From an uncultured Gammaproteobacteria bacterium (lineage in GTDB: Bacteria; Patescibacteriota; Patescibacteriia; SG8-24; DYFX01): a stretch of 64,000 bases of DNA. The notes below the pieces were generated by a model, which was not told the origin of the DNA, made no database searches, and worked only from the letters and a program-made list of their open reading frames with translations. The translations under genes and the position numbers were made by a program. The stretch spans positions 1,525 to 65,524 of the forward strand of contig CAYOJH010000006.1 in NCBI GenBank assembly GCA_964404275.1, written 5' to 3'. Numbering within the stretch: position 1 is the first letter of the stretch; each line of letters begins with the position of its first letter. Of the stretch, positions 1 to 64,000 are shown one piece after another.

Positions 1-1
1 G

Positions 2-328
2 AAAGAGGCACGGACGGCCTTTCAGGCCTCGCTGGCCAAAGCGCGCGATGAGCGCGACGCGGCGCAGAAGGACGCGCAGACGGCGTATCTCGCCGCGCTG
101 AAGTCCGCGCGCGACGCGTTCCACGCGAGCGTGAGCGCCAGCGTTTCGGCCTCCGGCACGGGAGAAATCTCGGCGAACGTCTCGGCGCGTCTGGCGTATC
201 ATCAGGCGGTCAAAGCGGCCCAGAAAGCGTTCCGTGACGCGAAGAAGAAAGCCGCCAACGACTACCACGCCGAAACGAAAGCCGCGCGCGCTATCTTCGA
301 CGCCTCGGTGAAGTCCTGCAAGATCTGA
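2..328 (+). CDS. hypothetical protein, 3-prime fragment (start lies upstream of the window)
   Basis: Open frame continues from window edge in same frame as ORF 131..328; Ala/Lys-rich helical low-complexity sequence; no recognisable domain. Confidence 0.35.
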   Translation, partial: KEARTAFQASLAKARDERDAAQKDAQTAYLAALKSARDAFHASVSASVSASGTGEISANVSARLAYHQAVKAAQKAFRDAKKKAANDYHAETKAARAIFDASVKSCKI

Positions 329-332
329 ACGA

Positions 333-361
333 AAAATCCTCCCGAAGTGGGAGGATTTTTC
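333..361. terminator. bidirectional rho-independent terminator hairpin between convergent genes
   Basis: aaaaatcctccc-gaag-tgggaggattttt: perfect 7-bp GC-rich stem flanked by A-run and T-run, located between stop at 328 and trmD stop at 360. Confidence 0.5.
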
Positions 362-1079
362 ATTTCGCGCGTTTGGCGTTCTTGGCCCGCCATTCGCCGA
401 TCTTCTTGTGATCGCCTGAGAGCAGGACGGGCGGGACTTTCCAGTGCGTGCCTTTCTTGGGGGAGAAATCTTCCGGCCGCGTGTAATGCGGATGCTCGAT
501 GTAACCTTCGGCCGAGTGGGATTCGTCGACGATCGAGGCTTCCTTGCCGACCACGCCGGGAACGAGGCGCGAGACCGCGTCGAGGATCGTCATGGCCGGC
601 AGCTCGCCGCCGGTCAGCACGTAGTCGCCGACGGAAATTTCCTCGTCGATCAGGTGATCGGAAACGCGCTGATCGATCCCTTCATAGCGCCCGCACAGGA
701 AGACGATGTGCTTGTGCTTCACGAGGCGTTCCGCCACGCGCTGGGTGAACCGCGTGCCGCGAGGGGAGAGAAGTATAACATATGACTTTTGACTTCCAAC
801 TTCAACCTTTTGGCTTCTCACTTTTAGCTTCTTGCTTCTCAAAGCGCCCAGCGCTTTGAGTGCGCGATAGATCGGCTCAACCTTCATCAGCATGCCGGGG
901 CCGCCGCCGAACGGGCGATCATCGACCTTCTTATGCTTGCCGGTCGCATAGGCGCGCAGATCGTGGATGCGAATATCCAAAAGCTTCCGCGCTTTGGCGC
1001 GCTTGATCATGCTCTCGTCGAGATACGACGAAAACATACCCGGAAAAATCGTGAGAATGTCGAAGCGAAGTTTTTTCAT
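360..1079 (-). CDS. trmD: tRNA (guanine37-N1)-methyltransferase TrmD
   Basis: N-terminal FDILTIFPGMF and DDRPFGGGPGM, GRYEGIDQRV motifs characteristic of SPOUT TrmD; carries an extra ~20-aa low-complexity insertion. Confidence 0.85.
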   Translation of the reverse strand: MKKLRFDILTIFPGMFSSYLDESMIKRAKARKLLDIRIHDLRAYATGKHKKVDDRPFGGGPGMLMKVEPIYRALKALGALRSKKLKVRSQKVEVGSQKSYVILLSPRGTRFTQRVAERLVKHKHIVFLCGRYEGIDQRVSDHLIDEEISVGDYVLTGGELPAMTILDAVSRLVPGVVGKEASIVDESHSAEGYIEHPHYTRPEDFSPKKGTHWKVPPVLLSGDHKKIGEWRAKNAKRAK

Positions 1080-1082
1080 CCG

Positions 1083-1448
1083 TCAGATCAGCTCGCGCAG
1101 GCGGTTGGCGAGATCGCTCAGCATCGTTTGGCGCGCGTCTTTGTAAGCGGGATCCGCATCGGAGGCTTCGAGCGCGCGGCGATGATCGTTCACGCGATCA
1201 AGCAGCGCTTCGAGCCGCGCGAGCGCGTCGAACGCGTTTTCCGTTTCCTGCCAATCGTGCGCGAGTTCCGCGTCGCGCAGGAACAGGCCCGCCAGCTTGT
1301 CGAGGTCGGGCGCGCGCCGTTCGACGCGCGGCACTTTGTCGGTCGTGATCTCGCCCGCAACTTCTCCGTGGAGCAGGCTCGCATGCGCGAGACTGTCCGG
1401 CGAGGTTTCAATGCGGAAGTTTTCGCCTTCGGTCGGCTTGCGTTTCAT
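1083..1448 (-). CDS. hypothetical protein
   Basis: 121-aa ORF tightly coupled to trmD (stop 4 bp from trmD start); no recognisable motif. Confidence 0.4.
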   Translation of the reverse strand: MKRKPTEGENFRIETSPDSLAHASLLHGEVAGEITTDKVPRVERRAPDLDKLAGLFLRDAELAHDWQETENAFDALARLEALLDRVNDHRRALEASDADPAYKDARQTMLSDLANRLRELI

Positions 1449-1479
1449 GGCACAATTTTAGCATTTTTTCGGCCTAAAG

Positions 1480-2586
1480 TCAACCGAAGGTGAAGGCGTA
1501 GACGTAGGTATCGGCGTCGAGATAGCGCAGTTCGAGCAGGTGCTCGCCGTAGTTGCCGTGCGCGTTCGTGAGTTCATACAGCCGCTGGCCGTCGATCGTG
1601 AGATAGGTGTTTCCGTCAGGGCCCGCTTTGACGTCCGCGCCGCGGAAATTTTCCGGCACGGGTTTTCCATCAAGCAGGATCTCAACGCGCTTTTTGCCGT
1701 CGCCGCCCATCACGAGGTTGGCGTTCGAAGCGGAGTAACGATATTCGAGCCGCGCGTCGTTGCCGGAGACGGCGCGTTCCGAAGCGTCGGTCCACTGGCC
1801 GCTGAAGGCGAAATGATTCAGCTCCAGCGTTTTCGGAAAGCTGTAGGTGCCGAGCTGATCCTGCGCGACGTTTTCAGGACTCGAGAAGGCGCCCATGCGC
1901 GCATAGCCGACATAGGTTTCCGGCGAGCCGATTTTCGAAAAATCCGGCTGCGCTTCCTGCGTGATCGGCATGGCGGCATCTTGGCCCGCTTCCTTTAAGA
2001 GCGCTTGGATATCGCCTTCGGTTTCGTCATAGGCGCCTTCGCCGAAATGCACCGCGCGCAGGCGGCCCTTGGCGTCAAAGAGATAATGCGCGGGCCAGTA
2101 CTGGTTCTGATAGGCGTTCCAGGTGGCCTGGTCGCTATCCAACGCGACGGGATAGGTGACGCCCAGGCGCTTGACCGCGTCGCGCACGTTCTGTTCGACT
2201 TTTTCGAAGGCGAACTCCGGCGTGTGCACGCCGATCACGATGAAACCCTTATCCTTATACTTGCCGTACCACGAGGTGACGTAGGGGAGCGTGCGCAGGC
2301 AGTTGATGCAGGAGTAGGTCCAGAAATCGACCAGCACGACGTTGCCTTTCAGATCGGCGGTCGTGAGCGGCGGCGAGTTGATCCAGGCTTTGATGCCCGT
2401 GAATTCCGGCATCGCGTCGGCCAAGACCGGCAGTGCGTTTTCCGCGGTCGTCGGCGCGGTGAGTTTCGCGTAGGGATTCGCCGGCATGAGGTTCATCATG
2501 CCTTGCATGCGCTTCGAAACGATCGCGCCGGCGGCGAGCAGGAGAACGACGGCGATGCCGATCCCGAGCCAGATTTTTTTCGACAT
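1480..2586 (-). CDS. thioredoxin-fold thiol:disulfide oxidoreductase (TlpA/ResA-like, DipZ C-terminal type) with N-terminal membrane anchor
   Basis: N-terminal TM helix; FWTYSCINCLRTLPYV redox CxxC motif in thioredoxin-like region; extra C-terminal beta domain; directly downstream of ccdA. Confidence 0.7.
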   Translation of the reverse strand: MSKKIWLGIGIAVVLLLAAGAIVSKRMQGMMNLMPANPYAKLTAPTTAENALPVLADAMPEFTGIKAWINSPPLTTADLKGNVVLVDFWTYSCINCLRTLPYVTSWYGKYKDKGFIVIGVHTPEFAFEKVEQNVRDAVKRLGVTYPVALDSDQATWNAYQNQYWPAHYLFDAKGRLRAVHFGEGAYDETEGDIQALLKEAGQDAAMPITQEAQPDFSKIGSPETYVGYARMGAFSSPENVAQDQLGTYSFPKTLELNHFAFSGQWTDASERAVSGNDARLEYRYSASNANLVMGGDGKKRVEILLDGKPVPENFRGADVKAGPDGNTYLTIDGQRLYELTNAHGNYGEHLLELRYLDADTYVYAFTFG

Positions 2587-2589
2587 AGA

Positions 2590-3318
2590 TTAGAGCATCA
2601 AGATCGAACTGACGGGCAGCCGCGCGATCAGCCAGGCTTGGATCACGTGATCGTATCCGGCCAGGATCGCGATCGCGGTCAGCATGATCAGGATACCGAA
2701 GGCCTTGTTAAAAAGGGAGCGCCAGCGTCCGGCCGAACGGAGCCGTTCCTGGAGGTGCCGGCTGCCATAGGCGATTGCCAGCATCGGCAGACCCGCACCG
2801 ACGGCGTAGGCCAGGAAGAGCAGCGCCGTCGTGACGTAGTCGCTCGTGCGCGCGGCCAGCGTGATGATCGTGGCCAGGATCGGTCCGGCGCACGGCGTCC
2901 AAACCAAGCCGAGCGAAGCGCCGACGGCGAGACCGGAGAGCGCGTCGGTTTTCGTCGAGGCGCCACCCGAAACGTTCGCGCCCAATTTCGCGAGCAGAGG
3001 CTGCATCTTGGCCGACAATTTTTCGTACGCGCCTTCAAAGCACAGCGCCGCGCCGCAAAGGAACAGGATGACGCCGGCGACGGTGCGGAGCGCGTCATTC
3101 GAGATGCCCAGGAACGTGCCCGCGGTCGCGAAGGCGGCGCCGATCACCGCGAACGAGCCGACGAAGCCGGCCACGATCATGAGCGGCCGCCATTTCGAAC
3201 GTCCGCCGCTCGTCCCTAAGAGAAAGGGGAGAACCGGCAAGATGCAGGGCGCGAGAATCGTGAGGACGCCCGCGGCGATCGCCAGGAAAAAGAGGGTCAT
3301 ATGAAGGAAGTCTATCAT
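2590..3318 (-). CDS. ccdA: cytochrome c-type biogenesis / disulfide electron transporter CcdA (DsbD core)
   Basis: Polytopic membrane protein with LAPCILPVLPFL and second conserved Cys (WTPCAGP) typical of CcdA/DsbD-beta. Confidence 0.8.
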   Translation of the reverse strand: MIDFLHMTLFFLAIAAGVLTILAPCILPVLPFLLGTSGGRSKWRPLMIVAGFVGSFAVIGAAFATAGTFLGISNDALRTVAGVILFLCGAALCFEGAYEKLSAKMQPLLAKLGANVSGGASTKTDALSGLAVGASLGLVWTPCAGPILATIITLAARTSDYVTTALLFLAYAVGAGLPMLAIAYGSRHLQERLRSAGRWRSLFNKAFGILIMLTAIAILAGYDHVIQAWLIARLPVSSILML

Positions 3319-3336
3319 GGAGAAAGAAAAAGCCCG

Positions 3337-4005
3337 TCAGCGATGACGGGACCGACGGCGTTTTCGATGGCGGCGCGCATGTTGCGCGGCGGGCCGGACT
3401 TTGCCGGCTTTGGCATAGCTCGGCAGCACCATGACGTGAAAGCAGTACTGGCCGTATTCCTGGATGTAGATGACTTTGCCCTGGGACGCGAGCGTGTTCA
3501 GCCGGCGGCGGATCCAGGCGTCTTCTTTGCGGGAGAGGCCGATCCTCGAGATGTCGACGGTGGCGCCGGTCAGGTGCGAAGAGCGTTTCCAGCCCGACGC
3601 GCCGCAGATGGCGTTGCCGTTCGAATGGCAGAGCCGGCGCTGATAGGCCTGGGTGCGCACGAGCGACGTGATCACGTAGCGCGTGCCGAAGGCGTCGTGC
3701 GCCGCGCCGAGCTCATGATCGAGAAAGGCTTTCGTCCACGGGCGGGCATGGCGATAGAGATCGCGATGCTCCGGATCCATCTCGGCGAGCGTCTGATCGA
3801 TGGCGTACGCGTCGGTGTCGCCGACGCTCACCAGCCGCCCCGCGTCGACGAAGGCGCGGAGGTCGTCGAGCGTTTCGAGCCGTGAGAGGTCGTACCGGTC
3901 AGCGGCGTCATTCTGCAGCTTTTGCAGATAGCCGCGGGGATGGGCCTCGGTCGGAATCGGGGCAAAGAGCGCGAGGAGAACGAGAAAACATGGAATGTTC
4001 CTCAT
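3337..4005 (-). CDS. secreted peptidase M15/LAS-like (D-Ala-D-Ala carboxypeptidase-like) protein
   Basis: Signal peptide MRNIPCFLVLLALFAPIPTEA; SSHLTGATVDIS resembles SxHxxGxAxD zinc-binding motif of VanY/M15 peptidases; start choice (4005 vs 4023/4032) uncertain. Confidence 0.45.
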   Translation of the reverse strand: MRNIPCFLVLLALFAPIPTEAHPRGYLQKLQNDAADRYDLSRLETLDDLRAFVDAGRLVSVGDTDAYAIDQTLAEMDPEHRDLYRHARPWTKAFLDHELGAAHDAFGTRYVITSLVRTQAYQRRLCHSNGNAICGASGWKRSSHLTGATVDISRIGLSRKEDAWIRRRLNTLASQGKVIYIQEYGQYCFHVMVLPSYAKAGKVRPAAQHARRHRKRRRSRHR

Positions 4006-4043
4006 GACGGCACCTCGCTTCATAGGGTACAATACCGGCAGCT

Positions 4044-4739
4044 ATGGTCAAAAGGATCGCCATCCTCTCGCTGCTCTGCTGGTGCGCTTGTGCTCCAGTC
4101 TTGGCGCAACGCATCTCTCCGGTGACCGCGCGCGACGTTCGGCAGACGCCCGACGGCGTCGATCGCGTTTTTTCCTTCACCGTCGTCAACGCGCTTCCCC
4201 GCGACTTCGTGGTCCACGGGCGCGTCACGGTCATCAACGTCTACGACACCTCGCTGCCGGTCACGCTGCCTTTCGACGGCCTGACGGTGCCGGCCGGCGG
4301 GACGGCTCCCGTTCAGGTGCGCTGGCATGACGCGCCGCTCGCCGGACAAGTCCGCGCGCTGATCGTCGTGAGCGACGGCCTCGACCCTTCCTACGTCGCG
4401 CCGATGACGTTCTGGCTCTGGCCGAGCCTGCCGAACGTCGGAATCGTCGCTCTGGGCATCCTGTTCACCCTGGGCGTCGTGCTGGTCTGGCGCCTCCTGC
4501 GGAAAAGAACGAAAAGGCCGAAAGTTTCGGCTCCGGCCGCGCGCCGGATTCCGACCAACATGCTTCCGTACGTCGTCGAACCGAACGACAGCTTGATGTC
4601 CCTGACCAGCCGGTTCGACGTCAGCTGGGAAGACCTCGTCCGCGCCAACCGTATGATGCCCCCCTACGAACTGAGGCCGGGAAAAACGATCCTGATCCCG
4701 CGGCACCCCCTGAAGTCGAAGCCCGCGCCGAAGGCTTGA
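4044..4739 (+). CDS. LysM domain membrane-anchored protein
   Basis: Signal peptide, internal TM (GIVALGILFTLGVVLVW), C-terminal LysM-like segment YVVEPNDSLMSLTSRFDVSWEDLVRANRM...GKTILIP. Confidence 0.6.
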   Translation: MVKRIAILSLLCWCACAPVLAQRISPVTARDVRQTPDGVDRVFSFTVVNALPRDFVVHGRVTVINVYDTSLPVTLPFDGLTVPAGGTAPVQVRWHDAPLAGQVRALIVVSDGLDPSYVAPMTFWLWPSLPNVGIVALGILFTLGVVLVWRLLRKRTKRPKVSAPAARRIPTNMLPYVVEPNDSLMSLTSRFDVSWEDLVRANRMMPPYELRPGKTILIPRHPLKSKPAPKA

Positions 4740-4797
4740 CGCCCAAAGCGCTCGCGCGTATAGTTAGGCCATCTAACTATTCGTCGCGCTGCATCGC

Positions 4798-5217
4798 ATG
4801 CCCGTCTCGGCCCGTCTCAAGCGCCTGATTTCGCTGAGCTTCTCCCTTCACGGGATGATGCGCGATCGGCTCAAGCGCGCCTCGCATCCCGACGCCGTTT
4901 CGTTCCCGAAGCTGGTGGTCTTGCGGTTCATCCTTGAGCGTAAGGATCCGCCCATGAAAGACGTCGCAGCCTTCCTGGGCGTGACGCCGCCTTCGGCCAC
5001 CGCGCTGATCGACGGCCTGGCCGCCGATGGGCTGGTGGCCCGGAAACCGGATCCTCGAGACCGGCGCGGCGTGCTCTTGCGCGCGACGCCCAAAGGCAGA
5101 CGCCTGGTGCAGGCCTGTTTCGCCCGCGTCTCGGCACAGGTCGCCGAGATGTTCGGCCGGCTCACGATCGAAGAACAGGATCGCTTGATCGCCATTTTCG
5201 AGAAATTACTCGTATGA
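4798..5217 (+). CDS. MarR family transcriptional regulator
   Basis: Winged HTH MarR signature (LVVLRFI...MKDVAAFLGVTPPSATALIDGLAADGLVARKPDPRDRRGVLLRATPKGRR); stop overlaps start of downstream efflux adaptor (ATGA); start may be 4849. Confidence 0.75.
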   Translation: MPVSARLKRLISLSFSLHGMMRDRLKRASHPDAVSFPKLVVLRFILERKDPPMKDVAAFLGVTPPSATALIDGLAADGLVARKPDPRDRRGVLLRATPKGRRLVQACFARVSAQVAEMFGRLTIEEQDRLIAIFEKLLV

Positions 5218-6887
5218 AGAAAATCCTCTTGATCGTCCTCGGCGTGATCCTGGTGGCTTTTGTCGGCTGGAGAATCGCCGCGGCCCGTGCGCCGAAGATC
5301 GCGTACGACACGTTCGACGCCGCGCGCCAGACGCTCCGCCAGACCGTCCAGGTCACCGGCGAAGTCGTCTCTTCGCAGGACGTCGATTTGAAATTCGAAG
5401 CCTCCGGCCGCGTGCATGCGATCATCAAGAAGGTCGGCGACCCGGTCAAAGCGGGGGAAGTGCTGGCCACGCTCGACGGCCGCGATGAAGCGGTGGGCGT
5501 CCAGAAAGCGCAGGCGGCGCTCTTGTCGGCTCAGGCCAGCCTCGATCGTTTGCAACATGGCGCCACGGCCGAGGACATCAACGTCGCGGCCGTCGCCGCA
5601 GAGAACGCGCAGACGTCTTTGGATCAGGCGCAGCTTTCGCTGACGAGGACCCAGGCTTCCAACGCGGCTACGCTCGACAAGGCCTACGGCGACCTCGATG
5701 GCCAGATCGAGAGCCTGTATCTCAAAGCTTCGAGCGCGGTTCAGACGATGAAGAACGAAGTTTTCGACGCGGCCGGCAGCCTCCGTTCCGACATTTCTTC
5801 TTCCGATTCCGGCACGCAGAATCAAGCCCTGACGGATTTCACGGCGGCGCGTTCCGCCATCACGGCGATGGACATGGACGTGGTCGCCTATCGCGCCGCG
5901 ACAACGGACGCTGACAAGGACCGCTTGTCGGGCGCCCTGCTCGGCGAAGCGAAAACCGTCCGTCAATCCGCGCAGACGGCCAATGCGCTGATGCAGACCT
6001 CGGTGCCGACAGGCGCGACGACGCAAGCCGCCTTTGATGCGCGAAAATCCGACGTGAAGGCGGCTTGGTCGGAGCTGAGTGCCGCCGTCAACGCCGCCGA
6101 TTCGCAGCGCTTGCTCGTGGCCTCGACCGCCGCTTCGAACGCCTCCTCGCTCTCCGCCGCAGAGCAGAACGTCAAGACCGCCGAAGGCGCGCTCGCGAGC
6201 GCGCAGGCCAACCTCGATCTGAAGAAAGCGCCGGCCACCTCGTTCGATCTTGAGAGCGCCCGCGCGAGCGTCTCGCAGGCGCAGGCTTCGCTCGGCGAGG
6301 CGGAAAACGCGCTCGAGAAAACCAAGATCCGCGCGCCCTTTGACGGCACGATCGCCCAGGTGCCCGGCCGCGCCGGCACGACCGTTGCGCCGAGCGACGT
6401 CATTCTCAAATTGCACGGCGACAACCTCTACGAAATCGAAGCCGACGTGCCGGAAACCGACGTGGCCAAACTCAAGATCGGCCTGCCCGCCGAGATCACG
6501 CTCGACGCGTATGGCGACGGCGTGAAATTCCAGGGCGCGCTGACTTCGATCGACACCGCGCAGACGGTCATCCAGGACGTCGTCTATTACAAAACGCGCT
6601 TCCAGCTTCAAGCGCAGGCGGACAAGCCGATCCGGACCGGCATGACGGCCAACATCACGGTCATCACGCAGGAAAAGGCGAACGTACTCGTCGTACCGCA
6701 GCGCGCCATCAGGCTGGATGGCGAAGAAAAAAGCGTGCGCGTGCTCGAAAACGGCCAGGAGGTCAAGAAGGTCGTGACGACCGGCTTGTACGGCGATGAC
6801 GGGTACGTCGAAATCGTTTCGGGCCTGTCCGGTGGCGAGAAGATCGTGCTGGCCGCGCGCCGCGGCGGCAAGATCATCACGGAATAA
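5214..6887 (+). CDS. efflux transporter periplasmic adaptor subunit (HlyD/MacA family) with extended coiled coil
   Basis: N-terminal TM anchor, long Ala/Gln-rich coiled coil, C-terminal beta-barrel region (IRAPFDGTIAQV); first gene of adaptor-ATPase-permease operon. Confidence 0.75.
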   Translation: MKKILLIVLGVILVAFVGWRIAAARAPKIAYDTFDAARQTLRQTVQVTGEVVSSQDVDLKFEASGRVHAIIKKVGDPVKAGEVLATLDGRDEAVGVQKAQAALLSAQASLDRLQHGATAEDINVAAVAAENAQTSLDQAQLSLTRTQASNAATLDKAYGDLDGQIESLYLKASSAVQTMKNEVFDAAGSLRSDISSSDSGTQNQALTDFTAARSAITAMDMDVVAYRAATTDADKDRLSGALLGEAKTVRQSAQTANALMQTSVPTGATTQAAFDARKSDVKAAWSELSAAVNAADSQRLLVASTAASNASSLSAAEQNVKTAEGALASAQANLDLKKAPATSFDLESARASVSQAQASLGEAENALEKTKIRAPFDGTIAQVPGRAGTTVAPSDVILKLHGDNLYEIEADVPETDVAKLKIGLPAEITLDAYGDGVKFQGALTSIDTAQTVIQDVVYYKTRFQLQAQADKPIRTGMTANITVITQEKANVLVVPQRAIRLDGEEKSVRVLENGQEVKKVVTTGLYGDDGYVEIVSGLSGGEKIVLAARRGGKIITE

Positions 6888-6888
6888 C

Positions 6889-7617
<729 letters not shown>

Positions 7618-7618
7618 T

Positions 7619-8848
7619 ATGCACATCGGCGAAACGACGCGCACCGCATTCAAGGGATTGGCCGCGCACAAGACGCGCTCGTTCTTGACGATGCTCGGCA
7701 TCATCATCGGCATCGCGTCCGTCATCATGATGATGTCGCTCGGCGCCGGGGCCCAGGACTTGATCGTCGGCCAGATTTCGAGCTTCGGCCCCGACACGCT
7801 GTTCGTGCGCGGAGGCGGAGGCGACGCCAACGGCCCGCCGAACTTCGCCCAGCTCCAGGCCATCACGTACGCTGATTATCAGGCCGTCCAACGCTTGCCT
7901 TCGGTCAAGGCAGCCGCGCCGATCCTGCAGATCGACGCCACGGTCGCCTATCAAGGCCAGACGTCCGTGCCGACCGTCTACGGCACCTCGCCGGACTATT
8001 TCGATCTGAATCGGACCGGCCTCGACGCGGGACGGCTGTTCGACAAGACCGACCTGGACGGAGCCGGAAACGTCATCGTGATCGGCCATCAGCTGGCGCT
8101 CGATCTTTTCAACGGCGACGATCCGATCGGAAAATCCGTGACGGTCAACCGCAAAACCTTCGTCGTGATCGGCACGCTGCCGGCGCACGGCGCGTCGATC
8201 TTCCTCGATCAGGACAAGGCGGCCTACGTGCCGATCACGACCGCGAAAAAAGAGCTTTCCGGCGTGAACTACGTCACCTTCATGATGGTCCAGGCCAAAG
8301 GCGACGTCGATTACGCGGCCGACGACGTGCGCTTCCTCTTGCGCGACCGCCACAAGATCGACAATCCCACCGGCGACACCAAGAAGGACGATTTCCTGGT
8401 CCGGACGCAAGTGCAGGCCGCCGCGACGCTCAGCACCGTGACCGGCGCTTTGACGCTGTTCCTTTCGGCCATCGCTTCGATCTCGCTCGTGGTCGGCGGC
8501 ATCGGCATCATGAACATCATGCTCGTCTCCGTCACGGAACGGACGCGCGAGATTGGCTTGCGCAAAGCCGTCGGGGCCACGCGCGCCAACATCATGCTGC
8601 AGTTCCTGCTCGAGGCCATCATGCTGACCATGCTCGGCGGCTTCGTCGGCGTCGCGATCGGAGGCAGCTTCTCCTTCCTGGCCGCCAAGATCATCGCCAA
8701 CTATTCGCCCGATTGGAAATTCTCCCTCCCGCTCTCCGGCATCCTGCTGTCGGTCGGCGTGGCCACGTTGGTCGGTCTGATCTTCGGCCTCTATCCCGCG
8801 CAAAAAGCCTCGAAGCTCGATCCGATCGAAGCGCTGCGTTACGAATGA
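7619..8848 (+). CDS. ABC transporter permease (FtsX/MacB-type)
   Basis: N-terminal TM, large periplasmic domain, C-terminal 3-TM FtsX-like region ([17 protein letters not shown]). Confidence 0.8.
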
Positions 8849-8923
8849 GCCGGCCCTCGATTGACGGAATCGCCTCCGTGTTCTAAGGTGGCGCGTTCGA
8901 AGCCCTTTGCCTCGGGAGAACCC

Positions 8924-9301
8924 ATGCTCAGCCAGGAACAGACGCACCTGCTCGAAAAAGCCAAGTTGCCGACGGACATCGCCGCCTTCATCGGTCGCCG
9001 AGCGCGTTGCCAGTATCTTCACGGACACGGCGCGCTCCATGAATACGAAGTGATCGGCCTGACATTTTACGTCCGTTACGGCCGGGTGCGCGAACAGATC
9101 TGGCACAACGCCCCGCTCGGGATCCAAGCCATCCTCGCGCCCGTCACGCAGCGCGAGATCGAACGCGGGGAATCCCTGCATCACCCGTTCATGCGCTTCG
9201 ACGGAGAACGCTGGGCGCTCTTCACGCTCCGCCCGCGACTCTCCTCGCACCGCACCGAGAGCTCCTGGATCGAACACCCCGTCAAGGTCTTCTGGGAATG
9301 A
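8924..9301 (+). CDS. hypothetical protein
   Basis: Open frame with ATG at 8924 (upstream extension to 8861 is possible); no recognisable domain. Confidence 0.35.
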   Translation: MLSQEQTHLLEKAKLPTDIAAFIGRRARCQYLHGHGALHEYEVIGLTFYVRYGRVREQIWHNAPLGIQAILAPVTQREIERGESLHHPFMRFDGERWALFTLRPRLSSHRTESSWIEHPVKVFWE

Positions 9302-9372
9302 ATGCCCGCGCCTCGCCGCGGGTTTTCTTTTCTCTTGAAAAAAACGGTCTTATCCGCTACATTGAGCCCGAT

Positions 9373-9612
9373 ATGGAAGAAGCCAAGAAGCCGCTCAAAA
9401 TCACCAAGATCGTTATCGACCGCGAGCTGTGCATCGGGGCGGCTTCGTGCGTCGTGATCGCGCCGGGCACGTTTCAGATGGACGAGGAGAACAAGGCCTA
9501 CCTCGTCGACATCGACGCGCATGACGCGGAGACGCTCAAGATGGCGGCGGAATCGTGCCCGACCAAGGCGATTTTCCTCTACGACGAAGAGGGAAAGCAG
9601 GTCTACCCGTAA
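9373..9612 (+). CDS. ferredoxin (single [4Fe-4S]/[3Fe-4S] cluster type)
   Basis: Small protein with CIGAASC...CP Cys pattern typical of short ferredoxins; stop overlaps start of FAD-oxidoreductase (TAATG). Confidence 0.6.
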   Translation: MEEAKKPLKITKIVIDRELCIGAASCVVIAPGTFQMDEENKAYLVDIDAHDAETLKMAAESCPTKAIFLYDEEGKQVYP

Positions 9613-10832
9613 TGCGTTCCGTCGACGTTCTGATCATCGGCGGCGGCGCGGCCGGCACGACGGCGGCGGAGACGTACCGCGCCGGCGGCGGCGAGGGTTC
9701 GGTCGTGATCGTGTCCGACGAAGCGCATCGGCTGTATTCGCGCGTGCTCTTGCCGCATGCGGCCAAAGGCAAGATCGCGGCGGAGAAGTCTTTTTTGAGA
9801 AATGAAAACTGGTACGCGGAAAAAGGCATCGAGCTTCTGACCGATCTCTCCGTGCTACGCGTAGATTTCAAGCATCGCATCGCCGTTTTGGATAACAACG
9901 AAGAACTTTCCTACAAGAACTTGGTGATCGCCGTCGGCGGCAAGCCGCGGGATTGGCACGTGCCCGGCGCGGAGACGAGCGGGGTTTTGAAATTACAGAC
10001 GTACGAAGACGCGCTCGCGCTGCGCGATGCCTTGCGACCCGAAGCGCGCATGGCGATCGTGGGCTCCGGCTTCATCGCGATCGAATTCGCCGCCGCCTGC
10101 GTCGAGAAAGGCGTCCAGGCGACGCTCTTCAATCGCGGACCGCATTTCTGGGCTTCCGCGCTCGGCGAAAAGATCGGTCAGGCCGTCCAAGCCGCGATGG
10201 AAACGCAGGGCCTGCGCGTGCGCCATTCCGCGAAAGTGGCCGCCGTCGAAGGCGGTGAAACCGTTTCGGCCGTGAAACTGTCGACCGGCGAAACGTTTCC
10301 ATGCGAGCTGGTCGGCCTCGGCATCGGCATCGAGGTCTCGGCAGAGCCGTTCGCCGATCTGAAGGGCGAGATCGGCCTCGCCGCGGACGCGTTCCTGAAA
10401 GCGAAACACGAGAACGTCTGGATCGCGGGCGACTGCGCGGAATACGACGATGAAGTCGTCGGCTTCCGCCGCGTGGTCGGCAACTGGACCAATGCGATCG
10501 CCCAAGGCCGCCACGTCGGCCAGGCGCTGCTCGGGCGCCACGAAAAATTCATCATGCTGACCGGCTACAGCACGAGCGTCTTTCCGGGCGTGAACCTGAT
10601 TTTCCTCGGCGAATCGCGGATGCTGCCCGACGTCGAACGCCATGAACGCGTTCTCGAAGAAGGAAAAAAGATCGTCGAATTCCGCACGCTGCGCGGCCGC
10701 GTAATCGGCGCGCTCCTGCTGAACGCGACCGATCAGCGCGCAGCCGCCGCGGCCTTGATCGTCTCGGGCGTTTCCCTGGTAGGCAGAGAAAACGATCTGA
10801 GCGACGCTTCAGTGCCGCTCGATCAATTTTGA
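9612..10832 (+). CDS. FAD-dependent pyridine nucleotide-disulfide oxidoreductase (ferredoxin reductase-like)
   Basis: N-terminal FAD Rossmann VLIIGGGAAGTTAAE, second NAD(P) Rossmann IVGSGFIAIEFA, coupled to ferredoxin gene. Confidence 0.75.
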   Translation: MRSVDVLIIGGGAAGTTAAETYRAGGGEGSVVIVSDEAHRLYSRVLLPHAAKGKIAAEKSFLRNENWYAEKGIELLTDLSVLRVDFKHRIAVLDNNEELSYKNLVIAVGGKPRDWHVPGAETSGVLKLQTYEDALALRDALRPEARMAIVGSGFIAIEFAAACVEKGVQATLFNRGPHFWASALGEKIGQAVQAAMETQGLRVRHSAKVAAVEGGETVSAVKLSTGETFPCELVGLGIGIEVSAEPFADLKGEIGLAADAFLKAKHENVWIAGDCAEYDDEVVGFRRVVGNWTNAIAQGRHVGQALLGRHEKFIMLTGYSTSVFPGVNLIFLGESRMLPDVERHERVLEEGKKIVEFRTLRGRVIGALLLNATDQRAAAAALIVSGVSLVGRENDLSDASVPLDQF

Positions 10833-10889
10833 GAGCCGTTTTGACGCGAAGGCCCGACGTGATTCGTCCTTTTATTTTGCGCAGTCCTC

Positions 10890-11468
10890 TTGACATGCGA
10901 CACCCTCCTTCCGGTAGGAAGTCCCCGCATGTCCACCACGTCAAAAATGCGCGGGCGCGTAAAAAAGACGGGGAAAGCCCTCACCTTTGCCCTCCTGCAA
11001 GCCGCCATCGATTATTTTGAATTTTTTGAAGCGGCTAAAAATCACCGCCGCCTTTTGACGAGCCAGGGTTTGGAAGGCGTACGGAGAGTGAAGTTGCTGA
11101 TGCGTCGGCGCCAGTTCACGGAAAAACTGTATGCCCTTCGACGGCGCGGGTTGTTGAAGCAGCGAAAGATCGGCGATCGTCTCAGGTATTCGTTAACAGA
11201 AAAAGGCAGGATCTCATATTTGAAAATGCTGATTGCTCAAGCACCGCTTAGAAAAGACAGAAAGATGACGCTCGTTATTTTTGATGTTCCCGAGCGTGAG
11301 AAATCCGCACGAGGGTCGTTGAGGCATTTCTTGAAAACCTCGGGTTTCATCCGACTTCAATGGAGCGTATGGGAAACGCGCAAGGATGTCGTTGAGGCTT
11401 TACATCAGTGGGTGCGTCTCAAGAACCTTCAAAATTGGATCACGGTTCTCTTGGCAGAAAAAGCTTGA
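10890..11468 (+). CDS. winged-helix regulator with C-terminal Cas2-like/PaaX_C-like domain
   Basis: N-terminal wHTH-like basic segment; C-terminal MTLVIFDVPEREKSARGSLRHFLKTSGFIRLQWSVWE matches the YDV...R..L...G.R.QxSV.E pattern of Cas2/PaaX C-terminal ferredoxin-like fold; no CRISPR array nearby; start codon ambiguous (10890/10929/10947). Confidence 0.5.
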   Translation: MTCDTLLPVGSPRMSTTSKMRGRVKKTGKALTFALLQAAIDYFEFFEAAKNHRRLLTSQGLEGVRRVKLLMRRRQFTEKLYALRRRGLLKQRKIGDRLRYSLTEKGRISYLKMLIAQAPLRKDRKMTLVIFDVPEREKSARGSLRHFLKTSGFIRLQWSVWETRKDVVEALHQWVRLKNLQNWITVLLAEKA

Positions 11469-11482
11469 AATCGTCGTCCGTT

Positions 11483-11506
11483 AAAATTCTGCGGGCGCAG
11501 AATTTT
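11483..11506. terminator. rho-independent terminator hairpin
   Basis: aaaattctgcg-ggc-gcagaatttt perfect 11-bp palindrome followed by T-run, 15 bp after stop at 11468. Confidence 0.45.
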
Positions 11507-11560
11507 GTCGGCGGCGGAGCGCGGCTTTCGTTGGGAGACGAAGTCGAGTAGGCTGATCGC

Positions 11561-12271
11561 ATGCACGTCGCCGTCATTATTCCCGCGCACGACGAAGCCG
11601 CGATCCTCGAAGCGAACGCGAAGCGGGTTTGGGAATGGGGGAGAGCGGCCTTCGGCGAAAGCTTCATGCTCGTCTTGTCCGAAAACGGTTCGCATGACAG
11701 CACGGCGTGGGTCGCCAAGCTTTTGGAAAAATTGCTGCCCGGCACGCTCGCGCTTTCTTCGAAGGCGCCGGGCAAGGGCGGGGCGATCATGCGCGCGGCC
11801 GCGGCGGTCGAAGCCGAGATCTATCTTTTCATGGATGCGGATCTTTCCGCCGATCTCGCTTCGGCCGAGACGCTCGTGCGCGCGGTCGAAGCCGGCGCGG
11901 ACATGGCGATCGGCTCGCGGCGCGCGGCCGGCGCCGAAGTTTCGCGGCCGCCGTTTCGCAAGCTTTGCACGGCCACGTATGCGCTGGTGGCGCAGCGGAC
12001 GCTGCGGCTGGACGTGCGGGATCCGCAGTGCGGCTGCAAGGCTTTTTCGCGCCGCGTGCGCGACACGATCTTGCCATCCGTGCGCGATGACGGATTTTTC
12101 TTCGACACCGAATTTTTGGCGCGGACGCGACGGCGCGGAATGCGCATCGAGGAACGGGGCATCCGCTGGACGGAGCGGTCCAAGGCATCCGGCGCGAGCA
12201 AAGTCCGCCTGTTCGCGACCGGTTTCGATTTCCTCAAAAAAACGACGGCGTTGCGCAAAGACCTGGGGTAA
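11561..12271 (+). CDS. glycosyltransferase family 2 (dolichyl-phosphate sugar synthase-like)
   Basis: VAVIIPAHDEA N-terminal GT-A start, DAD/DxD acidic motifs, soluble ~236 aa GT2 architecture. Confidence 0.75.
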   Translation: MHVAVIIPAHDEAAILEANAKRVWEWGRAAFGESFMLVLSENGSHDSTAWVAKLLEKLLPGTLALSSKAPGKGGAIMRAAAAVEAEIYLFMDADLSADLASAETLVRAVEAGADMAIGSRRAAGAEVSRPPFRKLCTATYALVAQRTLRLDVRDPQCGCKAFSRRVRDTILPSVRDDGFFFDTEFLARTRRRGMRIEERGIRWTERSKASGASKVRLFATGFDFLKKTTALRKDLG

Positions 12272-12311
12272 GTTACGGTGGATTTAAGGTCTTTTTACCA
12301 AGGAGGCGCCG

Positions 12312-13601
12312 ATGCGCGCATGGCTGATTTCGGCTGTTGTTTTGGCCGGCTGCCTGCACGGCCCGGCGTTTCCCGCACCGAGTCCGCATGTGGACGCGAT
12401 GAAGGCGTGGCACGCGGCCATGCAAGCCAAGGAGTATCTGAACGCCGCGGAAGCGGCCGCCAAAGGCGGGCTTCATCCGCGACTGATCGGTCTTCCGCTC
12501 GAGCTTGCTCGCCAAGAGGCGCAAGCGAGCGCGCAGGCCTATCTCGACGCCAGGTGGAAGAACGAAGGCAACGCGCTTCGCGAACGGATGGTCGAGGCCT
12601 TCCGCCAGGAAGTCGCGATCGCCTGCACGTACGGACCGGTCAAGGAGTCCGCCGAGTTGGCGGTGAACGACGTCCGCTCGACCAGTCAGAACGTGTTCGA
12701 CGACGGGCTCCTCAACCTGCTGCTCGAGAACAGCTGCCCGCTCGATCACGATCTGCGCTACGAGATCATCATGACGGCCGCCGCATCGGGACTGGACGAC
12801 CTTGCTCTCAAGGAAGCGCTGCACGCGCCCGATTGGACGGACATCAATGCGCTCACGTTCGCCATCTGGTATCCGATGCACGGCAACTGTGGCCGCGGGT
12901 TCCGGATCGCCACGCTCTTCGCGCTGAAGCCGGATGCCATCGAGAAGCTGATCGCGGCCAGCGATTGCGAGCCGGGCGGATACGCCACGGCCGGATGGGC
13001 GTTCCCGCGACAGGACGCCCGCGGCTATTTTTTCGCCGCGGTTCGGCAGCGCAAATACCGCCTGGCGCTGGCCTTCAATCGCTTGGCCGGCGGCGGAGAC
13101 GAGGAGATCGCCTATCTGGTTCAGGAGCTGTTCGCGCACAAGGACGAATACGCGGCCGCGGAACGGCTCGTCAAAGCCAACCCCGAACTGCGCGATCCGA
13201 TCTACGCCTTCGCGCTGGCGCACGGCCGGGCGCGCTACGTCGGCCAGCGGGCGAAAGAAATCTCGTGGGAGGAACGCGCCTTCGAGCAGCTGCTGCGCGA
13301 CGGCAAGTATGAGGACGCGGCCGAAGTGGCCGAGTACGGCGTCTCGTTGACGCTGAGAACGGAAGGCGTCTTGCGGGCGTTTCGCGCGGCCGCGCAGGCG
13401 GGAAACTTTCCCAGCGCCGGCTACCTCGGGAAGCGCTACTCGGCGATCGTGCCCAAGGACGAAGTTGAAGCCGCGCGCGATGCTTGGAACGCGGCGCATC
13501 CGGACCAATGGTATGGACCGCGCAAGCTGCCGCGGAATCTCCCGAAGCTTCCGCCCTGCTCGAAAGACTGGGACGCGGAACAGAAACCTTGTCAGAAATA
13601 A
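12312..13601 (+). CDS. hypothetical lipoprotein
   Basis: Signal peptide with lipobox (VVLAGCLHG); 429 aa, helical, no recognisable catalytic motif. Confidence 0.5.
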   Translation: MRAWLISAVVLAGCLHGPAFPAPSPHVDAMKAWHAAMQAKEYLNAAEAAAKGGLHPRLIGLPLELARQEAQASAQAYLDARWKNEGNALRERMVEAFRQEVAIACTYGPVKESAELAVNDVRSTSQNVFDDGLLNLLLENSCPLDHDLRYEIIMTAAASGLDDLALKEALHAPDWTDINALTFAIWYPMHGNCGRGFRIATLFALKPDAIEKLIAASDCEPGGYATAGWAFPRQDARGYFFAAVRQRKYRLALAFNRLAGGGDEEIAYLVQELFAHKDEYAAAERLVKANPELRDPIYAFALAHGRARYVGQRAKEISWEERAFEQLLRDGKYEDAAEVAEYGVSLTLRTEGVLRAFRAAAQAGNFPSAGYLGKRYSAIVPKDEVEAARDAWNAAHPDQWYGPRKLPRNLPKLPPCSKDWDAEQKPCQK

Positions 13602-13605
13602 AACG

Positions 13606-13632
13606 CCCTGTACCGTACGGTGCAGGGTTTTT
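13606..13632. terminator. rho-independent terminator hairpin (bidirectional, between convergent genes)
   Basis: ccctgtaccg-tacgg-tgcaggg stem followed by ttttt. Confidence 0.45.
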
Positions 13633-14463
13633 CTATTCTCCGATCGCCAGCCTGCGGACCGGATCCCAGCGCCCGCGGCAGGCCGGACCGTCCTTCGGAC
13701 GCTCGCGGTGCCAATAGCGCCATTCGGCCGGGTAGGTCGCATGCGGCGCGAGGCCGGAGGCGGCGTTCAGCGTGATGAAAGAGGAGGAGCGCGTGCCGTA
13801 GTTGTCTTCCGGCGGACGATGGATGCAGGTCGAGGCCATGCGCTTCATCCACTCGGAACCGGGTTTGGGATACGGATCGTGGATCTCGAGCAGGCGCTGC
13901 CAGGTGCCGCGATGCGGCGTCATGTGCGCGAGACGATCCGAGGCCCAGCGGCGTTCGATCGCTTCGGCGCGCGGACTATGGCCGGAGCCGACGCCGAGGT
14001 TGCTGACGATCACGAGGCCGCTGCCGGCGCGGGGAATGACGTCGGTGACGTACGGATGTTCCGGTCCGTTCGCGCCGTCGCCGCGGATCACGCGCACGCC
14101 CGTCGCTTCGTCGCCGACGATCAGGTTGAAGCCGTTGTAGCGGCGCGCGTCGAGCGCGGTCAGGCAGAGCATCGCGTCATGCGCGCAGGACTCCTGGGTC
14201 GCGAGGATGACGAGTTCGCCGCGCGATTCCTGGCCGCCGATCGAGCGGACGTCGGCGCGATTCGTCAGCGCGGCGAAGAGGCCGCGCGCGTTCACGCCGA
14301 TCCAGGTGCCGCCGCGCAAAAGGTCTTTCGGAGCGAGCCGTTTCGGCTCGCCATCCCACGCGTTCGGCGGTTCGGCGGTCCGATCGAGCAGTTCGTCGCG
14401 GTTGGCGGCGATCACGATCGGATGGTGCGGAAAGAGCTTGTACCCGACGATGACGGTGCACAT
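13633..14463 (-). CDS. NRDE family protein (DUF833/TANGO2-like)
   Basis: N-terminal MCTVIVGYKLFPHHPIVIAANRDE signature of NRDE family. Confidence 0.75.
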   Translation of the reverse strand: MCTVIVGYKLFPHHPIVIAANRDELLDRTAEPPNAWDGEPKRLAPKDLLRGGTWIGVNARGLFAALTNRADVRSIGGQESRGELVILATQESCAHDAMLCLTALDARRYNGFNLIVGDEATGVRVIRGDGANGPEHPYVTDVIPRAGSGLVIVSNLGVGSGHSPRAEAIERRWASDRLAHMTPHRGTWQRLLEIHDPYPKPGSEWMKRMASTCIHRPPEDNYGTRSSSFITLNAASGLAPHATYPAEWRYWHRERPKDGPACRGRWDPVRRLAIGE

Positions 14464-14483
14464 CGAGTCCTCCTGACCCGACT

Positions 14484-16175
14484 CTACGGATGTTCGATGA
14501 TGATGGCAAGGTCCTGTTCGCGGAGCTTGGAGAGCGTGCGGAGCGTCTTGTCTTCTTCGAGCAGGCGTCCGAGCTGCCGTCCGCCGACGAAGTGGGGGAG
14601 GATGACGTAATCGGCGCCGCGTTCGTAGAGCGTGACCGCGTCGAATTCCGATTCGGCGGTCAAAATGACCTTGGCTTTCGGGTTGGCGGCTTTGACGCGG
14701 GCCAGGAGCCCGGAAGATTCGTGGAACGACGGCACGGTCGAGATGACGGCGCGGGCCTCGTCGAGCGCGGCGAGATCCTGGATGCTCGGATCGGCGATGT
14801 CGCCATAGATCGCGCGGATGCCTCGGCGTCCCAGCTGCGTGACGACGTCGGGATTGAAATCGACGACCAGGAACTTTTTGTGCATGTCTTCGAGGGAGCG
14901 CAGGACGTTGTGGCCGACGCGGTGGCAGCCGACCAGCACGATGTGGCCCTTGAGCGCTTCGCTCGCGACGCGCTGTTCCTTCTTCGCGCGGAATTCGAAG
15001 AGTTTCAGGAACGGCGACAAGCGCTCATAGAGCGCCTCGCTGTGCAGGATCATGTACGAGGAAATCAGGATCGTGATCAGCGCGACGGCGGTCACGATCG
15101 AGACGACGTCCTGTCCGACGTGGCCGAGCCGGTGCCCGAGCGTCACGACGATCAGGCTGAATTCCGAGACTTGCGCGACGGTCACGCCGGCCATGAAGGA
15201 GGTCCGCGCGCGGAAGCCGAGCGCGCCCATCAAGACCATCACGATCAGCGGATTGCCGATCAGCACGAACAGCGAAAGCACGACGATCGGCAGCCAATGC
15301 GCCGCGGCTCCGGAGAGCACGAGCTTCGAGCCGAGCACGATGAAGAACATGACGGCGAAGACGTCGCGCAGCGATTTGACGCGGCTCATGATCTGGAAAT
15401 GCTCGACGCTTTCGGACAGCGCCACGCCGGCCATGAAGCTGCCGATCTCGATCGTCAGTCCGACGGACGGCAGGCTGGCCAGCGCCGCCATGCCCAGGCC
15501 CCAGGTCAGGCTGGCCAGGAACAAAATTTCCTGCGAGCCGGCCAGGCGATGCAGGATTTTCGGCATCAGGTATTTGCCGATCAAAAGCGAGAGACCGAGC
15601 AGGGCCGTGCCTTTGGCGAACGTCATGGCGAGCGCGAGCGGGATGCGCGAAGGTTCGAGCGACGCGCCGGACAGGCCGGAGAGCAGGATCAAGACGCCGA
15701 GGGCGATGAAGTCCTGGAGCAGCAGCACGCCGACCACGAGCTTGCCGTAGAGACTGGCCAGCGCTTTCTTTTCTGAGAGCAGCTTGATGACGATGATCGT
15801 GCTCGAGAAGGTCAGCGTGACCGCGATGTAGGCGGCCGGAAGCCCGCGAAGCCCGAGCGCCAGCGTGATCAGGTAGCCGACGCCGGACGTGAAGAGCACC
15901 TGGCCGACGCCGATCAGCGCGGCGGCGCGTCCGACGTGCCGCAGTTCGGAGAAATTCATCTCCATGCCGGCCAGGAACAGCAGGAAGGCGATGCCGAATT
16001 GCGCCAAGACATCAAGCACTTGGCCGTTGTTCAGCTGCAGCAAACCGAGCGGCCCGACGATCAGTCCGGTCGCGATATAGCCGAGGAGCGTCGGCTGCTT
16101 GCAGAGGCGCGCGATCGCGCCAAGCCCCGTCGCCAGCCCAAGCACCAGCGCGAGTTCGAGAAACAAGTGGTCCAT
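14484..16175 (-). CDS. monovalent cation:proton antiporter (Kef/CPA2-type) with C-terminal RCK/TrkA-N domain
   Basis: ~12 TM Na_H exchanger-like N-terminal domain, C-terminal Rossmann GHIVLVGCHRVGHNV typical of RCK; true ATG at 16175 (MDHLF) downstream of ORF-track start. Confidence 0.8.
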   Translation of the reverse strand: MDHLFLELALVLGLATGLGAIARLCKQPTLLGYIATGLIVGPLGLLQLNNGQVLDVLAQFGIAFLLFLAGMEMNFSELRHVGRAAALIGVGQVLFTSGVGYLITLALGLRGLPAAYIAVTLTFSSTIIVIKLLSEKKALASLYGKLVVGVLLLQDFIALGVLILLSGLSGASLEPSRIPLALAMTFAKGTALLGLSLLIGKYLMPKILHRLAGSQEILFLASLTWGLGMAALASLPSVGLTIEIGSFMAGVALSESVEHFQIMSRVKSLRDVFAVMFFIVLGSKLVLSGAAAHWLPIVVLSLFVLIGNPLIVMVLMGALGFRARTSFMAGVTVAQVSEFSLIVVTLGHRLGHVGQDVVSIVTAVALITILISSYMILHSEALYERLSPFLKLFEFRAKKEQRVASEALKGHIVLVGCHRVGHNVLRSLEDMHKKFLVVDFNPDVVTQLGRRGIRAIYGDIADPSIQDLAALDEARAVISTVPSFHESSGLLARVKAANPKAKVILTAESEFDAVTLYERGADYVILPHFVGGRQLGRLLEEDKTLRTLSKLREQDLAIIIEHP

Positions 16176-16273
16176 GGCTTCCAGTATAACAAATGTGAAC
16201 GAAAACGGCGTTGACGCGCGCGCCGCGCGGCGGTACAACTGACGCACCACCCGTTCTTTGAGAGGAGAACCCG

Positions 16274-17071
16274 ATGACTGACGCTTGCGCATCCATACAT
16301 GCGACCTTGTCCGCGCAGCTGGATTCCGGCTTGCCGTTCGATCTCACGCTGGAAGAGGTCCGGCACTTGAACGCCTGTGCCGATTGCGAAGAGTGGTTCG
16401 AGACGCACATCGATAACGCGGATCTCGGCGAGGACGAGGATGCCGCGATCGCACGCGTGCAGCCGCTGCTTGAGCGATTCGCCGAGCTTGAAGCGGAAGC
16501 GCCACCGGACGCGGCAGCCGAAGCGCTCGCTTCCGCGCGCGACGCGGAAAACGCCTCGTTCGAGACCGTCGTACGCGCCTTCATCGCCAAACACCCTTTG
16601 CTCGATCCGGCCGCGCACGACATCCCGATGGACCGCTATCGGTACCCCGTGTTCTTCATGGTCGTGCATACCGTCAACATGCTGATGCGCAGGATCCTCC
16701 GCAGCGACGAAGCCATGGCAAAGGTCTACGGTCTGCGCGACGACGGAGAAGTGTTCCTGGACGGCATTTCGAAAGTGCCGGCCGCCAGCGTGCAAAGAGA
16801 AATCGCGCAGTGGCTTGGTATCGAACGCATCGTGCCGGAGGCGGAAAAAACGCCGGACCTGCAAGAAGCGTTCCGGCGCGAGAAGGCCTGGCGCGACGAC
16901 GAGACGTGCGTCAAGCTCGCGCGCTGGATCGTCGCGGCGATCCGCTGCAAGCCGGACCTGATGCGGAACTTCCGTATGGTCGGCGTTTCGCCGAAGGATC
17001 CGCGCATGATTCTGCTCGAGCCGATCCGTACCAAGAGCGGCGAACGCGATCCTCTCGAGTTGTGGAAATGA
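16274..17071 (+). CDS. hypothetical protein with zf-HC2-like (anti-sigma factor-type) N-terminal motif
   Basis: HLNACADCEEW resembles HxxxCxxC zinc-finger of anti-sigma factors; remainder unrecognised; not adjacent to a sigma factor. Confidence 0.45.
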   Translation: MTDACASIHATLSAQLDSGLPFDLTLEEVRHLNACADCEEWFETHIDNADLGEDEDAAIARVQPLLERFAELEAEAPPDAAAEALASARDAENASFETVVRAFIAKHPLLDPAAHDIPMDRYRYPVFFMVVHTVNMLMRRILRSDEAMAKVYGLRDDGEVFLDGISKVPAASVQREIAQWLGIERIVPEAEKTPDLQEAFRREKAWRDDETCVKLARWIVAAIRCKPDLMRNFRMVGVSPKDPRMILLEPIRTKSGERDPLELWK

Positions 17072-17100
17072 AAAGCGCGCCCCGTACGGCGCGCCTTTTT
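17072..17100. terminator. bidirectional rho-independent terminator
   Basis: aaaagcgcgcc-ccgtac-ggcgcgccttttt between convergent genes. Confidence 0.5.
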
Positions 17101-18433
17101 ATTTGTTGAGCTGATCGATGTCGCTCTGGTATTGCGTCGCGAGCTTGACGACGTTGTCGCCGTAGAAGCGGTAGGCGAGGTTGGTGGAGCCCGAGAAATA
17201 TTTCATGGCCGCCGCCCATTCGCCACTTTGCGTTCCGCCGCCGTCCGCTTTCAATTTGAGCGAAGCGGCCAGGAAAGCGTCGCGGATGTCCCAGGGGTTG
17301 GCGGTCTTGCCGGTGATCGCTGAAATCTTGCCGGCATAGCCGAGCCAGGTCGAGGGGATGAATTGCGCCGGACCCATCGCGCCGCCCCAGCCGATCTGGT
17401 TGCCGTTCGCATCATGCATCGGGCAGGAGATCGGCGTCGTGTCGATCGGCAAGTTGAGAGCGGAGGTGATCTGCTGGAACGGCGCTTGGTCGCGATCCGG
17501 CTTCATCACGACTCTCCAGCTTTTGGAAGGAGGATCGTTCAGGCGGTTGCAGGTGCCGACGTTGGAGCCGAGATTCGATTCCTGCGTCAGAATCCCCAGA
17601 AGGAAGGCGGCCCGCACGCCCGTCTGAGCCGAAGCCCATTGCGCCACGGCGACCGCCTGGCCGAAGGTGATCTGCTTGCCGAGTTCGAGCAGCGTGTACA
17701 TGCGATTGCGGATCGCCGCGGCCTGCTGCTTCTGATCCGCCAGCTGGTTCTGGTACGCCGCCTCCTTGCCTTTGGTTTCCTGAAGCAGCGTGTCCTGGTC
17801 CTTGATCGTGCCGGTCAGTTCCTGGTTCTGCAGCTGGATGATCGAAAAAAAGTTTTGCTGTTGCTGCTTCTGATCGGCCAGGTGCGCCTTCTGCGCTTCC
17901 AGGCTATCGGTTTCAACTTTCACTTGTGCCGCGATCGCGGAGAGCCCGTCGTTGATCCGCTCGTAGCCGTTCAGCTCGCCGAAGAAATCGGACAGGTTGT
18001 CGCCCGAAAGCAGGATGTCGATCAGCGTGCGGCGATCCTGCTTGTAGAGTTCCTGCACGACTTCGCCCATCTGCTCTTGCAGCCGCGCAAGCTTGTCCTG
18101 CTGGACGGCGATCTGGCCTTGCGTCTGATCGAGCTTCCTGGTCGTGTCCTTGATCAGGGCTTGCGATTCCTGGATCTGCAGCTGGATTTTCGCGCGCTGG
18201 GCGTTCAGCTGCTTGAGCTTGTTGGCCAGCGTGTTCTTTTGCGACTGAACCGTCTTGATCTGCTGTTCGTAGCTGGCGATCTGCTTCTCGATGTCCTTGA
18301 GCTGCTGCTGGAGCTGCGTCTGCTGCTGTTGGATCTCCTCCAGCGTCTGCTGCGCTCGGAGCGGAGAGGAGAACGCCAAAACGCACGCGACGAGCGCGAG
18401 AGCGGCGATTCCGATTTTCGCGCTGATCTTCAC
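17099..18433 (-). CDS. coiled-coil protein with C-terminal lytic transglycosylase (MltB/SLT-like) domain
   Basis: Signal/TM anchor, ~250-aa Gln-rich coiled coil, C-terminal ILTQESN...GAMGPAQFIPSTW matching lytic transglycosylase catalytic Glu and GPxQF motif. Confidence 0.65.
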   Translation of the reverse strand: MKISAKIGIAALALVACVLAFSSPLRAQQTLEEIQQQQTQLQQQLKDIEKQIASYEQQIKTVQSQKNTLANKLKQLNAQRAKIQLQIQESQALIKDTTRKLDQTQGQIAVQQDKLARLQEQMGEVVQELYKQDRRTLIDILLSGDNLSDFFGELNGYERINDGLSAIAAQVKVETDSLEAQKAHLADQKQQQQNFFSIIQLQNQELTGTIKDQDTLLQETKGKEAAYQNQLADQKQQAAAIRNRMYTLLELGKQITFGQAVAVAQWASAQTGVRAAFLLGILTQESNLGSNVGTCNRLNDPPSKSWRVVMKPDRDQAPFQQITSALNLPIDTTPISCPMHDANGNQIGWGGAMGPAQFIPSTWLGYAGKISAITGKTANPWDIRDAFLAASLKLKADGGGTQSGEWAAAMKYFSGSTNLAYRFYGDNVVKLATQYQSDIDQLNK

Positions 18434-18495
18434 GGGCTTCAGTATAGCATTCCCCGCACGCCCTTTTTCGCGAAAACCGCTCTTTCAAGCGGTTT

Positions 18496-19518
18496 TTAGC
18501 GGAGCAGATCCTCGCCGTCGGCCTCGATGCGGTCGAAGTCGACGAAGATGTCGATGTGGAAGTGCGTTTTTTTGGGGACGTAGCCCGGCTTGGCGTAGAC
18601 GCCGTGCTTTTCGCCCAGCGAAAGATGCAGGCCCTTCTGGCGTTCGAAAGCGGTGATGTCGTTCACGACGCGATCCTTGCCCATGGCCGGATTGAGACCG
18701 ACGCCGAATTCGCGCACCAGGATCTCCTCTTCGGCCGAGATCTGATCGAGCACCTTTTGGAAATCCGACGGCCCGTCATGCGAAACGAGGATGCCGTTTT
18801 CGATGCGGATCTTGAACGGCGCGCGGATCTTCACGAGATGGTCGGTGCCGGCGAAGGCGAAGATCATCGCTTCGCCGTTCAGTTTCGAAAAATCTTTCGG
18901 TTCGCTGAAGACCTCGCCGATCGGAAACGTGCCGCCGACGTTCTTCATGCCTTCGTAGTCGCCGACATTGAGCTTGGTGTCCTCCATGCCGCCTTCGTAC
19001 GTCAGCACCGTGCCGCTTCCGAAGACCTTGATCGTTTCCGCGCGATCGATCCGCTCTTTCAAGAGATGGCCGCGCGTCCGATAGTAGGAAGGATCGTAGG
19101 CCAGCGCATCGACGTAGATTTCGATTTGCCGATCATCGGTGGCGCGTTCGAGATGCACGTGCTCGATGACGGACAAGCCGCGCTGGAAGAGCTCGATGCG
19201 GATGCGGAATTCGCTCAGACGAAAATTCGACGATTGAACGAGGACCGTCAGGTCGCCCGGCTCGAGTTTCTTGATTTCTTCCAAAATGCGGGCCGGTTCC
19301 ACGGCGTCGAAATCAAGGCGCGTCGCGTCCGGAATCGCCGTTCGATAGGCCTCGGCCAGGAGGCGCGAAAGCGGCGAGCGCAGATCGAAAACCACCAGCG
19401 CCGCGCGGGCGGGATGGTGCTCGATCGCGAGCGTGACGATGTCCGCGACGTGCGTGGCCGCGGCGGAAGAGACGGATTCCATGCGTCCCAGCCTACGTCG
19501 CCGAACGATCCGTGTCAA
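18496..19518 (-). CDS. hypothetical protein (possible M29-type aminopeptidase-like fold)
   Basis: 340-aa soluble protein; weak resemblance (FGVGLNP..) to aminopeptidase T/S family; not secure. Confidence 0.35.
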   Translation of the reverse strand: MTRIVRRRRLGRMESVSSAAATHVADIVTLAIEHHPARAALVVFDLRSPLSRLLAEAYRTAIPDATRLDFDAVEPARILEEIKKLEPGDLTVLVQSSNFRLSEFRIRIELFQRGLSVIEHVHLERATDDRQIEIYVDALAYDPSYYRTRGHLLKERIDRAETIKVFGSGTVLTYEGGMEDTKLNVGDYEGMKNVGGTFPIGEVFSEPKDFSKLNGEAMIFAFAGTDHLVKIRAPFKIRIENGILVSHDGPSDFQKVLDQISAEEEILVREFGVGLNPAMGKDRVVNDITAFERQKGLHLSLGEKHGVYAKPGYVPKKTHFHIDIFVDFDRIEADGEDLLR

Positions 19519-19540
19519 AGCTTGACGCCTGCCGAAAAAT

Positions 19541-20125
19541 ATGAGGCAATCCCATTCGGAGGAAATGATGAAGCTCCATCAACGCACGACCGACTGGTGG
19601 GTCCGTCTGCTGCGAGAAGGCCGCCTCGACGCCTGGCTGCAGCGGCTGCATCAAGCCGAATCGGGCGGCGCCGCGCGCTTCTCGAAGATCGCCGCGGATT
19701 GGAAGCCGATCGGCCAAGCGCAGGTCACGCTCTCCGACATCATCGACGATGAGATTCGCCACAAGGACCTGGTCGAAGTCGTCCTGATCGGCCGCAGGAT
19801 CGAGGTGCCGGCGCCGGCGCGCGAATCGGAGGAGCGGTACTGGAGCCAGGTTTGGAAAGGCGTCACCAGCTTCGAAACCGCCTGCGCCGCCGGGACCTAC
19901 GGCGAGATGCTCGCGCTCAACCGCTTCCGGGTCATTCATGGCCACGCGGATACCCCGAACGACGTGCATCAGCTGGTCGCCCGGATCGAGCCGGACGAGG
20001 CGCGGCACGCCTTCGAGCTTCGCCGTCTGGCCGGCAAGCCGGCGATGGATGCGATGCGTCCGTTCCACGAAGCCGGCAAGCTCGCGCTCGGGCTCATCGC
20101 CGTCGAAGATGAGGACGAGGATTGA
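19541..20125 (+). CDS. hypothetical protein (possible ferritin-like/diiron helical protein)
   Basis: Helical protein with E..H pairs (DEIRH, EARHAFE); no secure family assignment. Confidence 0.35.
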   Translation: MRQSHSEEMMKLHQRTTDWWVRLLREGRLDAWLQRLHQAESGGAARFSKIAADWKPIGQAQVTLSDIIDDEIRHKDLVEVVLIGRRIEVPAPARESEERYWSQVWKGVTSFETACAAGTYGEMLALNRFRVIHGHADTPNDVHQLVARIEPDEARHAFELRRLAGKPAMDAMRPFHEAGKLALGLIAVEDEDED

Positions 20126-20174
20126 AAGATTCCCTCAGAGGTCGCGTCTACGGAAACGTAGGCGCTTTTTAAAA

Positions 20175-20675
20175 ATGAAGCTGAAATGTATGCGACAAAA
20201 AGAGCATTTCATCGAGGATCCGTTCGATTTCTTGAAGGAAGATCACAAGCGGATCAACACGCTGCTGAACGAGCTGCGCGACGAAGATCGTCTGGCGCAT
20301 GAGCACGGCCTGCTTCTGTCGGAACTGACGGACGCGCTGCTGCTGCATTCCGACCTGGAAAAGGAAGTGCTGTATCCGGTCCTGAAAACCAAGGCGGAAA
20401 CGAGCGAGCTCGCGCTCGAGGCGATCGAGGCGCACGGCATCATCGAAGTCCTGCTCGAGGAACTCAACGACACGCCCGAGGACGTCGGCGAATGGGACGC
20501 CCGGCTGGCCGTGCTGACGGAGAACGTCGAGCGTCACGTCAAGGAGGAAGAACACGAGCTCTTTAAGAAAGCGCACAAGGCCCTTTCGAAAGAAGAGCGC
20601 GACATCCTGGCCAGGGCGATGGAAGATTTCCTGACCGGCGAGGATATCCTGATCGAAGAATACGTCTCCGTCTGA
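20175..20675 (+). CDS. hemerythrin-like (HHE cation-binding) domain protein
   Basis: EDHKRI...H...E...H..E pattern (LKEDHKRINTLL, ENVERHVKEEEHELF) typical of hemerythrin HHE domain. Confidence 0.55.
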   Translation: MKLKCMRQKEHFIEDPFDFLKEDHKRINTLLNELRDEDRLAHEHGLLLSELTDALLLHSDLEKEVLYPVLKTKAETSELALEAIEAHGIIEVLLEELNDTPEDVGEWDARLAVLTENVERHVKEEEHELFKKAHKALSKEERDILARAMEDFLTGEDILIEEYVSV

Positions 20676-20692
20676 ACGGAGGCGTCTTCTTT

Positions 20693-21574
20693 TCATCGCA
20701 GGGCCGTCGAGGAGGTCGCGGACGGCAGGATGTCGGCGGCGTAATCGTCGAAATCGGCGTCCATGAAGTCCGTGCGGATGCCGCCGCGTCCGGCCTGCGT
20801 GAAGGCCGGCCCGCCGGCGTTCAGGCCGTCGTCGACCGCTTCGGCGATCGGTTCCCACGTGCCGGTGCGCCCGACGTCCGCGTACAGGCGGATGCGCACG
20901 CGCGTCCCGTCGATGTTTTGCGTTTCGACGCGCAGGCCGATCCAGCTTCCGGTCGGCAAAAGATTCGGATGCGAGGCGCGATCATATTCGCCCGGGAAGA
21001 CCTGGCGCAGCGCCAGCGTGTAATAGGTGCCGCCGATTTTTTTCTTGATGACCGCGTTGCCGTCCACGCGCACGCCGGCGTAGTACAGATTGTTCTCGTC
21101 CTGATAGCGGCTGAAGAGCAGCAGGCCGTTCGATTCGCTGCGATGGACGTCGCGGCTCAGGTTGTAGCGGTTGATGCGGATCCAAACCTGCTGTGACGCG
21201 TCCTGCCAGCCGGCTTTGGCCAGCAGGCGGAAAATGTTCTGGGGATGCTTGCCGTCGTCGGTTTCGCCGGGAGTGTTGAAGGCGTAGAGCTTCCGCCAGG
21301 CGTCGTCCGCCAAGAGCTCGCCCTGGACGGTGCTGCCGACGCCGTTCCAGAGCGTGAAATACGCGCCGGAATTCAGCCACCAATACGGACTCGTGCTGCT
21401 CTCCGGGTCGGACGTTTCTTCCAACCGGCCTTCCGATCCGAAATCGTAGCGGAACGGCAGCGCGGAGCCGGCCTCGCCGCCGCCTCCCCGGACGGAACGC
21501 CAGGTCGAAAAGCCCGCGATCAGCAGGATCGCCAGGAACCACAGGCTTGTTTTCATCGTGAAATTGAAAAGCAT
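20693..21574 (-). CDS. secreted hypothetical protein, paralog A of 26265..27140
   Basis: Signal peptide; shares blocks SSSPYWW(L/V)NSGA, HPQNIFRL, NGLLLF.RYQ, YYAG(V/I)RVDG.AVIKKKI, GGPAFTQAG.GGIRTDFMD with the second copy. Confidence 0.55.
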   Translation of the reverse strand: MLFNFTMKTSLWFLAILLIAGFSTWRSVRGGGGEAGSALPFRYDFGSEGRLEETSDPESSTSPYWWLNSGAYFTLWNGVGSTVQGELLADDAWRKLYAFNTPGETDDGKHPQNIFRLLAKAGWQDASQQVWIRINRYNLSRDVHRSESNGLLLFSRYQDENNLYYAGVRVDGNAVIKKKIGGTYYTLALRQVFPGEYDRASHPNLLPTGSWIGLRVETQNIDGTRVRIRLYADVGRTGTWEPIAEAVDDGLNAGGPAFTQAGRGGIRTDFMDADFDDYAADILPSATSSTALR

Positions 21575-21607
21575 AGGAAGAAAAAGAGAGGGCGGCGAGG
21601 CGTCCTC

Positions 21608-22366
21608 TCAAGAGATGCGCAGGTCCGTGCAGGTGCTGAGGAAGACGTGGAAGGCTTCGTCGAGCCTCCCGACCTTGTCGCCGATGGTTTCGCAAAGGTA
21701 CTTCTGATCAAGCCGTTCCGAGATGCCGCGCTGGTACATGGCCGGGTGCGGAATTTCCGCGTAGTGCGCGGAGGGCACGTGACGCCAGACGCGAAGGAGC
21801 AATTCGATCGGGATGCCGTAGTGCTCCGTCTTGAACGTCTCGATGATGGGCGCGAGCGCGTTCCAGCGGAAGCCCATGAAACCGCTTCTCGCGTCGCTGA
21901 CGGGCCAGCGGGTCACGAGCCGCACCATCTGCGCGATCGCCGTGTTCAGGCAGACGCGGTCGAGCATCGCGCAGCTCGTGTCGGATTTGGGATGGAAGCG
22001 CGAGCAGACGACGACGTCGGCGCCGCGTTCGATCCGCTCCATGACTTCGGGCAGCAGTGACGGTTCGTGTTGGCCGTCTCCGTCGATGCGGATGACGGCG
22101 TCGATCCCGTGGCAGCGGCGATCGATGTATCGGAGCGCGGCGCGCGTGGCGGCGCCGTTTCCGGAGTTCTTTTCGAGGTGCACGACGTGTTCGGTGAAGC
22201 GCGCGGCCAGGGAATCGGAACCGTCGGTCGAGCCGTCGTCGGCCACGACCAGGGCGGAGATGCGATGTCCGGCCGCATGCAGGATGCGTTCGAGCACGGC
22301 GCCGAGTTTTTCCCGCTCGTTGTACACGGGGACGAACACGGCAAAGTTCAAGTTCATTCGTCGCAT
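21608..22366 (-). CDS. glycosyltransferase family 2 (dolichyl-phosphate sugar synthase-like)
   Basis: FAVFVPVYNE start, DDGSTDGS and DGDGQH acidic motifs; probable start MRRMNLNF at 22366 (ORF track extends to 22453). Confidence 0.7.
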   Translation of the reverse strand: MRRMNLNFAVFVPVYNEREKLGAVLERILHAAGHRISALVVADDGSTDGSDSLAARFTEHVVHLEKNSGNGAATRAALRYIDRRCHGIDAVIRIDGDGQHEPSLLPEVMERIERGADVVVCSRFHPKSDTSCAMLDRVCLNTAIAQMVRLVTRWPVSDARSGFMGFRWNALAPIIETFKTEHYGIPIELLLRVWRHVPSAHYAEIPHPAMYQRGISERLDQKYLCETIGDKVGRLDEAFHVFLSTCTDLRIS

Positions 22367-22453
22367 GACGGACTTCCTCCTGCGTGTGGGCGCAATTCGC
22401 GCGCCCGGAGAAATCCCCGACGGATCGTCAGGAATTCGGCCGGACCGCGCCAA

Positions 22454-23191
22454 TCAGCAGACGAGCTCTGCCGCCAGGAGCTGCGCGGGCGTGTTCACGC
22501 CCAGGCCTTCTCGTTCGTCTTCGAGCCGGACGCCACGCACGCTTTCGCCCTCCGCGAAGGTCAGCGCGACCAGATCGGTCAGATAGAATTCGCCGGACGC
22601 GTTTTCCGCGGTCAGCCGCGCGACGTTCCGTTTCAGCCAGGGGCCGCGGAAGCAGTAGGTGCCGACGTTGACTTCGCGAATGCGCGCGCCTTCGTGCGTG
22701 GCGTCTTTCCGTTCGACGATGCCGATGATGCGGTCATCGTTGTCTCGGAGAATGCGCCCGCAATCGTCGAAAGCTTCGCGGAGGCCGGTGAAATCCGGCA
22801 CGTAGACGGTCGCGAGCGAGACGGCCGCGTCGGACGCTTCGCGCGCGCCGACCACCGCGTAGAGCGACTGGGCGGTGACGAGCGGATGATCGCCCGGCAC
22901 GATCACGACGGATTCTTCGGGCGTCTCGAGCGCTTCGATGGCGCAGCGGACGGCGTCGCCCGTTCCACGCGGCTCCTGTTGGACGACGAAGGCGCACGGC
23001 ACGCCTTCAAGCGCGTTCCGGATTTCACCGGCCTGATCGCCGACCACGACGGTCGGCCGCGGACAGAGCACGCGGGCGGCGCTCAGCACGCGCTCGATCA
23101 TCGGCACGCCGCCGACGGTTTGCAGGACTTTCGGCCGCTCGGATCCCATGCGGGTGCCTTTGCCGGCGGCCAAGATGATGACGTGGGCCAT
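22454..23191 (-). CDS. sugar-1-phosphate nucleotidyltransferase (GlmU N-terminal-like, probably UDP-GlcNAc pyrophosphorylase)
   Basis: ILAAGKGTRMGSERPKVL signature of GlmU/NTP_transferase N-terminal domain; lacks C-terminal acetyltransferase repeat domain. Confidence 0.75.
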   Translation of the reverse strand: MAHVIILAAGKGTRMGSERPKVLQTVGGVPMIERVLSAARVLCPRPTVVVGDQAGEIRNALEGVPCAFVVQQEPRGTGDAVRCAIEALETPEESVVIVPGDHPLVTAQSLYAVVGAREASDAAVSLATVYVPDFTGLREAFDDCGRILRDNDDRIIGIVERKDATHEGARIREVNVGTYCFRGPWLKRNVARLTAENASGEFYLTDLVALTFAEGESVRGVRLEDEREGLGVNTPAQLLAAELVC

Positions 23192-23197
23192 AGCGGG

Positions 23198-24769
23198 TTA
23201 TTTCAACGGGGTGAGGCTGACGTTTTTGACGTGGATCTCGGCCGTCGCCAGGCGGGGATCCCAGATCTTGAAGCCGACGCCGCCGATGCCGTCGGGCACC
23301 GTCGTCGACGCGACGGCCTCGCCTTCGGCGTAGCAGGTCGCGCTCCGGCCCTGCACGCTCATGCCGAGCGACGTCCGGCGGCCGTTCGCGAGCGCGACGG
23401 GATCGTGCTGCTCGAAAATCCGCTGCGTCGCGCCGTCGATCGTGCTCGTGATCGCCACCCAGCCGTCCGTGCCGAAGATGCAGGACAGATAATTCTGCCC
23501 GTCCTTATAGCGCGACATGAGCGTGACGTTGCTGCCGCTCGTCCAGTCGAGCGTCGCGTCGAAGCGGTAGTCCTTCCAGGTTTTCGTGCCGTCCAAGAAG
23601 GCCGCCGCGCCGGTCGTCGTCGAGGTGGCGCCGAGCGTCGCGTCGCCGTTCGCGATCCGCGCGTCGCCCCAGGACCTGCGCCAGCCGGCATTCTCTGCGA
23701 AGTCGTCCGCGTACGGAAGCGATTTGTCCAAGCCGCCTTCGAGATAGGCGAGAAGCTGCGCGCCGGTCCAATCCGTCGGCACTTCGATGCGCTTGAGCCG
23801 CAGGCGGTTGTCGGTCGAGTAGTTCAAGATGTACTCGCCTTGGTTCTGCCAGACCTGACGAAAGGCCACGCGGTAGTTGTCGCCCTCGAGCGACGCGATT
23901 GCGCTGATCGCGCCCGGATTATTCACGGTCTGCTGACCGTAGTCGCCGAACGGATACGAGGTCGCGTCGACCTGGACGCCGAAATTCGATTCGAGGACGT
24001 GCTTCGAGCCGACGATCTCACTGGTGATGCGCGTGAAATATTCGTCGTCGGTCTCGAGTCGGCCGATCGTCGGGAGCCAGGCCTTGTTGCTCAGGAAATT
24101 CCCCTGGGTGCCGTTCCCGTCGACCGGCACGAAGCCGCCGGTGCTTTGGATGTCATGCGAGCCGATCTCCCAGTTGCCGGACGCGACCATCTCCTTGATG
24201 TCGGAGGTCGTGATGTAATAGCCGCTGAGTCCGCTCGGCGCCGGCACCGAGTCGGCCGTGGCGATGAACATCACGGCCTTGAAGCCCAGGGCCTTCAGGA
24301 CCGGATCGGCCTTTTCATAGCTGTCGCGCCGTCCATCGTCGAACGTCAGGAGGAACGAGCGACGCGGCAGGCGCTTTTCGCCGCGCTGGAAGGCGTAGTA
24401 GTCCTCGAGCGAGATCGTTTGATAGCCGGCGGCCTTAAGCGTGTAGAGCTGATCCTTGAACGTGTCGGTCGTCATGCTGAAGCGGTCGGGACCGTTCACG
24501 ATGCCGTGATAGAGGAGCACCGGCACGCCGTCCTCGGTTTCCGTGGCGGAGGCCAGCGCGTCCGGGCTGCCGAAGACCGAGAAGATCGCTTGCAGCGCGC
24601 CAGCGCCGCCGAAACGCGCGTATTCCGCGCGGTCGAGGAAGGCGTCGATCGTGCGCGACGGGAGCTTGAAATCGATATTGCGCGCGTAAATCGTGCCGGT
24701 GCCGATCGCGAGCGCCAGACAGCCGGCGATCACGGAGAAGTAGATTTTCTGGCGGGCAATGTGCGTCAT
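23198..24769 (-). CDS. polysaccharide deacetylase (NodB homology / CE4) with C-terminal beta-domain
   Basis: N-terminal TM; LLTFDDGRRDSY and NodB-type His motifs; ~200-aa C-terminal extension. Confidence 0.75.
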   Translation of the reverse strand: MTHIARQKIYFSVIAGCLALAIGTGTIYARNIDFKLPSRTIDAFLDRAEYARFGGAGALQAIFSVFGSPDALASATETEDGVPVLLYHGIVNGPDRFSMTTDTFKDQLYTLKAAGYQTISLEDYYAFQRGEKRLPRRSFLLTFDDGRRDSYEKADPVLKALGFKAVMFIATADSVPAPSGLSGYYITTSDIKEMVASGNWEIGSHDIQSTGGFVPVDGNGTQGNFLSNKAWLPTIGRLETDDEYFTRITSEIVGSKHVLESNFGVQVDATSYPFGDYGQQTVNNPGAISAIASLEGDNYRVAFRQVWQNQGEYILNYSTDNRLRLKRIEVPTDWTGAQLLAYLEGGLDKSLPYADDFAENAGWRRSWGDARIANGDATLGATSTTTGAAAFLDGTKTWKDYRFDATLDWTSGSNVTLMSRYKDGQNYLSCIFGTDGWVAITSTIDGATQRIFEQHDPVALANGRRTSLGMSVQGRSATCYAEGEAVASTTVPDGIGGVGFKIWDPRLATAEIHVKNVSLTPLK

Positions 24770-24793
24770 AGATGACGGGGGATCAAACGGGGA

Positions 24794-26122
24794 TCAGCGC
24801 GTGCCCCATTTACGGTCCTGGATGTTGAAGACCGCGTAGTACAGGACGAACGAAAGGACCACCATGTTCATCGCCGACCAGGCGAAGACGTACGGCCAGT
24901 AGCGATTTTCGCGGGAAGCGTAGCGGTAATAAATCGTGACGATGCAGGCCACCAGGAAGACGCCGAAGACGTAGTAGGTGGGCCACTCGTGCTTGACGAT
25001 CGGGTTGTAGATCAGCGCCTTGGTCGCCATGATCGGGGTCAAGAGCGTCAGGAAAATCAGCGGGAAGAAATACGAGAAGGCCACGAACGGGCGCTCTTTC
25101 CAAATGAACTTGCCCGCAAACAGGGAATTGACCAGCCAGCCTTTCTTCCAGCGAACCTGCTGCTTCAAAAGCTGCCGCATGTTCTCCGGGCAGATCGTGT
25201 AGGCCTGCGCGAGGTCGGAATACATCGTCTTGTAGCCGAGCCGCAGGACGCGGTTGGTGAGCGCGCGATCGTCGCCCCAGGTGACCGACAAGCCCAGGAA
25301 CTTTTCGTTGAGCCACTCGTCGAGCATCGGCAGGACGAGGTCGCGGCGGTAGGCCGAACTGCAGCCGCTGCAGCAGAAGACGGTGAAGAACGTCGACTCG
25401 GCGGCTTTGAGGATGCGGAAGGACAGGAAGTAATAGGCGGCCTGCATGCGCGTCAGCAGGTTCGTGTCCGCGTTTTCCGGATCGGCATGCGCGCAGACGG
25501 CGCCGACCGTCTTGTTGCGGAACGGCTCGATGATCTCGCGGAAGGTCGTCGGATCCATGTAGCTGTCGCTGTCGAGCTGCAAGATGATCTCGCCGGTCGC
25601 GCGCCGGAAGCCTTCGGCCATGCCATGGCGCTTGCCGTGATTCTTCCTCCAATTGATCACGGTCAGCCGCGGATAGCGCAGCTGTAGCTCGCGCAGCACG
25701 TCGAGCGTGTGGTCCGTGCTGCCGTCGTTGATGACGATCACTTCGAGCTTCTCCTCCGGGTAGTCGGCCTCGAAGGATTTCGTCACGGTCTTGGCGATCG
25801 ACTTCTCTTCGTTCATGCACGGGATGACGATCGAGACCGTCGGTTCGAATGCCCCGGTGATCAGCTCGTCCGGCGAATCGATCGCCTCGAAATGCGCGTC
25901 GTTGCGGTAGAACATCGCGCCGAGCACGCGCGAGAGTTCGAAGCTGGTCACGAAAATCGTGTAGGCCAGGAGCAGGGGATCCTGCACGTAGTCGGCCGCC
26001 GTCCTCGCTTTGGAAATGATCACGAGGCTGAGGACCAGGAATCCCAAAAAGATCAAGCTGACGCGATAGACGGAATCCGGCAGGAAAGGCGCCCTTTTCA
26101 AGGAGAGGGTCAGACTCGGCAT
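24794..26122 (-). CDS. processive membrane glycosyltransferase family 2 (PNAG/chitin/cellulose synthase-like)
   Basis: N-terminal TMs, GT-A core with DGS, DSD, and QVRWKKGW (QxxRW) processivity motif, C-terminal TM bundle. Confidence 0.75.
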   Translation of the reverse strand: MPSLTLSLKRAPFLPDSVYRVSLIFLGFLVLSLVIISKARTAADYVQDPLLLAYTIFVTSFELSRVLGAMFYRNDAHFEAIDSPDELITGAFEPTVSIVIPCMNEEKSIAKTVTKSFEADYPEEKLEVIVINDGSTDHTLDVLRELQLRYPRLTVINWRKNHGKRHGMAEGFRRATGEIILQLDSDSYMDPTTFREIIEPFRNKTVGAVCAHADPENADTNLLTRMQAAYYFLSFRILKAAESTFFTVFCCSGCSSAYRRDLVLPMLDEWLNEKFLGLSVTWGDDRALTNRVLRLGYKTMYSDLAQAYTICPENMRQLLKQQVRWKKGWLVNSLFAGKFIWKERPFVAFSYFFPLIFLTLLTPIMATKALIYNPIVKHEWPTYYVFGVFLVACIVTIYYRYASRENRYWPYVFAWSAMNMVVLSFVLYYAVFNIQDRKWGTR

Positions 26123-26204
26123 AACTTCCAGATGGCTTGAGAGAAGCGTGCGCTTCGGGCTTATCTACTGGCTCAGACGCCCGACGTGCTCATTTCTTTA
26201 CATA

Positions 26205-26247
26205 AAAAAACACCCCCCGCGCCGTGCTGGCGCGAGGGGTGTTTTTT
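26205..26247. terminator. bidirectional rho-independent terminator
   Basis: aaaaaaacaccccccgcgcc-gtgct-ggcgcgaggggtgtttttt hairpin with flanking A/T runs. Confidence 0.5.
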
Positions 26248-26264
26248 ACGATGGGTTCGCGCCG

Positions 26265-27140
26265 TTAGAGCGCTTGGACTTCGTAGTTGTCGAGATCGAT
26301 GTCCATGAAGTCGGTGCGGATGCCGCCGTGGCCGGCCTGAGTGAAGGCCGGACCGCCGAAGCTCGCGCCGTCGTCGATCGCGCTCGCGACCAGCGTCCAG
26401 ACGCCGGTCTTGCCGACGTCCATGTAGAGCTTGATCGAAACGCGGCTGGCGTCGAGGTTCACGACTTCGGTCTTCAGCTTGATCCAGGTGCCCGGAGCGG
26501 GCAGGAGATACGGATTCGTGTCGCGGTTGTACGCGCCGGGGAAGATCTGCGGATACGTCATCGTGTAGTAGATGCCGTTGATCTTCTTCTTGATGACGGC
26601 GTGCCCGTCCACGCGGATGCCCGCGTAGTAGGTGTTCATGCCGTTCTGGTAGCGGTTGAACAGCAGGAGGCCGTTCGAGGCGCTGCGGTGCTCGTCCGTG
26701 CTCAAGTGATAGGCGTTGATGCGGTACGAGACTTTCTGCGAGTCGTTCTGGAAGTTCGCGCGCGAGACCAGGCGGAAGATGTTCTGCGGATGCGTGCCGT
26801 TATCCGTTTCGCCCGGGTCGTTCTGCTTGTAGAGCTGCGCCCAGGGATCGGTCGCGGGCAGGTCGCCTTGGATGGTGCTGCCGAGGCCGTCATGCAAGTA
26901 CATTTTGGCGCCGGAGTTCACCCACCAGTACGGGCTCGAGCTGCTGTCCATATCGCCGGTCTCGGCCAAGGTGCCGGGGACCGTGAACGTGTACGTGAAC
27001 GGGAGCGTGACTTGGGCCGAGGTGGCGGCCAGTACCGCGACGGGGTTGAGCGTCATGACGAGGCTCAAAACGCCGGATACAAAAAAGCCGATGACGGCAA
27101 GTTTTCGCTGACGTAACGCGAACAGGTTCCGTAAATCCAT
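26265..27140 (-). CDS. secreted hypothetical protein, paralog B of 20693..21574
   Basis: Signal peptide (start MDLRNLF at 27140 preferred over 27212); same conserved blocks as paralog A. Confidence 0.55.
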   Translation of the reverse strand: MDLRNLFALRQRKLAVIGFFVSGVLSLVMTLNPVAVLAATSAQVTLPFTYTFTVPGTLAETGDMDSSSSPYWWVNSGAKMYLHDGLGSTIQGDLPATDPWAQLYKQNDPGETDNGTHPQNIFRLVSRANFQNDSQKVSYRINAYHLSTDEHRSASNGLLLFNRYQNGMNTYYAGIRVDGHAVIKKKINGIYYTMTYPQIFPGAYNRDTNPYLLPAPGTWIKLKTEVVNLDASRVSIKLYMDVGKTGVWTLVASAIDDGASFGGPAFTQAGHGGIRTDFMDIDLDNYEVQAL

Positions 27141-27280
27141 GAGAGAATGGTTAGAATAATGCGGACCGCGTCCACCGTAGCAACTCACCTGGACGAGGTC
27201 AAGAAAACTCAATAAAAATGGCTCTTTTTAGCGAATTCTCAGAATGAAAAAAATCCCCCGACGAGCGGGGAATTCTTTTC

Positions 27281-29329
27281 TTAGCGCAGACCGGCGCGAA
27301 CGGCGTAGATTTCGAGACCGGCCTTCTCTTCATCGGTCAGTCCGGCGCTCTCGGCGATCGCGCGATCCAATTCATCGATTTCTGCCGTGACGGAATCGCC
27401 GACGTAGATCGTCCCGCGCGGATCGTTCTTGGCCAGGCGGTCCTCGACGTAGATTTTGCGGACGGCTTCGATCTCGTCCTGGCGATCGGAGAGATATTCC
27501 CCGAGCGCGCGGCGATACAGCGTCGTCACGGAGTCGCCTTCGGCGGCCACGACCGTATACGGTCCGTAGGACGCGGCGGCGGGCTCGATGGCCGGCACGT
27601 TCGCCGGCGGCAGCTCGTCGGACGACGGCGCGGCGGCCACGACGGTGGCTTGGATGGACGGGTGATTGCCCGTCAGGACGAAGCCGGACGTCACGAGCAT
27701 GAGCAGCACCGCCGCGAACGAGGCCGCCGTGCGCGGACCCCAGCCGCGATCGTCATGCATCGAGGCCATCGTGCGGAAGCCGTGCCAGAGGAACAGGCCG
27801 TTCGTCGCGAGGAAGAAGAAAATCCAGAAGAGGACGGAGTAATAGTTCACGTCCGTGATCGGCAGGCGGCCGCTGGAGGCGGCGAGGCTGACCAGCGTGG
27901 CATAGGCCAGGACATACAGCGCGTTGAATCCGATCAGCGAGCCGAAGGCCTTCGAAACGCCGTTGCTCTTGGCGTTCGTCGGCTGCCAGCCGAGGCTGCG
28001 GCCGAGCAGGTTCGTCATGACCGCGTGGCTATAGCTGTAGGAATGGGCCATGCGAACCAAGACCGATCCGTATTTCGGCGCGGAGCGGCGGAACAGCGGA
28101 AGCACGATGAAACTGAAGGAGATGTAGGGCAGGAACGGCACGGCGTTGACCAGCGAAATCTTGTCGAAGTGGCGGAAAAGCAGCACGAAGACCTGGAAGG
28201 CCATGAGCAGCGACAAGGCGTGCGTCAGGTAATAGAGGAAGCCGGACCAGTAGCACAAGCGCTGGGCGAAGCTGATCTTGGCGGTCCGGAATTTCTTCGA
28301 AAGCATCAGGCTCATGCTGCCACTGCACCAGCGATGCTGCTGATGGAAATAGGCGTGCAGGTTATCGGGGCAGAGGCCGATCGCCAGGATCAGCGGCACG
28401 TATTTGATCTTCCAGCCTTTGGCGATCAGGTTAAAGCCCGTGTGCACGTCCTCGCTGTGCTCGATCTGCACGGTGCCGCCGATCTCGTCGAGAGCGCTGC
28501 GGCGATAGACGGCATTCGAACCGACGCAAATCGCTCCGCCCAAGGCGTCGCGCGAGACTTGGATCACGCGGTAAAAATCTTCCTGCGTCTGGCCGGCGCC
28601 GAATTCGAGCGGGGAGCGGCGATGGATGTCCGCGTCGGCTTGGAAATACTGCGGAGACTGCGCGATCGCGACGCGCGGATCCTGCATGTACGGAAGCAGC
28701 TCCTGGATGAACTCGGGACGCGGCGCGAAGTCGGCGTCGAAGACGACGATGAATTCGCCCTTCGAACGCTCATGCCCGTACTTCAAGTTGCCGGCCTTTT
28801 TCATCTGGCCGCGATCCGGGCGGGACAGGTATTCGAAACCCAGGCGGGCGGCCAGTTTCTTGGCCGCTTCGTCGCCGCCATCGTCCAGCACGTAGACCGT
28901 CTTGTTGGCGTAGGCGATGTCTTTCACGGCCGCGAAGGTCGTCTCGAGCAGGCTGATATCCTCGCCGCAAATCGGCAGGAAGACGTCGACGCTCGGGCGC
29001 TCGCTCTTCTGCCAGAAGGACTTCACCAACGCCCTGTGCCCGCGGACGTCGAAGGCTTTGTAGAACAGATTGATGCCGTAGCTGATCAGGTGGTAGAGGG
29101 TGAACAGCAAAATGATCGGGCCGAAAATCAGCCAATACCAGCGGTTCAGCGAAAAGAAAATGACGTAGCCGTACACGACGCCAAACCAGGTCAGGATGCC
29201 GAGGGCGTAGACGGCATGGACCAGGCGGGCATTTTTAACCACGAAAGCGTACATGTCGTACGCCGGGGAGCGGCGGGATTGGTTTTTCATATGACGGGCT
29301 TGTATATCACGGAATTGAGCCGGTGTCAA
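27281..29329 (-). CDS. processive membrane glycosyltransferase family 2 (cellulose synthase-like) with hydrophilic C-terminal extension
   Basis: N-terminal TMs; VLDDGGDE, DAD, and HQQHRWCSGS (QxxRW) motifs; multiple C-terminal TMs then ~130-aa soluble tail. Confidence 0.7.
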   Translation of the reverse strand: MTPAQFRDIQARHMKNQSRRSPAYDMYAFVVKNARLVHAVYALGILTWFGVVYGYVIFFSLNRWYWLIFGPIILLFTLYHLISYGINLFYKAFDVRGHRALVKSFWQKSERPSVDVFLPICGEDISLLETTFAAVKDIAYANKTVYVLDDGGDEAAKKLAARLGFEYLSRPDRGQMKKAGNLKYGHERSKGEFIVVFDADFAPRPEFIQELLPYMQDPRVAIAQSPQYFQADADIHRRSPLEFGAGQTQEDFYRVIQVSRDALGGAICVGSNAVYRRSALDEIGGTVQIEHSEDVHTGFNLIAKGWKIKYVPLILAIGLCPDNLHAYFHQQHRWCSGSMSLMLSKKFRTAKISFAQRLCYWSGFLYYLTHALSLLMAFQVFVLLFRHFDKISLVNAVPFLPYISFSFIVLPLFRRSAPKYGSVLVRMAHSYSYSHAVMTNLLGRSLGWQPTNAKSNGVSKAFGSLIGFNALYVLAYATLVSLAASSGRLPITDVNYYSVLFWIFFFLATNGLFLWHGFRTMASMHDDRGWGPRTAASFAAVLLMLVTSGFVLTGNHPSIQATVVAAAPSSDELPPANVPAIEPAAASYGPYTVVAAEGDSVTTLYRRALGEYLSDRQDEIEAVRKIYVEDRLAKNDPRGTIYVGDSVTAEIDELDRAIAESAGLTDEEKAGLEIYAVRAGLR

Positions 29330-29430
29330 GAGCCAGCCTTGGCGGAAAAAGGCCGTTTTTCATGACAATCCCAGCTGGACGGGCTATACTCCCAGCGTTC
29401 GATTCATTTTTGTCATCATCTTCACCACGC

Positions 29431-32400
29431 ATGCCCACCACGAAACGACCCGCGATCCTGGTTTTCGCCTTTCTCGCCTGCGCCCTGCTCGTCTCGCACT
29501 CGCGACCCGTCTCCGCGCTCTCGACCGGAACCCTCATTAAAGGAAGCGGATCGTCCGTGTACTTCTACGCCACCGACGGCAAGCGGCATATTTTTCCGAC
29601 GGAAAAAATCTACGACAGCTGGTATTCCGGTTTCACGGGCATCATCACCCTCTCCGACGCCGATCTGGCCGCCATCCAGCTCGGCGCGAACGTCACCTAT
29701 CATCCCGGCACGCGCATGGTGAAGATCCAGACCGATCCGAAGGTCTACGCCGTCTCCAAGGGAGGCGTGCTGCACTGGATCGCGAGCGAGAGCGTCGCCA
29801 GCGCGCTTTACGGCCCGAGTTGGAATACGATGATCGATGACATTCCCGACGCCTTCTTCTTCAACTATCCGGTGGGCAATCCGATCAACAGCGCGTCGGA
29901 TTTCGATCTGAACGCGGCCAAGAGCGTTTCATCCATTAACGACGATTTCTCGCCAGCGCCGTCCGCCACGACCACGTCGACGTCCACCGCGCCTGCGACG
30001 ACGACCACGACGACTTCGACCTCCACTGCACCCTCGACCACCACGACCACTACGGCCAACTTGATCAGCGATCCGGGCTTTGAATCCGGAACCGCCGGTT
30101 TTTACGCCCAGGAAACGACGGACGCGGCGGTCCGCACGACGACGGCGCCGATCACCGGCGCGGCCAGTTTGGAAGTGACGATCAAGAGCTGGGGCAATAA
30201 TGCCTGGTGGACCTATCACGCCTCGGGCACGCCGAACGGCAAAGCTTCGAAGCTGACCGTGACCGGCAAGCTGCGCGGCGACACGGTGCGCGGCGACACG
30301 ACGTTTGAATTCTGCGCGGCGGTCTATTACGCCGACGGCGGAGACGTCGTCCAGAAATGCGCCGAGGCCAGCAAGATCCAGAGCCAAACGACCGTCTTGG
30401 TCGCTTCGATTGATTTGGACGCGACCCGCGCGCTCGGCGACGTCGACATCCGCATGACCACGAACGGTCCCGGACCGGTCGCCTACGCGCTCGACGGCGT
30501 TTCGGCCGTGCTGACCCTGCCCGCCGGATCGACGACCTCGACGCCGACCACGACCACGACGACAACTCCGCCCTCCACGACGACGCCTCCGCCCACGACC
30601 ACGACGACCAATCCAGGTACCGCCGGTTATACCGCCATGCTGACGACCTCGGGCAGCACCTCCGCGCTGCCGGTCATCGCCGACGCGCAGGACCCGTCCG
30701 AACCGAACATGACGCCGGCCTTTCACGTCTCGGTGCCGACCGCGCAGTGCAATCGTATGCTCGGTTTCGTGAACCCGGCCATCGCCATCCCGACGACCTC
30801 CAAGATCCGCGAAGTCGAAGCGACCTGGAACGGAACGCCCCTTTCGCTGATCGATCCTTCCGGCGCGGAGGTCGCGGAAGACGCGCACGCTTGGGGCTCG
30901 ATGGTCGGCTTCTTCAAGCCGCTCTTCTCCCTGTCTTCGATCCCGGCCGGCAGCGGCACGCTCGCCGTCAAAGCGTTTGATGGCGGCCACAACCTGATGA
31001 CGACCGTCTCGCTTCCGAACCTGACGATCGCGACGCCGCCGGCGCCACTCACCGCCGCCCAGATCGCCGCGCAAAGTCATCCGCGCATCTACCTCACGCC
31101 TTCGCGCTTGGCGCAGATCAAGGCCAAGCCGTCGACGGATCCGACCGTCCAGCGCTTCTGGAGCAAAACCGGCGGCGTCGGCTATTTCCTGCAGTACTAC
31201 ACGACCGGCACCGATCCCGAGAGCTCCAGCTTCCAGAATCAAGTCTACAATCCGGAAGATTACATTCCCGCGCTCGCGCTCTGCTATCAGCTCGACAAGA
31301 CCTCCGATCCGACGACGGCCGCCAAGTGCGCCGACGCCGGAAAGAAGCTGACGCTTGCGATCGCGAACGGCTACAATTCCGGCGCGCGCTCGTATTCAAA
31401 TGACGACGGATACGACATCCGCTTCCAGCTGCGCGACATGATGCTCGCGTACGACTGGATGTACGATGAATTCAGCGCCAGCGACCGCTCCGCCATTGCC
31501 AAAGCCGGCACGGGCTTCGTCGATTGGTTCACGGCTTCCGGCTACGCGAACAAAACTCCGATCGAGAACTACTACGCGGGCTATCTTCAGGGCATCACGC
31601 TGACCGCCGTCGCGACCGCCGGCGACAACGCCGAGGCCGACCGCTTGCTGACGCTTCTCCGCAACAAGCTGACCAACGAAGTGCCGGTCATGAACCAGCG
31701 CCTGTGCGGCGGCGACTTCCCGGAGGGTTGGAACTACGGACCGTACACGATGCTCGAGCTCTCGCTCGTCAATCAGACGCTGAAAGATGCCGGCGAAGAC
31801 TGGAGCGCGGACTTCGACTTCATCCAATCGCTCGCGCGCAGCTTTACCTACCAGGTCACGCCGGACATGGCGATGACGGTGCCGTTCGGCGACTATTCCG
31901 GCGACTTGCCGCACAAGACGACGGCCTCCTTGCTCGCCGTCCTGAGCTCGACGACCTCCGACGGCCCGCTGGCGACGCGCCTCTACAACGCGATGGTCGG
32001 CAATCCGGCCAGCGACGTGACGCAGGATCGCGGCGGCACCTTCTACGAAATGATCTTCGGCAACACGACGCAGTCCGCGAGCCTTTCCGGAATGCCGCTC
32101 TCGTACCTGAACGCCGGCACGGGTCGCTTCTTCTCCAAATCGTCGCTGACCGACACGTCCGGCTATGAAGTCACGGCCGACAACGTCAGCTACTACCACG
32201 ACCATTACGGCTACGCGAACGGCGACGTCCAGCTCTGGCACGGCTCGACCTGCCTCCTGTGCTCCTCGGCCTACCGCGGCCCGAGCTTCATCGGCCTCGG
32301 CACGACCAAGGACTTCTCGACCTACATGATCAATGGCAAAGACGCGTCGGTGAACCGCAACAACCAGATGCTGTTCGACATCGATCAAGGCGCCTACTCC

Positions 32401-32889
32401 GCGCTCGGCATGCGCTTCGAATCGTCGTTCCCGACGAGTCGTTACGACGAAGGCATGATGGATCCGGCCATGCCGCTCGACTACCTGATCCGCGAAGTCG
32501 TGCACGTGCGCCCCGGCGTCCTGGTCGTGCGCGACCTGCATCGCCGCCGCCATTCGACGGACACGCTCGTCGCCAACTGGCATCTTGGCCCGACCGGCAC
32601 CGTTCAGACGATCGCGCCCGGCCAATACAAGGTCGGCAACGTGAACGTGGAAACGTTCGCGCCGACCGGCACCACGAGCGTCTTCAGCACGGACGTCGAC
32701 GCGAAGGGGAATGCGATTGGCACCTTGATGCGGCAGACCTTCCCGAACAATACGAACCAGATGGAAACGGTGACCGTCATCTCGGACGTCGCGAGCGCCT
32801 CGAGCTACGTGAACGGCACGGTCAAGCTCTCGACCGGCCAGTGCGTGAACTTCGCGAACGGCGGAGTCAGCGTCGCGAGCTGCCAGTAA
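29431..32889 (+). CDS. large secreted protein (1152 aa) with Thr/Ser-rich linkers; C-terminal half possibly polysaccharide lyase/heparinase II/III-like
   Basis: Signal peptide MPTTKRPAILVFAFLACALLVSHSRPVSA (ATG 29431; ORF track extends upstream); T/S-rich linkers (TTSTSTAPATTTTTTSTSTAPSTTTTT); N-terminal ~110-aa domain shared with surface protein 33896..36697; lyase assignment is inference only. Confidence 0.55.
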   Translation: MPTTKRPAILVFAFLACALLVSHSRPVSALSTGTLIKGSGSSVYFYATDGKRHIFPTEKIYDSWYSGFTGIITLSDADLAAIQLGANVTYHPGTRMVKIQTDPKVYAVSKGGVLHWIASESVASALYGPSWNTMIDDIPDAFFFNYPVGNPINSASDFDLNAAKSVSSINDDFSPAPSATTTSTSTAPATTTTTTSTSTAPSTTTTTTANLISDPGFESGTAGFYAQETTDAAVRTTTAPITGAASLEVTIKSWGNNAWWTYHASGTPNGKASKLTVTGKLRGDTVRGDTTFEFCAAVYYADGGDVVQKCAEASKIQSQTTVLVASIDLDATRALGDVDIRMTTNGPGPVAYALDGVSAVLTLPAGSTTSTPTTTTTTTPPSTTTPPPTTTTTNPGTAGYTAMLTTSGSTSALPVIADAQDPSEPNMTPAFHVSVPTAQCNRMLGFVNPAIAIPTTSKIREVEATWNGTPLSLIDPSGAEVAEDAHAWGSMVGFFKPLFSLSSIPAGSGTLAVKAFDGGHNLMTTVSLPNLTIATPPAPLTAAQIAAQSHPRIYLTPSRLAQIKAKPSTDPTVQRFWSKTGGVGYFLQYYTTGTDPESSSFQNQVYNPEDYIPALALCYQLDKTSDPTTAAKCADAGKKLTLAIANGYNSGARSYSNDDGYDIRFQLRDMMLAYDWMYDEFSASDRSAIAKAGTGFVDWFTASGYANKTPIENYYAGYLQGITLTAVATAGDNAEADRLLTLLRNKLTNEVPVMNQRLCGGDFPEGWNYGPYTMLELSLVNQTLKDAGEDWSADFDFIQSLARSFTYQVTPDMAMTVPFGDYSGDLPHKTTASLLAVLSSTTSDGPLATRLYNAMVGNPASDVTQDRGGTFYEMIFGNTTQSASLSGMPLSYLNAGTGRFFSKSSLTDTSGYEVTADNVSYYHDHYGYANGDVQLWHGSTCLLCSSAYRGPSFIGLGTTKDFSTYMINGKDASVNRNNQMLFDIDQGAYSALGMRFESSFPTSRYDEGMMDPAMPLDYLIREVVHVRPGVLVVRDLHRRRHSTDTLVANWHLGPTGTVQTIAPGQYKVGNVNVETFAPTGTTSVFSTDVDAKGNAIGTLMRQTFPNNTNQMETVTVISDVASASSYVNGTVKLSTGQCVNFANGGVSVASCQ

Positions 32890-32900
32890 GGAGAAAAATC

Positions 32901-32926
32901 AAAAACACCCGACCGGGTGTTTTTGA
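32901..32926. terminator. rho-independent terminator
   Basis: aaaaacaccc-gacc-gggtgttttt perfect hairpin 12 bp after stop at 32889. Confidence 0.55.
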
Positions 32927-32971
32927 TTGACGCGGAAAACGAATCGTGAGAAAACCTGCCCAGGAGGCGGC

Positions 32972-33391
32972 ATGAGCACTTTGAGAGAACAGATCGCGGA
33001 GCGCATGAGGCAAGCTTACGAGAAGAAGATCCAAGACAAGACCGAGACGATCGCCAAGCATCTTGGCACGGATCGGAAGCCCAGCAGAGGCTGGTGGCAG
33101 ATCTTCAAGAATGAGTGTTTCGAGATCGAGTACATGCACGAGTGCGAACGGCACTCGGAAGACTGGGCTTCGACCGCCACCACGATCAAGCACGCCGGCA
33201 AGCTCGTCTACGAAGAGACCGGCGAGAAAGGCCTGACCTGCTTTATTCCCGGCGCATGGGAGCAAGATTTCGAAGCCCTCTACGCGCAGGCGAATCGCAA
33301 GATCGAAGAGGACGCGAAGGCGGCGGAAGCCAAACGGATGCAGACGACCGCAATCAATGAAGAGGCAGAGCGGAAGAGATGGGGACTCTGA
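32972..33391 (+). CDS. hypothetical protein
   Basis: ATG at 32972 preceded by caggagg RBS; no recognisable domain. Confidence 0.4.
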   Translation: MSTLREQIAERMRQAYEKKIQDKTETIAKHLGTDRKPSRGWWQIFKNECFEIEYMHECERHSEDWASTATTIKHAGKLVYEETGEKGLTCFIPGAWEQDFEALYAQANRKIEEDAKAAEAKRMQTTAINEEAERKRWGL

Positions 33392-33449
33392 CGGCGCGAC
33401 AGTTGTCGCGCTTTTTGTTACGCTGACAGCAGAATATTTTTCTTTTTCT

Positions 33450-33848
33450 ATGATGAGCCGTGAAAAGGCCGTCGATATCGCCGTGTTCCTGCTCCGCATC
33501 GTGGCCGGGTATCTGTTTGTTCAGAACGGAGGCTTGAAGATGTTCGGCTGGTACGGAGGCATGCCGGCCGGCATGCCGTTCCCGCCCATCCTGCACGTCG
33601 CGGGCTTCCTGGAATTCTTCGGCGGCATCGCGATCCTGCTCGGCCTCTTCACGCGGCCAGTCGCGTTCGTCCTCTCGGGCGAGATGGCCGTCGCGTATTT
33701 CATGGGCCACGCTTCGCAAGGCCACGTCTTCGTGCCGCTCCTCAACATGGGCCAGCCCGCCGTGTTGCTCTGCTTCATCTTTCTGTTCTTCGCCGCGTAC
33801 GGCGCGGGCGAGTGGAGCGTGGACGCGAAGCTGAAAAAGAAAGCGTGA
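33450..33848 (+). CDS. DoxX family membrane protein
   Basis: Small 4-TM protein, VDIAVFLLRIVAGYLFVQNGGLKMFGW typical DoxX N-terminus. Confidence 0.65.
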   Translation: MMSREKAVDIAVFLLRIVAGYLFVQNGGLKMFGWYGGMPAGMPFPPILHVAGFLEFFGGIAILLGLFTRPVAFVLSGEMAVAYFMGHASQGHVFVPLLNMGQPAVLLCFIFLFFAAYGAGEWSVDAKLKKKA

Positions 33849-33895
33849 ACGCAAAAGAACCGCCGATCAGGCGGTTCTTTTGACCTCTCTTCCCC

Positions 33896-36697
33896 CTATT
33901 TCGCCAAATACTGATTCAGCGCTTCGATTGTTGATGCGCTCATGGCGCCGACGGGAGCGAGGCCTTGTTTCAGTTCGAAGGCTTTGAGGGCGCTTTGCGT
34001 GATCGGGCCGAAGAAGCCGGTCGGAGCAATGGTTTTCGGAAAGTCGCCGAGGCATTGCAGGAGCTTTTGGATCGCCGTGATTTGCGCGACGACCTTTCCC
34101 GAAGCGGGAGAGCTGATGAACGTGGCGTCGGTCGTGCAGGCCAGGCCGGACGGCGCGAGGACCGAAACGTCTTCCGCGGCGGTGATCGGTTCGCCGATCA
34201 CGTAGCCGTTTTTCAAGAGCGTGTCCGAGACATCGGAGATCATGCGCGTCCAGTTGCTGCCGTAAAGCGCGCGAGCGACCGTTTCGTCGGCGATCCAGCG
34301 CAGCACGCCGCCTTTGGCGACGGCATAGACTTTCGGATCCGATTGAATCTTCAGCAAGCGGCTACCCGGCCGGTAGGTGACGTTGCTGCCGAGGGGAATG
34401 GCGGCGATCGCGCTGGCGCTCACGATCTGCACGCCGGAAAAATCTTTATACCAGCTGGCGTAGGTTCCGGCATTCGGGAACGGATACCGGCGTCCGTCCG
34501 CGCCGCAGAAGAAGATGACGGAATCCGATTGCGTAGACGGGTCACCGTCATCCGCCAGCTTCATACGCGCGTCGGCAGCGCACATGATCGGCACGCTGGA
34601 GGACGGCGCTTCCAAATTCTTGTCGGCGTTGATCGTGGACGCGGAAGCGAGCGCATCGGCGGCGCGATAAGGAACGAACCCCGTATCAGGCAAGCGCGGG
34701 ACGACGTCGGCCACGACCACGATGGCGATCGCGTAGTCTTTGACGGCCAGTCCGTTGGCTTCTCCGCTGGCCACGGCCGTATTCGCCGTGGTTTTGATGA
34801 TGTTCGTGCGGCAGGTGTGCGTCCACGTTTCGTTCGTATCAAGCCGACCGTCGCCATTCGTGTCGCCCGAGACGTACTGCATCGGACTGCAGGTATCGTC
34901 TGTTAGATGGATGTTGCTGAGCGGCACCGCGCCCGGGTTGGTGATTTTTTCCGTGTACGTGACCGCGCCCCCTCCGGAGGTCAGCGTCAACGGACTCGGA
35001 ATTTTGGTCACGTGGATCAGAGGCGGCACGACAACGCCCGTATTCGGCAAGCCCGGCGCGCCGACCACGACGGTTGCCGTCGCGATGTCCGAAGCGATCA
35101 GACCGTTGGCCCAACCGGTCGCGACAACCGTGTTGGTGTGGGTTTGCGAAAGCGTGGTCGCGCAGCGATAGACCCATGTTTCGTCCACGTCGAGCTTGGC
35201 GTCGGCATTGGTGTCGCCGGAGAGCAGCGTGATGGGGCTGCACGAGTCGCCGACCATCGCGATGTTCGTCACCGGTACCGTGCCGATGTTGCGCAGCGTG
35301 TAGGTATAGCTGACCGGACCTGGGCCGCCCGGCAGCGCCAGGGGACTCGGCACTTTCACGACATCGATCAGCGGCGGCACGGGCGGGACGAGAATCGGCG
35401 CGCCGATGTCGTCATTGATGAGAATGCAGAACTTCACGTCGCCGGGATTGAGATTCAGTCGGCCGGTGGCGTCGCAATCGCCGGAGAACGTATGCTTGTA
35501 GTTTGCGGCATTGGTTTCCGTTACCGCGTAGACGCCGGCCGGCGCGGGGAAATCATTGCTGATCCCGGAGGCGACCGGAATGCCGTTCACGAAGAGGGGA
35601 AAATCGCTGTATGCCTTGTTGTCGCCGTTATCGTTGATGACGGTTTTTACGACCGTGATCGTGCCCGTGTGCACGCCTCCGCCTGTTGGCGCGGGACCGA
35701 CGGGCGGCGTCAGGCCCTGCACGGTGAAGGCCATCGCGTTGGACGCGCCGCCGCCCGGAGCCGGAGTCACGACGGTCACGGGCAGCGTCGCGGCGGTCGC
35801 GAGATCCGAAGAGGGGATCAAAGCGGTCAATTGCGTCGAGGATGCGTACGTCGTGACGCGATTCGAACCGTTCCATTGCACGACCGAAGCCGGAAAGAAG
35901 TTCGCGCCGTTCACGGTGATCGTGAAACCGGCATCCGTCGTGAGTTTTGTCGCGGGACTGATCGTCGTGACCGTCGGGACGGTATACGGTAATTCAAAGT
36001 CGTACGTCGTCACGGCATTGCTTACGCCGATGCTGAAAGCGTCGACGCTTCCCACGAAGCCGCTCGTCCAGCCGCCGCCGGCTTTGAATTGGACCGTGCC
36101 CGTGTTCGCCCCGGCGGAACGGACGCCGGCGTTCGGAAAATCAGCCAGCACTTCCGACCAGGTGCACGGATTGCCGATCGTGCATTTCGCGTTTCCCGGC
36201 GCGCCGGTGAACCACCAGTTGCCCGTGCCGGCGTTGTCGAGGGGATCCCAGGTCTGCCATGTTCCGGTCGAAACGGCGTGCGTATAGTACGGTTCGTAGA
36301 CGAGCCGCCCCTGCCAGGCGGTGTTGGTGTCGGTGACATTGGTGTCGATGTCGAATTGGAGCGAAGGCGCGAGCGCGCCGCTGCCGGACGTCCGATATGT
36401 GCCGTAGGCGAGAGAGGTGATGGCATCAAGCCGCGTGCCGACGTACGCGAACGTCCCGAAGATTTCTCCGCCGGTGCTGTTGACCGTGAGTTGCGCGCTG
36501 CCGCCGCCGAGCGGAGGCGCGGACGGACCGTACGTGAAGGTGCCGGAACCCGTCGGCGTTTCTTGGAAAAAAAACCAGCCGTTCATATCGGCCGGAGTGA
36601 CGACCACCGGAGACGCCGCTTTCGCGGGTCGCGCGGCACCCGCCAAGGCCAAAGCGATTCCGATCAGGCCCAGAAAAAGATTGAAATTTTTCTTCAC
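33896..36697 (-). CDS. large secreted surface protein with Cna-B-like and DUF11-like repeat domains and C-terminal peptidoglycan-binding (PG_binding_1-like) domain
   Basis: GTG start overlapping sortase stop (GTGA); signal peptide; TITVVKTVINDNGDNK...GVYAVTETNAANY (Cna-B type); two ~110-aa Cys-containing repeats; C-terminal GFFGPITQSALKAFELKQGLAPVGAMSASTIEAL resembles PG_binding_1; no C-terminal sorting signal. Confidence 0.7.
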   Translation of the reverse strand: MKKNFNLFLGLIGIALALAGAARPAKAASPVVVTPADMNGWFFFQETPTGSGTFTYGPSAPPLGGGSAQLTVNSTGGEIFGTFAYVGTRLDAITSLAYGTYRTSGSGALAPSLQFDIDTNVTDTNTAWQGRLVYEPYYTHAVSTGTWQTWDPLDNAGTGNWWFTGAPGNAKCTIGNPCTWSEVLADFPNAGVRSAGANTGTVQFKAGGGWTSGFVGSVDAFSIGVSNAVTTYDFELPYTVPTVTTISPATKLTTDAGFTITVNGANFFPASVVQWNGSNRVTTYASSTQLTALIPSSDLATAATLPVTVVTPAPGGGASNAMAFTVQGLTPPVGPAPTGGGVHTGTITVVKTVINDNGDNKAYSDFPLFVNGIPVASGISNDFPAPAGVYAVTETNAANYKHTFSGDCDATGRLNLNPGDVKFCILINDDIGAPILVPPVPPLIDVVKVPSPLALPGGPGPVSYTYTLRNIGTVPVTNIAMVGDSCSPITLLSGDTNADAKLDVDETWVYRCATTLSQTHTNTVVATGWANGLIASDIATATVVVGAPGLPNTGVVVPPLIHVTKIPSPLTLTSGGGAVTYTEKITNPGAVPLSNIHLTDDTCSPMQYVSGDTNGDGRLDTNETWTHTCRTNIIKTTANTAVASGEANGLAVKDYAIAIVVVADVVPRLPDTGFVPYRAADALASASTINADKNLEAPSSSVPIMCAADARMKLADDGDPSTQSDSVIFFCGADGRRYPFPNAGTYASWYKDFSGVQIVSASAIAAIPLGSNVTYRPGSRLLKIQSDPKVYAVAKGGVLRWIADETVARALYGSNWTRMISDVSDTLLKNGYVIGEPITAAEDVSVLAPSGLACTTDATFISSPASGKVVAQITAIQKLLQCLGDFPKTIAPTGFFGPITQSALKAFELKQGLAPVGAMSASTIEALNQYLAK

Positions 36698-37356
36698 AAG
36701 TTTGAATAGTATTCGTCTTTTCGATCGGCAAAAACCACGAGCCGTTTGTTGTACTGTTTAGCGCGTTTGTCCCATACGCCGACGACGCAGGTCACGAGAT
36801 TGAGATGCGATCCTCCATCGCTGGAACCGAAGACGTCGGTCGTATCCGCGCCCGCGTCGTATTGCCGGATATCGCGCACCACGAAGGTCGTGACGACACC
36901 CTTGTCGTCCTGGACCAGGATCGTATCGCCGGGTTTCGTTTTTTTCAGATTCGCGAAGGCCGCGGTCGCTCCGTAGAGCCAATTCACGTGTCCGGCGATG
37001 ACCGCGCTGCCCGTCTCTCCCGGACGAGGTCCTAACGCGTACCAAGCGGCATCTTTGGGACGCCGAGGCACGTTCATGGAACCGTCTGCCGCCAACGCGA
37101 CCTGCTCGACAGCCGCGTTCAAGGAGACGCGCGGGATTTTGATTCGTACGGGAATGCCGAAGCTCTTCTTGACCGAGACGGCTTTCGGGACCTGAACCAC
37201 AGCGAGCATGGTCGATCCGTCGCTGGCCTCAACGGCATTCACCAACGCGTCGCGCATGAGGACGCTTTGCCAGAAAAACGCGGCGATGCCGACCGCCAAG
37301 GCCAAGAATGCGCCCAGCACGCCCTTGTGTATGTGCCCCCTGTTCTTTTTATGCAT
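36694..37356 (-). CDS. sortase (class E/F-like transpeptidase)
   Basis: N-terminal TM anchor; catalytic His (AVIAGHVNW), TLxTC Cys (LNLVTCVVG) and Arg (RLVVFADR). Confidence 0.8.
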   Translation of the reverse strand: MHKKNRGHIHKGVLGAFLALAVGIAAFFWQSVLMRDALVNAVEASDGSTMLAVVQVPKAVSVKKSFGIPVRIKIPRVSLNAAVEQVALAADGSMNVPRRPKDAAWYALGPRPGETGSAVIAGHVNWLYGATAAFANLKKTKPGDTILVQDDKGVVTTFVVRDIRQYDAGADTTDVFGSSDGGSHLNLVTCVVGVWDKRAKQYNKRLVVFADRKDEYYSNL

Positions 37357-37365
37357 ACGCCTTAT

Positions 37366-37401
37366 GAAGAAGAGCCGCGCGCCCGCGCCCGGCTCTTCTT
37401 C
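37366..37401. promoter_or_regulatory. intergenic stem-loop immediately upstream of sortase RBS (possible attenuator/terminator)
   Basis: gaagaagagccg-cgcgcccgcgcc-cggctcttcttc perfect 12-bp stem; lies between surface-protein gene stop (37413) and sortase start (37356). Confidence 0.4.
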
Positions 37402-37412
37402 AAGAATGCATT

Positions 37413-39074
37413 TTAACGGCCGCGCGAAGCGATCCTTTTTTTCTTCCGGCGAGGCGCAATCAGGTGCATGGCGTAGAGGAGCACGGCGACGAAGGCGCCG
37501 GCCGCGACAAGACTCCAGGTCAGGATGCGGCTCGCAAGGGCGACCGTCGATGTCGCCGAAGCCGTGACGACAGGCAGCGTCCGCGCAGCCGCGATCGGCA
37601 AGGCGGGAACCGGCGTGGCTACCACGACGGTTGCGACGGCGAAGTCTCGTACGGTGAAACCGTTGGCGCTGCCGATGACGACGGCCGTATTCGTCGTGGT
37701 CTTGGAGAGTTTTGCCTTGCAGGTATAGATCCAGGCTTCGGACGGATCAAGTTCTCCGTCCCCGTTCTTGTCGCCGGAGATGCGCTTTAAAGGAGCGCAC
37801 TTGTCGTCCGTAATGCGGACATGGCTGAGCGCAACCTTTCCCGGGTTCGTGATTCTTTCCGTGTACGTGACGTCGCCTCCTCCGGCGGGCAAGGTCAGCG
37901 GGCTCGGAATTTTCGTGACATGGATCAAGGGGGGCGCCGCGATGCCGGCATTCGGCAGCTCCGGAGCGCTGACCACGACCGTCGCGCTTGCGAGGTCGAT
38001 CGCGCTCAGACCGTTGGCCCAACCGGTCGCGACGACCGTGTTGGTGTGGGTTTGCGAGAGCGTGGTCGTGCAGCGATACACCCACGTTTCGTCCACGTCG
38101 AGCTTGGCGTCGGCGTTGGCATCGCCGGAGATGAGCGTGATAGGACTGCAGGAATCGCCGATCATCGTGATATTCGTGACCGGTACCGTGCCGATATTGC
38201 GGAGCGTGTACGTGTACTCGACCGGACCGGGACCGTGCGTTAAGGCCAAGGGATTCGGCACTTTGACGACGTCGATCAAGGGAGGTACCGGAGGAATGAC
38301 GACGGGCGGTGGGGGAGGAGGCTCGGGAGGGATCACGATGGGCGGCGGCGCGGGCACGAAGATATCGTCATTCGTGACGATGCAGACGCGGTTGTCGCCG
38401 GGGTTCAGGTTCAGCTGGCCATTGATATCGCAGTCGCCAGAGAATGTCCGGATATACCCCGCATCGCCGGCTTCCGTTACGGTGAAGACATCGCCCGTGG
38501 CAAGGTAATCGTTCGTCACTCCAGATGCGACTCGGTTTCCGTTCACATAGAGCGGAAAGTCGGAGATGGTTCTGGCGCCGCCGTTGTCGTTGACGACGAT
38601 TTTAACGACGTTGATCGTCCCCATGCGCGACGTCCCTCCTCCGGATGAAGAGGGGCTTGCGGGAGTCGGAGCGGGCGGGACGGCGTTGACGCAGGGTCCG
38701 AAAGAGGTCCAGGTATCCGTCGCGCAAGAGTAACGCGTGCCGCAGAGCAGGATCGTGCCGGCCGTGTCGGCGTACAGCGAGATGTCATGTCCGGTCGTCG
38801 GTGCCCCGCAGTTGTCATTCCCGTTCGGGATGTTCGTTTGCGTGCCGTTCGGCTCCGCGCTCGCGATGAGTCCGGAATAGGTTGGCGCGTTACCGATGAG
38901 GTTATAAAACCAATAGGCATCCGCGCCCGTGTTCTTTCCGGTATACGAACACGTGTCAATGTATTGAACGTGGGTGGTGCAGGTGATTGAGGCGACGTCC
39001 GATGCCAGCGAGGGCGTCGCGCTCAAGAGCATGAGCGCGACGATCGAAATCCCCAGCCCTTTGGGGTAGTTCAT
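37413..39074 (-). CDS. cell-surface repeat protein (Cna-B-like + DUF11-like repeats) with non-canonical C-terminal sorting-signal-like tail
   Basis: Signal peptide MNYPKGLGISIVALMLLSA (ATG at 39074); Cys-rich N-domain, GTINVVKIVVNDNGGARTISDFPLYVNG Cna-B module, two DUF11-like repeats; C-terminus LPVVTAS...hydrophobic...PRRKKKRIASRGR. Confidence 0.65.
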   Translation of the reverse strand: MNYPKGLGISIVALMLLSATPSLASDVASITCTTHVQYIDTCSYTGKNTGADAYWFYNLIGNAPTYSGLIASAEPNGTQTNIPNGNDNCGAPTTGHDISLYADTAGTILLCGTRYSCATDTWTSFGPCVNAVPPAPTPASPSSSGGGTSRMGTINVVKIVVNDNGGARTISDFPLYVNGNRVASGVTNDYLATGDVFTVTEAGDAGYIRTFSGDCDINGQLNLNPGDNRVCIVTNDDIFVPAPPPIVIPPEPPPPPPVVIPPVPPLIDVVKVPNPLALTHGPGPVEYTYTLRNIGTVPVTNITMIGDSCSPITLISGDANADAKLDVDETWVYRCTTTLSQTHTNTVVATGWANGLSAIDLASATVVVSAPELPNAGIAAPPLIHVTKIPSPLTLPAGGGDVTYTERITNPGKVALSHVRITDDKCAPLKRISGDKNGDGELDPSEAWIYTCKAKLSKTTTNTAVVIGSANGFTVRDFAVATVVVATPVPALPIAAARTLPVVTASATSTVALASRILTWSLVAAGAFVAVLLYAMHLIAPRRKKKRIASRGR

Positions 39075-39076
39075 AG

Positions 39077-40891
39077 TCAGGAGGTTTTGCGTCCTGACTT
39101 TTTCCGAAGGCTGTGGAGGAGGAGCGTGGCGGCAAGCAAGCCGGCCGCGACGATGCTCCACGCGGGAACGCCTTCAGCGGGTCCTGCGCCCGTGTTCGGC
39201 AATTTCGGAGCGGCGGCGGCCACGACAACCGTGGCAATCGCGAAGTCGCGCACGGTCATGCCGTTCGCTTCGCCGGTGGCGATGGCGGTATTGGTCGTGG
39301 TCTTCGCCAGCATCGCTTGGCAGGTATAGGTCCACGTTTCGGAAGGATCAAGCTTGTTATCTCCGTTGGTATCGCCGGAGATACGCACCATCGGCGCGCA
39401 GGTGTCGTCGTTGAGCTGGACATTGCTAAGCGCGATCGTGCCGGGGTTGCTGACTTTTTCCGTGTAGGTGATCAGGCCGCCTTTCGCGCCCAAGGCCAGC
39501 GGGCTCGGAAGTTTCGTGACATGGATCAGCGGCGGCACGACAGGCGCGCCGACGACGACCGTTGCGCTGGCAAGATCGGTCGCGCTGATGCCGTTGGCCC
39601 AACCGGTCGCGACGACCGTGTTCGTATGGGTTTGCGTCAAGGTGGTCGTGCAGCTGTAGATCCACGTTTCGTTCACGTCAAGCTTCGCATCATGGTTGAG
39701 ATCGCCGGAGTTCAAGACAATGGGAATGCAGCTGTCGCCGACCATCGTGACGTCCGTGACGGGAACCGTGCCGACGTTACGAAGCGTGTAGGTGTACGTC
39801 ACCGATCCGGGACCGTTCGGCAGGGCCAGCGGACTCGGGACCTTGACGACGTCGATCAGCGGCGGCACGGGCGGAGTGACGACGGGTGCGCCGATGTCGT
39901 TATTCGTGATGATGCAGAAGCGGATATCGCCCGGATTGAGGTTCAAGCGGCCGTCGGCGTCGCAATCGCCAGAAAAAGATTGCGTGTAGCGCGGATCGCT
40001 CGTTTCCGTCACGGCATAGACGCCGGCCGGGGCGGGGAAGTCATACGTGGCGCCGGAAGAGACGGAGATCCCGTTCACGAACAACGGGAAGTCCGCGATG
40101 GTCTTAGTGCCGCCGTTATCATTGATAACTTTTTTGATGACGCCGATCGTACCCGAGTGGCTGCCGCCGGTTGAAACGGGCGTCACGGGAGCTGCGCAGG
40201 TCGGAACCGTGACGGTGTCGGTATTCGTCGTGACCGTGCCGCCAAAAGCCAAGGCTCGCCCTGTCCAGTTGGTGTTGGCGCCCACGGTGATGCCCGAGGC
40301 GTCGATGTCCGTACCGAAGAAGGTCGTATTGGCCGCGAGCGTCGTGGCCTGGGTCGGCGTCCAGAAGACGTCACACGCCGAAGCGCCGCTCAGCGTGACG
40401 ACGGCGCCGGCCGTCGATGTCAGTGCGCCCACGGGCCTGAAAATATAGGTTCCCGTGCCATTCAGCGTCAAAGGACCACCGACATCCATTGCTCCGTTGC
40501 TGCAATAGACGCCAGGCGCATAGACGCCGATCGGACCATGGGTCGTATCCGTGGAAAGATCGATCGCGCCGGCCGCGAACGTGAAGGTGCAGGGCTGGGA
40601 AGCCAACGCCGTGGAGGCATTACCTTGATCGGTACCTGCCGTCGAGTACGGAGCGCCGGACCCATAATTCGCATGCGTGCCCAGGGGGGCAACGGCCGGA
40701 GGCGTTGTGAACCCGACGTCGCCATTGATCGTGGTCGTCGTCGTGTTCGTGTAGGTGCTCGCCAGAACACCGTAGCTTGCCGCCGCTCCCAGCGAAGGCG
40801 ACGTGGCCGCAAGCGCGGCGACGGGACCGAATAGGCTGAATAGTAAAGCCAGAGCTGCTACGCCGCTCCCAACCCTTCGAAAAGTTTTCAT
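39077..40891 (-). CDS. LPXTG-anchored cell-surface repeat protein (Cna-B-like + DUF11-like repeats)
   Basis: Signal peptide; repeat modules as above; C-terminal LPNTG + hydrophobic segment + RKKSGRKTS = canonical sortase sorting signal. Confidence 0.75.
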   Translation of the reverse strand: MKTFRRVGSGVAALALLFSLFGPVAALAATSPSLGAAASYGVLASTYTNTTTTTINGDVGFTTPPAVAPLGTHANYGSGAPYSTAGTDQGNASTALASQPCTFTFAAGAIDLSTDTTHGPIGVYAPGVYCSNGAMDVGGPLTLNGTGTYIFRPVGALTSTAGAVVTLSGASACDVFWTPTQATTLAANTTFFGTDIDASGITVGANTNWTGRALAFGGTVTTNTDTVTVPTCAAPVTPVSTGGSHSGTIGVIKKVINDNGGTKTIADFPLFVNGISVSSGATYDFPAPAGVYAVTETSDPRYTQSFSGDCDADGRLNLNPGDIRFCIITNNDIGAPVVTPPVPPLIDVVKVPSPLALPNGPGSVTYTYTLRNVGTVPVTDVTMVGDSCIPIVLNSGDLNHDAKLDVNETWIYSCTTTLTQTHTNTVVATGWANGISATDLASATVVVGAPVVPPLIHVTKLPSPLALGAKGGLITYTEKVSNPGTIALSNVQLNDDTCAPMVRISGDTNGDNKLDPSETWTYTCQAMLAKTTTNTAIATGEANGMTVRDFAIATVVVAAAAPKLPNTGAGPAEGVPAWSIVAAGLLAATLLLHSLRKKSGRKTS

Positions 40892-41025
40892 GCGCGTCTT
40901 ATATAGACGCCACGACGCATGCGGAACTTAAGTGTTCGGCGACGCCCCATGGCAACTAAGCATTACCCAGTTGTCAAGTAATTGATTTAATCTTAGCACA
41001 TTTTTCAGACCCTGTGTGTGAATAA
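40892..41025 (-). promoter_or_regulatory. conserved ~110-nt upstream leader/promoter element, copy 1 (paralog of 43599..43725)
   Basis: Shares blocks (aaatgtgctaaga/tta, tcaattacttgaca, ggtaatgc, gccgaacacttaagttccgca, agacgcgc-ATG) with region upstream of gene 41517..43598; contains TTGACA. Confidence 0.4.
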
Positions 41026-41040
41026 CTATTCTGTTCAGCT

Positions 41041-41520
41041 CTATTTTAGAGGCTTTGTCTCGCCGATTGCCTCATCGGCCGTATCCGCGTCAGCTTCCGC
41101 CTTCGTGCGATGGATGCGGCCGTCGATATGATTCGGCGGCGCGTAGACCGTATAGAGCTTGAGCGCTTCGGCGCCGGTGTTTTTGAAATTATGTTTCGTG
41201 CCCGCGGTCACGACGACGACATCGCCGGGGCCGATCGGGAACGGCTTGTCATTGAGGTATCCCGTGCCCGTTCCCGAAATGAAGAAGAGCGTCTGTTCAG
41301 TATACGTGTGCGTTTCTTCGCCGACCTCGCCGCCGGGCGGAATGCTCATGACCACCAACTGGCTATTCGGACCGGTGAAGACGACGCGGCGGAAATAGTC
41401 GTTTTCCTGCGCCTGCGCGAGAATGTTGCCGTGATAGCTCATGGGAATGTGGGTGGGAGAGCTCGCGCAGCCCGTGCCGAGAAGCAGGAGGCCGGCGAGA
41501 AGAATAAGAAGGCGTTTCAT
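41041..41520 (-). CDS. cupin domain lipoprotein
   Basis: Lipobox LLGTGCASS; cupin motifs (GEVGEETHTYTEQ...PGDVVVVTAGTKHNFKNTG). Confidence 0.6.
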   Translation of the reverse strand: MKRLLILLAGLLLLGTGCASSPTHIPMSYHGNILAQAQENDYFRRVVFTGPNSQLVVMSIPPGGEVGEETHTYTEQTLFFISGTGTGYLNDKPFPIGPGDVVVVTAGTKHNFKNTGAEALKLYTVYAPPNHIDGRIHRTKAEADADTADEAIGETKPLK

Positions 41521-43598
41521 TGTTTTGCGATCCGCCGGTGAAGAATCAAACCGCTGACAACGATGATGGCGAGGAGCAAAAGGGCCGTGATCAACCCGTC
41601 CAGAGGCGTGGCAAAGAGCTCCAAGATGATCAAGCGGACCTTCTGCGTGAATGGAGTTTTTTTCGAGGCGTCGGCCGAAGTCGTTTCAGACGTTGAGACC
41701 GTTGATGGATGAACGGCATCGGTCCCCGTACTCGGAAGTTTCGATTCCGGCATCAGCTTGGACTTTGTCGCAAGATTGAACACGCCGGTCGCCGGCAAGC
41801 CGACGTCTCTTTGATATCTGATGAGGGCGGCGCGCGTGAGCGTTCCGAAATAGCCTTTCGCGACGCGCAACGGCATGGTCAGGAACCCGTCGCGCTCGAG
41901 CGCGGTCTGGAGCGCCGCGACATCCGCGCCTCGCGCGCCCAGCTTGAGAGACTGATACAGGATCGGGGCAAGGATATCGGCGTTTTCCGGCACGGCGTCG
42001 GTGAAGACCACGCGCCGTTGCGGGTAGGTGCCGTTGACCTGGTTCCAAACCCCTTCGCAGGTAATGAGATTCAGGTGCGCGAGGCCGTCGTTCGACGTAA
42101 AGACGGTCGTGGCATCGGCGTTTCTGTCGAACAGGCTGATGGTTCGAACGACGAAGGCAAGCGTTTCGCCTTTATCGTTGACGACGTAGACGATATCGCC
42201 CGCTTTGAGCTTGTCGAGGTCGTAGAAGACGAACGGCACGCCCTTATTGATGCCGAAGTGTCCGCCGATCACGGCGCTGCCTTCCTGGCCGGGATGCGGG
42301 CCGAGCGCGAACCAGGCGACGTTTTCCGAACCCGCCGGGACGTCCATTCTTCCGTCGGGCGTGATCAGCGCGTCCTCGATCGCGGAATCGACGCCGATCG
42401 TCGGAATCTTGAGGCGGACGGGAAGTCCCTGCGGAATGCCGCCCGGATCGCGGATGCTGGAATAGGCGATTTGATTCGAAAGAGATCCCGTGATCGGAAA
42501 TTTCGCCACGGGAAATTTCCAACCGAAGGCGAGGTCAGATGAAACCTGGGGTTCTGCAATCTGATTGCGTCGGGGCGACAAGAAGAAGTACAATCCGCCG
42601 CCCAAGATGGCGGCGAGCACAATGATAGACAGCACTCTTAAGGAGCGTTTGAAGCTCTTTCGCGCTTTCCCGGTCTTGCGCTTCCGCGTGAGCAGCAACA
42701 GGAGAAGGAGGATCGCCAAGACCAAGGACATGATTCCCCACAGAACGATTTTCGACCCGGCGCCGAGTCCGGTCAGCGGAAATTTCGGGACATCCTGATT
42801 CGAAAAGCCGGGAACGAGGCTCCTGACCATGACGGTCAGAGCGAAGTCGTCCACCGCCCGCAAGCCGTTCGCGAACGCCGTCACGTGCACCGTGTTGGTC
42901 GTCGTCTGCTTCAAGTTCGCCGTGCACGTGTAGATCCAGACCTCGTTCGTGTCCAGGAGGCTGTTGCCGTTCGTGTCTCCTAATTTTCCCGACATCGCGC
43001 TGCACTTGTCATCGACGATGGTGACGTTGCTCAGCGGGACAGCGCCAGGGTTGTTGACTCTGTAGGTGAAGGTGATCGGACCGCCCTCGGCCGGCAGGGA
43101 AAGCGGATAGGCGACTTTGGTGACGTTGATGACGCTGACGAGCGGAGCGGGATTCGCGGAGCCGACGACGACGGTCGTATACGCCTTGTGCGTAGCGGTG
43201 ACGCCGTTGGCGCTGCCGGTGACCGTGGCCGTGCTTTGCGTCGTTGCGGAAAGCGTCGTCGTGCAGGTATAGCGCCAGGTTTCGCCGTACTCGAGTCTGC
43301 CATCCCCGTTATCGTCGCCGTCATGAAAGGCGACGGCGCCACAGGCGTCATCGACGACATGCACGTCCGTCAGCGCGATCTCCTGAAGAAAATTCTTCAC
43401 CGCGTAGTTGTACGTGACCTTGCCGCCCGCTTGAGGCAAGACCAACGGGTCGGGCACCGACGTGATGCCGATCAATGGCACGTATAAGACGCTGCCGCTT
43501 CCTTGCGCGCCGGCCGCAAACGCAGCGATCGGACCGATCAAAAGAGATACGAAAAAAAGAGCCGCAATGGCCCGTGAACCCGTTTTATTTGTATGCAT
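41517..43598 (-). CDS. fusion protein: surface repeat domains + sorting-signal-like TM segment + sortase catalytic domain + C-terminal PG_binding_1 domain
   Basis: ATG at 43598 (MHTNKTG) with signal peptide; two DUF11-like repeats; KFPLTG + hydrophobic + TRKRKTGKARK; second TM; sortase motifs (IGGHFG, LNLITCEG, RRVVFTD); C-terminal LKLGARGADVAALQTALERDGFL...GYFGTLTRAALIRYQRDVGL. Confidence 0.65.
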   Translation of the reverse strand: MHTNKTGSRAIAALFFVSLLIGPIAAFAAGAQGSGSVLYVPLIGITSVPDPLVLPQAGGKVTYNYAVKNFLQEIALTDVHVVDDACGAVAFHDGDDNGDGRLEYGETWRYTCTTTLSATTQSTATVTGSANGVTATHKAYTTVVVGSANPAPLVSVINVTKVAYPLSLPAEGGPITFTYRVNNPGAVPLSNVTIVDDKCSAMSGKLGDTNGNSLLDTNEVWIYTCTANLKQTTTNTVHVTAFANGLRAVDDFALTVMVRSLVPGFSNQDVPKFPLTGLGAGSKIVLWGIMSLVLAILLLLLLLTRKRKTGKARKSFKRSLRVLSIIVLAAILGGGLYFFLSPRRNQIAEPQVSSDLAFGWKFPVAKFPITGSLSNQIAYSSIRDPGGIPQGLPVRLKIPTIGVDSAIEDALITPDGRMDVPAGSENVAWFALGPHPGQEGSAVIGGHFGINKGVPFVFYDLDKLKAGDIVYVVNDKGETLAFVVRTISLFDRNADATTVFTSNDGLAHLNLITCEGVWNQVNGTYPQRRVVFTDAVPENADILAPILYQSLKLGARGADVAALQTALERDGFLTMPLRVAKGYFGTLTRAALIRYQRDVGLPATGVFNLATKSKLMPESKLPSTGTDAVHPSTVSTSETTSADASKKTPFTQKVRLIILELFATPLDGLITALLLLAIIVVSGLILHRRIAKQ

Positions 43599-43725
43599 GC
43601 GCGTCTCATGACGGCCGGCGCGTCGTGCAGAACTTAGACGTTCGGCGGCACGCGGCAGCGAGGCATTACCTTGCTGCCAAGTAATTGACTTAAGATTAGC
43701 ACATTTTATAGGCATCGACAAAAAA
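43599..43725 (-). promoter_or_regulatory. conserved upstream leader/promoter element, copy 2
   Basis: See copy 1; same block order and spacing relative to ATG. Confidence 0.4.
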
Positions 43726-43742
43726 AGACCTTCCATGAAGGA

Positions 43743-43759
43743 AAGTCTCTTTTGGTAGC
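43743..43759. repeat. left direct repeat (att-like) GTCTCTTTTGGTAGCCC
   Basis: Matches 51294..51310 GTCGCTTTTGGTAGCCC (16/17); right copy overlaps tRNA-Glu 3-prime end incl. CCA. Confidence 0.5.
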
Positions 43760-43883
43760 CCGGACCACTGAAATGTGGAACGAAATCATGACGGACCTCA
43801 AGGCGTGGACTGTGTTTGGTAGGGACTTGAGGGCTACTGCCGCAGCAGCTTGATAAGACACTGCCACGGGGGAATGGAAGAGG

Positions 43884-45398
43884 TTACTGCGCCGATGAAA
43901 CAACCTCGTTAAGAACGCGCCAGATTGCGATCATGGCCTCGGTATCTCGACCGCAATACTTTTTAAGGTCGGCAGCGATTTTCGCTTTTACCTCGTCGGT
44001 CTGCCCTTCAAAAATCATCCGGTACCAAGCATCCATTGCCGCGCCACCATCCTGAATTTCCAGCTCTTTGTAAGTTAGCGTGGGTACTAACACGGGTAAT
44101 ACTTTCTTTATCGATGTTCTCCCCCGGAAATCCGGATGTACATGGAACTGCTTCTGAAAAATTTCCATCAAATCATAAATGCGAGCATTGATATCAGACA
44201 AGAATGAATCGTGCTGCGGATTTCTCTCCGCAAGCTGAGAGTTGATCTTCCTTTCAAAGGGCTTATACCACACGATAATGGTACCGCTTTCCCCAATAGT
44301 CCCCTGTAGCTTATCGATGATGGCCTCTGACGGGTCTGTTGCTTCCTCGTGCAAGTACTCGAAATGCTCAAAATCAGCATCCGGGCCACTCAGTCTATCC
44401 AAAGAAAATTGGAATGGTATCTGTTGATATGGCTTATAGCCCTTAAACAGCGGGATCGCTGGCGCGTAACTTTCATAGTCAAGAAAATACAACGGGAAGG
44501 CTAGCGAAGAAAGCTCACGTTCGATGGCATCCTTGTCGATGATTGCCTTTTGAGTCTTGTGGGCAATGGCCTGCATTTTCTGAATATCCGACAAAGAAAA
44601 CTCATCCGGCACATCCTTAATGTCGAAGATTCCGTCTTCAACTAAACTCTCCAACTTTTTCTTACTGATCCTCGATAAGTCATGCACCGAGTATTCAGGT
44701 ACCTGCGGATGGGAGTAGCAAAAAGTTGAGCACTGGGAATTCCTGCCGACATACAGGCATTCACAGGATAGGGCGCTCTCATCAAGTTGGGTCAGCGCCT
44801 CTCTCGCTCGATCCATTCGTGCTTTTACATCCTCCATCCTGTCAGCAACCTTTTCGGTCACATCCTCCATCTCGAAGAGCTCTGAAAGTGAGATTTCGTC
44901 ACCACGAACGTACTCTTTGTTCAGGTGAATGATTTTGATTTGCCCAATTTTTATACCCACTGATTGGAGAATGCGTGCCTGAAAGGATGCGTCATCGATA
45001 TGGTCCCGACCATCCTCCCCTTCGTTCAAAGAATTGGTCCCTTTGACCTCGTATAGATTCCAGCACCCGTGATCCTCATCGAACTCCAAAACGTCGTTAC
45101 GCGCCAAAAAACCGTCGTGAATGAAAGTCGCTTGGAAAAGCGCTTTGGAGCCATGACCCATCAACTCTTCCGTCCTCTTTGCGGCAGCCTCGCCCGACTC
45201 CTCGATTAAAATGCCTTCGGGAAAAAGCTTCCTCGCCCATTGTTCAACAAGGTTTCCTTTTGCCAACAGACCTCGCTCAAATTCTGAGAGGGAGAACATT
45301 GAGCTCAAGTCAGGCTTGTGCACCTTAAGCCACGCGTTCTTTCCGCACGCGCTATATTCGAGAAACAGGGTTTTTGTGAGGTATTTCATTTGATCCAT
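43884..45398 (-). CDS. Cas4/RecB-like PD-(D/E)xK nuclease with Fe-S Cys cluster and C-terminal domain of unknown function (DUF2779-like architecture)
   Basis: Probable start MDQMKYL at 45398; N-terminal Cys (YSACGK), D...EVK nuclease motif (ARNDVLEF...NLYEVKGT), CECLYVGRNSQCSTFC cluster (C-x-C-x9-C-x3-C); ~250-aa C-terminal region unassigned. Confidence 0.65.
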   Translation of the reverse strand: MDQMKYLTKTLFLEYSACGKNAWLKVHKPDLSSMFSLSEFERGLLAKGNLVEQWARKLFPEGILIEESGEAAAKRTEELMGHGSKALFQATFIHDGFLARNDVLEFDEDHGCWNLYEVKGTNSLNEGEDGRDHIDDASFQARILQSVGIKIGQIKIIHLNKEYVRGDEISLSELFEMEDVTEKVADRMEDVKARMDRAREALTQLDESALSCECLYVGRNSQCSTFCYSHPQVPEYSVHDLSRISKKKLESLVEDGIFDIKDVPDEFSLSDIQKMQAIAHKTQKAIIDKDAIERELSSLAFPLYFLDYESYAPAIPLFKGYKPYQQIPFQFSLDRLSGPDADFEHFEYLHEEATDPSEAIIDKLQGTIGESGTIIVWYKPFERKINSQLAERNPQHDSFLSDINARIYDLMEIFQKQFHVHPDFRGRTSIKKVLPVLVPTLTYKELEIQDGGAAMDAWYRMIFEGQTDEVKAKIAADLKKYCGRDTEAMIAIWRVLNEVVSSAQ

Positions 45399-45450
45399 GC
45401 TCGTACGATAGGGTTTTTGTGTATACTTAGTCAAAACACAGGCCCTACCG

Positions 45451-48400
45451 ATGGATAACCCTGCCATTCCGCTAAAAGTGAAACTGCTCTGGAAGGCATC
45501 AAAGCCTGCCGATTTTGATTTGTACAAGGCTGCGCTCGAATGGAGTCTTGTTGATCCGATAATCATTGAAAACCGAGACGACCTTAAGTCCGAGTATCTT
45601 TGGCGCGACAAAATAAAGCCATACCACCATCAAGTCACAAATCTAATCACTTTTTGTCGTCGTCTCCCGGTTACACTTCTCGCAGATGACGTTGGTTTGG
45701 GTAAAACCATCAGCGCTGGCTTGATAGCCAGTGAACTCATGACGCGTGATCGTGTTTCCAAGATTTTGATTGTCTGCCCCAAACTGCTGATGAATCAGTG
45801 GAGCGAGGAATTGGAACAAAAGTTTGGCATTGCGTCGACAACTGCCATTGGTAAGACTCTCATAAAGGCGAAGCCGCCGAAGGATGTCGGGGCGGTAATA
45901 ACAACCTACACATCCGCGAAACTGTATTTAGACGACCTCGAAGACGCGGGTTATCAAATGTTGATTCTTGATGAGGCGCATAAACTTCGCAATCTATACG
46001 GTGTCGATCCGACACCTCAAGTAGCAACTCGTTTTAGAAAAGCTCTGAAGGACAGGCTGTTTAGATACGTCCTGATGCTAACAGCTACGCCAATTCAGAA
46101 TCGCCTTTGGGACTTGTATTCACTTATAGACCTATTGACCGTAGCTCGTGGACACGAGAATCCATTTGGTAGTGAAGGGATTTTTGCGCGTAAGTTTATT
46201 GATGACGATCGAACGCAGGCGCGTCGTCTTAACTTAGGCGCAAAGGATGAATTCCGCTCGATCATTTACCAGTACATGTCGCGTGTTCGGCGCGGTGACG
46301 CGCAGCTATATTTTCCTGAAAGGAAAGTTCTGCTCAAGTCCGTAGCGCCAACCGCAGAGGAAAGCGAGCTGATTGGAATTATTGCGGAACCAATTCAGGA
46401 GTTGAACCGTTTGGGACAAATATCGGTTCTTCAGGCCCTCATCAGCAGCCCTGATGCTTTGGCGGCCCAGCTTAGAACGATGGCACGAAACGAAACCATA
46501 CCAGCGGAGCTTGCGACTCGCGTCCGGGAGGTCGTCAAGAAAATGAAGACGACAGCGAAGATGCAGGGCTTGGGATCATTGGTTGAAAAACTTAGAAAGG
46601 AGCGTCCCGAAGACTGGCGGATGGTAGTCTTCACGACTCGCAGGGAAACCCAAACGACGATTCAGGCCTTCTTGGAAGGGCAGGGCATCGCTTGTGGGGT
46701 TATCAATGGGGATTCCGGGCGACGAAACCAAGAGACGATCAATAATTTTAAATGCTACCCTCCCCAGATTAACGTAATCATTTCTACCGAAGCCGGGTCC
46801 GAGGGCGTTAACTTACAGGCCGCAAACGTCCTTGTTAACTACGATCTTCCGTGGAATCCGATGGTGGTGGAGCAGCGCATTGGCCGTATTCAACGCCTTG
46901 CGTCTGAGCACAAGACCGTCTCCATTTTCAATATCATCCTAAAGGGTACTTTCGAGGAGTATATAGTCGGAAGGTTGATGGAAAAACTTCAGATGGCCTC
47001 CCAAGCCATTGGTGATGTTGAGTCGTTGCTTCAGGCGTCGGGAATGGAAGAGGGGGAGGGAGAAATCACTTCATTTGAGGAGCAAATCCGTCGGCTGGTT
47101 ATCGAGTCATTGGCTGGGAAAGATGTTGAAGAAGCCACCCGGATGGCAGAAAAAAGCATCGAACACGCAGAGGCCGAACTCGATCGCGAGGAGAAAAATA
47201 TTGATTCGATGTTGGGCGGTATGGGTGATGTTGTGGGAGTCGATCCGTATCCTCCGAAATTGACCCCGGTCAATCACTCAATGGGACTTCGTGAGTTCGT
47301 GCTTGGCGCACTAGAAGCTCAGGGCGAAAAAGTAACGGCCCAGCCGAACGGTTTGTACGTCTCAGAATCCCATGGTCAAAAGGAACTGTTTCGTTTTGAT
47401 AATGAAGTTGCTGATCCTGAAACGACCAGTACCTTATATGCCCCCGGAAGTCCGGCATTTGAGCGTCTGGTGAATCGTTGTACCAGCCGCGGTTATCACA
47501 CGGTAAACGATGTCGATATAGAACCGCTAAAAAAGGCGATGGATATCGCGGGCGGTTGGGCTAAAGCATTTGATGGCCGATTTGATTCGGCTGCTCCGTT
47601 GGCGGTGTATAGGAATTTTGAAGGTTCGGCAATCATCAGGGTTCATGCAACGGTGGCTCATGACAGCTATGAGCGTCTCGTGGAGTCTGATTGTGCAATA
47701 AAAATGGATCATGACTTGGGCAAACTCGGTCTAGAGCCTCTCCATGCTTCGATTAGCGACCCGCACAAAGTTGGGTTGGATACGGATTGCCTGATTGATA
47801 AGGCATTCCATGATCCCGACATATCAGAATTTTGCCGTTTCTACGGTGAGCGCTTGGAGCAGGAGCTCAAGGCTGTAGGTGATGATGAGCGCAAAAGAAA
47901 AAAGACCGTCGATGACTTCACTCCCCGCATTGCCGTGGAACTCGTGGGGCTAAATGGCAACATCCATCGCCGAATTAAGTTGAACACCAAATATCGAATT
48001 GATGAGGGGGAGTACGAAAGTTCATTGACTGTCATTCCGAATAGCGAAGAAGTTATTGAGGCACCCGAGATCAAGAAGTGCGAGAAAACTGGGCGGCATG
48101 CCCCAGCCGACTGCTTTGGGATTTGTGAAATTAGCAAATTACAAGTGCTGAGGCACCTATTGGTTGCCTCAGACATTTCAGACAGGCAGGCTCTTCCAGA
48201 GCACGTGATTAAGTGCTCATACTCGGGCAAAAAGGTGCTGATCGATGAGGCAGCAAAATCGGACATCTCTGGACATTTTGTGACTGCATCATTGCTGCTT
48301 ACGTCAGCGATTAGCGGAAAGAAGGGGGAGCCAACATACTTTGGTCAATGTGAGTTCACCTCGGTGACAGCCCTCAAGGACGAGCTTTTAACGAGTGAAG

Positions 48401-49149
48401 TATCCGGAAAGCTCTACAGGTCCGATGAGCAGCTCCGCTCTACGGTTTCGGGTAAATCCGGACATCGCCAAGAGTTTATAAAATGCGCGGTAACCAGTCA
48501 GCCCTTACTGAGGGAAGAAGCAGAGCAATGCGAAGTAACTGGCACGCTAGTTGCGCCCGGCATCCTCGAAGAGTGTTCGGTGACGAAGAAAAAGGTCTTG
48601 CCGAGCGAACTGGCGAAAAGCGAATTCAGCGGAAAAATGGCACTCCAAAAGTACTTCGTTTCTAGTTCAATTTCAGATGGCAAAATTCTTGAGTCCGAAG
48701 CCGTTCGATCTTCGAAGGGAAAATATTGCTCCCCCGCAGAAGTAAAACCGTGCGCATGGAGCGGTCTTAAATACCACCCTGATGATTTAGAGATATGTCA
48801 CCTGTCGGGTCTTTCAGTTCACTCCGTATACGTTACACCCGATGGCCCTCCAAGAATTACGTCACTGGCCCGACTCCTTGATGGAACGCTCAGAAAAGCT
48901 GATGGGACTGAATATTGGCAGAAAATCGTTGATGCTCTAGCTGGCTCGGTTGGCGGCGTTCTCAAGGTGGATGCGGCGGAGTTTTCTCCGGACGGCACGC
49001 TACTCGCGGTTTGCTTGGAATCAACGAAATGGTTGGTGAAGACTCGCTATTTGGGCCTCGTGTTTTCATTGCGACAAAACTCGGCTACGGGTCGAATCGT
49101 GTCTGGAAAGCGAAAGGATCATAGGTGGATTGACGACCTCGTAATTTAA
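45451..49149 (+). CDS. SNF2/Rad54-family (SF2) helicase, 1232 aa, with long C-terminal extension containing degenerate Cys/Ser-Gly-Lys tandem repeats
   Basis: Motif I DDVGLGKT, II ILDEAHKLRN, III LMLTATPIQNRLWDLYSLIDLL, helicase-C motifs YDLPWNPMVVEQRIGRIQRL; residues ~880-1125 form ~15 tandem ~15-aa repeats. Confidence 0.85.
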   Translation: MDNPAIPLKVKLLWKASKPADFDLYKAALEWSLVDPIIIENRDDLKSEYLWRDKIKPYHHQVTNLITFCRRLPVTLLADDVGLGKTISAGLIASELMTRDRVSKILIVCPKLLMNQWSEELEQKFGIASTTAIGKTLIKAKPPKDVGAVITTYTSAKLYLDDLEDAGYQMLILDEAHKLRNLYGVDPTPQVATRFRKALKDRLFRYVLMLTATPIQNRLWDLYSLIDLLTVARGHENPFGSEGIFARKFIDDDRTQARRLNLGAKDEFRSIIYQYMSRVRRGDAQLYFPERKVLLKSVAPTAEESELIGIIAEPIQELNRLGQISVLQALISSPDALAAQLRTMARNETIPAELATRVREVVKKMKTTAKMQGLGSLVEKLRKERPEDWRMVVFTTRRETQTTIQAFLEGQGIACGVINGDSGRRNQETINNFKCYPPQINVIISTEAGSEGVNLQAANVLVNYDLPWNPMVVEQRIGRIQRLASEHKTVSIFNIILKGTFEEYIVGRLMEKLQMASQAIGDVESLLQASGMEEGEGEITSFEEQIRRLVIESLAGKDVEEATRMAEKSIEHAEAELDREEKNIDSMLGGMGDVVGVDPYPPKLTPVNHSMGLREFVLGALEAQGEKVTAQPNGLYVSESHGQKELFRFDNEVADPETTSTLYAPGSPAFERLVNRCTSRGYHTVNDVDIEPLKKAMDIAGGWAKAFDGRFDSAAPLAVYRNFEGSAIIRVHATVAHDSYERLVESDCAIKMDHDLGKLGLEPLHASISDPHKVGLDTDCLIDKAFHDPDISEFCRFYGERLEQELKAVGDDERKRKKTVDDFTPRIAVELVGLNGNIHRRIKLNTKYRIDEGEYESSLTVIPNSEEVIEAPEIKKCEKTGRHAPADCFGICEISKLQVLRHLLVASDISDRQALPEHVIKCSYSGKKVLIDEAAKSDISGHFVTASLLLTSAISGKKGEPTYFGQCEFTSVTALKDELLTSEVSGKLYRSDEQLRSTVSGKSGHRQEFIKCAVTSQPLLREEAEQCEVTGTLVAPGILEECSVTKKKVLPSELAKSEFSGKMALQKYFVSSSISDGKILESEAVRSSKGKYCSPAEVKPCAWSGLKYHPDDLEICHLSGLSVHSVYVTPDGPPRITSLARLLDGTLRKADGTEYWQKIVDALAGSVGGVLKVDAAEFSPDGTLLAVCLESTKWLVKTRYLGLVFSLRQNSATGRIVSGKRKDHRWIDDLVI

Positions 49150-49195
49150 GTGAACGATCCTTGACGCGGGGTATGTAGGCGATAGGCTGGTCTGC

Positions 49196-49453
49196 ATGAA
49201 CCCCAGAACGTCACCCACTTTTGCGAATGACGGATACCGAAGGATTTTTTGTAATGCCTGCGGTCACTTTATCGGGGAGACTCATCTTGGCGAAAAACGG
49301 GAGAGGCAGCTCCGTTGTAAGTTCTGCGGCACGACCGTCAATTTACGACCGCCCCTGAAAGTGGAGCACGATAGCCAGAGGTACATCGAATTTGGCCCTC
49401 AAGCCGCCTGCTTCACGGCTGATTTGACTGACCCGCCTCGTCAGGGTAATTAG
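49196..49453 (+). CDS. small zinc-ribbon protein
   Basis: CNACGH...CKFCG (CxxC-x20-CxxC) in 85-aa ORF directly downstream of helicase. Confidence 0.45.
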   Translation: MNPRTSPTFANDGYRRIFCNACGHFIGETHLGEKRERQLRCKFCGTTVNLRPPLKVEHDSQRYIEFGPQAACFTADLTDPPRQGN

Positions 49454-49521
49454 TATCAATCGACCCGTAACAACCGATTTCGGGCTATAAAGGCACCCCC
49501 TTCCTAGGCGGGTGTGAAGAG

Positions 49522-49567
49522 AGCCCGGCAGAAGCCTGTTTTTTGGCTTCTAGCCGGGCTTTTTTTA
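49522..49567. terminator. strong rho-independent terminator
   Basis: agcccggcagaagcc-tgtttttt-ggcttctagccgggct followed by ttttttt. Confidence 0.55.
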
Positions 49568-49613
49568 TTGGTCACCCCTTGGGGCAGACACCACAAAATA
49601 CCCGCTTTCTGCC

Positions 49614-49814
49614 ATGCTTTCCCTAGCACAAGCAAGGAAAATCGATCCTAGTTTGGAGGATGTGTCCGACGAAGAATTGTTGGGCATTCTTGAGGCGTTG
49701 TATGCATTTGGTCGGGTGGCACTAGATACTTGGTCCACTAAGCAGCATGTTTCCAATAATCCCCTTGGGGTCCAGACTGAAGCAGTAGCACCCGGTATGC
49801 TGCATAGAACATGA
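49614..49814 (+). CDS. small ORF translationally coupled to recombinase (possible accessory/directionality factor)
   Basis: 66-aa ORF whose stop overlaps recombinase ATG (ATGA); no motif; may be spurious. Confidence 0.2.
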   Translation: MLSLAQARKIDPSLEDVSDEELLGILEALYAFGRVALDTWSTKQHVSNNPLGVQTEAVAPGMLHRT

Positions 49815-51343
49815 GCCAAATTTTGAATAAAACCTGCGTCATTTATTGTCGTGTCTCTTCGAAAGAGCAGGTTGAAGGGACGAGTTTGGAAACCCAACAA
49901 CGGCTTTGTCGAGAATACGCTGATCAGCAAGGTTGGTTGGTTTCCGAGATTTTCATGGAACTTGGTGAATCAGCAAAGACGGCTGATCGAACTGAATTTG
50001 CCAAGGCAATCAACTACTGCACGAGCAAAAAAGGTCGCACTTCGTATTTTGTGGTCTATAAGCTCGACCGCTTTAGTCGGAAAGCTGAAGATCATCTCAT
50101 GATCCGTGCTGTTTTGAGTAAGGCGGGTACTGAATTGCGTTCAGTTACCGAGCCAATCAACGAAACTGCAACGGGAAAACTGATGGAGACGGTCATTGCG
50201 GGATTTGCTGAATTCGACAACAACGTAAGGACTGAGCGAACCAAGAACGGGATGATTCAGCGAGTGCAGGAAGGTATTTGGGTATGGACTCCACCACTCG
50301 GATACCACAAACCCGTCAGGGGTAAAAAGACAAACATCGTTCCCGACCCTCTCGTGGCCCCGCTCATAAGGGCTGGCTTTGAGGAATACGCCAAAGGGGG
50401 ACGCACGTACAAGGCTTTGGCGGCCTTCTGGACGCGACAGGGCCTGCTCACGAAGCGAGGAAGGCCAATCAAGCTTCAAGAGGTTCAGAAGATGCTTAGG
50501 AACCCGGTTTATTGCGGCACCATCAGGGCCTTTGGGGGAGAATGGAACGGCGGCTTCGAACCCATTGTCTCCCGGCAGTTGTTTCTGGCTTGTCAGGACA
50601 AAGTAGGGAATTCGAGCTGGTCGGCACCACGCCTGACTGACAATGCGACGTTCCCACTTCGTAAGCTGGTCATCTGCTCTGAGTGTGGGACGACGCTGAC
50701 CGGGAGTTCAACAAGGGGGAGGCAGGGAAAGCGCTACCCTTACTACCATCATTCCAAGAAAAACTGCACGAGGCCGAAAACCATCCCCAAAGAAAAATTC
50801 GAAAAGGCTTTTCTTGAGTGTCTGGCCAAGGTTGAGCCAAACAAGAAATACGAGCACCTATTCAAGGCGGTCATTACTGATATTTGGAAAACAAACCACA
50901 AGAATCTTGATGACCAAAAATCATCCGTTCGTAGGAACATCGAAAAGTTGGAAATTGAAAAACAGAGGATTTTCGAGTTGCATCGTGCAGGCACATATTC
51001 AGATCAGGATTTCAAAGAACAGCGTGCTATCGTGGCGGGGAAGATGGAGGTCCAATACAGCTTGATCGAGGAGTACAGGGGAGAGGAATTCAATATGGAT
51101 GAGGCCTTGGAATACTGCTTCGATTTTGTTGGCAAGGCGACCAAAACTTGGTTGGAGCTAGAGGGCAACTACCCAGCCCGAATCCGTTTTCAAAACCTTA
51201 TTTTCAAGGCGCGGCTGACTTTTGACGGGGAGGAATTTGGAAACACGAAATTATCGCCAATCTTCCAACTAAAAGCGACCTCTCGCGGGGAGAAGTCGCT
51301 TTTGGTAGCCCCAAGGGGAGTCGAACCCCTATTTACTCCGTGA
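49811..51343 (+). CDS. large serine recombinase (resolvase/invertase N-terminal catalytic domain + recombinase domain + zinc ribbon)
   Basis: CVIYCRVSSKEQ catalytic Ser motif, YKLDRFSRK, recombinase domain, zinc-ribbon ICSECGTTLTG...C; 3-prime ~40 nt of ORF read through the tRNA-Glu 3-prime half, so true C-terminus uncertain. Confidence 0.85.
   Translation: MSQILNKTCVIYCRVSSKEQVEGTSLETQQRLCREYADQQGWLVSEIFMELGESAKTADRTEFAKAINYCTSKKGRTSYFVVYKLDRFSRKAEDHLMIRAVLSKAGTELRSVTEPINETATGKLMETVIAGFAEFDNNVRTERTKNGMIQRVQEGIWVWTPPLGYHKPVRGKKTNIVPDPLVAPLIRAGFEEYAKGGRTYKALAAFWTRQGLLTKRGRPIKLQEVQKMLRNPVYCGTIRAFGGEWNGGFEPIVSRQLFLACQDKVGNSSWSAPRLTDNATFPLRKLVICSECGTTLTGSSTRGRQGKRYPYYHHSKKNCTRPKTIPKEKFEKAFLECLAKVEPNKKYEHLFKAVITDIWKTNHKNLDDQKSSVRRNIEKLEIEKQRIFELHRAGTYSDQDFKEQRAIVAGKMEVQYSLIEEYRGEEFNMDEALEYCFDFVGKATKTWLELEGNYPARIRFQNLIFKARLTFDGEEFGNTKLSPIFQLKATSRGEKSLLVAPRGVEPLFTP
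51294..51310. repeat. right direct repeat (att-like) GTCGCTTTTGGTAGCCC overlapping tRNA 3-prime end
   Basis: See left repeat. Confidence 0.5.
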
Positions 51344-51378
51344 AAGGGAGTTGTCCTAGCCATTAGACGATGAGGCCG
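51303..51378 (-). tRNA. tRNA-Glu (anticodon UUC)
   Basis: Manual fold of minus strand: acceptor GGCCUCA/UGGGGCU (with G1-U72 and U5-G68 wobbles), D-arm GUCU-AAUGGCUA-GGAC, anticodon arm ACUCC-CUUUCAC-GGAGU (UUC), T-arm AGGGG-UUCGACU-CCCCU, discriminator A, encoded CCA. Confidence 0.6.
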
Positions 51379-51493
51379 GGCGTGCGTTGAACACGGGTAA
51401 TCTATAGTGAAAACGCGGGGGCGTCAAGGCGCGCGGAAGCCATCCACAGGGCGTCCGCCGCGCGCGGGTGTATGGTCGCAAGAGGAGGAGACC

Positions 51494-52222
51494 ATGTTCA
51501 TTCGCCGATCGATTCCGGTTCTGCTTTGCCTGGCGGCGATCTTCGCCTGCGAAGACGGCGCCGTCGTTCCGGCCGACGATGCGTGCCCCGGCATCGCGCC
51601 TCCTTCGCAAGAAGACGAGATCCTCGCGGGCTACGCCGCCGCCGCGCGCGCCTACGAAGCGGACAATCATCTGCAGGCCGGCTGGGCCGATTGGATGATC
51701 CTGCATCGGGACATTTTCAAGAAGGCTTACGTTCGCGCCCGCACGGACCGGCGCATTCGCGTGCGCGTCGGATACCTGAACCCGATCGTCTTCGATCCGC
51801 CCTGGACCTCCGAGACGGAGCACTTCGCCGCGCTCGAGCGGATGATGGAGCTGGCCTATCCGGGCTGGGACTTCTCGTTCTCGGCCGACGATCCCGCCGC
51901 GGAGTTCACGGTTCTGCTCGGCGACAAGAACATCTCCTACGCGGACGGCGACACGGTCCGCCTCGTATGGGAGGGCATCCTGCCGCACGAGTTCGGTCAC
52001 GAGCTCGGGCTGACGCATCACTACTGCGACGAGACGCTCCAGCCGTGCGCGGCCACGCCGCCGGGCGAGTACGAAGCGACCTGCATCATGTCGCGCAACT
52101 CCGGAACCTGGGGTCCGGCCGAGCAGTTCGTGCTGAATCTCGGTCAGCAGCGTTACAACCAGCAGGTCTACGATGTCATGAACGATCTCAACGGCCGCTA
52201 TCCGCCCGATTGGCCGAACTGA
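51494..52222 (+). CDS. metzincin-like zinc metalloprotease lipoprotein
   Basis: Signal/lipobox (VLLCLAAIFAC); HEFGHELGLTHH = HExxHxxGxxH metzincin motif. Confidence 0.55.
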   Translation: MFIRRSIPVLLCLAAIFACEDGAVVPADDACPGIAPPSQEDEILAGYAAAARAYEADNHLQAGWADWMILHRDIFKKAYVRARTDRRIRVRVGYLNPIVFDPPWTSETEHFAALERMMELAYPGWDFSFSADDPAAEFTVLLGDKNISYADGDTVRLVWEGILPHEFGHELGLTHHYCDETLQPCAATPPGEYEATCIMSRNSGTWGPAEQFVLNLGQQRYNQQVYDVMNDLNGRYPPDWPN

Positions 52223-52290
52223 ATGCCGCCCCGACCGATACCGGGGCCTTTTCTTTTTACGAAAAAAAGACCCGACGTGATGTCGGGGGT

Positions 52291-52815
52291 TCAGGCGGCC
52301 AGCGCGTCGGCCGTGAGGCGGGCGCGCAGCTGTTCGACGGCCTTGAAAGCGTTGCTTTTGACCGTGCCTTCGGTGACGCCGAGCGCGGCGGCGGCTTCGG
52401 GGAAGGTGCATTCCTCGAGGCGGACGAGTCGCAGCGCGGCCACCAAGCGGGGGATGCGCGGTTCGAGCGCGTCGATGGCGTCGAGCACTTGTCGGCACGC
52501 GACGATCGTCTCGGGAGAGGGCGCAGGGTCGACGTCTTCCTGACGCGCGTCTTTCGCGTTCGGTTCCGAGGGCAGCCGCCGGCTGCGCTGGAGATGCGTG
52601 AAGGCGGCGCTCGTTGCGACCTGGTAGAGCCAGCTCTTGTAATGCGTGACCGGATGGCGCAGCGCGGAGACGGCGCCCTTCACCCAGGCGTCTTGCAGGA
52701 CGTCGGCCGTCTCTTCGGAGCGCTTGCCCAGGATGCGTCGGACGACCGCTTCGAGCACCGGACGATACGACAGGAATTCCCGCGTGAAACGTTCGATGCG
52801 ATCTTGACGATCCAT
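52291..52815 (-). CDS. RNA polymerase sigma-70 factor, ECF subfamily
   Basis: Region 2 (VLQDAWVKGAVSALRHPVTHYKSWLYQVA) and region 4 HTH (ECTFPEAAAALGVTEGTVKS); ATG at 52815 (MDRQDRI); ORF track extends upstream. Confidence 0.75.
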   Translation of the reverse strand: MDRQDRIERFTREFLSYRPVLEAVVRRILGKRSEETADVLQDAWVKGAVSALRHPVTHYKSWLYQVATSAAFTHLQRSRRLPSEPNAKDARQEDVDPAPSPETIVACRQVLDAIDALEPRIPRLVAALRLVRLEECTFPEAAAALGVTEGTVKSNAFKAVEQLRARLTADALAA

Positions 52816-52882
52816 GAGAGCCTCCTCTTGAAAGGTTCGTGACGAAGTAGTACCATCAAACATCGCTTCTGTCAATCCTCCC

Positions 52883-53938
52883 ATGCGCATCCTCGGCATC
52901 GAAACGTCTTGCGACGAGACCTCGGTCGCCCTGCTCGACGTGAACAAGGGCGTTGCTCGCATCGCGAAGCACCTCACGGCTTCGCAGGTTTTGAAGCACG
53001 CGCAGTATGGCGGCGTCGTTCCGGAGGTGGCCGCGCGCCTGCATGCCGAAACGCTGCCGCTCTTGATCGACGAGATGGGCGTCAGCGGAAAGGATCTCGA
53101 TGGCATCGCCGTCACGCGCGGTCCGGGACTCATCACCTCGCTGCGGGTCGGCACGGATTTCGCCCGCGCCTTGGCCTATGGCTGGAATCTTCCGCTCGTC
53201 GGCGCGAATCACATCGAAGGCCATATCGCGGCCAACTGGATCGGAAAAAAAGTGGCCGCGGCCTATCGGTTTCCGGCCCTGGTGCTGGTCGTTTCGGGCG
53301 GCCATACGGAACTTATTCTGATGAAAGGCTTCGGAAAGTACGAACGGATCGGTTCGACGCTTGACGATGCCGCCGGCGAAGCCTTCGACAAGGTCGCCAA
53401 GATGCTCGACCTCGGTTATCCGGGCGGTCCGGCCGTCTCGAAGCGCGCCTTGCTTGGAAATCCGGAGACGTTCGCGTTTCCGCGCCCGCTGCTCAACAAA
53501 CAAAATTTCGATTTCAGCTTTTCCGGCCTCAAGACCGCTGTCCTCTACACGCTCCAGCGCAAGAAGAACTGGTCGGCCGAGAACGTGAACGATATCTGCG
53601 CGTCATTCCAAGCGGCCGTCGTCGAGACGTTGGTCATCAAGACGCTTCGCGCCGCCAAAGCGAAGAACGCAAAAACCGTTTTTCTGGCCGGAGGCGTCGC
53701 CGCCAACGCGACGCTGCGCGAAACGCTGGCGGCCTCCGTCAAAAAAGAATTGCCCGGCGTCGAAGCCGTCATCCCGGCCTTGGAATACTGCACCGACAAC
53801 GCCGCCATGATCGCCATGGCCGGCTATTTCAGCTTCATGTCGCTGTCTTCCCGCTTTTCTTCGCCGTCATCCCGAGCGAAGCCGAGGGATGCATGGAAAG
53901 GCATGGAAGCCGATCCGACCTGGGAACTCGGCATATGA
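52883..53938 (+). CDS. tsaD: tRNA N6-adenosine threonylcarbamoyltransferase TsaD (Kae1/Gcp)
   Basis: [23 protein letters not shown] metal-binding motif, GGVAAN; full-length ~350 aa. Confidence 0.9.
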
Positions 53939-54366
53939 GACAGCGTTTCCATTCCCACGCGGCTGCGCAGACGGCGCGCGTCGCCAAGGCGCTCGCGGAG
54001 AGCGTCCAAGGCGGCGAAGTCATCGCACTCATCGGCGATCTCGGCGCGGGCAAGACGACCTTCGCGCAAGCGTTCGCCAAGGCGCTCGGCATCCGCAAGC
54101 GGGTCCAGAGCCCGACCTTCGTCTTGATGCAGGAGTATCCGTTGATCCGCCATCGCGGGCTCAAGAAATTTTTGCACGTCGACGCCTATCGCGCCGATGA
54201 GGCGCAATTCAAATCCATCGGCCTTCTGGAATATCTCGGCCAACCCGACACCGTCGTCCTGATCGAATGGGCCGATCGCCTTCCGCGCCTCATCCCGAAA
54301 AAATCGATCACCGTGCGCCTGACGCATGAAGGCGGCGATGAACGCACGATCCTCGTGACCGGTTGA
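53935..54366 (+). CDS. tsaE: tRNA threonylcarbamoyladenosine biosynthesis ATPase TsaE (YjeE)
   Basis: Walker [11 protein letters not shown] and [10 protein letters not shown] motif; ATGA overlap with tsaD stop. Confidence 0.8.
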
Positions 54367-54446
54367 GGACGGGGGATTGAACTCCTTCGGGCGAAATGCT
54401 AGCGTCAAATCAGGCCTTTCCATCAACCTGACCCAAGGAGTACGTC

Positions 54447-55973
54447 ATGGGCAATGATCCCGTTTGGATTCGCATCGCGAACCGCGGGTCCTGCCCGCGG
54501 AATCGCCTCATGATCTTCGGCGTTTCGGACGAAAAAAGCGTGGTCGATTCCACCAACCCGCACAGCATCTTCAAGTCGGGAGCCAAGATCTCCCCGCTGG
54601 TCGCGCTGCGGCACGGCCTCGACATGCACGTGGTTTCGCGCGACGCGAAAGGCGCGTACCACTTGAGCTACGAAGCGCGGACGTCGTCCGACGACGAGAA
54701 CTTCCGCCAGTACGTGATCATCTGCAAGGACAAGGACGGAGAATCCGCGACGATCCCGATGCCGTTCAACGTCGACAGCTCCTTCAAGAACTGGAGCAAT
54801 CCGATCGGCGACGATCCGCTCAAGGAATTCCCGGTCTGGCGCGAAGCGTTCAACAACGCGCGCGGCAACGATCCAACGGGACCGGTCCTCTCGGAGCTCG
54901 AGAGGCTTCATTGGATGCCCGACGGGCAACACGCCGTCTACATCCGCAGGACGTCCGACTACGAAGCGATCATGGCGCACCCGGATCGCTACTTCAAGTG
55001 GCTGTCCGGCACGGCGCCGCTCTTGTCCGTTCCCGGCCTGAAGGGAAGCGTCGTGCTCCGGATTTTTCCGAAGTCCGAGGAAGGCGCGACGCGCCTGTTC
55101 GCGCACGGCACGCTGGCCTACTGTTCGAAAGGCGGAGCCGACGCGTCGCTGTTCGATTACAGCTTCGACGTCGAGAACCTGCTGACCGAGGAGCGCGTCT
55201 TCGCGAATACCTCGACGGTCTTTCAGTGGCTCAGCATCGTCCTGGCGGCCTTGGTCGACAAGGCCTTGATCGCCCGGATCATGGCCGCGATCCAGAACGG
55301 GGACGCGCCTTTCGAAGAGCACGCGCTTTCCTACACGTGCAGCTTGGACAGCTTCGGGGGAGCGGAGCATTGGCTGTCGGCCTGGACCACGACCTACGGC
55401 GACAATGCCGTCATGTCGAATCCGGGCTTCGGCGACGAATACGTCCGCTCCACGCTGAACAAGACGCCGGTCCTGGTGCTCTCGCCCACGCTCCGCGCGT
55501 TTCTCAAGCGCTGCGGAGTGCGGGAAGCGAACGACTTCGCTCCGAAGATGATCGAAGGTTCGACCTTCAAGGTCGCGGAGCTGACCGACGAGGAGAAGTC
55601 GCGGGCGCGCAAGGTGTTCGACGCGATGCGCAAGGAGCATCCGGACGTCACGCTGCCGATCACGCCCTTCGAGCCGATCGGCAACGAGCTGCGAGAGATC
55701 GAAGGCTTCGTGCTGAAATCCGGAGACGGCACCCCGCTCGGCATCTACGTCATGAAAAAGATGTACCGTTCGACGCGCTGGCTGATGGTGGTCGTGAATC
55801 ACGAATACCGCCATGTCCGGACCGGCGCGTACGACTTCACCAAGCCGTTCGAAGAATGCGCCGATCAGGATGAAGGCCGGCTGCTTCTCGAGAAGCACTG
55901 GATCGACGACGACACGCCAAGCGATGTCGAACTCGCGATCGAAGAGCTTCACCTCTTCACGGACGATCCGTAA
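54447..55973 (+). CDS. hypothetical protein (508 aa) with possible HExxH motif
   Basis: Good RBS (aaggag); VVNHEYRHV could be a metalloprotease HExxH; otherwise no recognisable domain. Confidence 0.5.
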   Translation: MGNDPVWIRIANRGSCPRNRLMIFGVSDEKSVVDSTNPHSIFKSGAKISPLVALRHGLDMHVVSRDAKGAYHLSYEARTSSDDENFRQYVIICKDKDGESATIPMPFNVDSSFKNWSNPIGDDPLKEFPVWREAFNNARGNDPTGPVLSELERLHWMPDGQHAVYIRRTSDYEAIMAHPDRYFKWLSGTAPLLSVPGLKGSVVLRIFPKSEEGATRLFAHGTLAYCSKGGADASLFDYSFDVENLLTEERVFANTSTVFQWLSIVLAALVDKALIARIMAAIQNGDAPFEEHALSYTCSLDSFGGAEHWLSAWTTTYGDNAVMSNPGFGDEYVRSTLNKTPVLVLSPTLRAFLKRCGVREANDFAPKMIEGSTFKVAELTDEEKSRARKVFDAMRKEHPDVTLPITPFEPIGNELREIEGFVLKSGDGTPLGIYVMKKMYRSTRWLMVVVNHEYRHVRTGAYDFTKPFEECADQDEGRLLLEKHWIDDDTPSDVELAIEELHLFTDDP

Positions 55974-56010
55974 ATCGCAAACCCCCGCCGCCAGGCGAGG
56001 GTTTTTTCTT

Positions 56011-57717
56011 TTATTCCGCCGCGGCCAGGACTTCTTCGACCGTCGTCAGGCCGTCGACGGCTTTGAGCAAGCCGTCCTGCGCCATCGTGATCATACCTTG
56101 CTTGACCGCGATCGCCTGCATGTCGTACTCGGAGACGCTGCCGGACAGGATGACCTTCTCGATCTCCGGGCTCATGGTGAAAATTTCGTAGATGCCGACA
56201 CGGCCTTTGTAACCGGAGTTGCCGCACTCCGCGCAGCCTTTGCCTTTCCAGAATTTCAGATGCGTCAGGTCCGGCTTATCGCCGTCAGCCATCGCGCCGA
56301 GAATCTCTTTCACCTTCTTGGCTTGGTCCGCGTCGGGCGCGGCCTCCGCCTTGCATTTCTCATGGATGCGGCGGACCAGGCGCTGGCCGATCACGGCGTT
56401 CAAGGCAGGCGCGAGCAGGAACGGCTTCACGCCCATCGACAGGAAACGGGGGATGGCGCCGGCCGCGCTGTTGGTATGGATCGTCGAGACCATCAAGTGG
56501 CCGGTCAGCGAGGCTTGAATGGCGGTTTCGGCCGTTTCGAGGTCGCGGATTTCGCCGACCATGATGACGTCGGGGTCCTGGCGCAACACCGCGCGGAGTC
56601 CCTTGGCGAAGGTGTAATCCTTCGAGAGATCGATCGGCGATTGGTTGATGCCCTCGAGCGCGTATTCGACTGGATCTTCGAGCGTGATGATCTTGGTGTC
56701 CGAGGTGTTGAGCTTTTTCAAAATGGCGTAGAGCGTGGTCGTCTTACCGGAGCCGGTCGGACCGGTCGTGATGATCATGCCGTTGGGCCGTTCGATCTCG
56801 CGCTTGAGCTGCTCGAAGGCCTTGCCGCGGATGCCGAGCTGATCGAAACCGAGGCTGATCGTCGCGGGGCGGAGCAAGCGCATGACGACCGATTCGCCGT
56901 ACGAGGTTGGCACGGTCGAGACGCGGACTTCGGTCTTCTGCCCGCCGATATGGATGGTGAAGCGGCCGTCCTGGGGGATGTTGTTGATGTTGATCTTCAA
57001 GCTCGAGAACAGCTTGATGCGCGAAATGATGCGCGGCCAGAGCGCGTGATCGAGCCGGGCCGCGTCTTGAAGCACGCCGTCGATGCGATAGCGCACGACC
57101 ACGTCTTTTTCCTCGGCTTCGATGTGGATGTCGGAGGCGTCGCCTTTGAGCGCGCCGGCGATCATGATCGTGACGGCGTCGGTGATGTCCGCGCCTTTCA
57201 AGAGCGCGTCGATCTCCTTGTACGAACCCATTTTCTCCTGGAACTTCTTGAGTTCCGACTCGGTGATCTCGACGCCTTTGACGATCTTGCGGATTTTCGG
57301 CAGCGCGTCGTAGAGCTTGAGCGCGTGGGCGAAGCTCTGTTCCGAGATGATGTAGACGCCGACATTGGCATGCGCCCGTTCGCCGACCTGGTAGGCAGCT
57401 TCTTTGACGTCCTGGCGGGAAGGGTCGACCGCGCCGACGCGCACTTCGTCGCCGGTCTGCAGGAAGACGACCGCCTTGAGCGCTTCGGCCTGCTCCTGCG
57501 ACAAAAGCGTCAGGGCTTCGGGCGAAATCGGGAAGCCTTTCAAACTGATGTACGCCGCGCCGAGCGCCGCGCCGCGTTTGGCGGTTTCTTTCTCCTTCGC
57601 CTGCAGCTCGAGCTCGCGCATTTTCGTCGCGAACTTGGCCTGGGCGTCGGGAGAGGAAACGCTCGGCAGCTTTGTTTTTTTCAGCAGGTCTTCAATTGAA
57701 GCGTTGGCGTTCGACAT
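56011..57717 (-). CDS. type II/IV secretion system ATPase (GspE/PilB family; type IV pilus assembly ATPase-like)
   Basis: N-terminal GSPII_E_N-like domains, Walker A GPTGSGKTTTLYAIL, Asp/His boxes, C-terminal tetracysteine CAECGNSGYKGRVG. Confidence 0.85.
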   Translation of the reverse strand: MSNANASIEDLLKKTKLPSVSSPDAQAKFATKMRELELQAKEKETAKRGAALGAAYISLKGFPISPEALTLLSQEQAEALKAVVFLQTGDEVRVGAVDPSRQDVKEAAYQVGERAHANVGVYIISEQSFAHALKLYDALPKIRKIVKGVEITESELKKFQEKMGSYKEIDALLKGADITDAVTIMIAGALKGDASDIHIEAEEKDVVVRYRIDGVLQDAARLDHALWPRIISRIKLFSSLKININNIPQDGRFTIHIGGQKTEVRVSTVPTSYGESVVMRLLRPATISLGFDQLGIRGKAFEQLKREIERPNGMIITTGPTGSGKTTTLYAILKKLNTSDTKIITLEDPVEYALEGINQSPIDLSKDYTFAKGLRAVLRQDPDVIMVGEIRDLETAETAIQASLTGHLMVSTIHTNSAAGAIPRFLSMGVKPFLLAPALNAVIGQRLVRRIHEKCKAEAAPDADQAKKVKEILGAMADGDKPDLTHLKFWKGKGCAECGNSGYKGRVGIYEIFTMSPEIEKVILSGSVSEYDMQAIAVKQGMITMAQDGLLKAVDGLTTVEEVLAAAE

Positions 57718-58740
57718 TTAGCGCAAAAGCCGTTCGAACCAGCGCGCGATCTTGGAGGAGCCTCCGTGCCCGCGCACGTGGAGCTTGTTGAACAGCGTGA
57801 CCCAGACCGCGTACTGATAGGCGGCCAGGAGCGAACCGACGAAAGCGAGGAAGAGCACGCCGAGCACGGCGGCGATGAGCGCGACGACGCCGATCGCCAG
57901 GCTGCTTTGCAGCAGGGAGGCGCCGATCAGGAAGGGGAGCAGCGCGATGGCCGCGGCCGCGGTGACGGCGCCGATGCCGAAGGCGGCCAGCAAGTTGATG
58001 ACGAAGAGCAGGAGCGCGGTTTCGAGGCTGATCAGCCAGTATTTCTTGAAGAGCGCGAAGGCGGATTCGATCGCCGCCATGAACGGCAGGCGCTGCAGGA
58101 CGACGTAGCAGGCGGCGTAGATCGTCACGAAGCCGAGCGCCAGCGTGATCGGCACGAACAAGACGAAGCCGCAGAGGTAGGCGAAGACGTTCAGCAGGCT
58201 GGCCGACGTCAGGTACAGCACGGTCAGCGCCAGCAGGAAATAGAAGAAGGCCATGATCGCCAAGCGCGAGACGATGTTGATCGCGAGCAGCGGGCCGAAC
58301 GTTTCGTTGCCGGCGGCGAAGAGCGAGCCGAAACGCGTCTTGCGTCCGCGCGCCGCGTCGCGCACGCCCGCGATCAAGCCGCCCTGGGCGGACAGCACGA
58401 CCCAGATCGCCACGATCGCGAGCGCGACCGCGGTCAGGCCGACAAGCAGCAGCACGGCGAGGTTGGCGGATCCGAGCGCGTGGATCGCGCCGGCCTCGCG
58501 GCTCCAGCCGGGCAGGAGGCCGAGCGTGAAGAAGCTGCCGAAATCATCCTGGAGGCCCAGGCGCCCGGTACCCTGGACGAGCAGTTCATAGACGCCGCCG
58601 TTCCCGAGGAACGAGACGAAAAAGCCCAAGAGCCACAGCGCCTTGTTGCGCCGCACGAGTCCCCAGGCTTCCGCCAGGATGTGGCGATAAAACGTTCCGG
58701 ACGGTTTCTTGGCGACCCTTCCTCCAAAGAAGTCAAACAT
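57718..58740 (-). CDS. polytopic integral membrane protein, function unknown
   Basis: ~7 predicted TM segments; immediately downstream of and coupled to PilB-like ATPase. Confidence 0.5.
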   Translation of the reverse strand: MFDFFGGRVAKKPSGTFYRHILAEAWGLVRRNKALWLLGFFVSFLGNGGVYELLVQGTGRLGLQDDFGSFFTLGLLPGWSREAGAIHALGSANLAVLLLVGLTAVALAIVAIWVVLSAQGGLIAGVRDAARGRKTRFGSLFAAGNETFGPLLAINIVSRLAIMAFFYFLLALTVLYLTSASLLNVFAYLCGFVLFVPITLALGFVTIYAACYVVLQRLPFMAAIESAFALFKKYWLISLETALLLFVINLLAAFGIGAVTAAAAIALLPFLIGASLLQSSLAIGVVALIAAVLGVLFLAFVGSLLAAYQYAVWVTLFNKLHVRGHGGSSKIARWFERLLR

Positions 58741-58769
58741 AGTGCCTCAAGTATAACAGAAAAGAAGCC

Positions 58770-59294
58770 TTACGGCTTCTTGAGATGGATCATCGCCATG
58801 TGGATGGCCTGCTTGGTGTAGGCCTTGCGATCCACGCGGCCTTCGGTCAGGAGCCCGATCGCGCCGGCCGTGTTGCCGATCTTGGGATCGTCGGTGCGGC
58901 CGGATTTGTAGAAGGCGTCGTTCATGGTCAGGCCTTCTTCGAGCATCATCTTGGTGATCTCCGGCGGGCATTCCCAGGCCGATGAAATTCCCGTCACGTG
59001 CCGCTCGCCGTTCCAGATCGCGCAGACGCAGACGTCCATGTGGCCGGTTTCGGTATGCGGCACCTGCATCAGCCCCGACTCGAGGCCGAAGCCGACGCCG
59101 CCCTCCTGCCAAGCGTGCTTGGCGCGGTTGATCGCGCCGCGCATCGTCTCCTCCAGCGATTTCGGCTGCTCGGAAACGCCCGACGTCGCTTCGAAGCCGA
59201 CGACTTCGCAGTCCGCGAAGGCGGGATAGTCCGCCAGCGCCTCGCGCACGGCTTCGACTTTGGCGGGATTCAGCGAACCGACGTAGATCTTCAT
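58770..59294 (-). CDS. inosine/xanthosine triphosphatase (YjjX/DUF84 non-canonical NTP phosphatase)
   Basis: MKIYVGSLNPAKVEAVREAL and ESGL motif arrangement of YjjX family. Confidence 0.65.
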   Translation of the reverse strand: MKIYVGSLNPAKVEAVREALADYPAFADCEVVGFEATSGVSEQPKSLEETMRGAINRAKHAWQEGGVGFGLESGLMQVPHTETGHMDVCVCAIWNGERHVTGISSAWECPPEITKMMLEEGLTMNDAFYKSGRTDDPKIGNTAGAIGLLTEGRVDRKAYTKQAIHMAMIHLKKP

Positions 59295-59328
59295 GCGGGC
59301 ATCTTAACGGAACGTTTCCGAAACGCAA

Positions 59329-59356
59329 GCCGACCCCTCGCGGAGTCGGTTTTTCT
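59329..59356. terminator. hairpin (copy 1 of duplicated stem-loop) ccgacccctcgcggagtcgg + T-run
   Basis: Perfect stem ccgac/gtcgg around cccctcgcgga followed by tttttc; identical core repeated at 59657..59685. Confidence 0.45.
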
Positions 59357-59389
59357 TATTGACATGTTAAAACGACTTTTGCTAGGACC

Positions 59390-59647
59390 GTGCTATCATT
59401 CTTGTACGCATTTCTTATGGAAGACGAACCGAAATTGAGCGAAGTGCTCGAGGCCGTAAAGGACGGTTTTGGCTTGATGGACGAAAAATTCGAGAAGATC
59501 GACGGGCGTTTTGACGCCGTCGATACGCGTTTCGATCGGTTGGAAAGACGGATGGACCGCCAAGAAGGCAAGATCACCATTCTCGTGAACGTCCTACAGG
59601 AAAAACGTATTATCACCGAAGACGACAAAAAGAACATCCACGCCTGA
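59390..59647 (+). CDS. small coiled-coil protein with DxRFD repeats
   Basis: 85-aa ORF (likely ATG 59417 MEDEPKL), KIDGRFDAVDTRFDRLERRMDRQ repeats; flanked by duplicated hairpins. Confidence 0.3.
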   Translation: MLSFLYAFLMEDEPKLSEVLEAVKDGFGLMDEKFEKIDGRFDAVDTRFDRLERRMDRQEGKITILVNVLQEKRIITEDDKKNIHA

Positions 59648-59656
59648 ATCGAAAGA

Positions 59657-59685
59657 ACCGACCCCTCGCGGAGTCGGTTCTTTTC
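59657..59685. terminator. hairpin (copy 2) accgacccctcgcggagtcggtt + T-rich tail
   Basis: Same 20-nt core as 59329..59356; acts as terminator between + gene and convergent ftsH. Confidence 0.45.
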
Positions 59686-59687
59686 TT

Positions 59688-61497
<1,810 letters not shown>

Positions 61498-61505
<8 letters not shown>

Positions 61506-62625
61506 TGGCTTTGGGAGCCTCGGCTTCACCGGCGCCACTCTCTTCCAAGGCCTTCAGCGAGAGGCCCAGGCGGTGCTGTTCCGGCTCGATCGAGACGATT
61601 TTGAAGGTCATCGTGTCGCCGACCTTGCCGAGGTCCGCCACGTTTTTGACCGGTTTTTTGGAGAGTTCGGAGATGTGCGCGAGGCCGTGGATGTCCTTGT
61701 CCAGCTCGACGAAGAAGCCGAAAGGGTTGATCTTCAGGACCTTTCCTTCGACGCTGTCGCCGATCTTATATTTCTCGGTGACGGTCTTCCACGGGTCCTG
61801 GATCAGCTTCTTCATGGACAGGAAGATCTTGGAGCCCTCGATGCCGATGACTTCGGCTTTGACGACGTCGCCGACTTTCACCAGGTCGCGCGGGTGGTCG
61901 ATGCGCTGCCAGGCGATTTCGGAGATGTGGACCAAGCCTTCAAGATTGTCGAACTTCACGAAGACGCCGAAGTCCGCGATGGCGGTGATGGCGCCTTCGA
62001 CGACGTCGCCGAGCTTGTACTTGTCGAGCACGCCTTTCTGGGCTTCTTCCCAGACGGCCTTTTCAGAGACGATCAGCTTCTCTTCGCGCTCGTTCACGTC
62101 GATGACTTTGACTTTCATCGAAGTGCCGACGAAGGACTTGAGCTTCTCGAGGATCTTGATCTTGTCGCCGCCGGAGACGCGCGGGTAGTTGTCGGGCGAG
62201 AGCTGCGAGACCGGCAGGAAGCCGTTCACGTGGTTCACGCGCGCGAGCAAGCCGCCCTTGTTGGCTTCGATGATCTTGGCGTCGATCAGCTCGCCGGTTT
62301 CCATCAGCTTGCGGAGCGTTTCCCAAGCCTTCTGCTGGCCGGCGTAGCGGAACGACAATTCGACCTCGCCGAGTTCGTTCTCGAGGTCGATGACGGTCGC
62401 TTCGACGTCCTGGCCGACGGACAAGCCGGAATATTCGACGGCTTCGGCGAAGAGTTCGCGTCCGCGGACGACGCCGGTCTTATAGCCTTCGATGTCGATG
62501 CGGATCTCGTTCTTTGAAAGCGAAATGATGACGCCCTTCACGACGTCCCCGACCTTGGGGATCTTCAGCCATTCCTTGTCGGCGAGGAGGGTTTTCAGGT
62601 CGACGGTAGCGGTTTTTTCTGCCAT
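61498..62625 (-). CDS. rpsA: 30S ribosomal protein S1 (short, four S1 domains)
   Basis: Four tandem S1 OB-fold repeats (GDVVKGVI..., GQDVEATVI..., GDVVEGAIT..., GDSVEGKVL...). Confidence 0.85.
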
Positions 62626-62795
62626 AGGATTTAAGAATTAATAAAGTCGCGGGCCTTTTAAGAGTTAGGATGAGGCCGCCCGCCGGCCTCTTTTAGACGC
62701 GCCAAGTATAGGGGAAAGGGGGCGAGTTGACAAGGCCCCCGCTTTAGGCTAAAACGCGAGGTCCCGCTGCCACCTCATTTTCAGAGGAGAAACGC

Positions 62796-63176
62796 ATGGG
62801 AAAGCTCCTTCTATGCCTGATGACCCTGGTTCTGTTGGCTCACGCCTGGCGCAACCGCCGCGCACGTCGCCGGAAAGAAGCGAAGCTGGCCCTGCTCGAT
62901 CGCATCGCCCGCGAGCCGGGACGCGAACTGCGCGTCTACGCCGATCGGACGATGCTTATCCCGCTCGACCGCATGCCGTTCAAGCGGCAGTGGGACTTCG
63001 CGCGTGAACTGCGTCTCGAAGGCTTGATCGACATCACGCGTCTCGCGCCGCAAGAATGCTATCGCCCCGTGGATCGGTTGATGTCGATTCTCGAGCTCAC
63101 GGGAAAAGGCCGCCAAGAGCTTCATCGCCTGACCGGTCCGCCGATCATGCGGCAAACGAAAGTGGTCCGTCGATGA
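62796..63176 (+). CDS. hypothetical small protein (first of three overlapping ORFs)
   Basis: Hydrophobic N-terminus; basic; ATGA overlap with next ORF. Confidence 0.35.
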   Translation: MGKLLLCLMTLVLLAHAWRNRRARRRKEAKLALLDRIAREPGRELRVYADRTMLIPLDRMPFKRQWDFARELRLEGLIDITRLAPQECYRPVDRLMSILELTGKGRQELHRLTGPPIMRQTKVVRR

Positions 63177-63727
63177 TCGAGATCCGTACCGTCACCACGG
63201 CGCCCGAATGGGGATTGGCCGAAGGCACGCCGACGCGCTGCGCGATCGGAGACGCGCTGCTCGCCTTCATGAAGGAAGCGAAAGGCCGCGTCCGCGTGTC
63301 GGAAGTGCTGGAGGACGCGCTCGTGCTCAGCCAGAATCTGGCCGACACCCGCGTCTTCATCCGATATGAAGGAGCGGACGCGCATCTCCATCCGCTGCTC
63401 GTGGCGCTGTGGTACTACACGCGCCACCCGCACCGCCGGGGATTGCTCGAGCGCGACGATGACCAGCGGCTCCTGGCCTGCTGCCGGCGCTTCCGAAACG
63501 ACATCAGCCAGGAAGCCGCCTTCTATCCGGGCAGCGGAGAGCTGGACGCGCATTGGCGCTACACCCTGCTCTTCACCGCCCGCGTTCGGGACAACGCCCA
63601 CATCCGCCGCGCGCTCAGGCTTCCCGAGCTCACGTTCGAGGCCTTGATCGACCTGGCCGTCGGAAAGGCCGGACGGTCCGTGCCCTTTTCCGAACTGCTC
63701 TGCATCGCCGAGACGTCCACCTCATGA
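63173..63727 (+). CDS. hypothetical protein (second of three overlapping ORFs)
   Basis: 184-aa frame, ATGA overlaps at both ends. Confidence 0.4.
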   Translation: MIEIRTVTTAPEWGLAEGTPTRCAIGDALLAFMKEAKGRVRVSEVLEDALVLSQNLADTRVFIRYEGADAHLHPLLVALWYYTRHPHRRGLLERDDDQRLLACCRRFRNDISQEAAFYPGSGELDAHWRYTLLFTARVRDNAHIRRALRLPELTFEALIDLAVGKAGRSVPFSELLCIAETSTS

Positions 63728-63987
63728 CGTCTCTTTTTCTTCAGCGCCTGGTGCTCGAAGCCTTCGCGGCTAACGGCGCGGGATATTCCGTGCCCTTCGT
63801 CTGGCCGCCCGAGATCACGCATCTGCCGATCAAGAAGCGCTGGAAGATCGTCCAGGCCTTCAAGAAACGGCGCTGGCTCGACAACGACATGATGGTGAGG
63901 ATCACGGCACGCGGCCTCGAAGCCTTGGAACGCCTGCGGAGCCGAACCCTTTCCTCGTTGCCGACCGCCCGTTTGCTCGCACGCTGA
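63724..63987 (+). CDS. hypothetical small protein (third of three overlapping ORFs)
   Basis: 87-aa basic protein; weak similarity in C-terminal half to first ORF (basic wHTH-like ...EGL.D/ARGLEALERL). Confidence 0.35.
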   Translation: MTSLFLQRLVLEAFAANGAGYSVPFVWPPEITHLPIKKRWKIVQAFKKRRWLDNDMMVRITARGLEALERLRSRTLSSLPTARLLAR

Positions 63988-64000
63988 CCCTCCGGGGTCA

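What the first reader, a model, noticed from the sequence alone, without database searches (positions are those of the whole stretch)
43884..49149. Divergent Cas4-like Fe-S nuclease + giant SNF2 helicase on an integrative island: candidate undescribed defense module
Two large genes share a 52-bp divergent promoter region inside a lower-GC island. (1) A ~505-aa protein with a PD-(D/E)xK core (NDVLEF...YEVKGT), an N-terminal Cys and a CECx9Cx3C cluster as in Cas4/AddB Fe-S nucleases, plus an unassigned ~250-aa C-terminal domain. (2) A 1232-aa SNF2/Rad54-type helicase with all SF2 motifs and a ~700-aa C-terminal extension. Helicase+nuclease pairs on mobile islands are the hallmark of anti-phage systems. 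I cannot place this combination of Fe-S Cas4-like nuclease, SNF2 helicase and repeat tail in any named system (DISARM, Zorya, Hachiman, Gabija etc. differ in domain content). No methyltransferase is present, which argues for an abortive-infection/Hachiman-like nuclease-helicase rather than an R-M-like mechanism.
Basis: partly seen in the sequence, partly recalled or inferred. Interest (0 to 1): 0.85.

Follow-up and report, generated by a model that had tools for sequence, protein, structure and literature searches.

The report
Mobile SNF2 helicase–dual nuclease gene pair
A 7.5-kb mobile island inserted in a tRNA gene carries only an integrase plus a conserved pair of genes, a DNA-translocating SNF2 motor with a new repeat domain and a two-headed DNA exonuclease. 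The pair recurs together across several bacterial phyla and looks like an unnamed, untested DNA-degrading defence module.

Summary
A nuclease gene (43884-45398, -) and a 1232-aa SNF2 helicase gene (45451-49149, +) diverge from a 52-61 bp spacer inside a 7,550-bp low-GC island. The island has 13-nt direct repeats, lies at the 3' end of tRNA-Glu, and carries a large serine recombinase.

The nuclease belongs to the described but uncharacterised DUF2779 family. It has a Cas4-like Fe-S PD-(D/E)xK domain, and its "unassigned" C-terminal half is a DEDDy 3'-5' exonuclease. Both catalytic sets are invariant.

The helicase's 700-aa tail has no Pfam or PDB match. It contains 17 in-register 15-residue beta-hairpin repeats and occurs only in this SNF2 family.

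The pairing is real but clade-specific:
- In the window's helicase clade, 13 of 16 other loci have an adjacent Cas4-like plus RNase-H-like nuclease, either DUF2779 or the analogous TM0106 type.
- The four closest nuclease homologs all overlap a helicase stop codon.
- One in-frame fusion exists.
- Other helicase clades are solo, and the nuclease also pairs with Hhe-like and restriction enzymes.

No PADLOC or NCBIfam model assigns the pair to a named system. The helicase family is absent from the viral and plasmid collections searched.

Defence is the best reading, at about 0.5, but it is inferred and not shown. The abortive-infection/Hachiman-like mechanism has no support.

The parts
43749..43761 (.). 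Left copy of the 13-nt direct repeat CTTTTGGTAGCCC (attL core). It is the displaced original 3' end of tRNA-Glu, with its terminator hairpin just to the left (43718-43748).
   Evidence: Direct-repeat family D1. Sequence read. Terminator-like site 43741..43729 on the - strand.
43762..51311 (.). Integrated island of about 7,550 bp with low GC. Its content is the nuclease, the helicase, two small ORFs and a serine recombinase.
   Evidence: GC 0.46-0.50 against 0.57-0.66 elsewhere. Bounded by the direct repeats. The flanks are host genes: sortase and DUF7507 surface proteins on the left, tRNA-Glu and TsaD on the right.
43884..45398 (-). DUF2779-family dual nuclease gene (504 aa, or 501 aa if it starts at Met4 = 45389).
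   Evidence: Pfam PF11074, E = 3e-38. More than 120 homologs at 50-67% identity. AF2 model with pLDDT 90 and pTM 0.84.
44694..45398 (-). N-terminal Cas4-like PD-(D/E)xK domain (res 1-235). It has D102, E117, K119 and Q140, plus four conserved Cys (C18, C212, C214, C223) for a putative Fe-S cluster.
43887..44513 (-). C-terminal DEDDy 3'-5' exonuclease domain (res 296-504; the Pfam DUF2779 match covers res 304-429), with D307, E309, D409, Y481 and D485.
45399..45450 (.). Divergent intergenic region of 52 bp (61 bp if the nuclease starts at Met4). It holds a sigma-70-like site for the nuclease gene (TTGACT-18-TATCGT, 45434..45405, - strand).
   Evidence: Sequence. Promoter scan; this is a consensus match only, and the region has no more such matches than shuffled sequence.
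45451..49149 (+). SNF2-family helicase/translocase gene, 1232 aa.
   Evidence: Pfam SNF2-rel_dom, Helicase_C and ResIII. More than 100 full-length homologs at 48-64% identity across phyla.
45595..47040 (+). SNF2 ATPase core (res 49-530) with GLGKT, DEAH, TATP and QRIGRIQR.
   Evidence: Invariant columns in A1. Nearest solved relatives are SsoRad54-like 1z63 and RapA.
47041..48078 (+). Post-ATPase region (res 531-876): a coiled coil, a cystatin/NTF2-like alpha+beta domain with invariant D687, D689, D738, Y740, E741 and R742, a helical bundle and long beta-hairpins. It has no family assignment.
48079..48840 (+). Array of 17 in-register 15-residue beta-hairpin repeats (res 877-1130), with the pattern [CS]-x-x-[ST]-G-x9-10.
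   Evidence: Register shown. Periodic strand pattern in the model. The copy number varies from 17 to at least 55 among homologs.
48841..49146 (+). C-terminal alpha+beta cap domain (res 1131-1232).
   Evidence: AF2 model. Conserved through the family.
49196..49453 (+). 85-aa ORF with CxxC...CxxC. It lies before the terminator-like hairpin at 49542-49558 and is of doubtful reality.
   Evidence: ORF list. No Pfam hit passes its cut-off. No homolog in 160 related loci. Hairpin.
49614..49814 (+). 66-aa ORF whose stop overlaps the recombinase start. It is a candidate directionality or regulatory factor.
   Evidence: ORF list. Called as a gene on the Logan contig. No Pfam hit.
49811..51343 (+). Large serine recombinase (510 aa). 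The ORF crosses the attR core and stops inside the tRNA gene.
   Evidence: Pfam Resolvase + Recombinase + Zn_ribbon_recom. phrog_95 integrase, E = 1e-88.
51299..51311 (.). Right copy of the 13-nt direct repeat (attR core).
51303..51377 (-). tRNA-Glu (anticodon ttc), the integration target. Its 3'-terminal 9 nt lie within the repeat.
   Evidence: ARAGORN.

Best explanation
The pair is a horizontally mobile two-gene DNA-targeting module, and it is the only cargo of a small serine-recombinase island.

Shown:
- The helicase is an intact SNF2-type ATPase, a family known as dsDNA translocases. It carries a family-specific C-terminal module that includes an expandable array of 15-residue beta-hairpin repeats.
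- The nuclease combines an intact Cas4-like Fe-S PD-(D/E)xK site with an intact DEDDy 3'-5' exonuclease site.
- The two genes are inherited together in the window's clade, usually as an overlapping helicase-to-nuclease operon, and once as a single polypeptide.
- The nuclease slot can be filled by either of two only distantly related families with the same two-domain plan.

Inferred:
- The helicase and the nuclease act as a complex.
- The motor tracks along or loads onto target DNA, with the C-terminal module serving for recognition or docking.
- The motor feeds DNA ends or nicks to the nuclease, whose two active sites of opposite polarity digest both strands. This would resemble RecBCD/AddAB-type destruction of linear DNA.
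- The biological role is defence of the host or island against phages or other invading DNA.
For: Module:
- The clade-specific pairing is 13/16 against 2/41, p = 2e-8.
- The closest nuclease homologs P0122-P0125 all lie directly downstream of a 1193-1240 aa SNF2 gene, overlapping it by 17-29 nt.
- Four more pairs occur in metagenome loci.
- DUF2779 is replaced by the TM0106/RNase_H_2 type in 6 loci.
- P0105 is an uninterrupted 1749-aa fusion seen in 2 samples.
- Helicase and nuclease distances correlate (Mantel r = 0.78, p = 2e-4).

Activity: all catalytic motifs are invariant, and the folds are confirmed.

Mobility and defence-like context:
- The island has att repeats in a tRNA and low GC.
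- Serine recombinases are close to the pair in L025, L042, L257, L258 and L259, and tblastn finds recombinase homologs within the 8-kb flanks of L001, L033 and L067.
- Neighbours include type ISP/IIG restriction-modification enzymes, HEPN, a diversity-generating retroelement (RT + bAvd) and Gabija-like genes.
- Elsewhere the same nuclease family sits beside Hhe/PDC-S37, type I and type IIG restriction enzymes and HerA.
- The helicase shares 48-64% identity across CPR, Acidobacteria, Nitrospira and Proteobacteria in non-syntenic contexts.
- The family is absent from 2.9 M viral contigs and 72,556 plasmids.

Precedent: SNF2 proteins with a nuclease do defend. HmaA alone protects against T4 (PMC11232893). 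ZorD and DrmD are further defence-system SNF2 proteins listed in that paper.
Against: - No experiment and no defence HMM supports a defence role. PADLOC has nothing for the nuclease.
- Immediate neighbours of the helicase are only modestly enriched in defence genes, and many are housekeeping genes.
- About 70% of helicase homologs have no adjacent nuclease.
- Most DUF2779 homologs have no such helicase. Some lie in conserved housekeeping synteny with rpoD and a DsbA-like gene. A Mycoplasma member is quasi-essential (PMC13621843).
- The helicase is unusually conserved for a defence gene, with roughly a quarter of its columns invariant.
- No trigger, target or self/non-self discrimination mechanism can be named.
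Confidence: 0.5

Rival explanations
1. The pair is a DNA repair or end-processing module, a helicase plus exonuclease analogous to MrfAB or AddAB/AdnAB. It would be carried by mobile islands as a fitness cargo rather than as immunity.
For: - DUF2779 members occur in housekeeping synteny with rpoD and a DsbA-like gene, and one is quasi-essential in minimal Mycoplasma.
- The helicase is very strongly conserved.
- Its nearest characterised relatives are Rad54-like and RapA proteins, which are not immune proteins.
Against: - The distribution is patchy and multi-phylum, and the contexts are non-syntenic.
- The pair is the sole cargo of a low-GC tRNA island.
- It recurs next to serine recombinases, restriction-modification enzymes, HEPN and Gabija-like genes.
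- The nuclease partner is swapped between families and lineages.
Confidence: 0.2
2. The pair serves the mobile element itself. Examples would be processing or replicating the excised island, promoting its recombination, or excluding competing elements, rather than protecting the host.
For: - The island contains nothing else besides the integrase and two small ORFs.
- The pair often sits next to serine recombinases and ParB-like or ParB-methylase genes.
Against: - Most helicase homologs, and several paired loci, have no recombinase or other element backbone within 8 kb.
- SNF2 proteins are not known as replicative helicases (established knowledge).
- The helicase family was not found in the phage or plasmid collections.
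Confidence: 0.12
3. The pair is a fragment or variant of an already named SNF2-containing system: DISARM, Zorya, Hma, BREX or Dpd.
For: The best PADLOC and NCBIfam hits of the helicase are BrxHI, DrmD, HmaA, ZorD and DpdE.
Against: - All these hits cover only the SNF2 core. NCBIfam scores are far below the equivalog cut-offs: DrmD 213 against 610, DpdE 173 against 500, ZorD 68 against 1500.
- None of the obligatory partners is in the 7.5-kb island.
- The nuclease has no PADLOC hit.
Confidence: 0.03
4. The two genes are unrelated neighbours that happen to lie side by side.
For: - In the window the genes are divergent rather than in an operon.
- Both families are often found without the other.
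Against: Clade-specific co-occurrence at p = 2e-8, overlapping operons in the closest relatives, a gene fusion and correlated divergence all argue against chance.
Confidence: 0.02

Closest known systems
DUF2779 / PF11074 family (for example MMSYN1_0389 of JCVI-syn3.0; RNase-H-like superfamily family F.17)
   Same: The window nuclease is a member (131 bits against a cut-off of 23.3). It has the same two-domain plan, a Cas4-like PD-(D/E)xK domain followed by a DEDD-type exonuclease, and the same catalytic D, E-x-K and DEDD(y) residues.
   Different: The window protein and its close relatives keep four conserved cysteines, whereas the Mycoplasma protein has only two. The family has no demonstrated function. 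Its pairing with an SNF2 helicase was not found in the literature searched.
Hma system HmaA (SNF2 helicase with a C-terminal NOV_C PD-(D/E)xK nickase; Halomonas meridiana)
   Same: An SNF2 ATPase is combined with a PD-(D/E)xK nuclease. HmaA alone protects against phage T4 and needs both activities (PMC11232893). HmaA is among the best PADLOC hits of the helicase (158 bits).
   Different: Here the nuclease is a separate protein of a different family with an extra DEDDy domain. There is no NOV_C domain and no HmaB or HmaC. The similarity is confined to the SNF2 core. The C-terminal repeat module is absent from HmaA's reported domain list.
Zorya ZorD and DISARM DrmD (SNF2 helicases of defence systems)
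   Same: They share the SNF2 core. The ZorD model is described as carrying an Mrr-like nuclease.
   Different: Scores are far below the equivalog cut-offs. ZorA/B/C and DrmA/B/C/methylase are absent from the island.
Hachiman (HamA nuclease + HamB helicase) and other two-gene helicase-nuclease defences such as Gabija
   Same: A two-gene helicase plus PD-(D/E)xK-type nuclease logic on mobile islands.
   Different: Going by established knowledge of those systems, which was not tested here beyond PADLOC, the helicase superfamily branch differs (SNF2 rather than Ski2-like or UvrD-like) and so does the nuclease family (DUF2779 rather than DUF1837 or OLD). No Ham or Gaj model is among the helicase's best 25 PADLOC hits, and the nuclease has none at all.
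Cas4 and Cas4-family accessory nucleases (CRISPR adaptation Cas4; Argonaute-associated ACE1)
   Different: No cas1/cas2, CRISPR or Argonaute genes are encoded in the island. The protein is about 2.5 times the size of Cas4 and has a fused DEDDy exonuclease.
RapA (bacterial RNA-polymerase-associated Swi2/Snf2 ATPase)
   Different: NCBIfam scores 114 against a cut-off of 576. Only about 50 residues precede the ATPase core, so there is no room for RapA's N-terminal domains. The repeat array and the nuclease partner are not RapA features.

Membership tests
Pfam DUF2779 (PF11074) | Score above the Pfam gathering threshold | tested here: met
   131.3 bits against 23.3, res 304-429 covering profile positions 1-126 of 126.
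Cas4/RecB-like Fe-S PD-(D/E)xK nucleases | Catalytic D...(D/E)-x-K residues | tested here: met
   D102, E117 and K119 (plus Q140) are invariant in 28 homologs.
Cas4/RecB-like Fe-S PD-(D/E)xK nucleases | One N-terminal and three C-terminal cysteines for a 4Fe-4S cluster | tested here: inconclusive
C18, C212, C214 and C223 are invariant, which is consistent with a cluster. Metal binding cannot be tested in silico.
Cas4/RecB-like Fe-S PD-(D/E)xK nucleases | Cas4-like fold | tested here: met
CRISPR-associated Cas4 proper | Encoded with cas1/cas2 and a CRISPR array | tested here: not met
   The island encodes only the nuclease, the helicase, two small ORFs and a recombinase.
DEDD (DnaQ-like) 3'-5' exonucleases | Exo I DxE, Exo II D and Exo III Y/H-x3-4-D residues, plus an RNase-H-like fold | tested here: met
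SNF2 family ATPases | SNF2-related N lobe plus Helicase_C, with motifs I, II, III and VI | tested here: met
   PF00176 89.5 bits and PF00271 67.2 bits. GLGKT, DEAH, TATP and QRxGRxxR are invariant.
DISARM (DrmD) | NCBIfam equivalog score, and presence of DrmA, DrmB and DrmC or a methylase | tested here: not met
   213 bits against a cut-off of 610, and 173 against 950. No such genes are in the island.
Zorya (ZorD) | ZorD equivalog score and ZorA/ZorB partners | tested here: not met
   68 bits against a cut-off of 1500. The partners are absent.
Hma (HmaA) | SNF2 plus a C-terminal NOV_C (PF13020) nuclease, with HmaB and HmaC | tested here: not met
   No PF13020 hit at E <= 0.01. The PADLOC HmaA match covers only the ATPase core. 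The partners are absent.
Hachiman | A HamA (DUF1837) nuclease with a HamB helicase | tested here: not met
   The nuclease is DUF2779 and has no PADLOC hit. No Ham model is among the helicase's best 25 PADLOC hits.
RapA | NCBIfam equivalog score | tested here: not met
   114 bits against a cut-off of 576.
Large serine recombinase integrative elements | Resolvase + Recombinase + zinc-ribbon domains, and element ends marked by a repeat at the target | tested here: met
   Pfam hits for all three domains. 13-nt direct repeats lie 7,550 bp apart at the tRNA-Glu 3' end. Excision was not tested.
Anti-phage defence system (generic) | Demonstrated protection against phage or plasmid | not testable with these tools
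   Only contextual evidence is available.

The most novel reading that the evidence does not exclude
The pair is an undescribed immune system that occurs across several bacterial phyla. An SNF2 translocase with a structurally new, expandable beta-hairpin repeat array recruits a dual-polarity exonuclease (Cas4-like Fe-S site plus DEDDy site) to destroy invading DNA. The DUF2779/TM0106-type nucleases would then be a shared 'plug-in' effector used by several helicase-type defences: this SNF2, Hhe/PDC-S37 and type ISP/type I enzymes.
Probability: 0.35. Interest if true: 0.7.

Novelty: new variant of a known kind. Interest (0 to 1): 0.55.

Why it matters
If the pair is a defence system, it adds a new helicase-nuclease architecture that current defence HMM sets miss. 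Several of the paired loci come from Patescibacteria (CPR) genomes, alongside Acidobacteria and Gammaproteobacteria.

It would also give a first functional context to DUF2779. That family is widespread and uncharacterised, and it includes a quasi-essential gene of the minimal cell JCVI-syn3.0.

The helicase's 700-residue tail has no solved-structure relative. Its 15-residue repeat array varies from 17 to at least 55 copies, which makes it a tractable structural and mechanistic puzzle.

The 7.5-kb island (integrase plus pair) is a ready-made minimal construct for cloning.

Tried and rejected
- **PADLOC, NCBIfam and PHROGs on both proteins.** There is no system-level assignment, only generic SNF2 hits.
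- **PDB sequence search with a nuclease profile.** No hit.
- **AFDB fold search.** The library was unavailable.
- **Viral contigs and plasmids.** No member of the helicase family was found.
- **Literature searches** for DUF2779, SNF2 plus Cas4-like, RecB-like, COG2251/TM0106 and DUF4011. No description of this pair turned up.
- **Immediate-neighbour defence enrichment around the helicase.** Weak: OLD/GajA in 2 and methylases in about 3 of 58 upstream neighbours. I therefore do not claim a strong 'defence island' signal for the family as a whole.
- **The 85-aa zinc-ribbon ORF as a third component.** Rejected as a conserved component, because it has no homolog in 160 related loci.
- **Logan contig L081 (7,335 bp) as an excised circle.** Rejected. 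It ends inside the integrase gene and about 150 bp beyond the nuclease stop, not at the att cores.
- **Host taxon.** Not determined, because I ran no further search on it.


Full report
**1. What is in the sequence**

The window has a clear compositional island. GC falls to 0.46-0.50 between about 44 and 51 kb, against 0.57-0.66 elsewhere. The island holds these features:
- a minus-strand ORF at 43884-45398, 504 aa from the first ATG;
- a plus-strand ORF at 45451-49149, 1232 aa;
- two small ORFs of 85 and 66 aa;
- a 510-aa large serine recombinase at 49811-51343, with the Resolvase, Recombinase and Zn_ribbon_recom domains;
- tRNA-Glu(ttc) on the minus strand at 51303-51377.

A 13-nt exact direct repeat, CTTTTGGTAGCCC, lies at 43749-43761 and 51299-51311. 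It sits inside a longer 44-nt repeat of 73% identity that includes a terminator hairpin on each side. The right copy contains the last 9 nt of the tRNA.

This is the classic signature of an element integrated into the 3' end of a tRNA gene. The element is about 7,550 bp. It is flanked by host genes: a sortase and DUF7507 surface-protein genes on the left, and tRNA-Glu and tsaD on the right.

The two large genes are 52 bp apart. The gap is 61 bp if the nuclease starts at Met4, where the N-termini of all homologs align.

**2. The nuclease**

Pfam assigns residues 304-429 to DUF2779, at 131 bits against a cut-off of 23.3. The literature already describes this family as a fusion of a Cas4-like PD-(D/E)xK domain with a DEDD-type RNase-H-like 3'-5' exonuclease. 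It has no known function (PMC13621843, PMC3985635).

In an alignment of 28 homologs at 49-67% identity, these residues are invariant:
- D102, E117, K119 and Q140 in the PD-(D/E)xK core;
- four cysteines, C18, C212, C214 and C223;
- the DEDDy set D307, E309, D409, Y481 and D485.

The protein is therefore a two-headed nuclease with both sites intact. The 'unassigned' domain of the finding is the exonuclease.

**3. The helicase**

Residues about 49-530 form a complete SNF2 ATPase. Pfam matches SNF2-rel_dom and Helicase_C, and GLGKT, DEAH, TATP and QRIGRIQR are invariant. The nearest solved relatives by sequence are the Sulfolobus Rad54-like enzyme and RapA, and they match only the core.

The remaining 700 residues have no Pfam hit. 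An AlphaFold2 model of residues 531-1232 (pLDDT 85.8) shows, in order:
- a coiled coil;
- small cystatin/NTF2-like alpha+beta domains;
- a helical bundle;
- a strikingly regular run of beta-hairpins.

The sequence of that run resolves into 17 in-register 15-residue repeats, [CS]-x-x-[ST]-G..., at residues 877-1130.

An exhaustive phmmer search of 1.84 billion representative proteins with the tail alone finds 584 clusters, 253 of them at E <= 1e-30. In almost all, the match starts at about residue 530 of a 1200-2100 aa protein. The tail is therefore specific to this SNF2 family. The repeat number ranges from 17 to at least 55.

More than 100 full-length homologs share 48-64% identity with the window protein. 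They come from Patescibacteria, Elusimicrobia, Acidobacteria, Nitrospirota and Alpha- and Gammaproteobacteria. A more distant planctomycete branch sits at about 37%.

**4. Are the two genes a unit?**

*Seen from the helicase.* Of 58 genome loci with a complete helicase, 10 have an immediately adjacent DUF2779 gene. Six have an adjacent TM0106/RNase_H_2-type gene. That type also combines a Cas4-like domain with an RNase-H-like exonuclease, but it is only distantly related (E = 5e-4).

On a neighbour-joining tree, the paired loci fall almost entirely in the clade that contains the window. There, 13 of 16 other members are paired, and a fourteenth keeps a nuclease fragment. Only 2 of 41 members are paired elsewhere (Fisher p = 2e-8).

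*Seen from the nuclease.* Only 4 of 80 metagenome loci have this helicase next to the nuclease, and 48 of those loci have enough flank to judge. However, the four closest homologs of the window nuclease (64-67% identity) all lie directly downstream of a 1193-1240 aa SNF2 gene and overlap it by 17-29 nt.

*Further support.* One protein, P0105 (1749 aa), is an uninterrupted fusion of a TM0106-type nuclease to a full-length helicase of this family. Its ORF is 5,250 nt and was seen in two samples. Across 18 pairs, helicase and nuclease divergence correlate (Mantel r = 0.78, p = 2e-4). Partners have nevertheless been shuffled: the window's nuclease and helicase have different nearest relatives. This fits the window's unusual divergent arrangement.

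*Conclusion.* The genes form a genuine functional module in this clade, with a replaceable nuclease slot. It is not an obligate partnership for either family.

**5. Context**

The pair recurs next to large serine recombinases (window, L025, L042, L257, L258, L259, with recombinase homologs also within the flanks of L001, L033 and L067). It often lies near tRNA genes. It also sits beside type ISP/IIG restriction-modification enzymes, a HEPN protein, a transposase and a diversity-generating retroelement.

Solo helicases lie beside Gabija-like OLD/UvrD pairs in five loci, but also beside plain housekeeping genes.

Where the nuclease family lacks this helicase, it often lies directly downstream of one of these:
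- Hhe/PDC-S37-like SF1 helicase-nucleases, in 8 loci; L100 scores 942 bits to PDC-S37;
- type IIG enzymes;
- type I restriction enzymes;
- a HerA-like ATPase.

In about 10 loci, however, the nuclease sits in conserved synteny with rpoD and a DsbA-like gene.

The helicase family is absent from 2.9 million viral contigs, where the best hits are 23-41% identical over the SNF2 core only. It is also absent from 72,556 plasmids. The nuclease has 12 weak viral hits.

**6. Comparison with known systems**

PADLOC gives no hit for the nuclease. For the helicase it gives only core-restricted hits to BrxHI, DrmD, HmaA, ZorD and DpdE. NCBIfam equivalog scores are far below their cut-offs: DrmD 213 against 610, DpdE 173 against 500, RapA 114 against 576, ZorD 68 against 1500. 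None of the partner genes of those systems is in the island.

The closest experimental precedent is HmaA. It is an SNF2 ATPase fused to a PD-(D/E)xK nickase, and it protects against T4 by itself (PMC11232893). Cas4-family accessory nucleases that assist another immune protein are also known, in the case of ACE1 with Argonaute (PMC12094033).

Literature searches found no description of an SNF2-DUF2779 pair.

**7. Interpretation**

*Shown:*
- an intact SNF2 motor with a family-specific, structurally unmatched tail;
- an intact dual nuclease;
- co-inheritance, operon overlap and fusion of the two genes;
- mobility on a tRNA-integrated serine-recombinase island.

*Inferred:*
- the two proteins work as a complex that couples ATP-driven DNA translocation to degradation of both strands;
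- the role is defence against invading DNA.

I put defence at about 0.5. The main rival is a repair or end-processing module, at about 0.2. It is favoured by the MrfB/Dna2-like folds, the housekeeping contexts of some DUF2779 genes and the strong conservation of the helicase. A function serving the element itself comes next, at about 0.12.

Nothing here supports an abortive-infection mechanism or a Hachiman-like one. How self DNA would be spared, with no methyltransferase present, is unexplained.

**8. Verdict**

The 'undescribed system' claim survives the tests available here, but it remains a contextual inference. The finding is a new variant of the helicase-plus-nuclease theme. It has two fresh elements:
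- the repeat-bearing SNF2 tail;
- the use of DUF2779/TM0106-type dual exonucleases as exchangeable partners.

Interest is moderate to good (0.55). It would rise if protection is demonstrated.

Noticed in passing
window 49811-51377: The serine-recombinase ORF runs across the attR core (51299-51311) and stops at 51343, inside tRNA-Glu. Its last ~11 codons are therefore tRNA-derived, and the C-terminus would change when the island excises.
   Followed up: partly
window 49196-49453: An 85-aa ORF with two CxxC pairs (zinc-ribbon-like) lies between the helicase stop and a terminator-like hairpin (49542-49558). It has no Pfam family and no homolog in 160 related loci, so it is probably not part of the conserved module.
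   Followed up: partly
window 49614-49814: A 66-aa ORF overlaps the recombinase start codon (ATGA) and was called as a gene on the Logan contig. It has no Pfam hit. It could be a recombination directionality factor or a regulator.
   Followed up: no
L086, L090, L096, L099, L100, L101, L107, L122 (genes upstream of the nuclease): In these metagenome loci the DUF2779 nuclease lies directly downstream, on the same strand, of large SF1 helicases. These helicases have DUF4011/AAA_11/AAA_12 domains with an MTES_1575 restriction-endonuclease domain or a Top1 zinc ribbon. L100 scores 942 bits to PADLOC PDC-S37 and 490 bits to Hhe. This may be a second, separate helicase-nuclease module using the same nuclease family.
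   Followed up: partly
L094, L110, L116, L137, L142, L145 and others: In about 10 loci the DUF2779 gene sits in a conserved block with rpoD (sigma-70) and a DsbA-like thioredoxin gene. This suggests a housekeeping role for some lineages of the family.
   Followed up: partly
Helicase homologs P0022, P0048, P0244, P0254, P0259: The 15-residue repeat array expands from 17 units (1232-aa proteins) to about 25 (1353 aa) and to at least 55 (2074-aa planctomycete proteins). The tail is a variable-length element.
   Followed up: partly
L006, L011, L014, L027, L044: Solo helicases of the other clade lie next to an OLD/GajA-like ATPase-TOPRIM gene, and in L006 and L044 also next to a second conserved ~480-aa gene that may be the UvrD-like partner. 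This is a Gabija-like neighbour.
   Followed up: partly
L001, L067, L103, L105 (upstream of the helicase): A ParB_N + N6_N4 DNA methyltransferase gene lies divergently upstream of the helicase-nuclease pair in L001. Homologous ~430-440-aa genes occupy the same position in L067, L103 and L105. In L001 and L067 two conserved unannotated genes (about 500 and 130 aa) lie further upstream. This looks like a shared mobile-element backbone with a cargo slot.
   Followed up: no
L081 / L162 (Logan SRR8931233 contig, 7,335 bp): An independent assembly of the same sample yields a contig that covers almost exactly the island (window ~43732-51066) and breaks near both ends. This may reflect island-present and island-absent variants in the population, or it may simply be an assembly artefact.
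   Followed up: no
window 37413-43736: The left flank encodes a sortase with a peptidoglycan-binding domain, and three large proteins with DUF7507 repeats. One of these has an ice-binding-like domain and one a SpaA-like domain. Together they look like a pilus or surface-protein locus.
   Followed up: no

What the first reader, a model, noticed from the sequence alone, without database searches (positions are those of the whole stretch)
48080..48830. Cys/Ser-Gly-Lys tandem ~15-aa repeat array in the C-terminal tail of the SNF2 helicase
Helicase residues ~880-1125 form about 15 consecutive degenerate repeats of 13-16 aa. Examples: CEKTGRHAPADCFGI / CSYSGKKVLIDEAAKS / DISGHFVTASLLLTS / AISGKKGEPTYFGQ / CEFTSVTALKDELLTS / EVSGKLYRSDEQLRST / CEVTGTLVAPGILEE / CSVTKKKVLPSELAKS. 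Loose consensus: [C/x]-x-[VIF]-[ST]-G-K-x-[VL]-x3-E-x3-S. I do not recognise this as a known helicase accessory domain. A solenoid/beta-helical or metal-binding array could mediate nucleic-acid or phage-protein sensing.
Basis: seen in the sequence. Interest (0 to 1): 0.6.

Follow-up and report, generated by a model that had tools for sequence, protein, structure and literature searches.

The report
Quantised hairpin-repeat rod on defence helicase
The tail of this DrmD-like SNF2 helicase is a real, ancient array of seventeen 15-residue beta-hairpin units that matches no catalogued domain and, across relatives, changes length only in blocks of four units (13 to 73), which points to a rigid, length-tunable arm in a probable anti-phage helicase-nuclease module.

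Summary
Residues 877-1130 (nt 48079-48840) of the 1232-aa SNF2 helicase are 17 head-to-tail units of exactly 15 aa (one of 14). The unit consensus is [C/S]-x-[VIL]-[S/T]-G-[K/R]-x-[V/A]-L-x-x-E-[L/F/A]-x-x, and the periodicity has z=9.8. AlphaFold2 predicts one knuckle-like beta-hairpin per unit (pLDDT 93), and covariation supports this. No Pfam, NCBIfam, PADLOC or PHROG model matches the array. No PDB sequence matches it, and no PDB fold reaches E<=0.001.

At least 487 representative proteins carry the array, all seen in the same helicase family. Unit number is 13, 17, 21 ... 73, equal to 1 mod 4 in 149 of 151 arrays.

The Cys/Ser alternation looks like a packing code, not a zinc-ligand pattern. 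Ser pairs with an acidic residue in the next unit (90%), Cys with a hydrophobic one (61%).

Long-array relatives occupy the DrmD slot of class 1 DISARM loci. The window copy, like 29 of 80 genomic relatives, is paired with a DUF2779 (Cas4-like plus RNase-H-like) nuclease. Here the pair sits on a 7.5-kb serine-recombinase island in tRNA-Glu.

Best reading: a rigid spacer arm in a defence translocase. The function is inferred, not shown.

The parts
45451..49149 (+). DrmD-like SNF2 helicase gene, 1232 aa
   Evidence: ORF. Pfam SNF2-rel_dom and Helicase_C. The best PADLOC and NCBIfam matches are BrxHI, DrmD and DISARM_DrmD, on the ATPase core only and below the curated cut-off. The start codon agrees with homologues.
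45673..47010 (+). SNF2 ATPase core (residues 75-520)
   Evidence: Pfam PF00176 at 75-307 and PF00271 at 381-483. Mean pairwise identity among family members is 75-77%.
47281..48060 (+). Middle alpha/beta domain (residues 611-870). No family match; weak fold resemblance to the C-terminal part of RapA.
   Evidence: AF2 model with pLDDT about 85-95. Foldseek against PDB: RapA 8spg at E=0.026, prob 0.98. No Pfam or PADLOC hit.
48079..48840 (+). Array of 17 tandem 15-residue hairpin units (residues 877-1130): the finding itself
   Evidence: Autocorrelation z=9.8. Unit table and logo. AF2 pLDDT 93.3 with the pattern loop6-strand3-turn3-strand3 per unit. Covariation.
48841..49146 (+). C-terminal domain (residues 1131-1232): two helices plus a five-stranded antiparallel sheet; no family match
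   Evidence: AF2 secondary structure. No Pfam hit with E<0.1. Conserved at 43% identity across the family.
43884..45389 (-). DUF2779 protein (501 aa from M75 of the 575-aa ORF): the partner nuclease, transcribed divergently from the helicase
   Evidence: Pfam PF11074 at 3.7e-38 and a weak NCBIfam TM0106 RecB-like match. Called as 501 aa on the Logan contig. The literature predicts a Cas4-like PD-(D/E)XK domain plus an RNase-H-like 3'-5' exonuclease (PMC13621843, PMC3985635). A homologue lies within 10 kb of the helicase in 29 of 80 genomic loci, directly adjacent in 22, and is fused to it in L046.
49811..51343 (+). Large serine recombinase of the island
   Evidence: Pfam Resolvase, Recombinase and Zn_ribbon_recom.
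43749..43761 (.). Left copy of the 13-bp direct repeat CTTTTGGTAGCCC (putative att site)
   Evidence: Exact match search. About 0.002 matches of this length are expected by chance between the two stretches compared (own estimate).
51299..51311 (.). Right copy of the 13-bp direct repeat, overlapping the 3' end of tRNA-Glu
51303..51377 (-). tRNA-Glu(ttc): the integration target of the low-GC island
   Evidence: ARAGORN. GC is 0.47-0.50 inside the island against about 0.62 outside.

Best explanation
Residues 877-1130 form a previously uncatalogued protein repeat. Each 15-residue unit makes a small beta-hairpin. Its six-residue tip, [C/S]-x-x-[S/T]-G-[K/R], resembles a rubredoxin or zinc-ribbon knuckle that has lost its metal ligands.

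Successive hairpins are joined by a three-residue P-x-E turn. They lock onto their neighbours in three ways:
- strand pairing between position 15 and position 7 of the next unit, and between positions 8 and 13 within a unit;
- a Glu14 to Arg/Lys7 salt bridge to the unit two steps ahead;
- a binary core contact in which Ser1 pairs with an acidic position 12 of the next unit, or Cys1 pairs with a hydrophobic one.

The result is an elongated, rigid rod. It joins the RapA-like middle domain of a DrmD-like SNF2 dsDNA translocase to a small C-terminal domain. Across the family the rod changes length only by four units (60 aa). The likeliest reason is that four units make a whole number of superhelical turns, so the C-terminal domain keeps the same orientation relative to the motor.

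Inferred function: the rod is a length-tunable spacer or lever arm. It holds the C-terminal domain, and through it a partner or DNA, at a set distance from the motor. The setting is an anti-mobile-element system, built here with the divergently transcribed DUF2779 nuclease and in long-array relatives with DISARM DrmA/B/C/MI.

Shown: the repeat, its register, its conservation, the length quantum, the covariation contacts and the gene neighbourhoods. Inferred: the rod geometry, the spacer role and the defence function.
For: - Repeat and register.
- Fold: AF2 on the array alone gives pLDDT 93.3 and pTM 0.68, with a uniform per-unit pattern of loop, strand, 3-10 turn, strand. The same pattern appears in the 673-aa tail model.
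- Contacts from repeat-averaged covariation: position 15 to position 7 of the next unit scores 0.110, position 14 to position 7 two units on scores 0.115, and positions 8 to 13 score 0.076. Nothing rises above noise (<=0.047) at three or more units apart. The position 14 to position 7 pairs are E-R/K in 61-87 of 109 sequences.
- Packing code: Ser1 goes with an acidic position 12 in the next unit in 90% of 1602 unit pairs. Cys1 goes with a hydrophobic residue in 61% and an acidic one in 17% of 2361 pairs. Controls are flat.
- Distribution: 487 representative proteins at E<=0.001, with lengths up to 2098 aa.
- Length quantum: array length equals 258+60n aa. An independent unit counter gives 13, 17, 21, 25, 29, 33, 37, 41, 49 or 73 units in 149 of 151 arrays. 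Three independent 60-aa deletions at different positions all produce 13-unit arrays.
- Conservation: the array is 57% identical between family members, against 47% for the middle domain and 43% for the C-terminal domain. Structural positions 1, 4, 8, 9, 12 and 13 are the most conserved.
- Context: a DUF2779/RNase_H_2 nuclease lies within 10 kb of the helicase in 29 of 80 genomic loci (directly adjacent in 22) and is fused to it in L046; it also flanks the helicase in metagenomic relatives. P0121 and P0123 lie among DrmMI, DrmA, DrmB and DrmC, with PADLOC E-values from 0 to 6e-71. The window copy lies on a low-GC island bounded by a 13-bp repeat at tRNA-Glu and carrying a serine recombinase. 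No relative was found in IMG/VR viral contigs.
- Precedent: an SNF2 helicase fused to a nuclease (HmaA) protects against phage T4 (PMC11232893). Class 1 DISARM contains the SNF2 helicase DrmD (bioRxiv 10.1101/2021.12.28.474362).
Against: - No coordinates were available, so rise, twist and straightness of the rod were not measured. The idea that four units make whole turns is an inference from the length quantum alone.
- Covariation shows no contact between units four apart.
- The sequence has a three-unit (C-S-S) super-period that the four-unit model does not explain.
- Conserved K/R at the hairpin tip and unit-specific invariant polar residues are more than a passive spacer needs.
- About two thirds of genomic relatives have no nuclease neighbour. 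Some sit among housekeeping genes, so a repair or transcription role such as RapA's is not excluded.
- No experiment links any family member to defence.
Confidence: 0.5

Rival explanations
1. The array is a nucleic-acid-binding repeat. Each hairpin tip, [S/T]-G-[K/R], forms a main-chain NH nest plus a basic side chain that grips one backbone phosphate. The rod would then lie along DNA or RNA, and its length would set the footprint.
For: [S/T]4, G5 and K/R6 are the most conserved exposed residues. The array is more conserved than its flanking domains. It is attached to a DNA translocase. Unit-specific invariant polar residues exist.
Against: Net charge of the array is only -1 to +11 over 266 residues, and -1 in the window protein. 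Acidic residues at positions 2, 12 and 14 are equally conserved. Position 7, next to the Lys, is engaged in inter-unit salt bridges. There is no fold match to a known nucleic-acid-binding repeat.
Confidence: 0.2
2. The array is a multi-zinc (or other metal) domain made of tandem zinc-ribbon or LIM-like fingers. The conserved Cys and His residues are the ligands.
For: In 109 arrays of 17 units, 12 Cys and 3-4 His are 75-100% conserved. His1005 is replaced by Cys in the deletion variant that lost Cys967. The variant that lost Cys922 has a new Cys at 996. The best, though weak, fold matches are LIM domains, the CHY zinc finger and a phage 'LIM domain' or 'metallothionein' protein. Cys877/888/892 with His902, and Cys1093/1101/1116 with His1109, could form cap sites.
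Against: Position 4, the second ligand of a CxxC knuckle, is S/T in 99% of units and essentially never Cys. Position 1 Cys covaries with a hydrophobic partner and Ser with an acidic one, as expected for a buried core residue. Cys number does not rise in fours with array length. At most a few sites are therefore plausible.
Confidence: 0.15
3. The array is an oligomerisation shaft. Several chains intertwine into a fibre, as in the 15-residue-repeat triple beta-spiral of the adenovirus fibre, assembling the helicase into a multimer.
For: The repeat length is the same, 15 residues. Adenovirus fibre shafts appear among the BFVD Foldseek hits at E of 2e-4 to 9e-3.
Against: Those hits have prob 0.14-0.33 and TM about 0.09-0.15. 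AF2 gives a confident monomeric fold. The intra-chain covariation contacts already account for the conserved positions.
Confidence: 0.05
4. The array is a rapidly diversifying sensor surface for phage proteins, and repeat expansion is driven by an arms race.
For: Unit number varies widely, from 13 to 73. The context is defence-related. Recent 12-unit duplications occur in long arrays.
Against: Orthologous units are well conserved across phyla: 57% identity, higher than the neighbouring domains. 107 of the 151 arrays counted have exactly 17 units. The variable positions 2, 7 and 15 include residues involved in inter-unit contacts.
Confidence: 0.07

Closest known systems
DrmD, the SNF2-like helicase of class 1 DISARM
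   Same: The ATPase core is most similar to DrmD and BrxHI models: NCBIfam DISARM_DrmD at 7e-63 and PADLOC DrmD at 1e-52. Long-array relatives P0121 and P0123 sit in the DrmD slot next to DrmMI, DrmA, DrmB and DrmC.
   Different: The score is far below the curated cut-off (213 against 610 bits). No DrmD model aligns beyond residue 655, so the middle domain, array and C-terminal domain are not part of described DrmD. The window locus has no drmA, drmB, drmC or drmMI. Its partner is a DUF2779 nuclease.
Rubredoxin-type zinc knuckles, zinc ribbons and tandem LIM domains
   Same: Each unit is a short beta-hairpin with a tight turn of the form X-x-x-X-G-x, spaced about 15 residues apart. Consecutive hairpins form an elongated rod. 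LIM, CHY and phage 'LIM domain' proteins are the best fold matches.
   Different: The ligand positions are C/S and S/T rather than CxxC. Covariation indicates core packing rather than metal binding. All PDB matches have E>=0.058 and TM<=0.34. The spacing is uniform, unlike LIM.
Helicase-nuclease defence modules: HmaA (SNF2 fused to a PD-(D/E)XK nuclease), Hna, Nhi, DdmD
   Same: An SF2/SNF2 motor is combined with a PD-(D/E)XK-type nuclease, as separate neighbouring genes here and as one ORF in L046. HmaA protects against phage T4 and needs both of its domains (PMC11232893).
   Different: The nuclease here is the two-domain DUF2779 type (Cas4-like plus RNase-H-like), not NOV_C. None of those systems has a repeat array. 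The match to the PADLOC HmaA model covers the helicase core only.
Beta-hairpin tandem repeats that build rods: choline-binding/CROP beta-beta-solenoids and the adenovirus fibre shaft
   Same: One hairpin per short repeat (15-20 aa), an elongated superhelical assembly, and variable repeat number (known from the literature on these families). Weak Foldseek hits to C-LytA and to fibre shafts.
   Different: There is no sequence similarity and a different consensus, with no aromatic choline cage and no fibre-shaft motif. The protein is cytoplasmic. The matches are not significant.
RapA/HepA, the RNA-polymerase-associated SNF2 ATPase
   Same: A bacterial SNF2 ATPase with a long C-terminal extension. 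Foldseek aligns the linker-to-middle part of the tail model with RapA at prob 0.98. The NCBIfam RapA model matches at 6e-33.
   Different: The score is 114 bits against a cut-off of 576, and E=0.026 for the fold match. The N-terminal RNAP-binding domains are absent. RapA has no repeat array.

Membership tests
DISARM DrmD (NCBIfam NF038317/NF038318) | Whole-protein score above the curated equivalog cut-off | tested here: not met
   213 bits against a cut-off of 610, and 173 bits against 950. The matches cover the ATPase core only.
DISARM DrmD (NCBIfam NF038317/NF038318) | Encoded next to drmA (helicase), drmB (DUF1998/MZB), drmC (PLD) and drmMI | tested here: not met
   The island holds only the DUF2779 gene, the helicase, a small ORF and a serine recombinase. 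The flanks encode a sortase-domain protein, an ice-binding-like protein, a cupin and TsaD. The feature is met for relatives P0121 and P0123.
Zinc ribbon / rubredoxin-knuckle fingers | Two CxxC (or CxxH) knuckles supplying four metal ligands | tested here: not met
   Position 4 is S/T in 99% of 322 units. Position 1 is C 60% / S 40%. Cys1 covaries with a hydrophobic partner.
Zinc ribbon / rubredoxin-knuckle fingers | Beta-hairpin with a knuckle turn, and significant fold similarity to solved members | tested here: inconclusive
   The strongest couplings are of antiparallel hairpin type: position 15 to position 7 of the next unit, and positions 8 to 13. There is no same-position coupling between neighbouring units. 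No beta-helix protein appears among the Foldseek hits.
Adenovirus-type triple beta-spiral shaft | A 15-residue repeat forming an obligate trimer | not testable with these tools
   Only low-probability Foldseek hits (prob 0.14-0.33). Oligomeric state cannot be assessed here.
Hma system helicase HmaA | SNF2 core plus a C-terminal NOV_C PD-(D/E)XK nuclease domain | tested here: not met
   The PADLOC HmaA match (7e-47) covers the core only. There is no NOV_C or any other Pfam hit in the tail.
RapA/HepA | Score above the NCBIfam PRK04914 cut-off | tested here: not met
   114 bits against 576.
DUF2779 family (the neighbouring gene) | Pfam PF11074 above the gathering score | tested here: met
   131 bits against 23.3.

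The most novel reading that the evidence does not exclude
The array is a new class of protein repeat: a largely metal-free fibre of knuckle hairpins whose length is quantised in whole superhelical turns. It would work as a molecular ruler or backbone-tracking arm. It would set how far from the SNF2 motor the partner nuclease or DISARM effector acts on invading DNA, so that repeat number (13 to 73 units, perhaps about 100 to 650 A by analogy with LIM rods) tunes target geometry.
Probability: 0.2. Interest if true: 0.8.

Novelty: new variant of a known kind. Interest (0 to 1): 0.55.

Why it matters
DrmD is a component of class 1 DISARM for which no mechanism has been described, and SNF2 helicases recur in BREX, Zorya, Dpd and Hma. 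Here a whole clade of DrmD-like helicases (at least 487 clusters at 50% identity, spread across many phyla including CPR bacteria) carries a 200-1100-residue domain that no database describes.

The domain follows unusually clean rules: an exact 15-residue register, a Ser/acid versus Cys/hydrophobic pairing code, and a strict four-unit length quantum. These rules give direct experimental handles. One can add or remove one to four units and measure metal content, DNA binding and nuclease docking. The repeat would also be a new entry for protein-family databases and for repeat-protein design.

The analysis also defines a candidate two-gene defence cassette, the array helicase plus a DUF2779 nuclease, carried on a minimal 7.5-kb integrative island.

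Tried and rejected
- Model coordinates are not exposed, so Cys-Cys distances and rod twist and rise could not be measured.
- The search for related loci with the array alignment A2 failed because no block was conserved enough. A1 was used instead.
- Sequence search of PDB with the 673-aa tail gave no hit at E<=1.
- Tandem Repeats Finder on the DNA gave nothing.
- The small ORF after the helicase (49196-49453) is not homologous to the 77-aa ORF that follows P0121.
- Literature searches for tandem zinc-ribbon repeats and for SNF2 plus Cas4 or RNase-H-like defence systems found no description of this array.
- Scanning IMG/VR found no phage-encoded relative.
- A weak Pfam hit of P0121 to the 15-residue-coil antifreeze protein CfAFP (E=0.97) was considered and dropped as chance.
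- A general Zn(Cys)4-per-four-units idea was considered. It was rejected because position 4 is never Cys, because Cys1 pairs with hydrophobic partners, and because Cys counts do not rise in fours.


Full report
**1. What is there**

The ORF 45451..49149 (+) encodes a 1232-aa protein. Its ATG matches the N-termini of full-length homologues. Pfam finds SNF2-rel_dom at residues 75-307 and Helicase_C at 381-483, and nothing after residue 520. The finding's coordinates correspond to residues 877-1127.

**2. Is the repeat real?**

BLOSUM62 autocorrelation of residues 877-1127 against 1000 shuffles gives z=9.8 at lag 15. Every multiple up to 90 gives z=6.6-8.7. The 95th percentile of the best lag in shuffles is 3.5, and three control regions of the same protein stay at or below 2.7.

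Framed on the family alignment, the array is 17 units in an almost perfect 15-residue register. Units start at 877+15k for U1-U14. U15 has 14 residues, U16 starts at 1101 and U17 ends at 1130.

The logo from 322 units is [C60/S40]-x-[VIL]-[S51/T48]-G68-[K/R 59]-x-[V/A]-L-[P/K/R]-x-E-[L/F/A]-x-x. There is no tandem repeat at DNA level.

**3. Fold**

Two AlphaFold2 runs were made, one on the 673-aa tail with 51 sequences and one on the array alone with 23 sequences. The array scores pLDDT above 90 in both (93.3 on its own, pTM 0.68).

Each unit has the same DSSP pattern. Positions 1-6 are a six-residue loop, 7-9 a strand, 10-12 a three-residue 3-10 turn and 13-15 a strand. Each [C/S]-x-x-[S/T]-G-[K/R] motif is therefore the tip of a small hairpin, like a rubredoxin or zinc-ribbon knuckle.

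I tested this with covariation on 109 arrays of 17 units (Neff 92), averaging over equivalent unit pairs:
- position 14 to position 7 two units ahead: 0.115
- position 15 to position 7 of the next unit: 0.110
- positions 8 to 13 within a unit: 0.076
- all pairs three or more units apart: at or below 0.047

The position 14 to position 7 pairs are Glu-Arg/Lys salt bridges. These are antiparallel hairpin contacts plus next-but-one packing. This is the pattern of a thin rod, not a parallel beta-helix.

**4. The Cys/Ser alternation**

Whether position 1 is Cys or Ser is 94% conserved between orthologous units. That first suggested metal ligands. Three observations argue against this for the bulk of the array:
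- Position 4, the second ligand of a CxxC knuckle, is S/T in 99% of units.
- Across about 4000 unit pairs in 265 proteins, Ser1 is followed by an acidic residue at position 12 of the next unit in 90% of cases. Cys1 is followed by a hydrophobic residue in 61% and an acidic one in 17%. The same test on the unit itself or on the unit two ahead is flat. At the one polymorphic site, 1057, Cys goes with V/L/A/I at 1083 and Ser goes with Glu.
- Cys number does not rise in fours with array length.

So Cys/Ser is a binary packing code. A few sites may still bind metal. In 109 arrays, Cys877, 888 and 892 with His902, and Cys1093, 1101 and 1116 with His1109, are 89-100% conserved. His1005 becomes Cys in one deletion variant. 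This remains open.

**5. Comparison with known domains and folds**

No match was found at any of these thresholds:
- Pfam at E<=10, for the array or for a 73-unit relative
- NCBIfam at E<=0.1
- PADLOC at E<=1 and PHROGs at E<=0.01
- PDB sequences at E<=1

Foldseek against PDB gives nothing at E<=0.001. The best matches are megalin, tandem LIM domains (LMO2, prob 0.54) and the CHY zinc finger. For the whole tail model, the best match is RapA to the linker/middle region (E=0.026, prob 0.98).

The array therefore works like a chain of degenerate knuckle hairpins but is not a member of any described family.

**6. Distribution and the four-unit length rule**

A word-indexed search with the tail found 163 proteins at 37-53% identity from many phyla. 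A profile of the array searched against 1.84 billion representatives found 487 proteins at E<=0.001 and 240 at E<=1e-30. Every one of the 150 listed looks like the same helicase or a fragment of it, with lengths up to 2098 aa.

I measured the distance between the end of the middle domain and the start of the C-terminal domain. It equals 258+60n residues, with n = -1, 0, 1, 2, 3, 4, 5, 6, 7, 8, about 10, about 11, and 14. An independent dynamic-programming unit counter gives 13, 17, 21, 25, 29, 33, 37, 41, 49 or 73 units in 149 of 151 arrays with reliable ends. The exceptions have 18 and 44 units. The 13-unit arrays arose by three different in-register 60-aa deletions, removing U3-6, U5-8 or U10-13.

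Unequal exchange between 15-residue units could change the number by any integer. A strict quantum of four therefore implies selection. The most likely reason is that four units restore the orientation of the C-terminal domain.

The sequence itself has a three-unit (C-S-S) super-period. Lag 45 beats lag 15 in long arrays. There are weaker four- and eight-unit components, and the most recent duplications are 12 units. The coexistence of periods 3 and 4 is unexplained.

**7. Conservation**

Mean pairwise identity among 17 full-length homologues is 75-77% for the ATPase lobes, 57% for the array, 47% for the middle domain and 43% for the C-terminal domain. Within units, positions 1, 4, 8, 9, 12 and 13 are the most conserved, and positions 2, 7 and 15 the least. 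This is the profile of a structural element under purifying selection, not of a diversifying sensor. Net charge is -1 to +11 per array, which is weak support at best for polyanion binding.

**8. Genomic context**

In the window, the helicase is transcribed divergently from a DUF2779 protein at 43884..45389 (-), with Pfam E=3.7e-38. Published analyses predict that family to combine a Cas4-like PD-(D/E)XK nuclease with an RNase-H-like 3'-5' exonuclease (PMC13621843 and PMC3985635).

Both genes, a small CxxC ORF and a large serine recombinase lie in a 7.5-kb stretch of GC 0.47-0.50, inside DNA of GC about 0.62. The stretch is bounded by a 13-bp direct repeat whose right copy overlaps the 3' end of tRNA-Glu. 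The flanks encode ordinary host proteins.

Among 80 relatives in reference genomes, 29 have a DUF2779/RNase_H_2-type nuclease within 10 kb. It is immediately adjacent in 22 and fused into one ORF in L046. Two CPR genomes show the same pair.

The two longest-array relatives examined lie in class 1 DISARM loci, in the position of DrmD:
- P0123 follows DrmA, DrmB and DrmC.
- P0121 lies between DrmMI and DrmA/DrmB, with a RES protein and GmrSD nearby. PADLOC E-values range from 0 to 6e-71.

Other relatives are solitary. No relative occurs in IMG/VR viral contigs.

The ATPase core is closest to DrmD and BrxHI models but far below the curated DrmD cut-off, and no DrmD model reaches the array. From the literature, class 1 DISARM has the SNF2 helicase DrmD upstream of drmABC (bioRxiv 10.1101/2021.12.28.474362). 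An SNF2 helicase fused to a nuclease, HmaA, protects against phage T4 (PMC11232893).

**9. Interpretation**

Shown: a genuine, ancient, family-wide 15-residue repeat; its hairpin contacts; the pairing code; the four-unit quantum; and the association with nucleases, DISARM genes and a mobile island.

Inferred: the array is a rigid rod that holds the C-terminal domain at a fixed orientation and tunable distance from a dsDNA-translocating motor, within an anti-mobile-element system.

Rivals: a phosphate-gripping nucleic-acid-binding array, a multi-zinc domain, an oligomeric shaft and a diversifying sensor. All are less well supported, but only experiments or coordinates can exclude them.

**10. 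Verdict**

The finding is real and not ordinary. It is an uncatalogued repeat domain with strikingly regular rules, in a defence-type helicase clade. It is best classed as a new variant of known kinds (knuckle-hairpin repeats, DrmD-like helicases), and its function remains inferred.

Noticed in passing
window 43749-51311: A 7.5-kb low-GC island (0.47-0.50 against 0.62) is bounded by the 13-bp direct repeat CTTTTGGTAGCCC, and its right copy overlaps the 3' end of tRNA-Glu(ttc). Its only cargo is the DUF2779 nuclease, the array helicase, small ORFs and a large serine recombinase. It looks like a minimal integrative element carrying a two-gene cassette.
   Followed up: partly
window 49196-49453 (+) and 49614-49814 (+): Two small ORFs lie between the helicase and the recombinase. 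One is 85 aa with CxxC...CxxC (weak zinc-ribbon-type Pfam hits only). The other is 66 aa, abuts the recombinase start, and was called on the Logan contig. It could be an excision or regulatory factor. The 85-aa ORF is not homologous to the small ORF that follows P0121.
   Followed up: partly
L046 6686-12016: In a Pyrinomonadaceae MAG, a single open frame of about 1776 codons contains both the DUF2779-like nuclease and the array helicase. This gene fusion supports a functional link between the two proteins.
   Followed up: partly
L007 and L093/L094: The longest-array relatives (73 and about 61 units) sit in class 1 DISARM loci in the DrmD position. L007 also holds a RES-domain protein and GmrSD next to the helicase. 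L093 holds a DUF2997 protein and an AAA ATPase downstream.
   Followed up: partly
window 43884-45611 (-): The mechanical ORF for the DUF2779 gene (575 aa, TTG start) overlaps the helicase start by 161 nt. Gene calling on an identical contig supports a start at Met75 (45389), which leaves a 61-bp divergent intergenic region that must hold both promoters.
   Followed up: partly
L091 (Logan SRR8931233, 7335 bp): The only other record of the exact helicase sequence is a 7.3-kb contig that covers essentially the island alone (window about 43732-51066). This could reflect an assembly break at the island borders or a separate, excised form.
   Followed up: no
window 39077-43736 (-): Upstream of the island lie host genes for large surface-type proteins: an ice-binding-like protein with DUF7507 repeats (604 aa), and a DUF7507, sortase and peptidoglycan-binding protein (739 aa).
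   Followed up: no
window 51356-52842 and 54423-55973: Long overlapping ORFs lie on both strands (380/456 aa and 508/509 aa) with no Pfam hit at E<=0.001. This is typical of high-GC DNA, so which strand is coding was not resolved.
   Followed up: no
L005 2621-5913; L049, L052, L089: In some relatives the neighbouring nuclease is a larger RNase_H_2 protein. It is followed by, or fused to, an SF1 helicase (AAA_30/AAA_12, about 1150 aa in total). This suggests a three-activity variant of the module.
   Followed up: no
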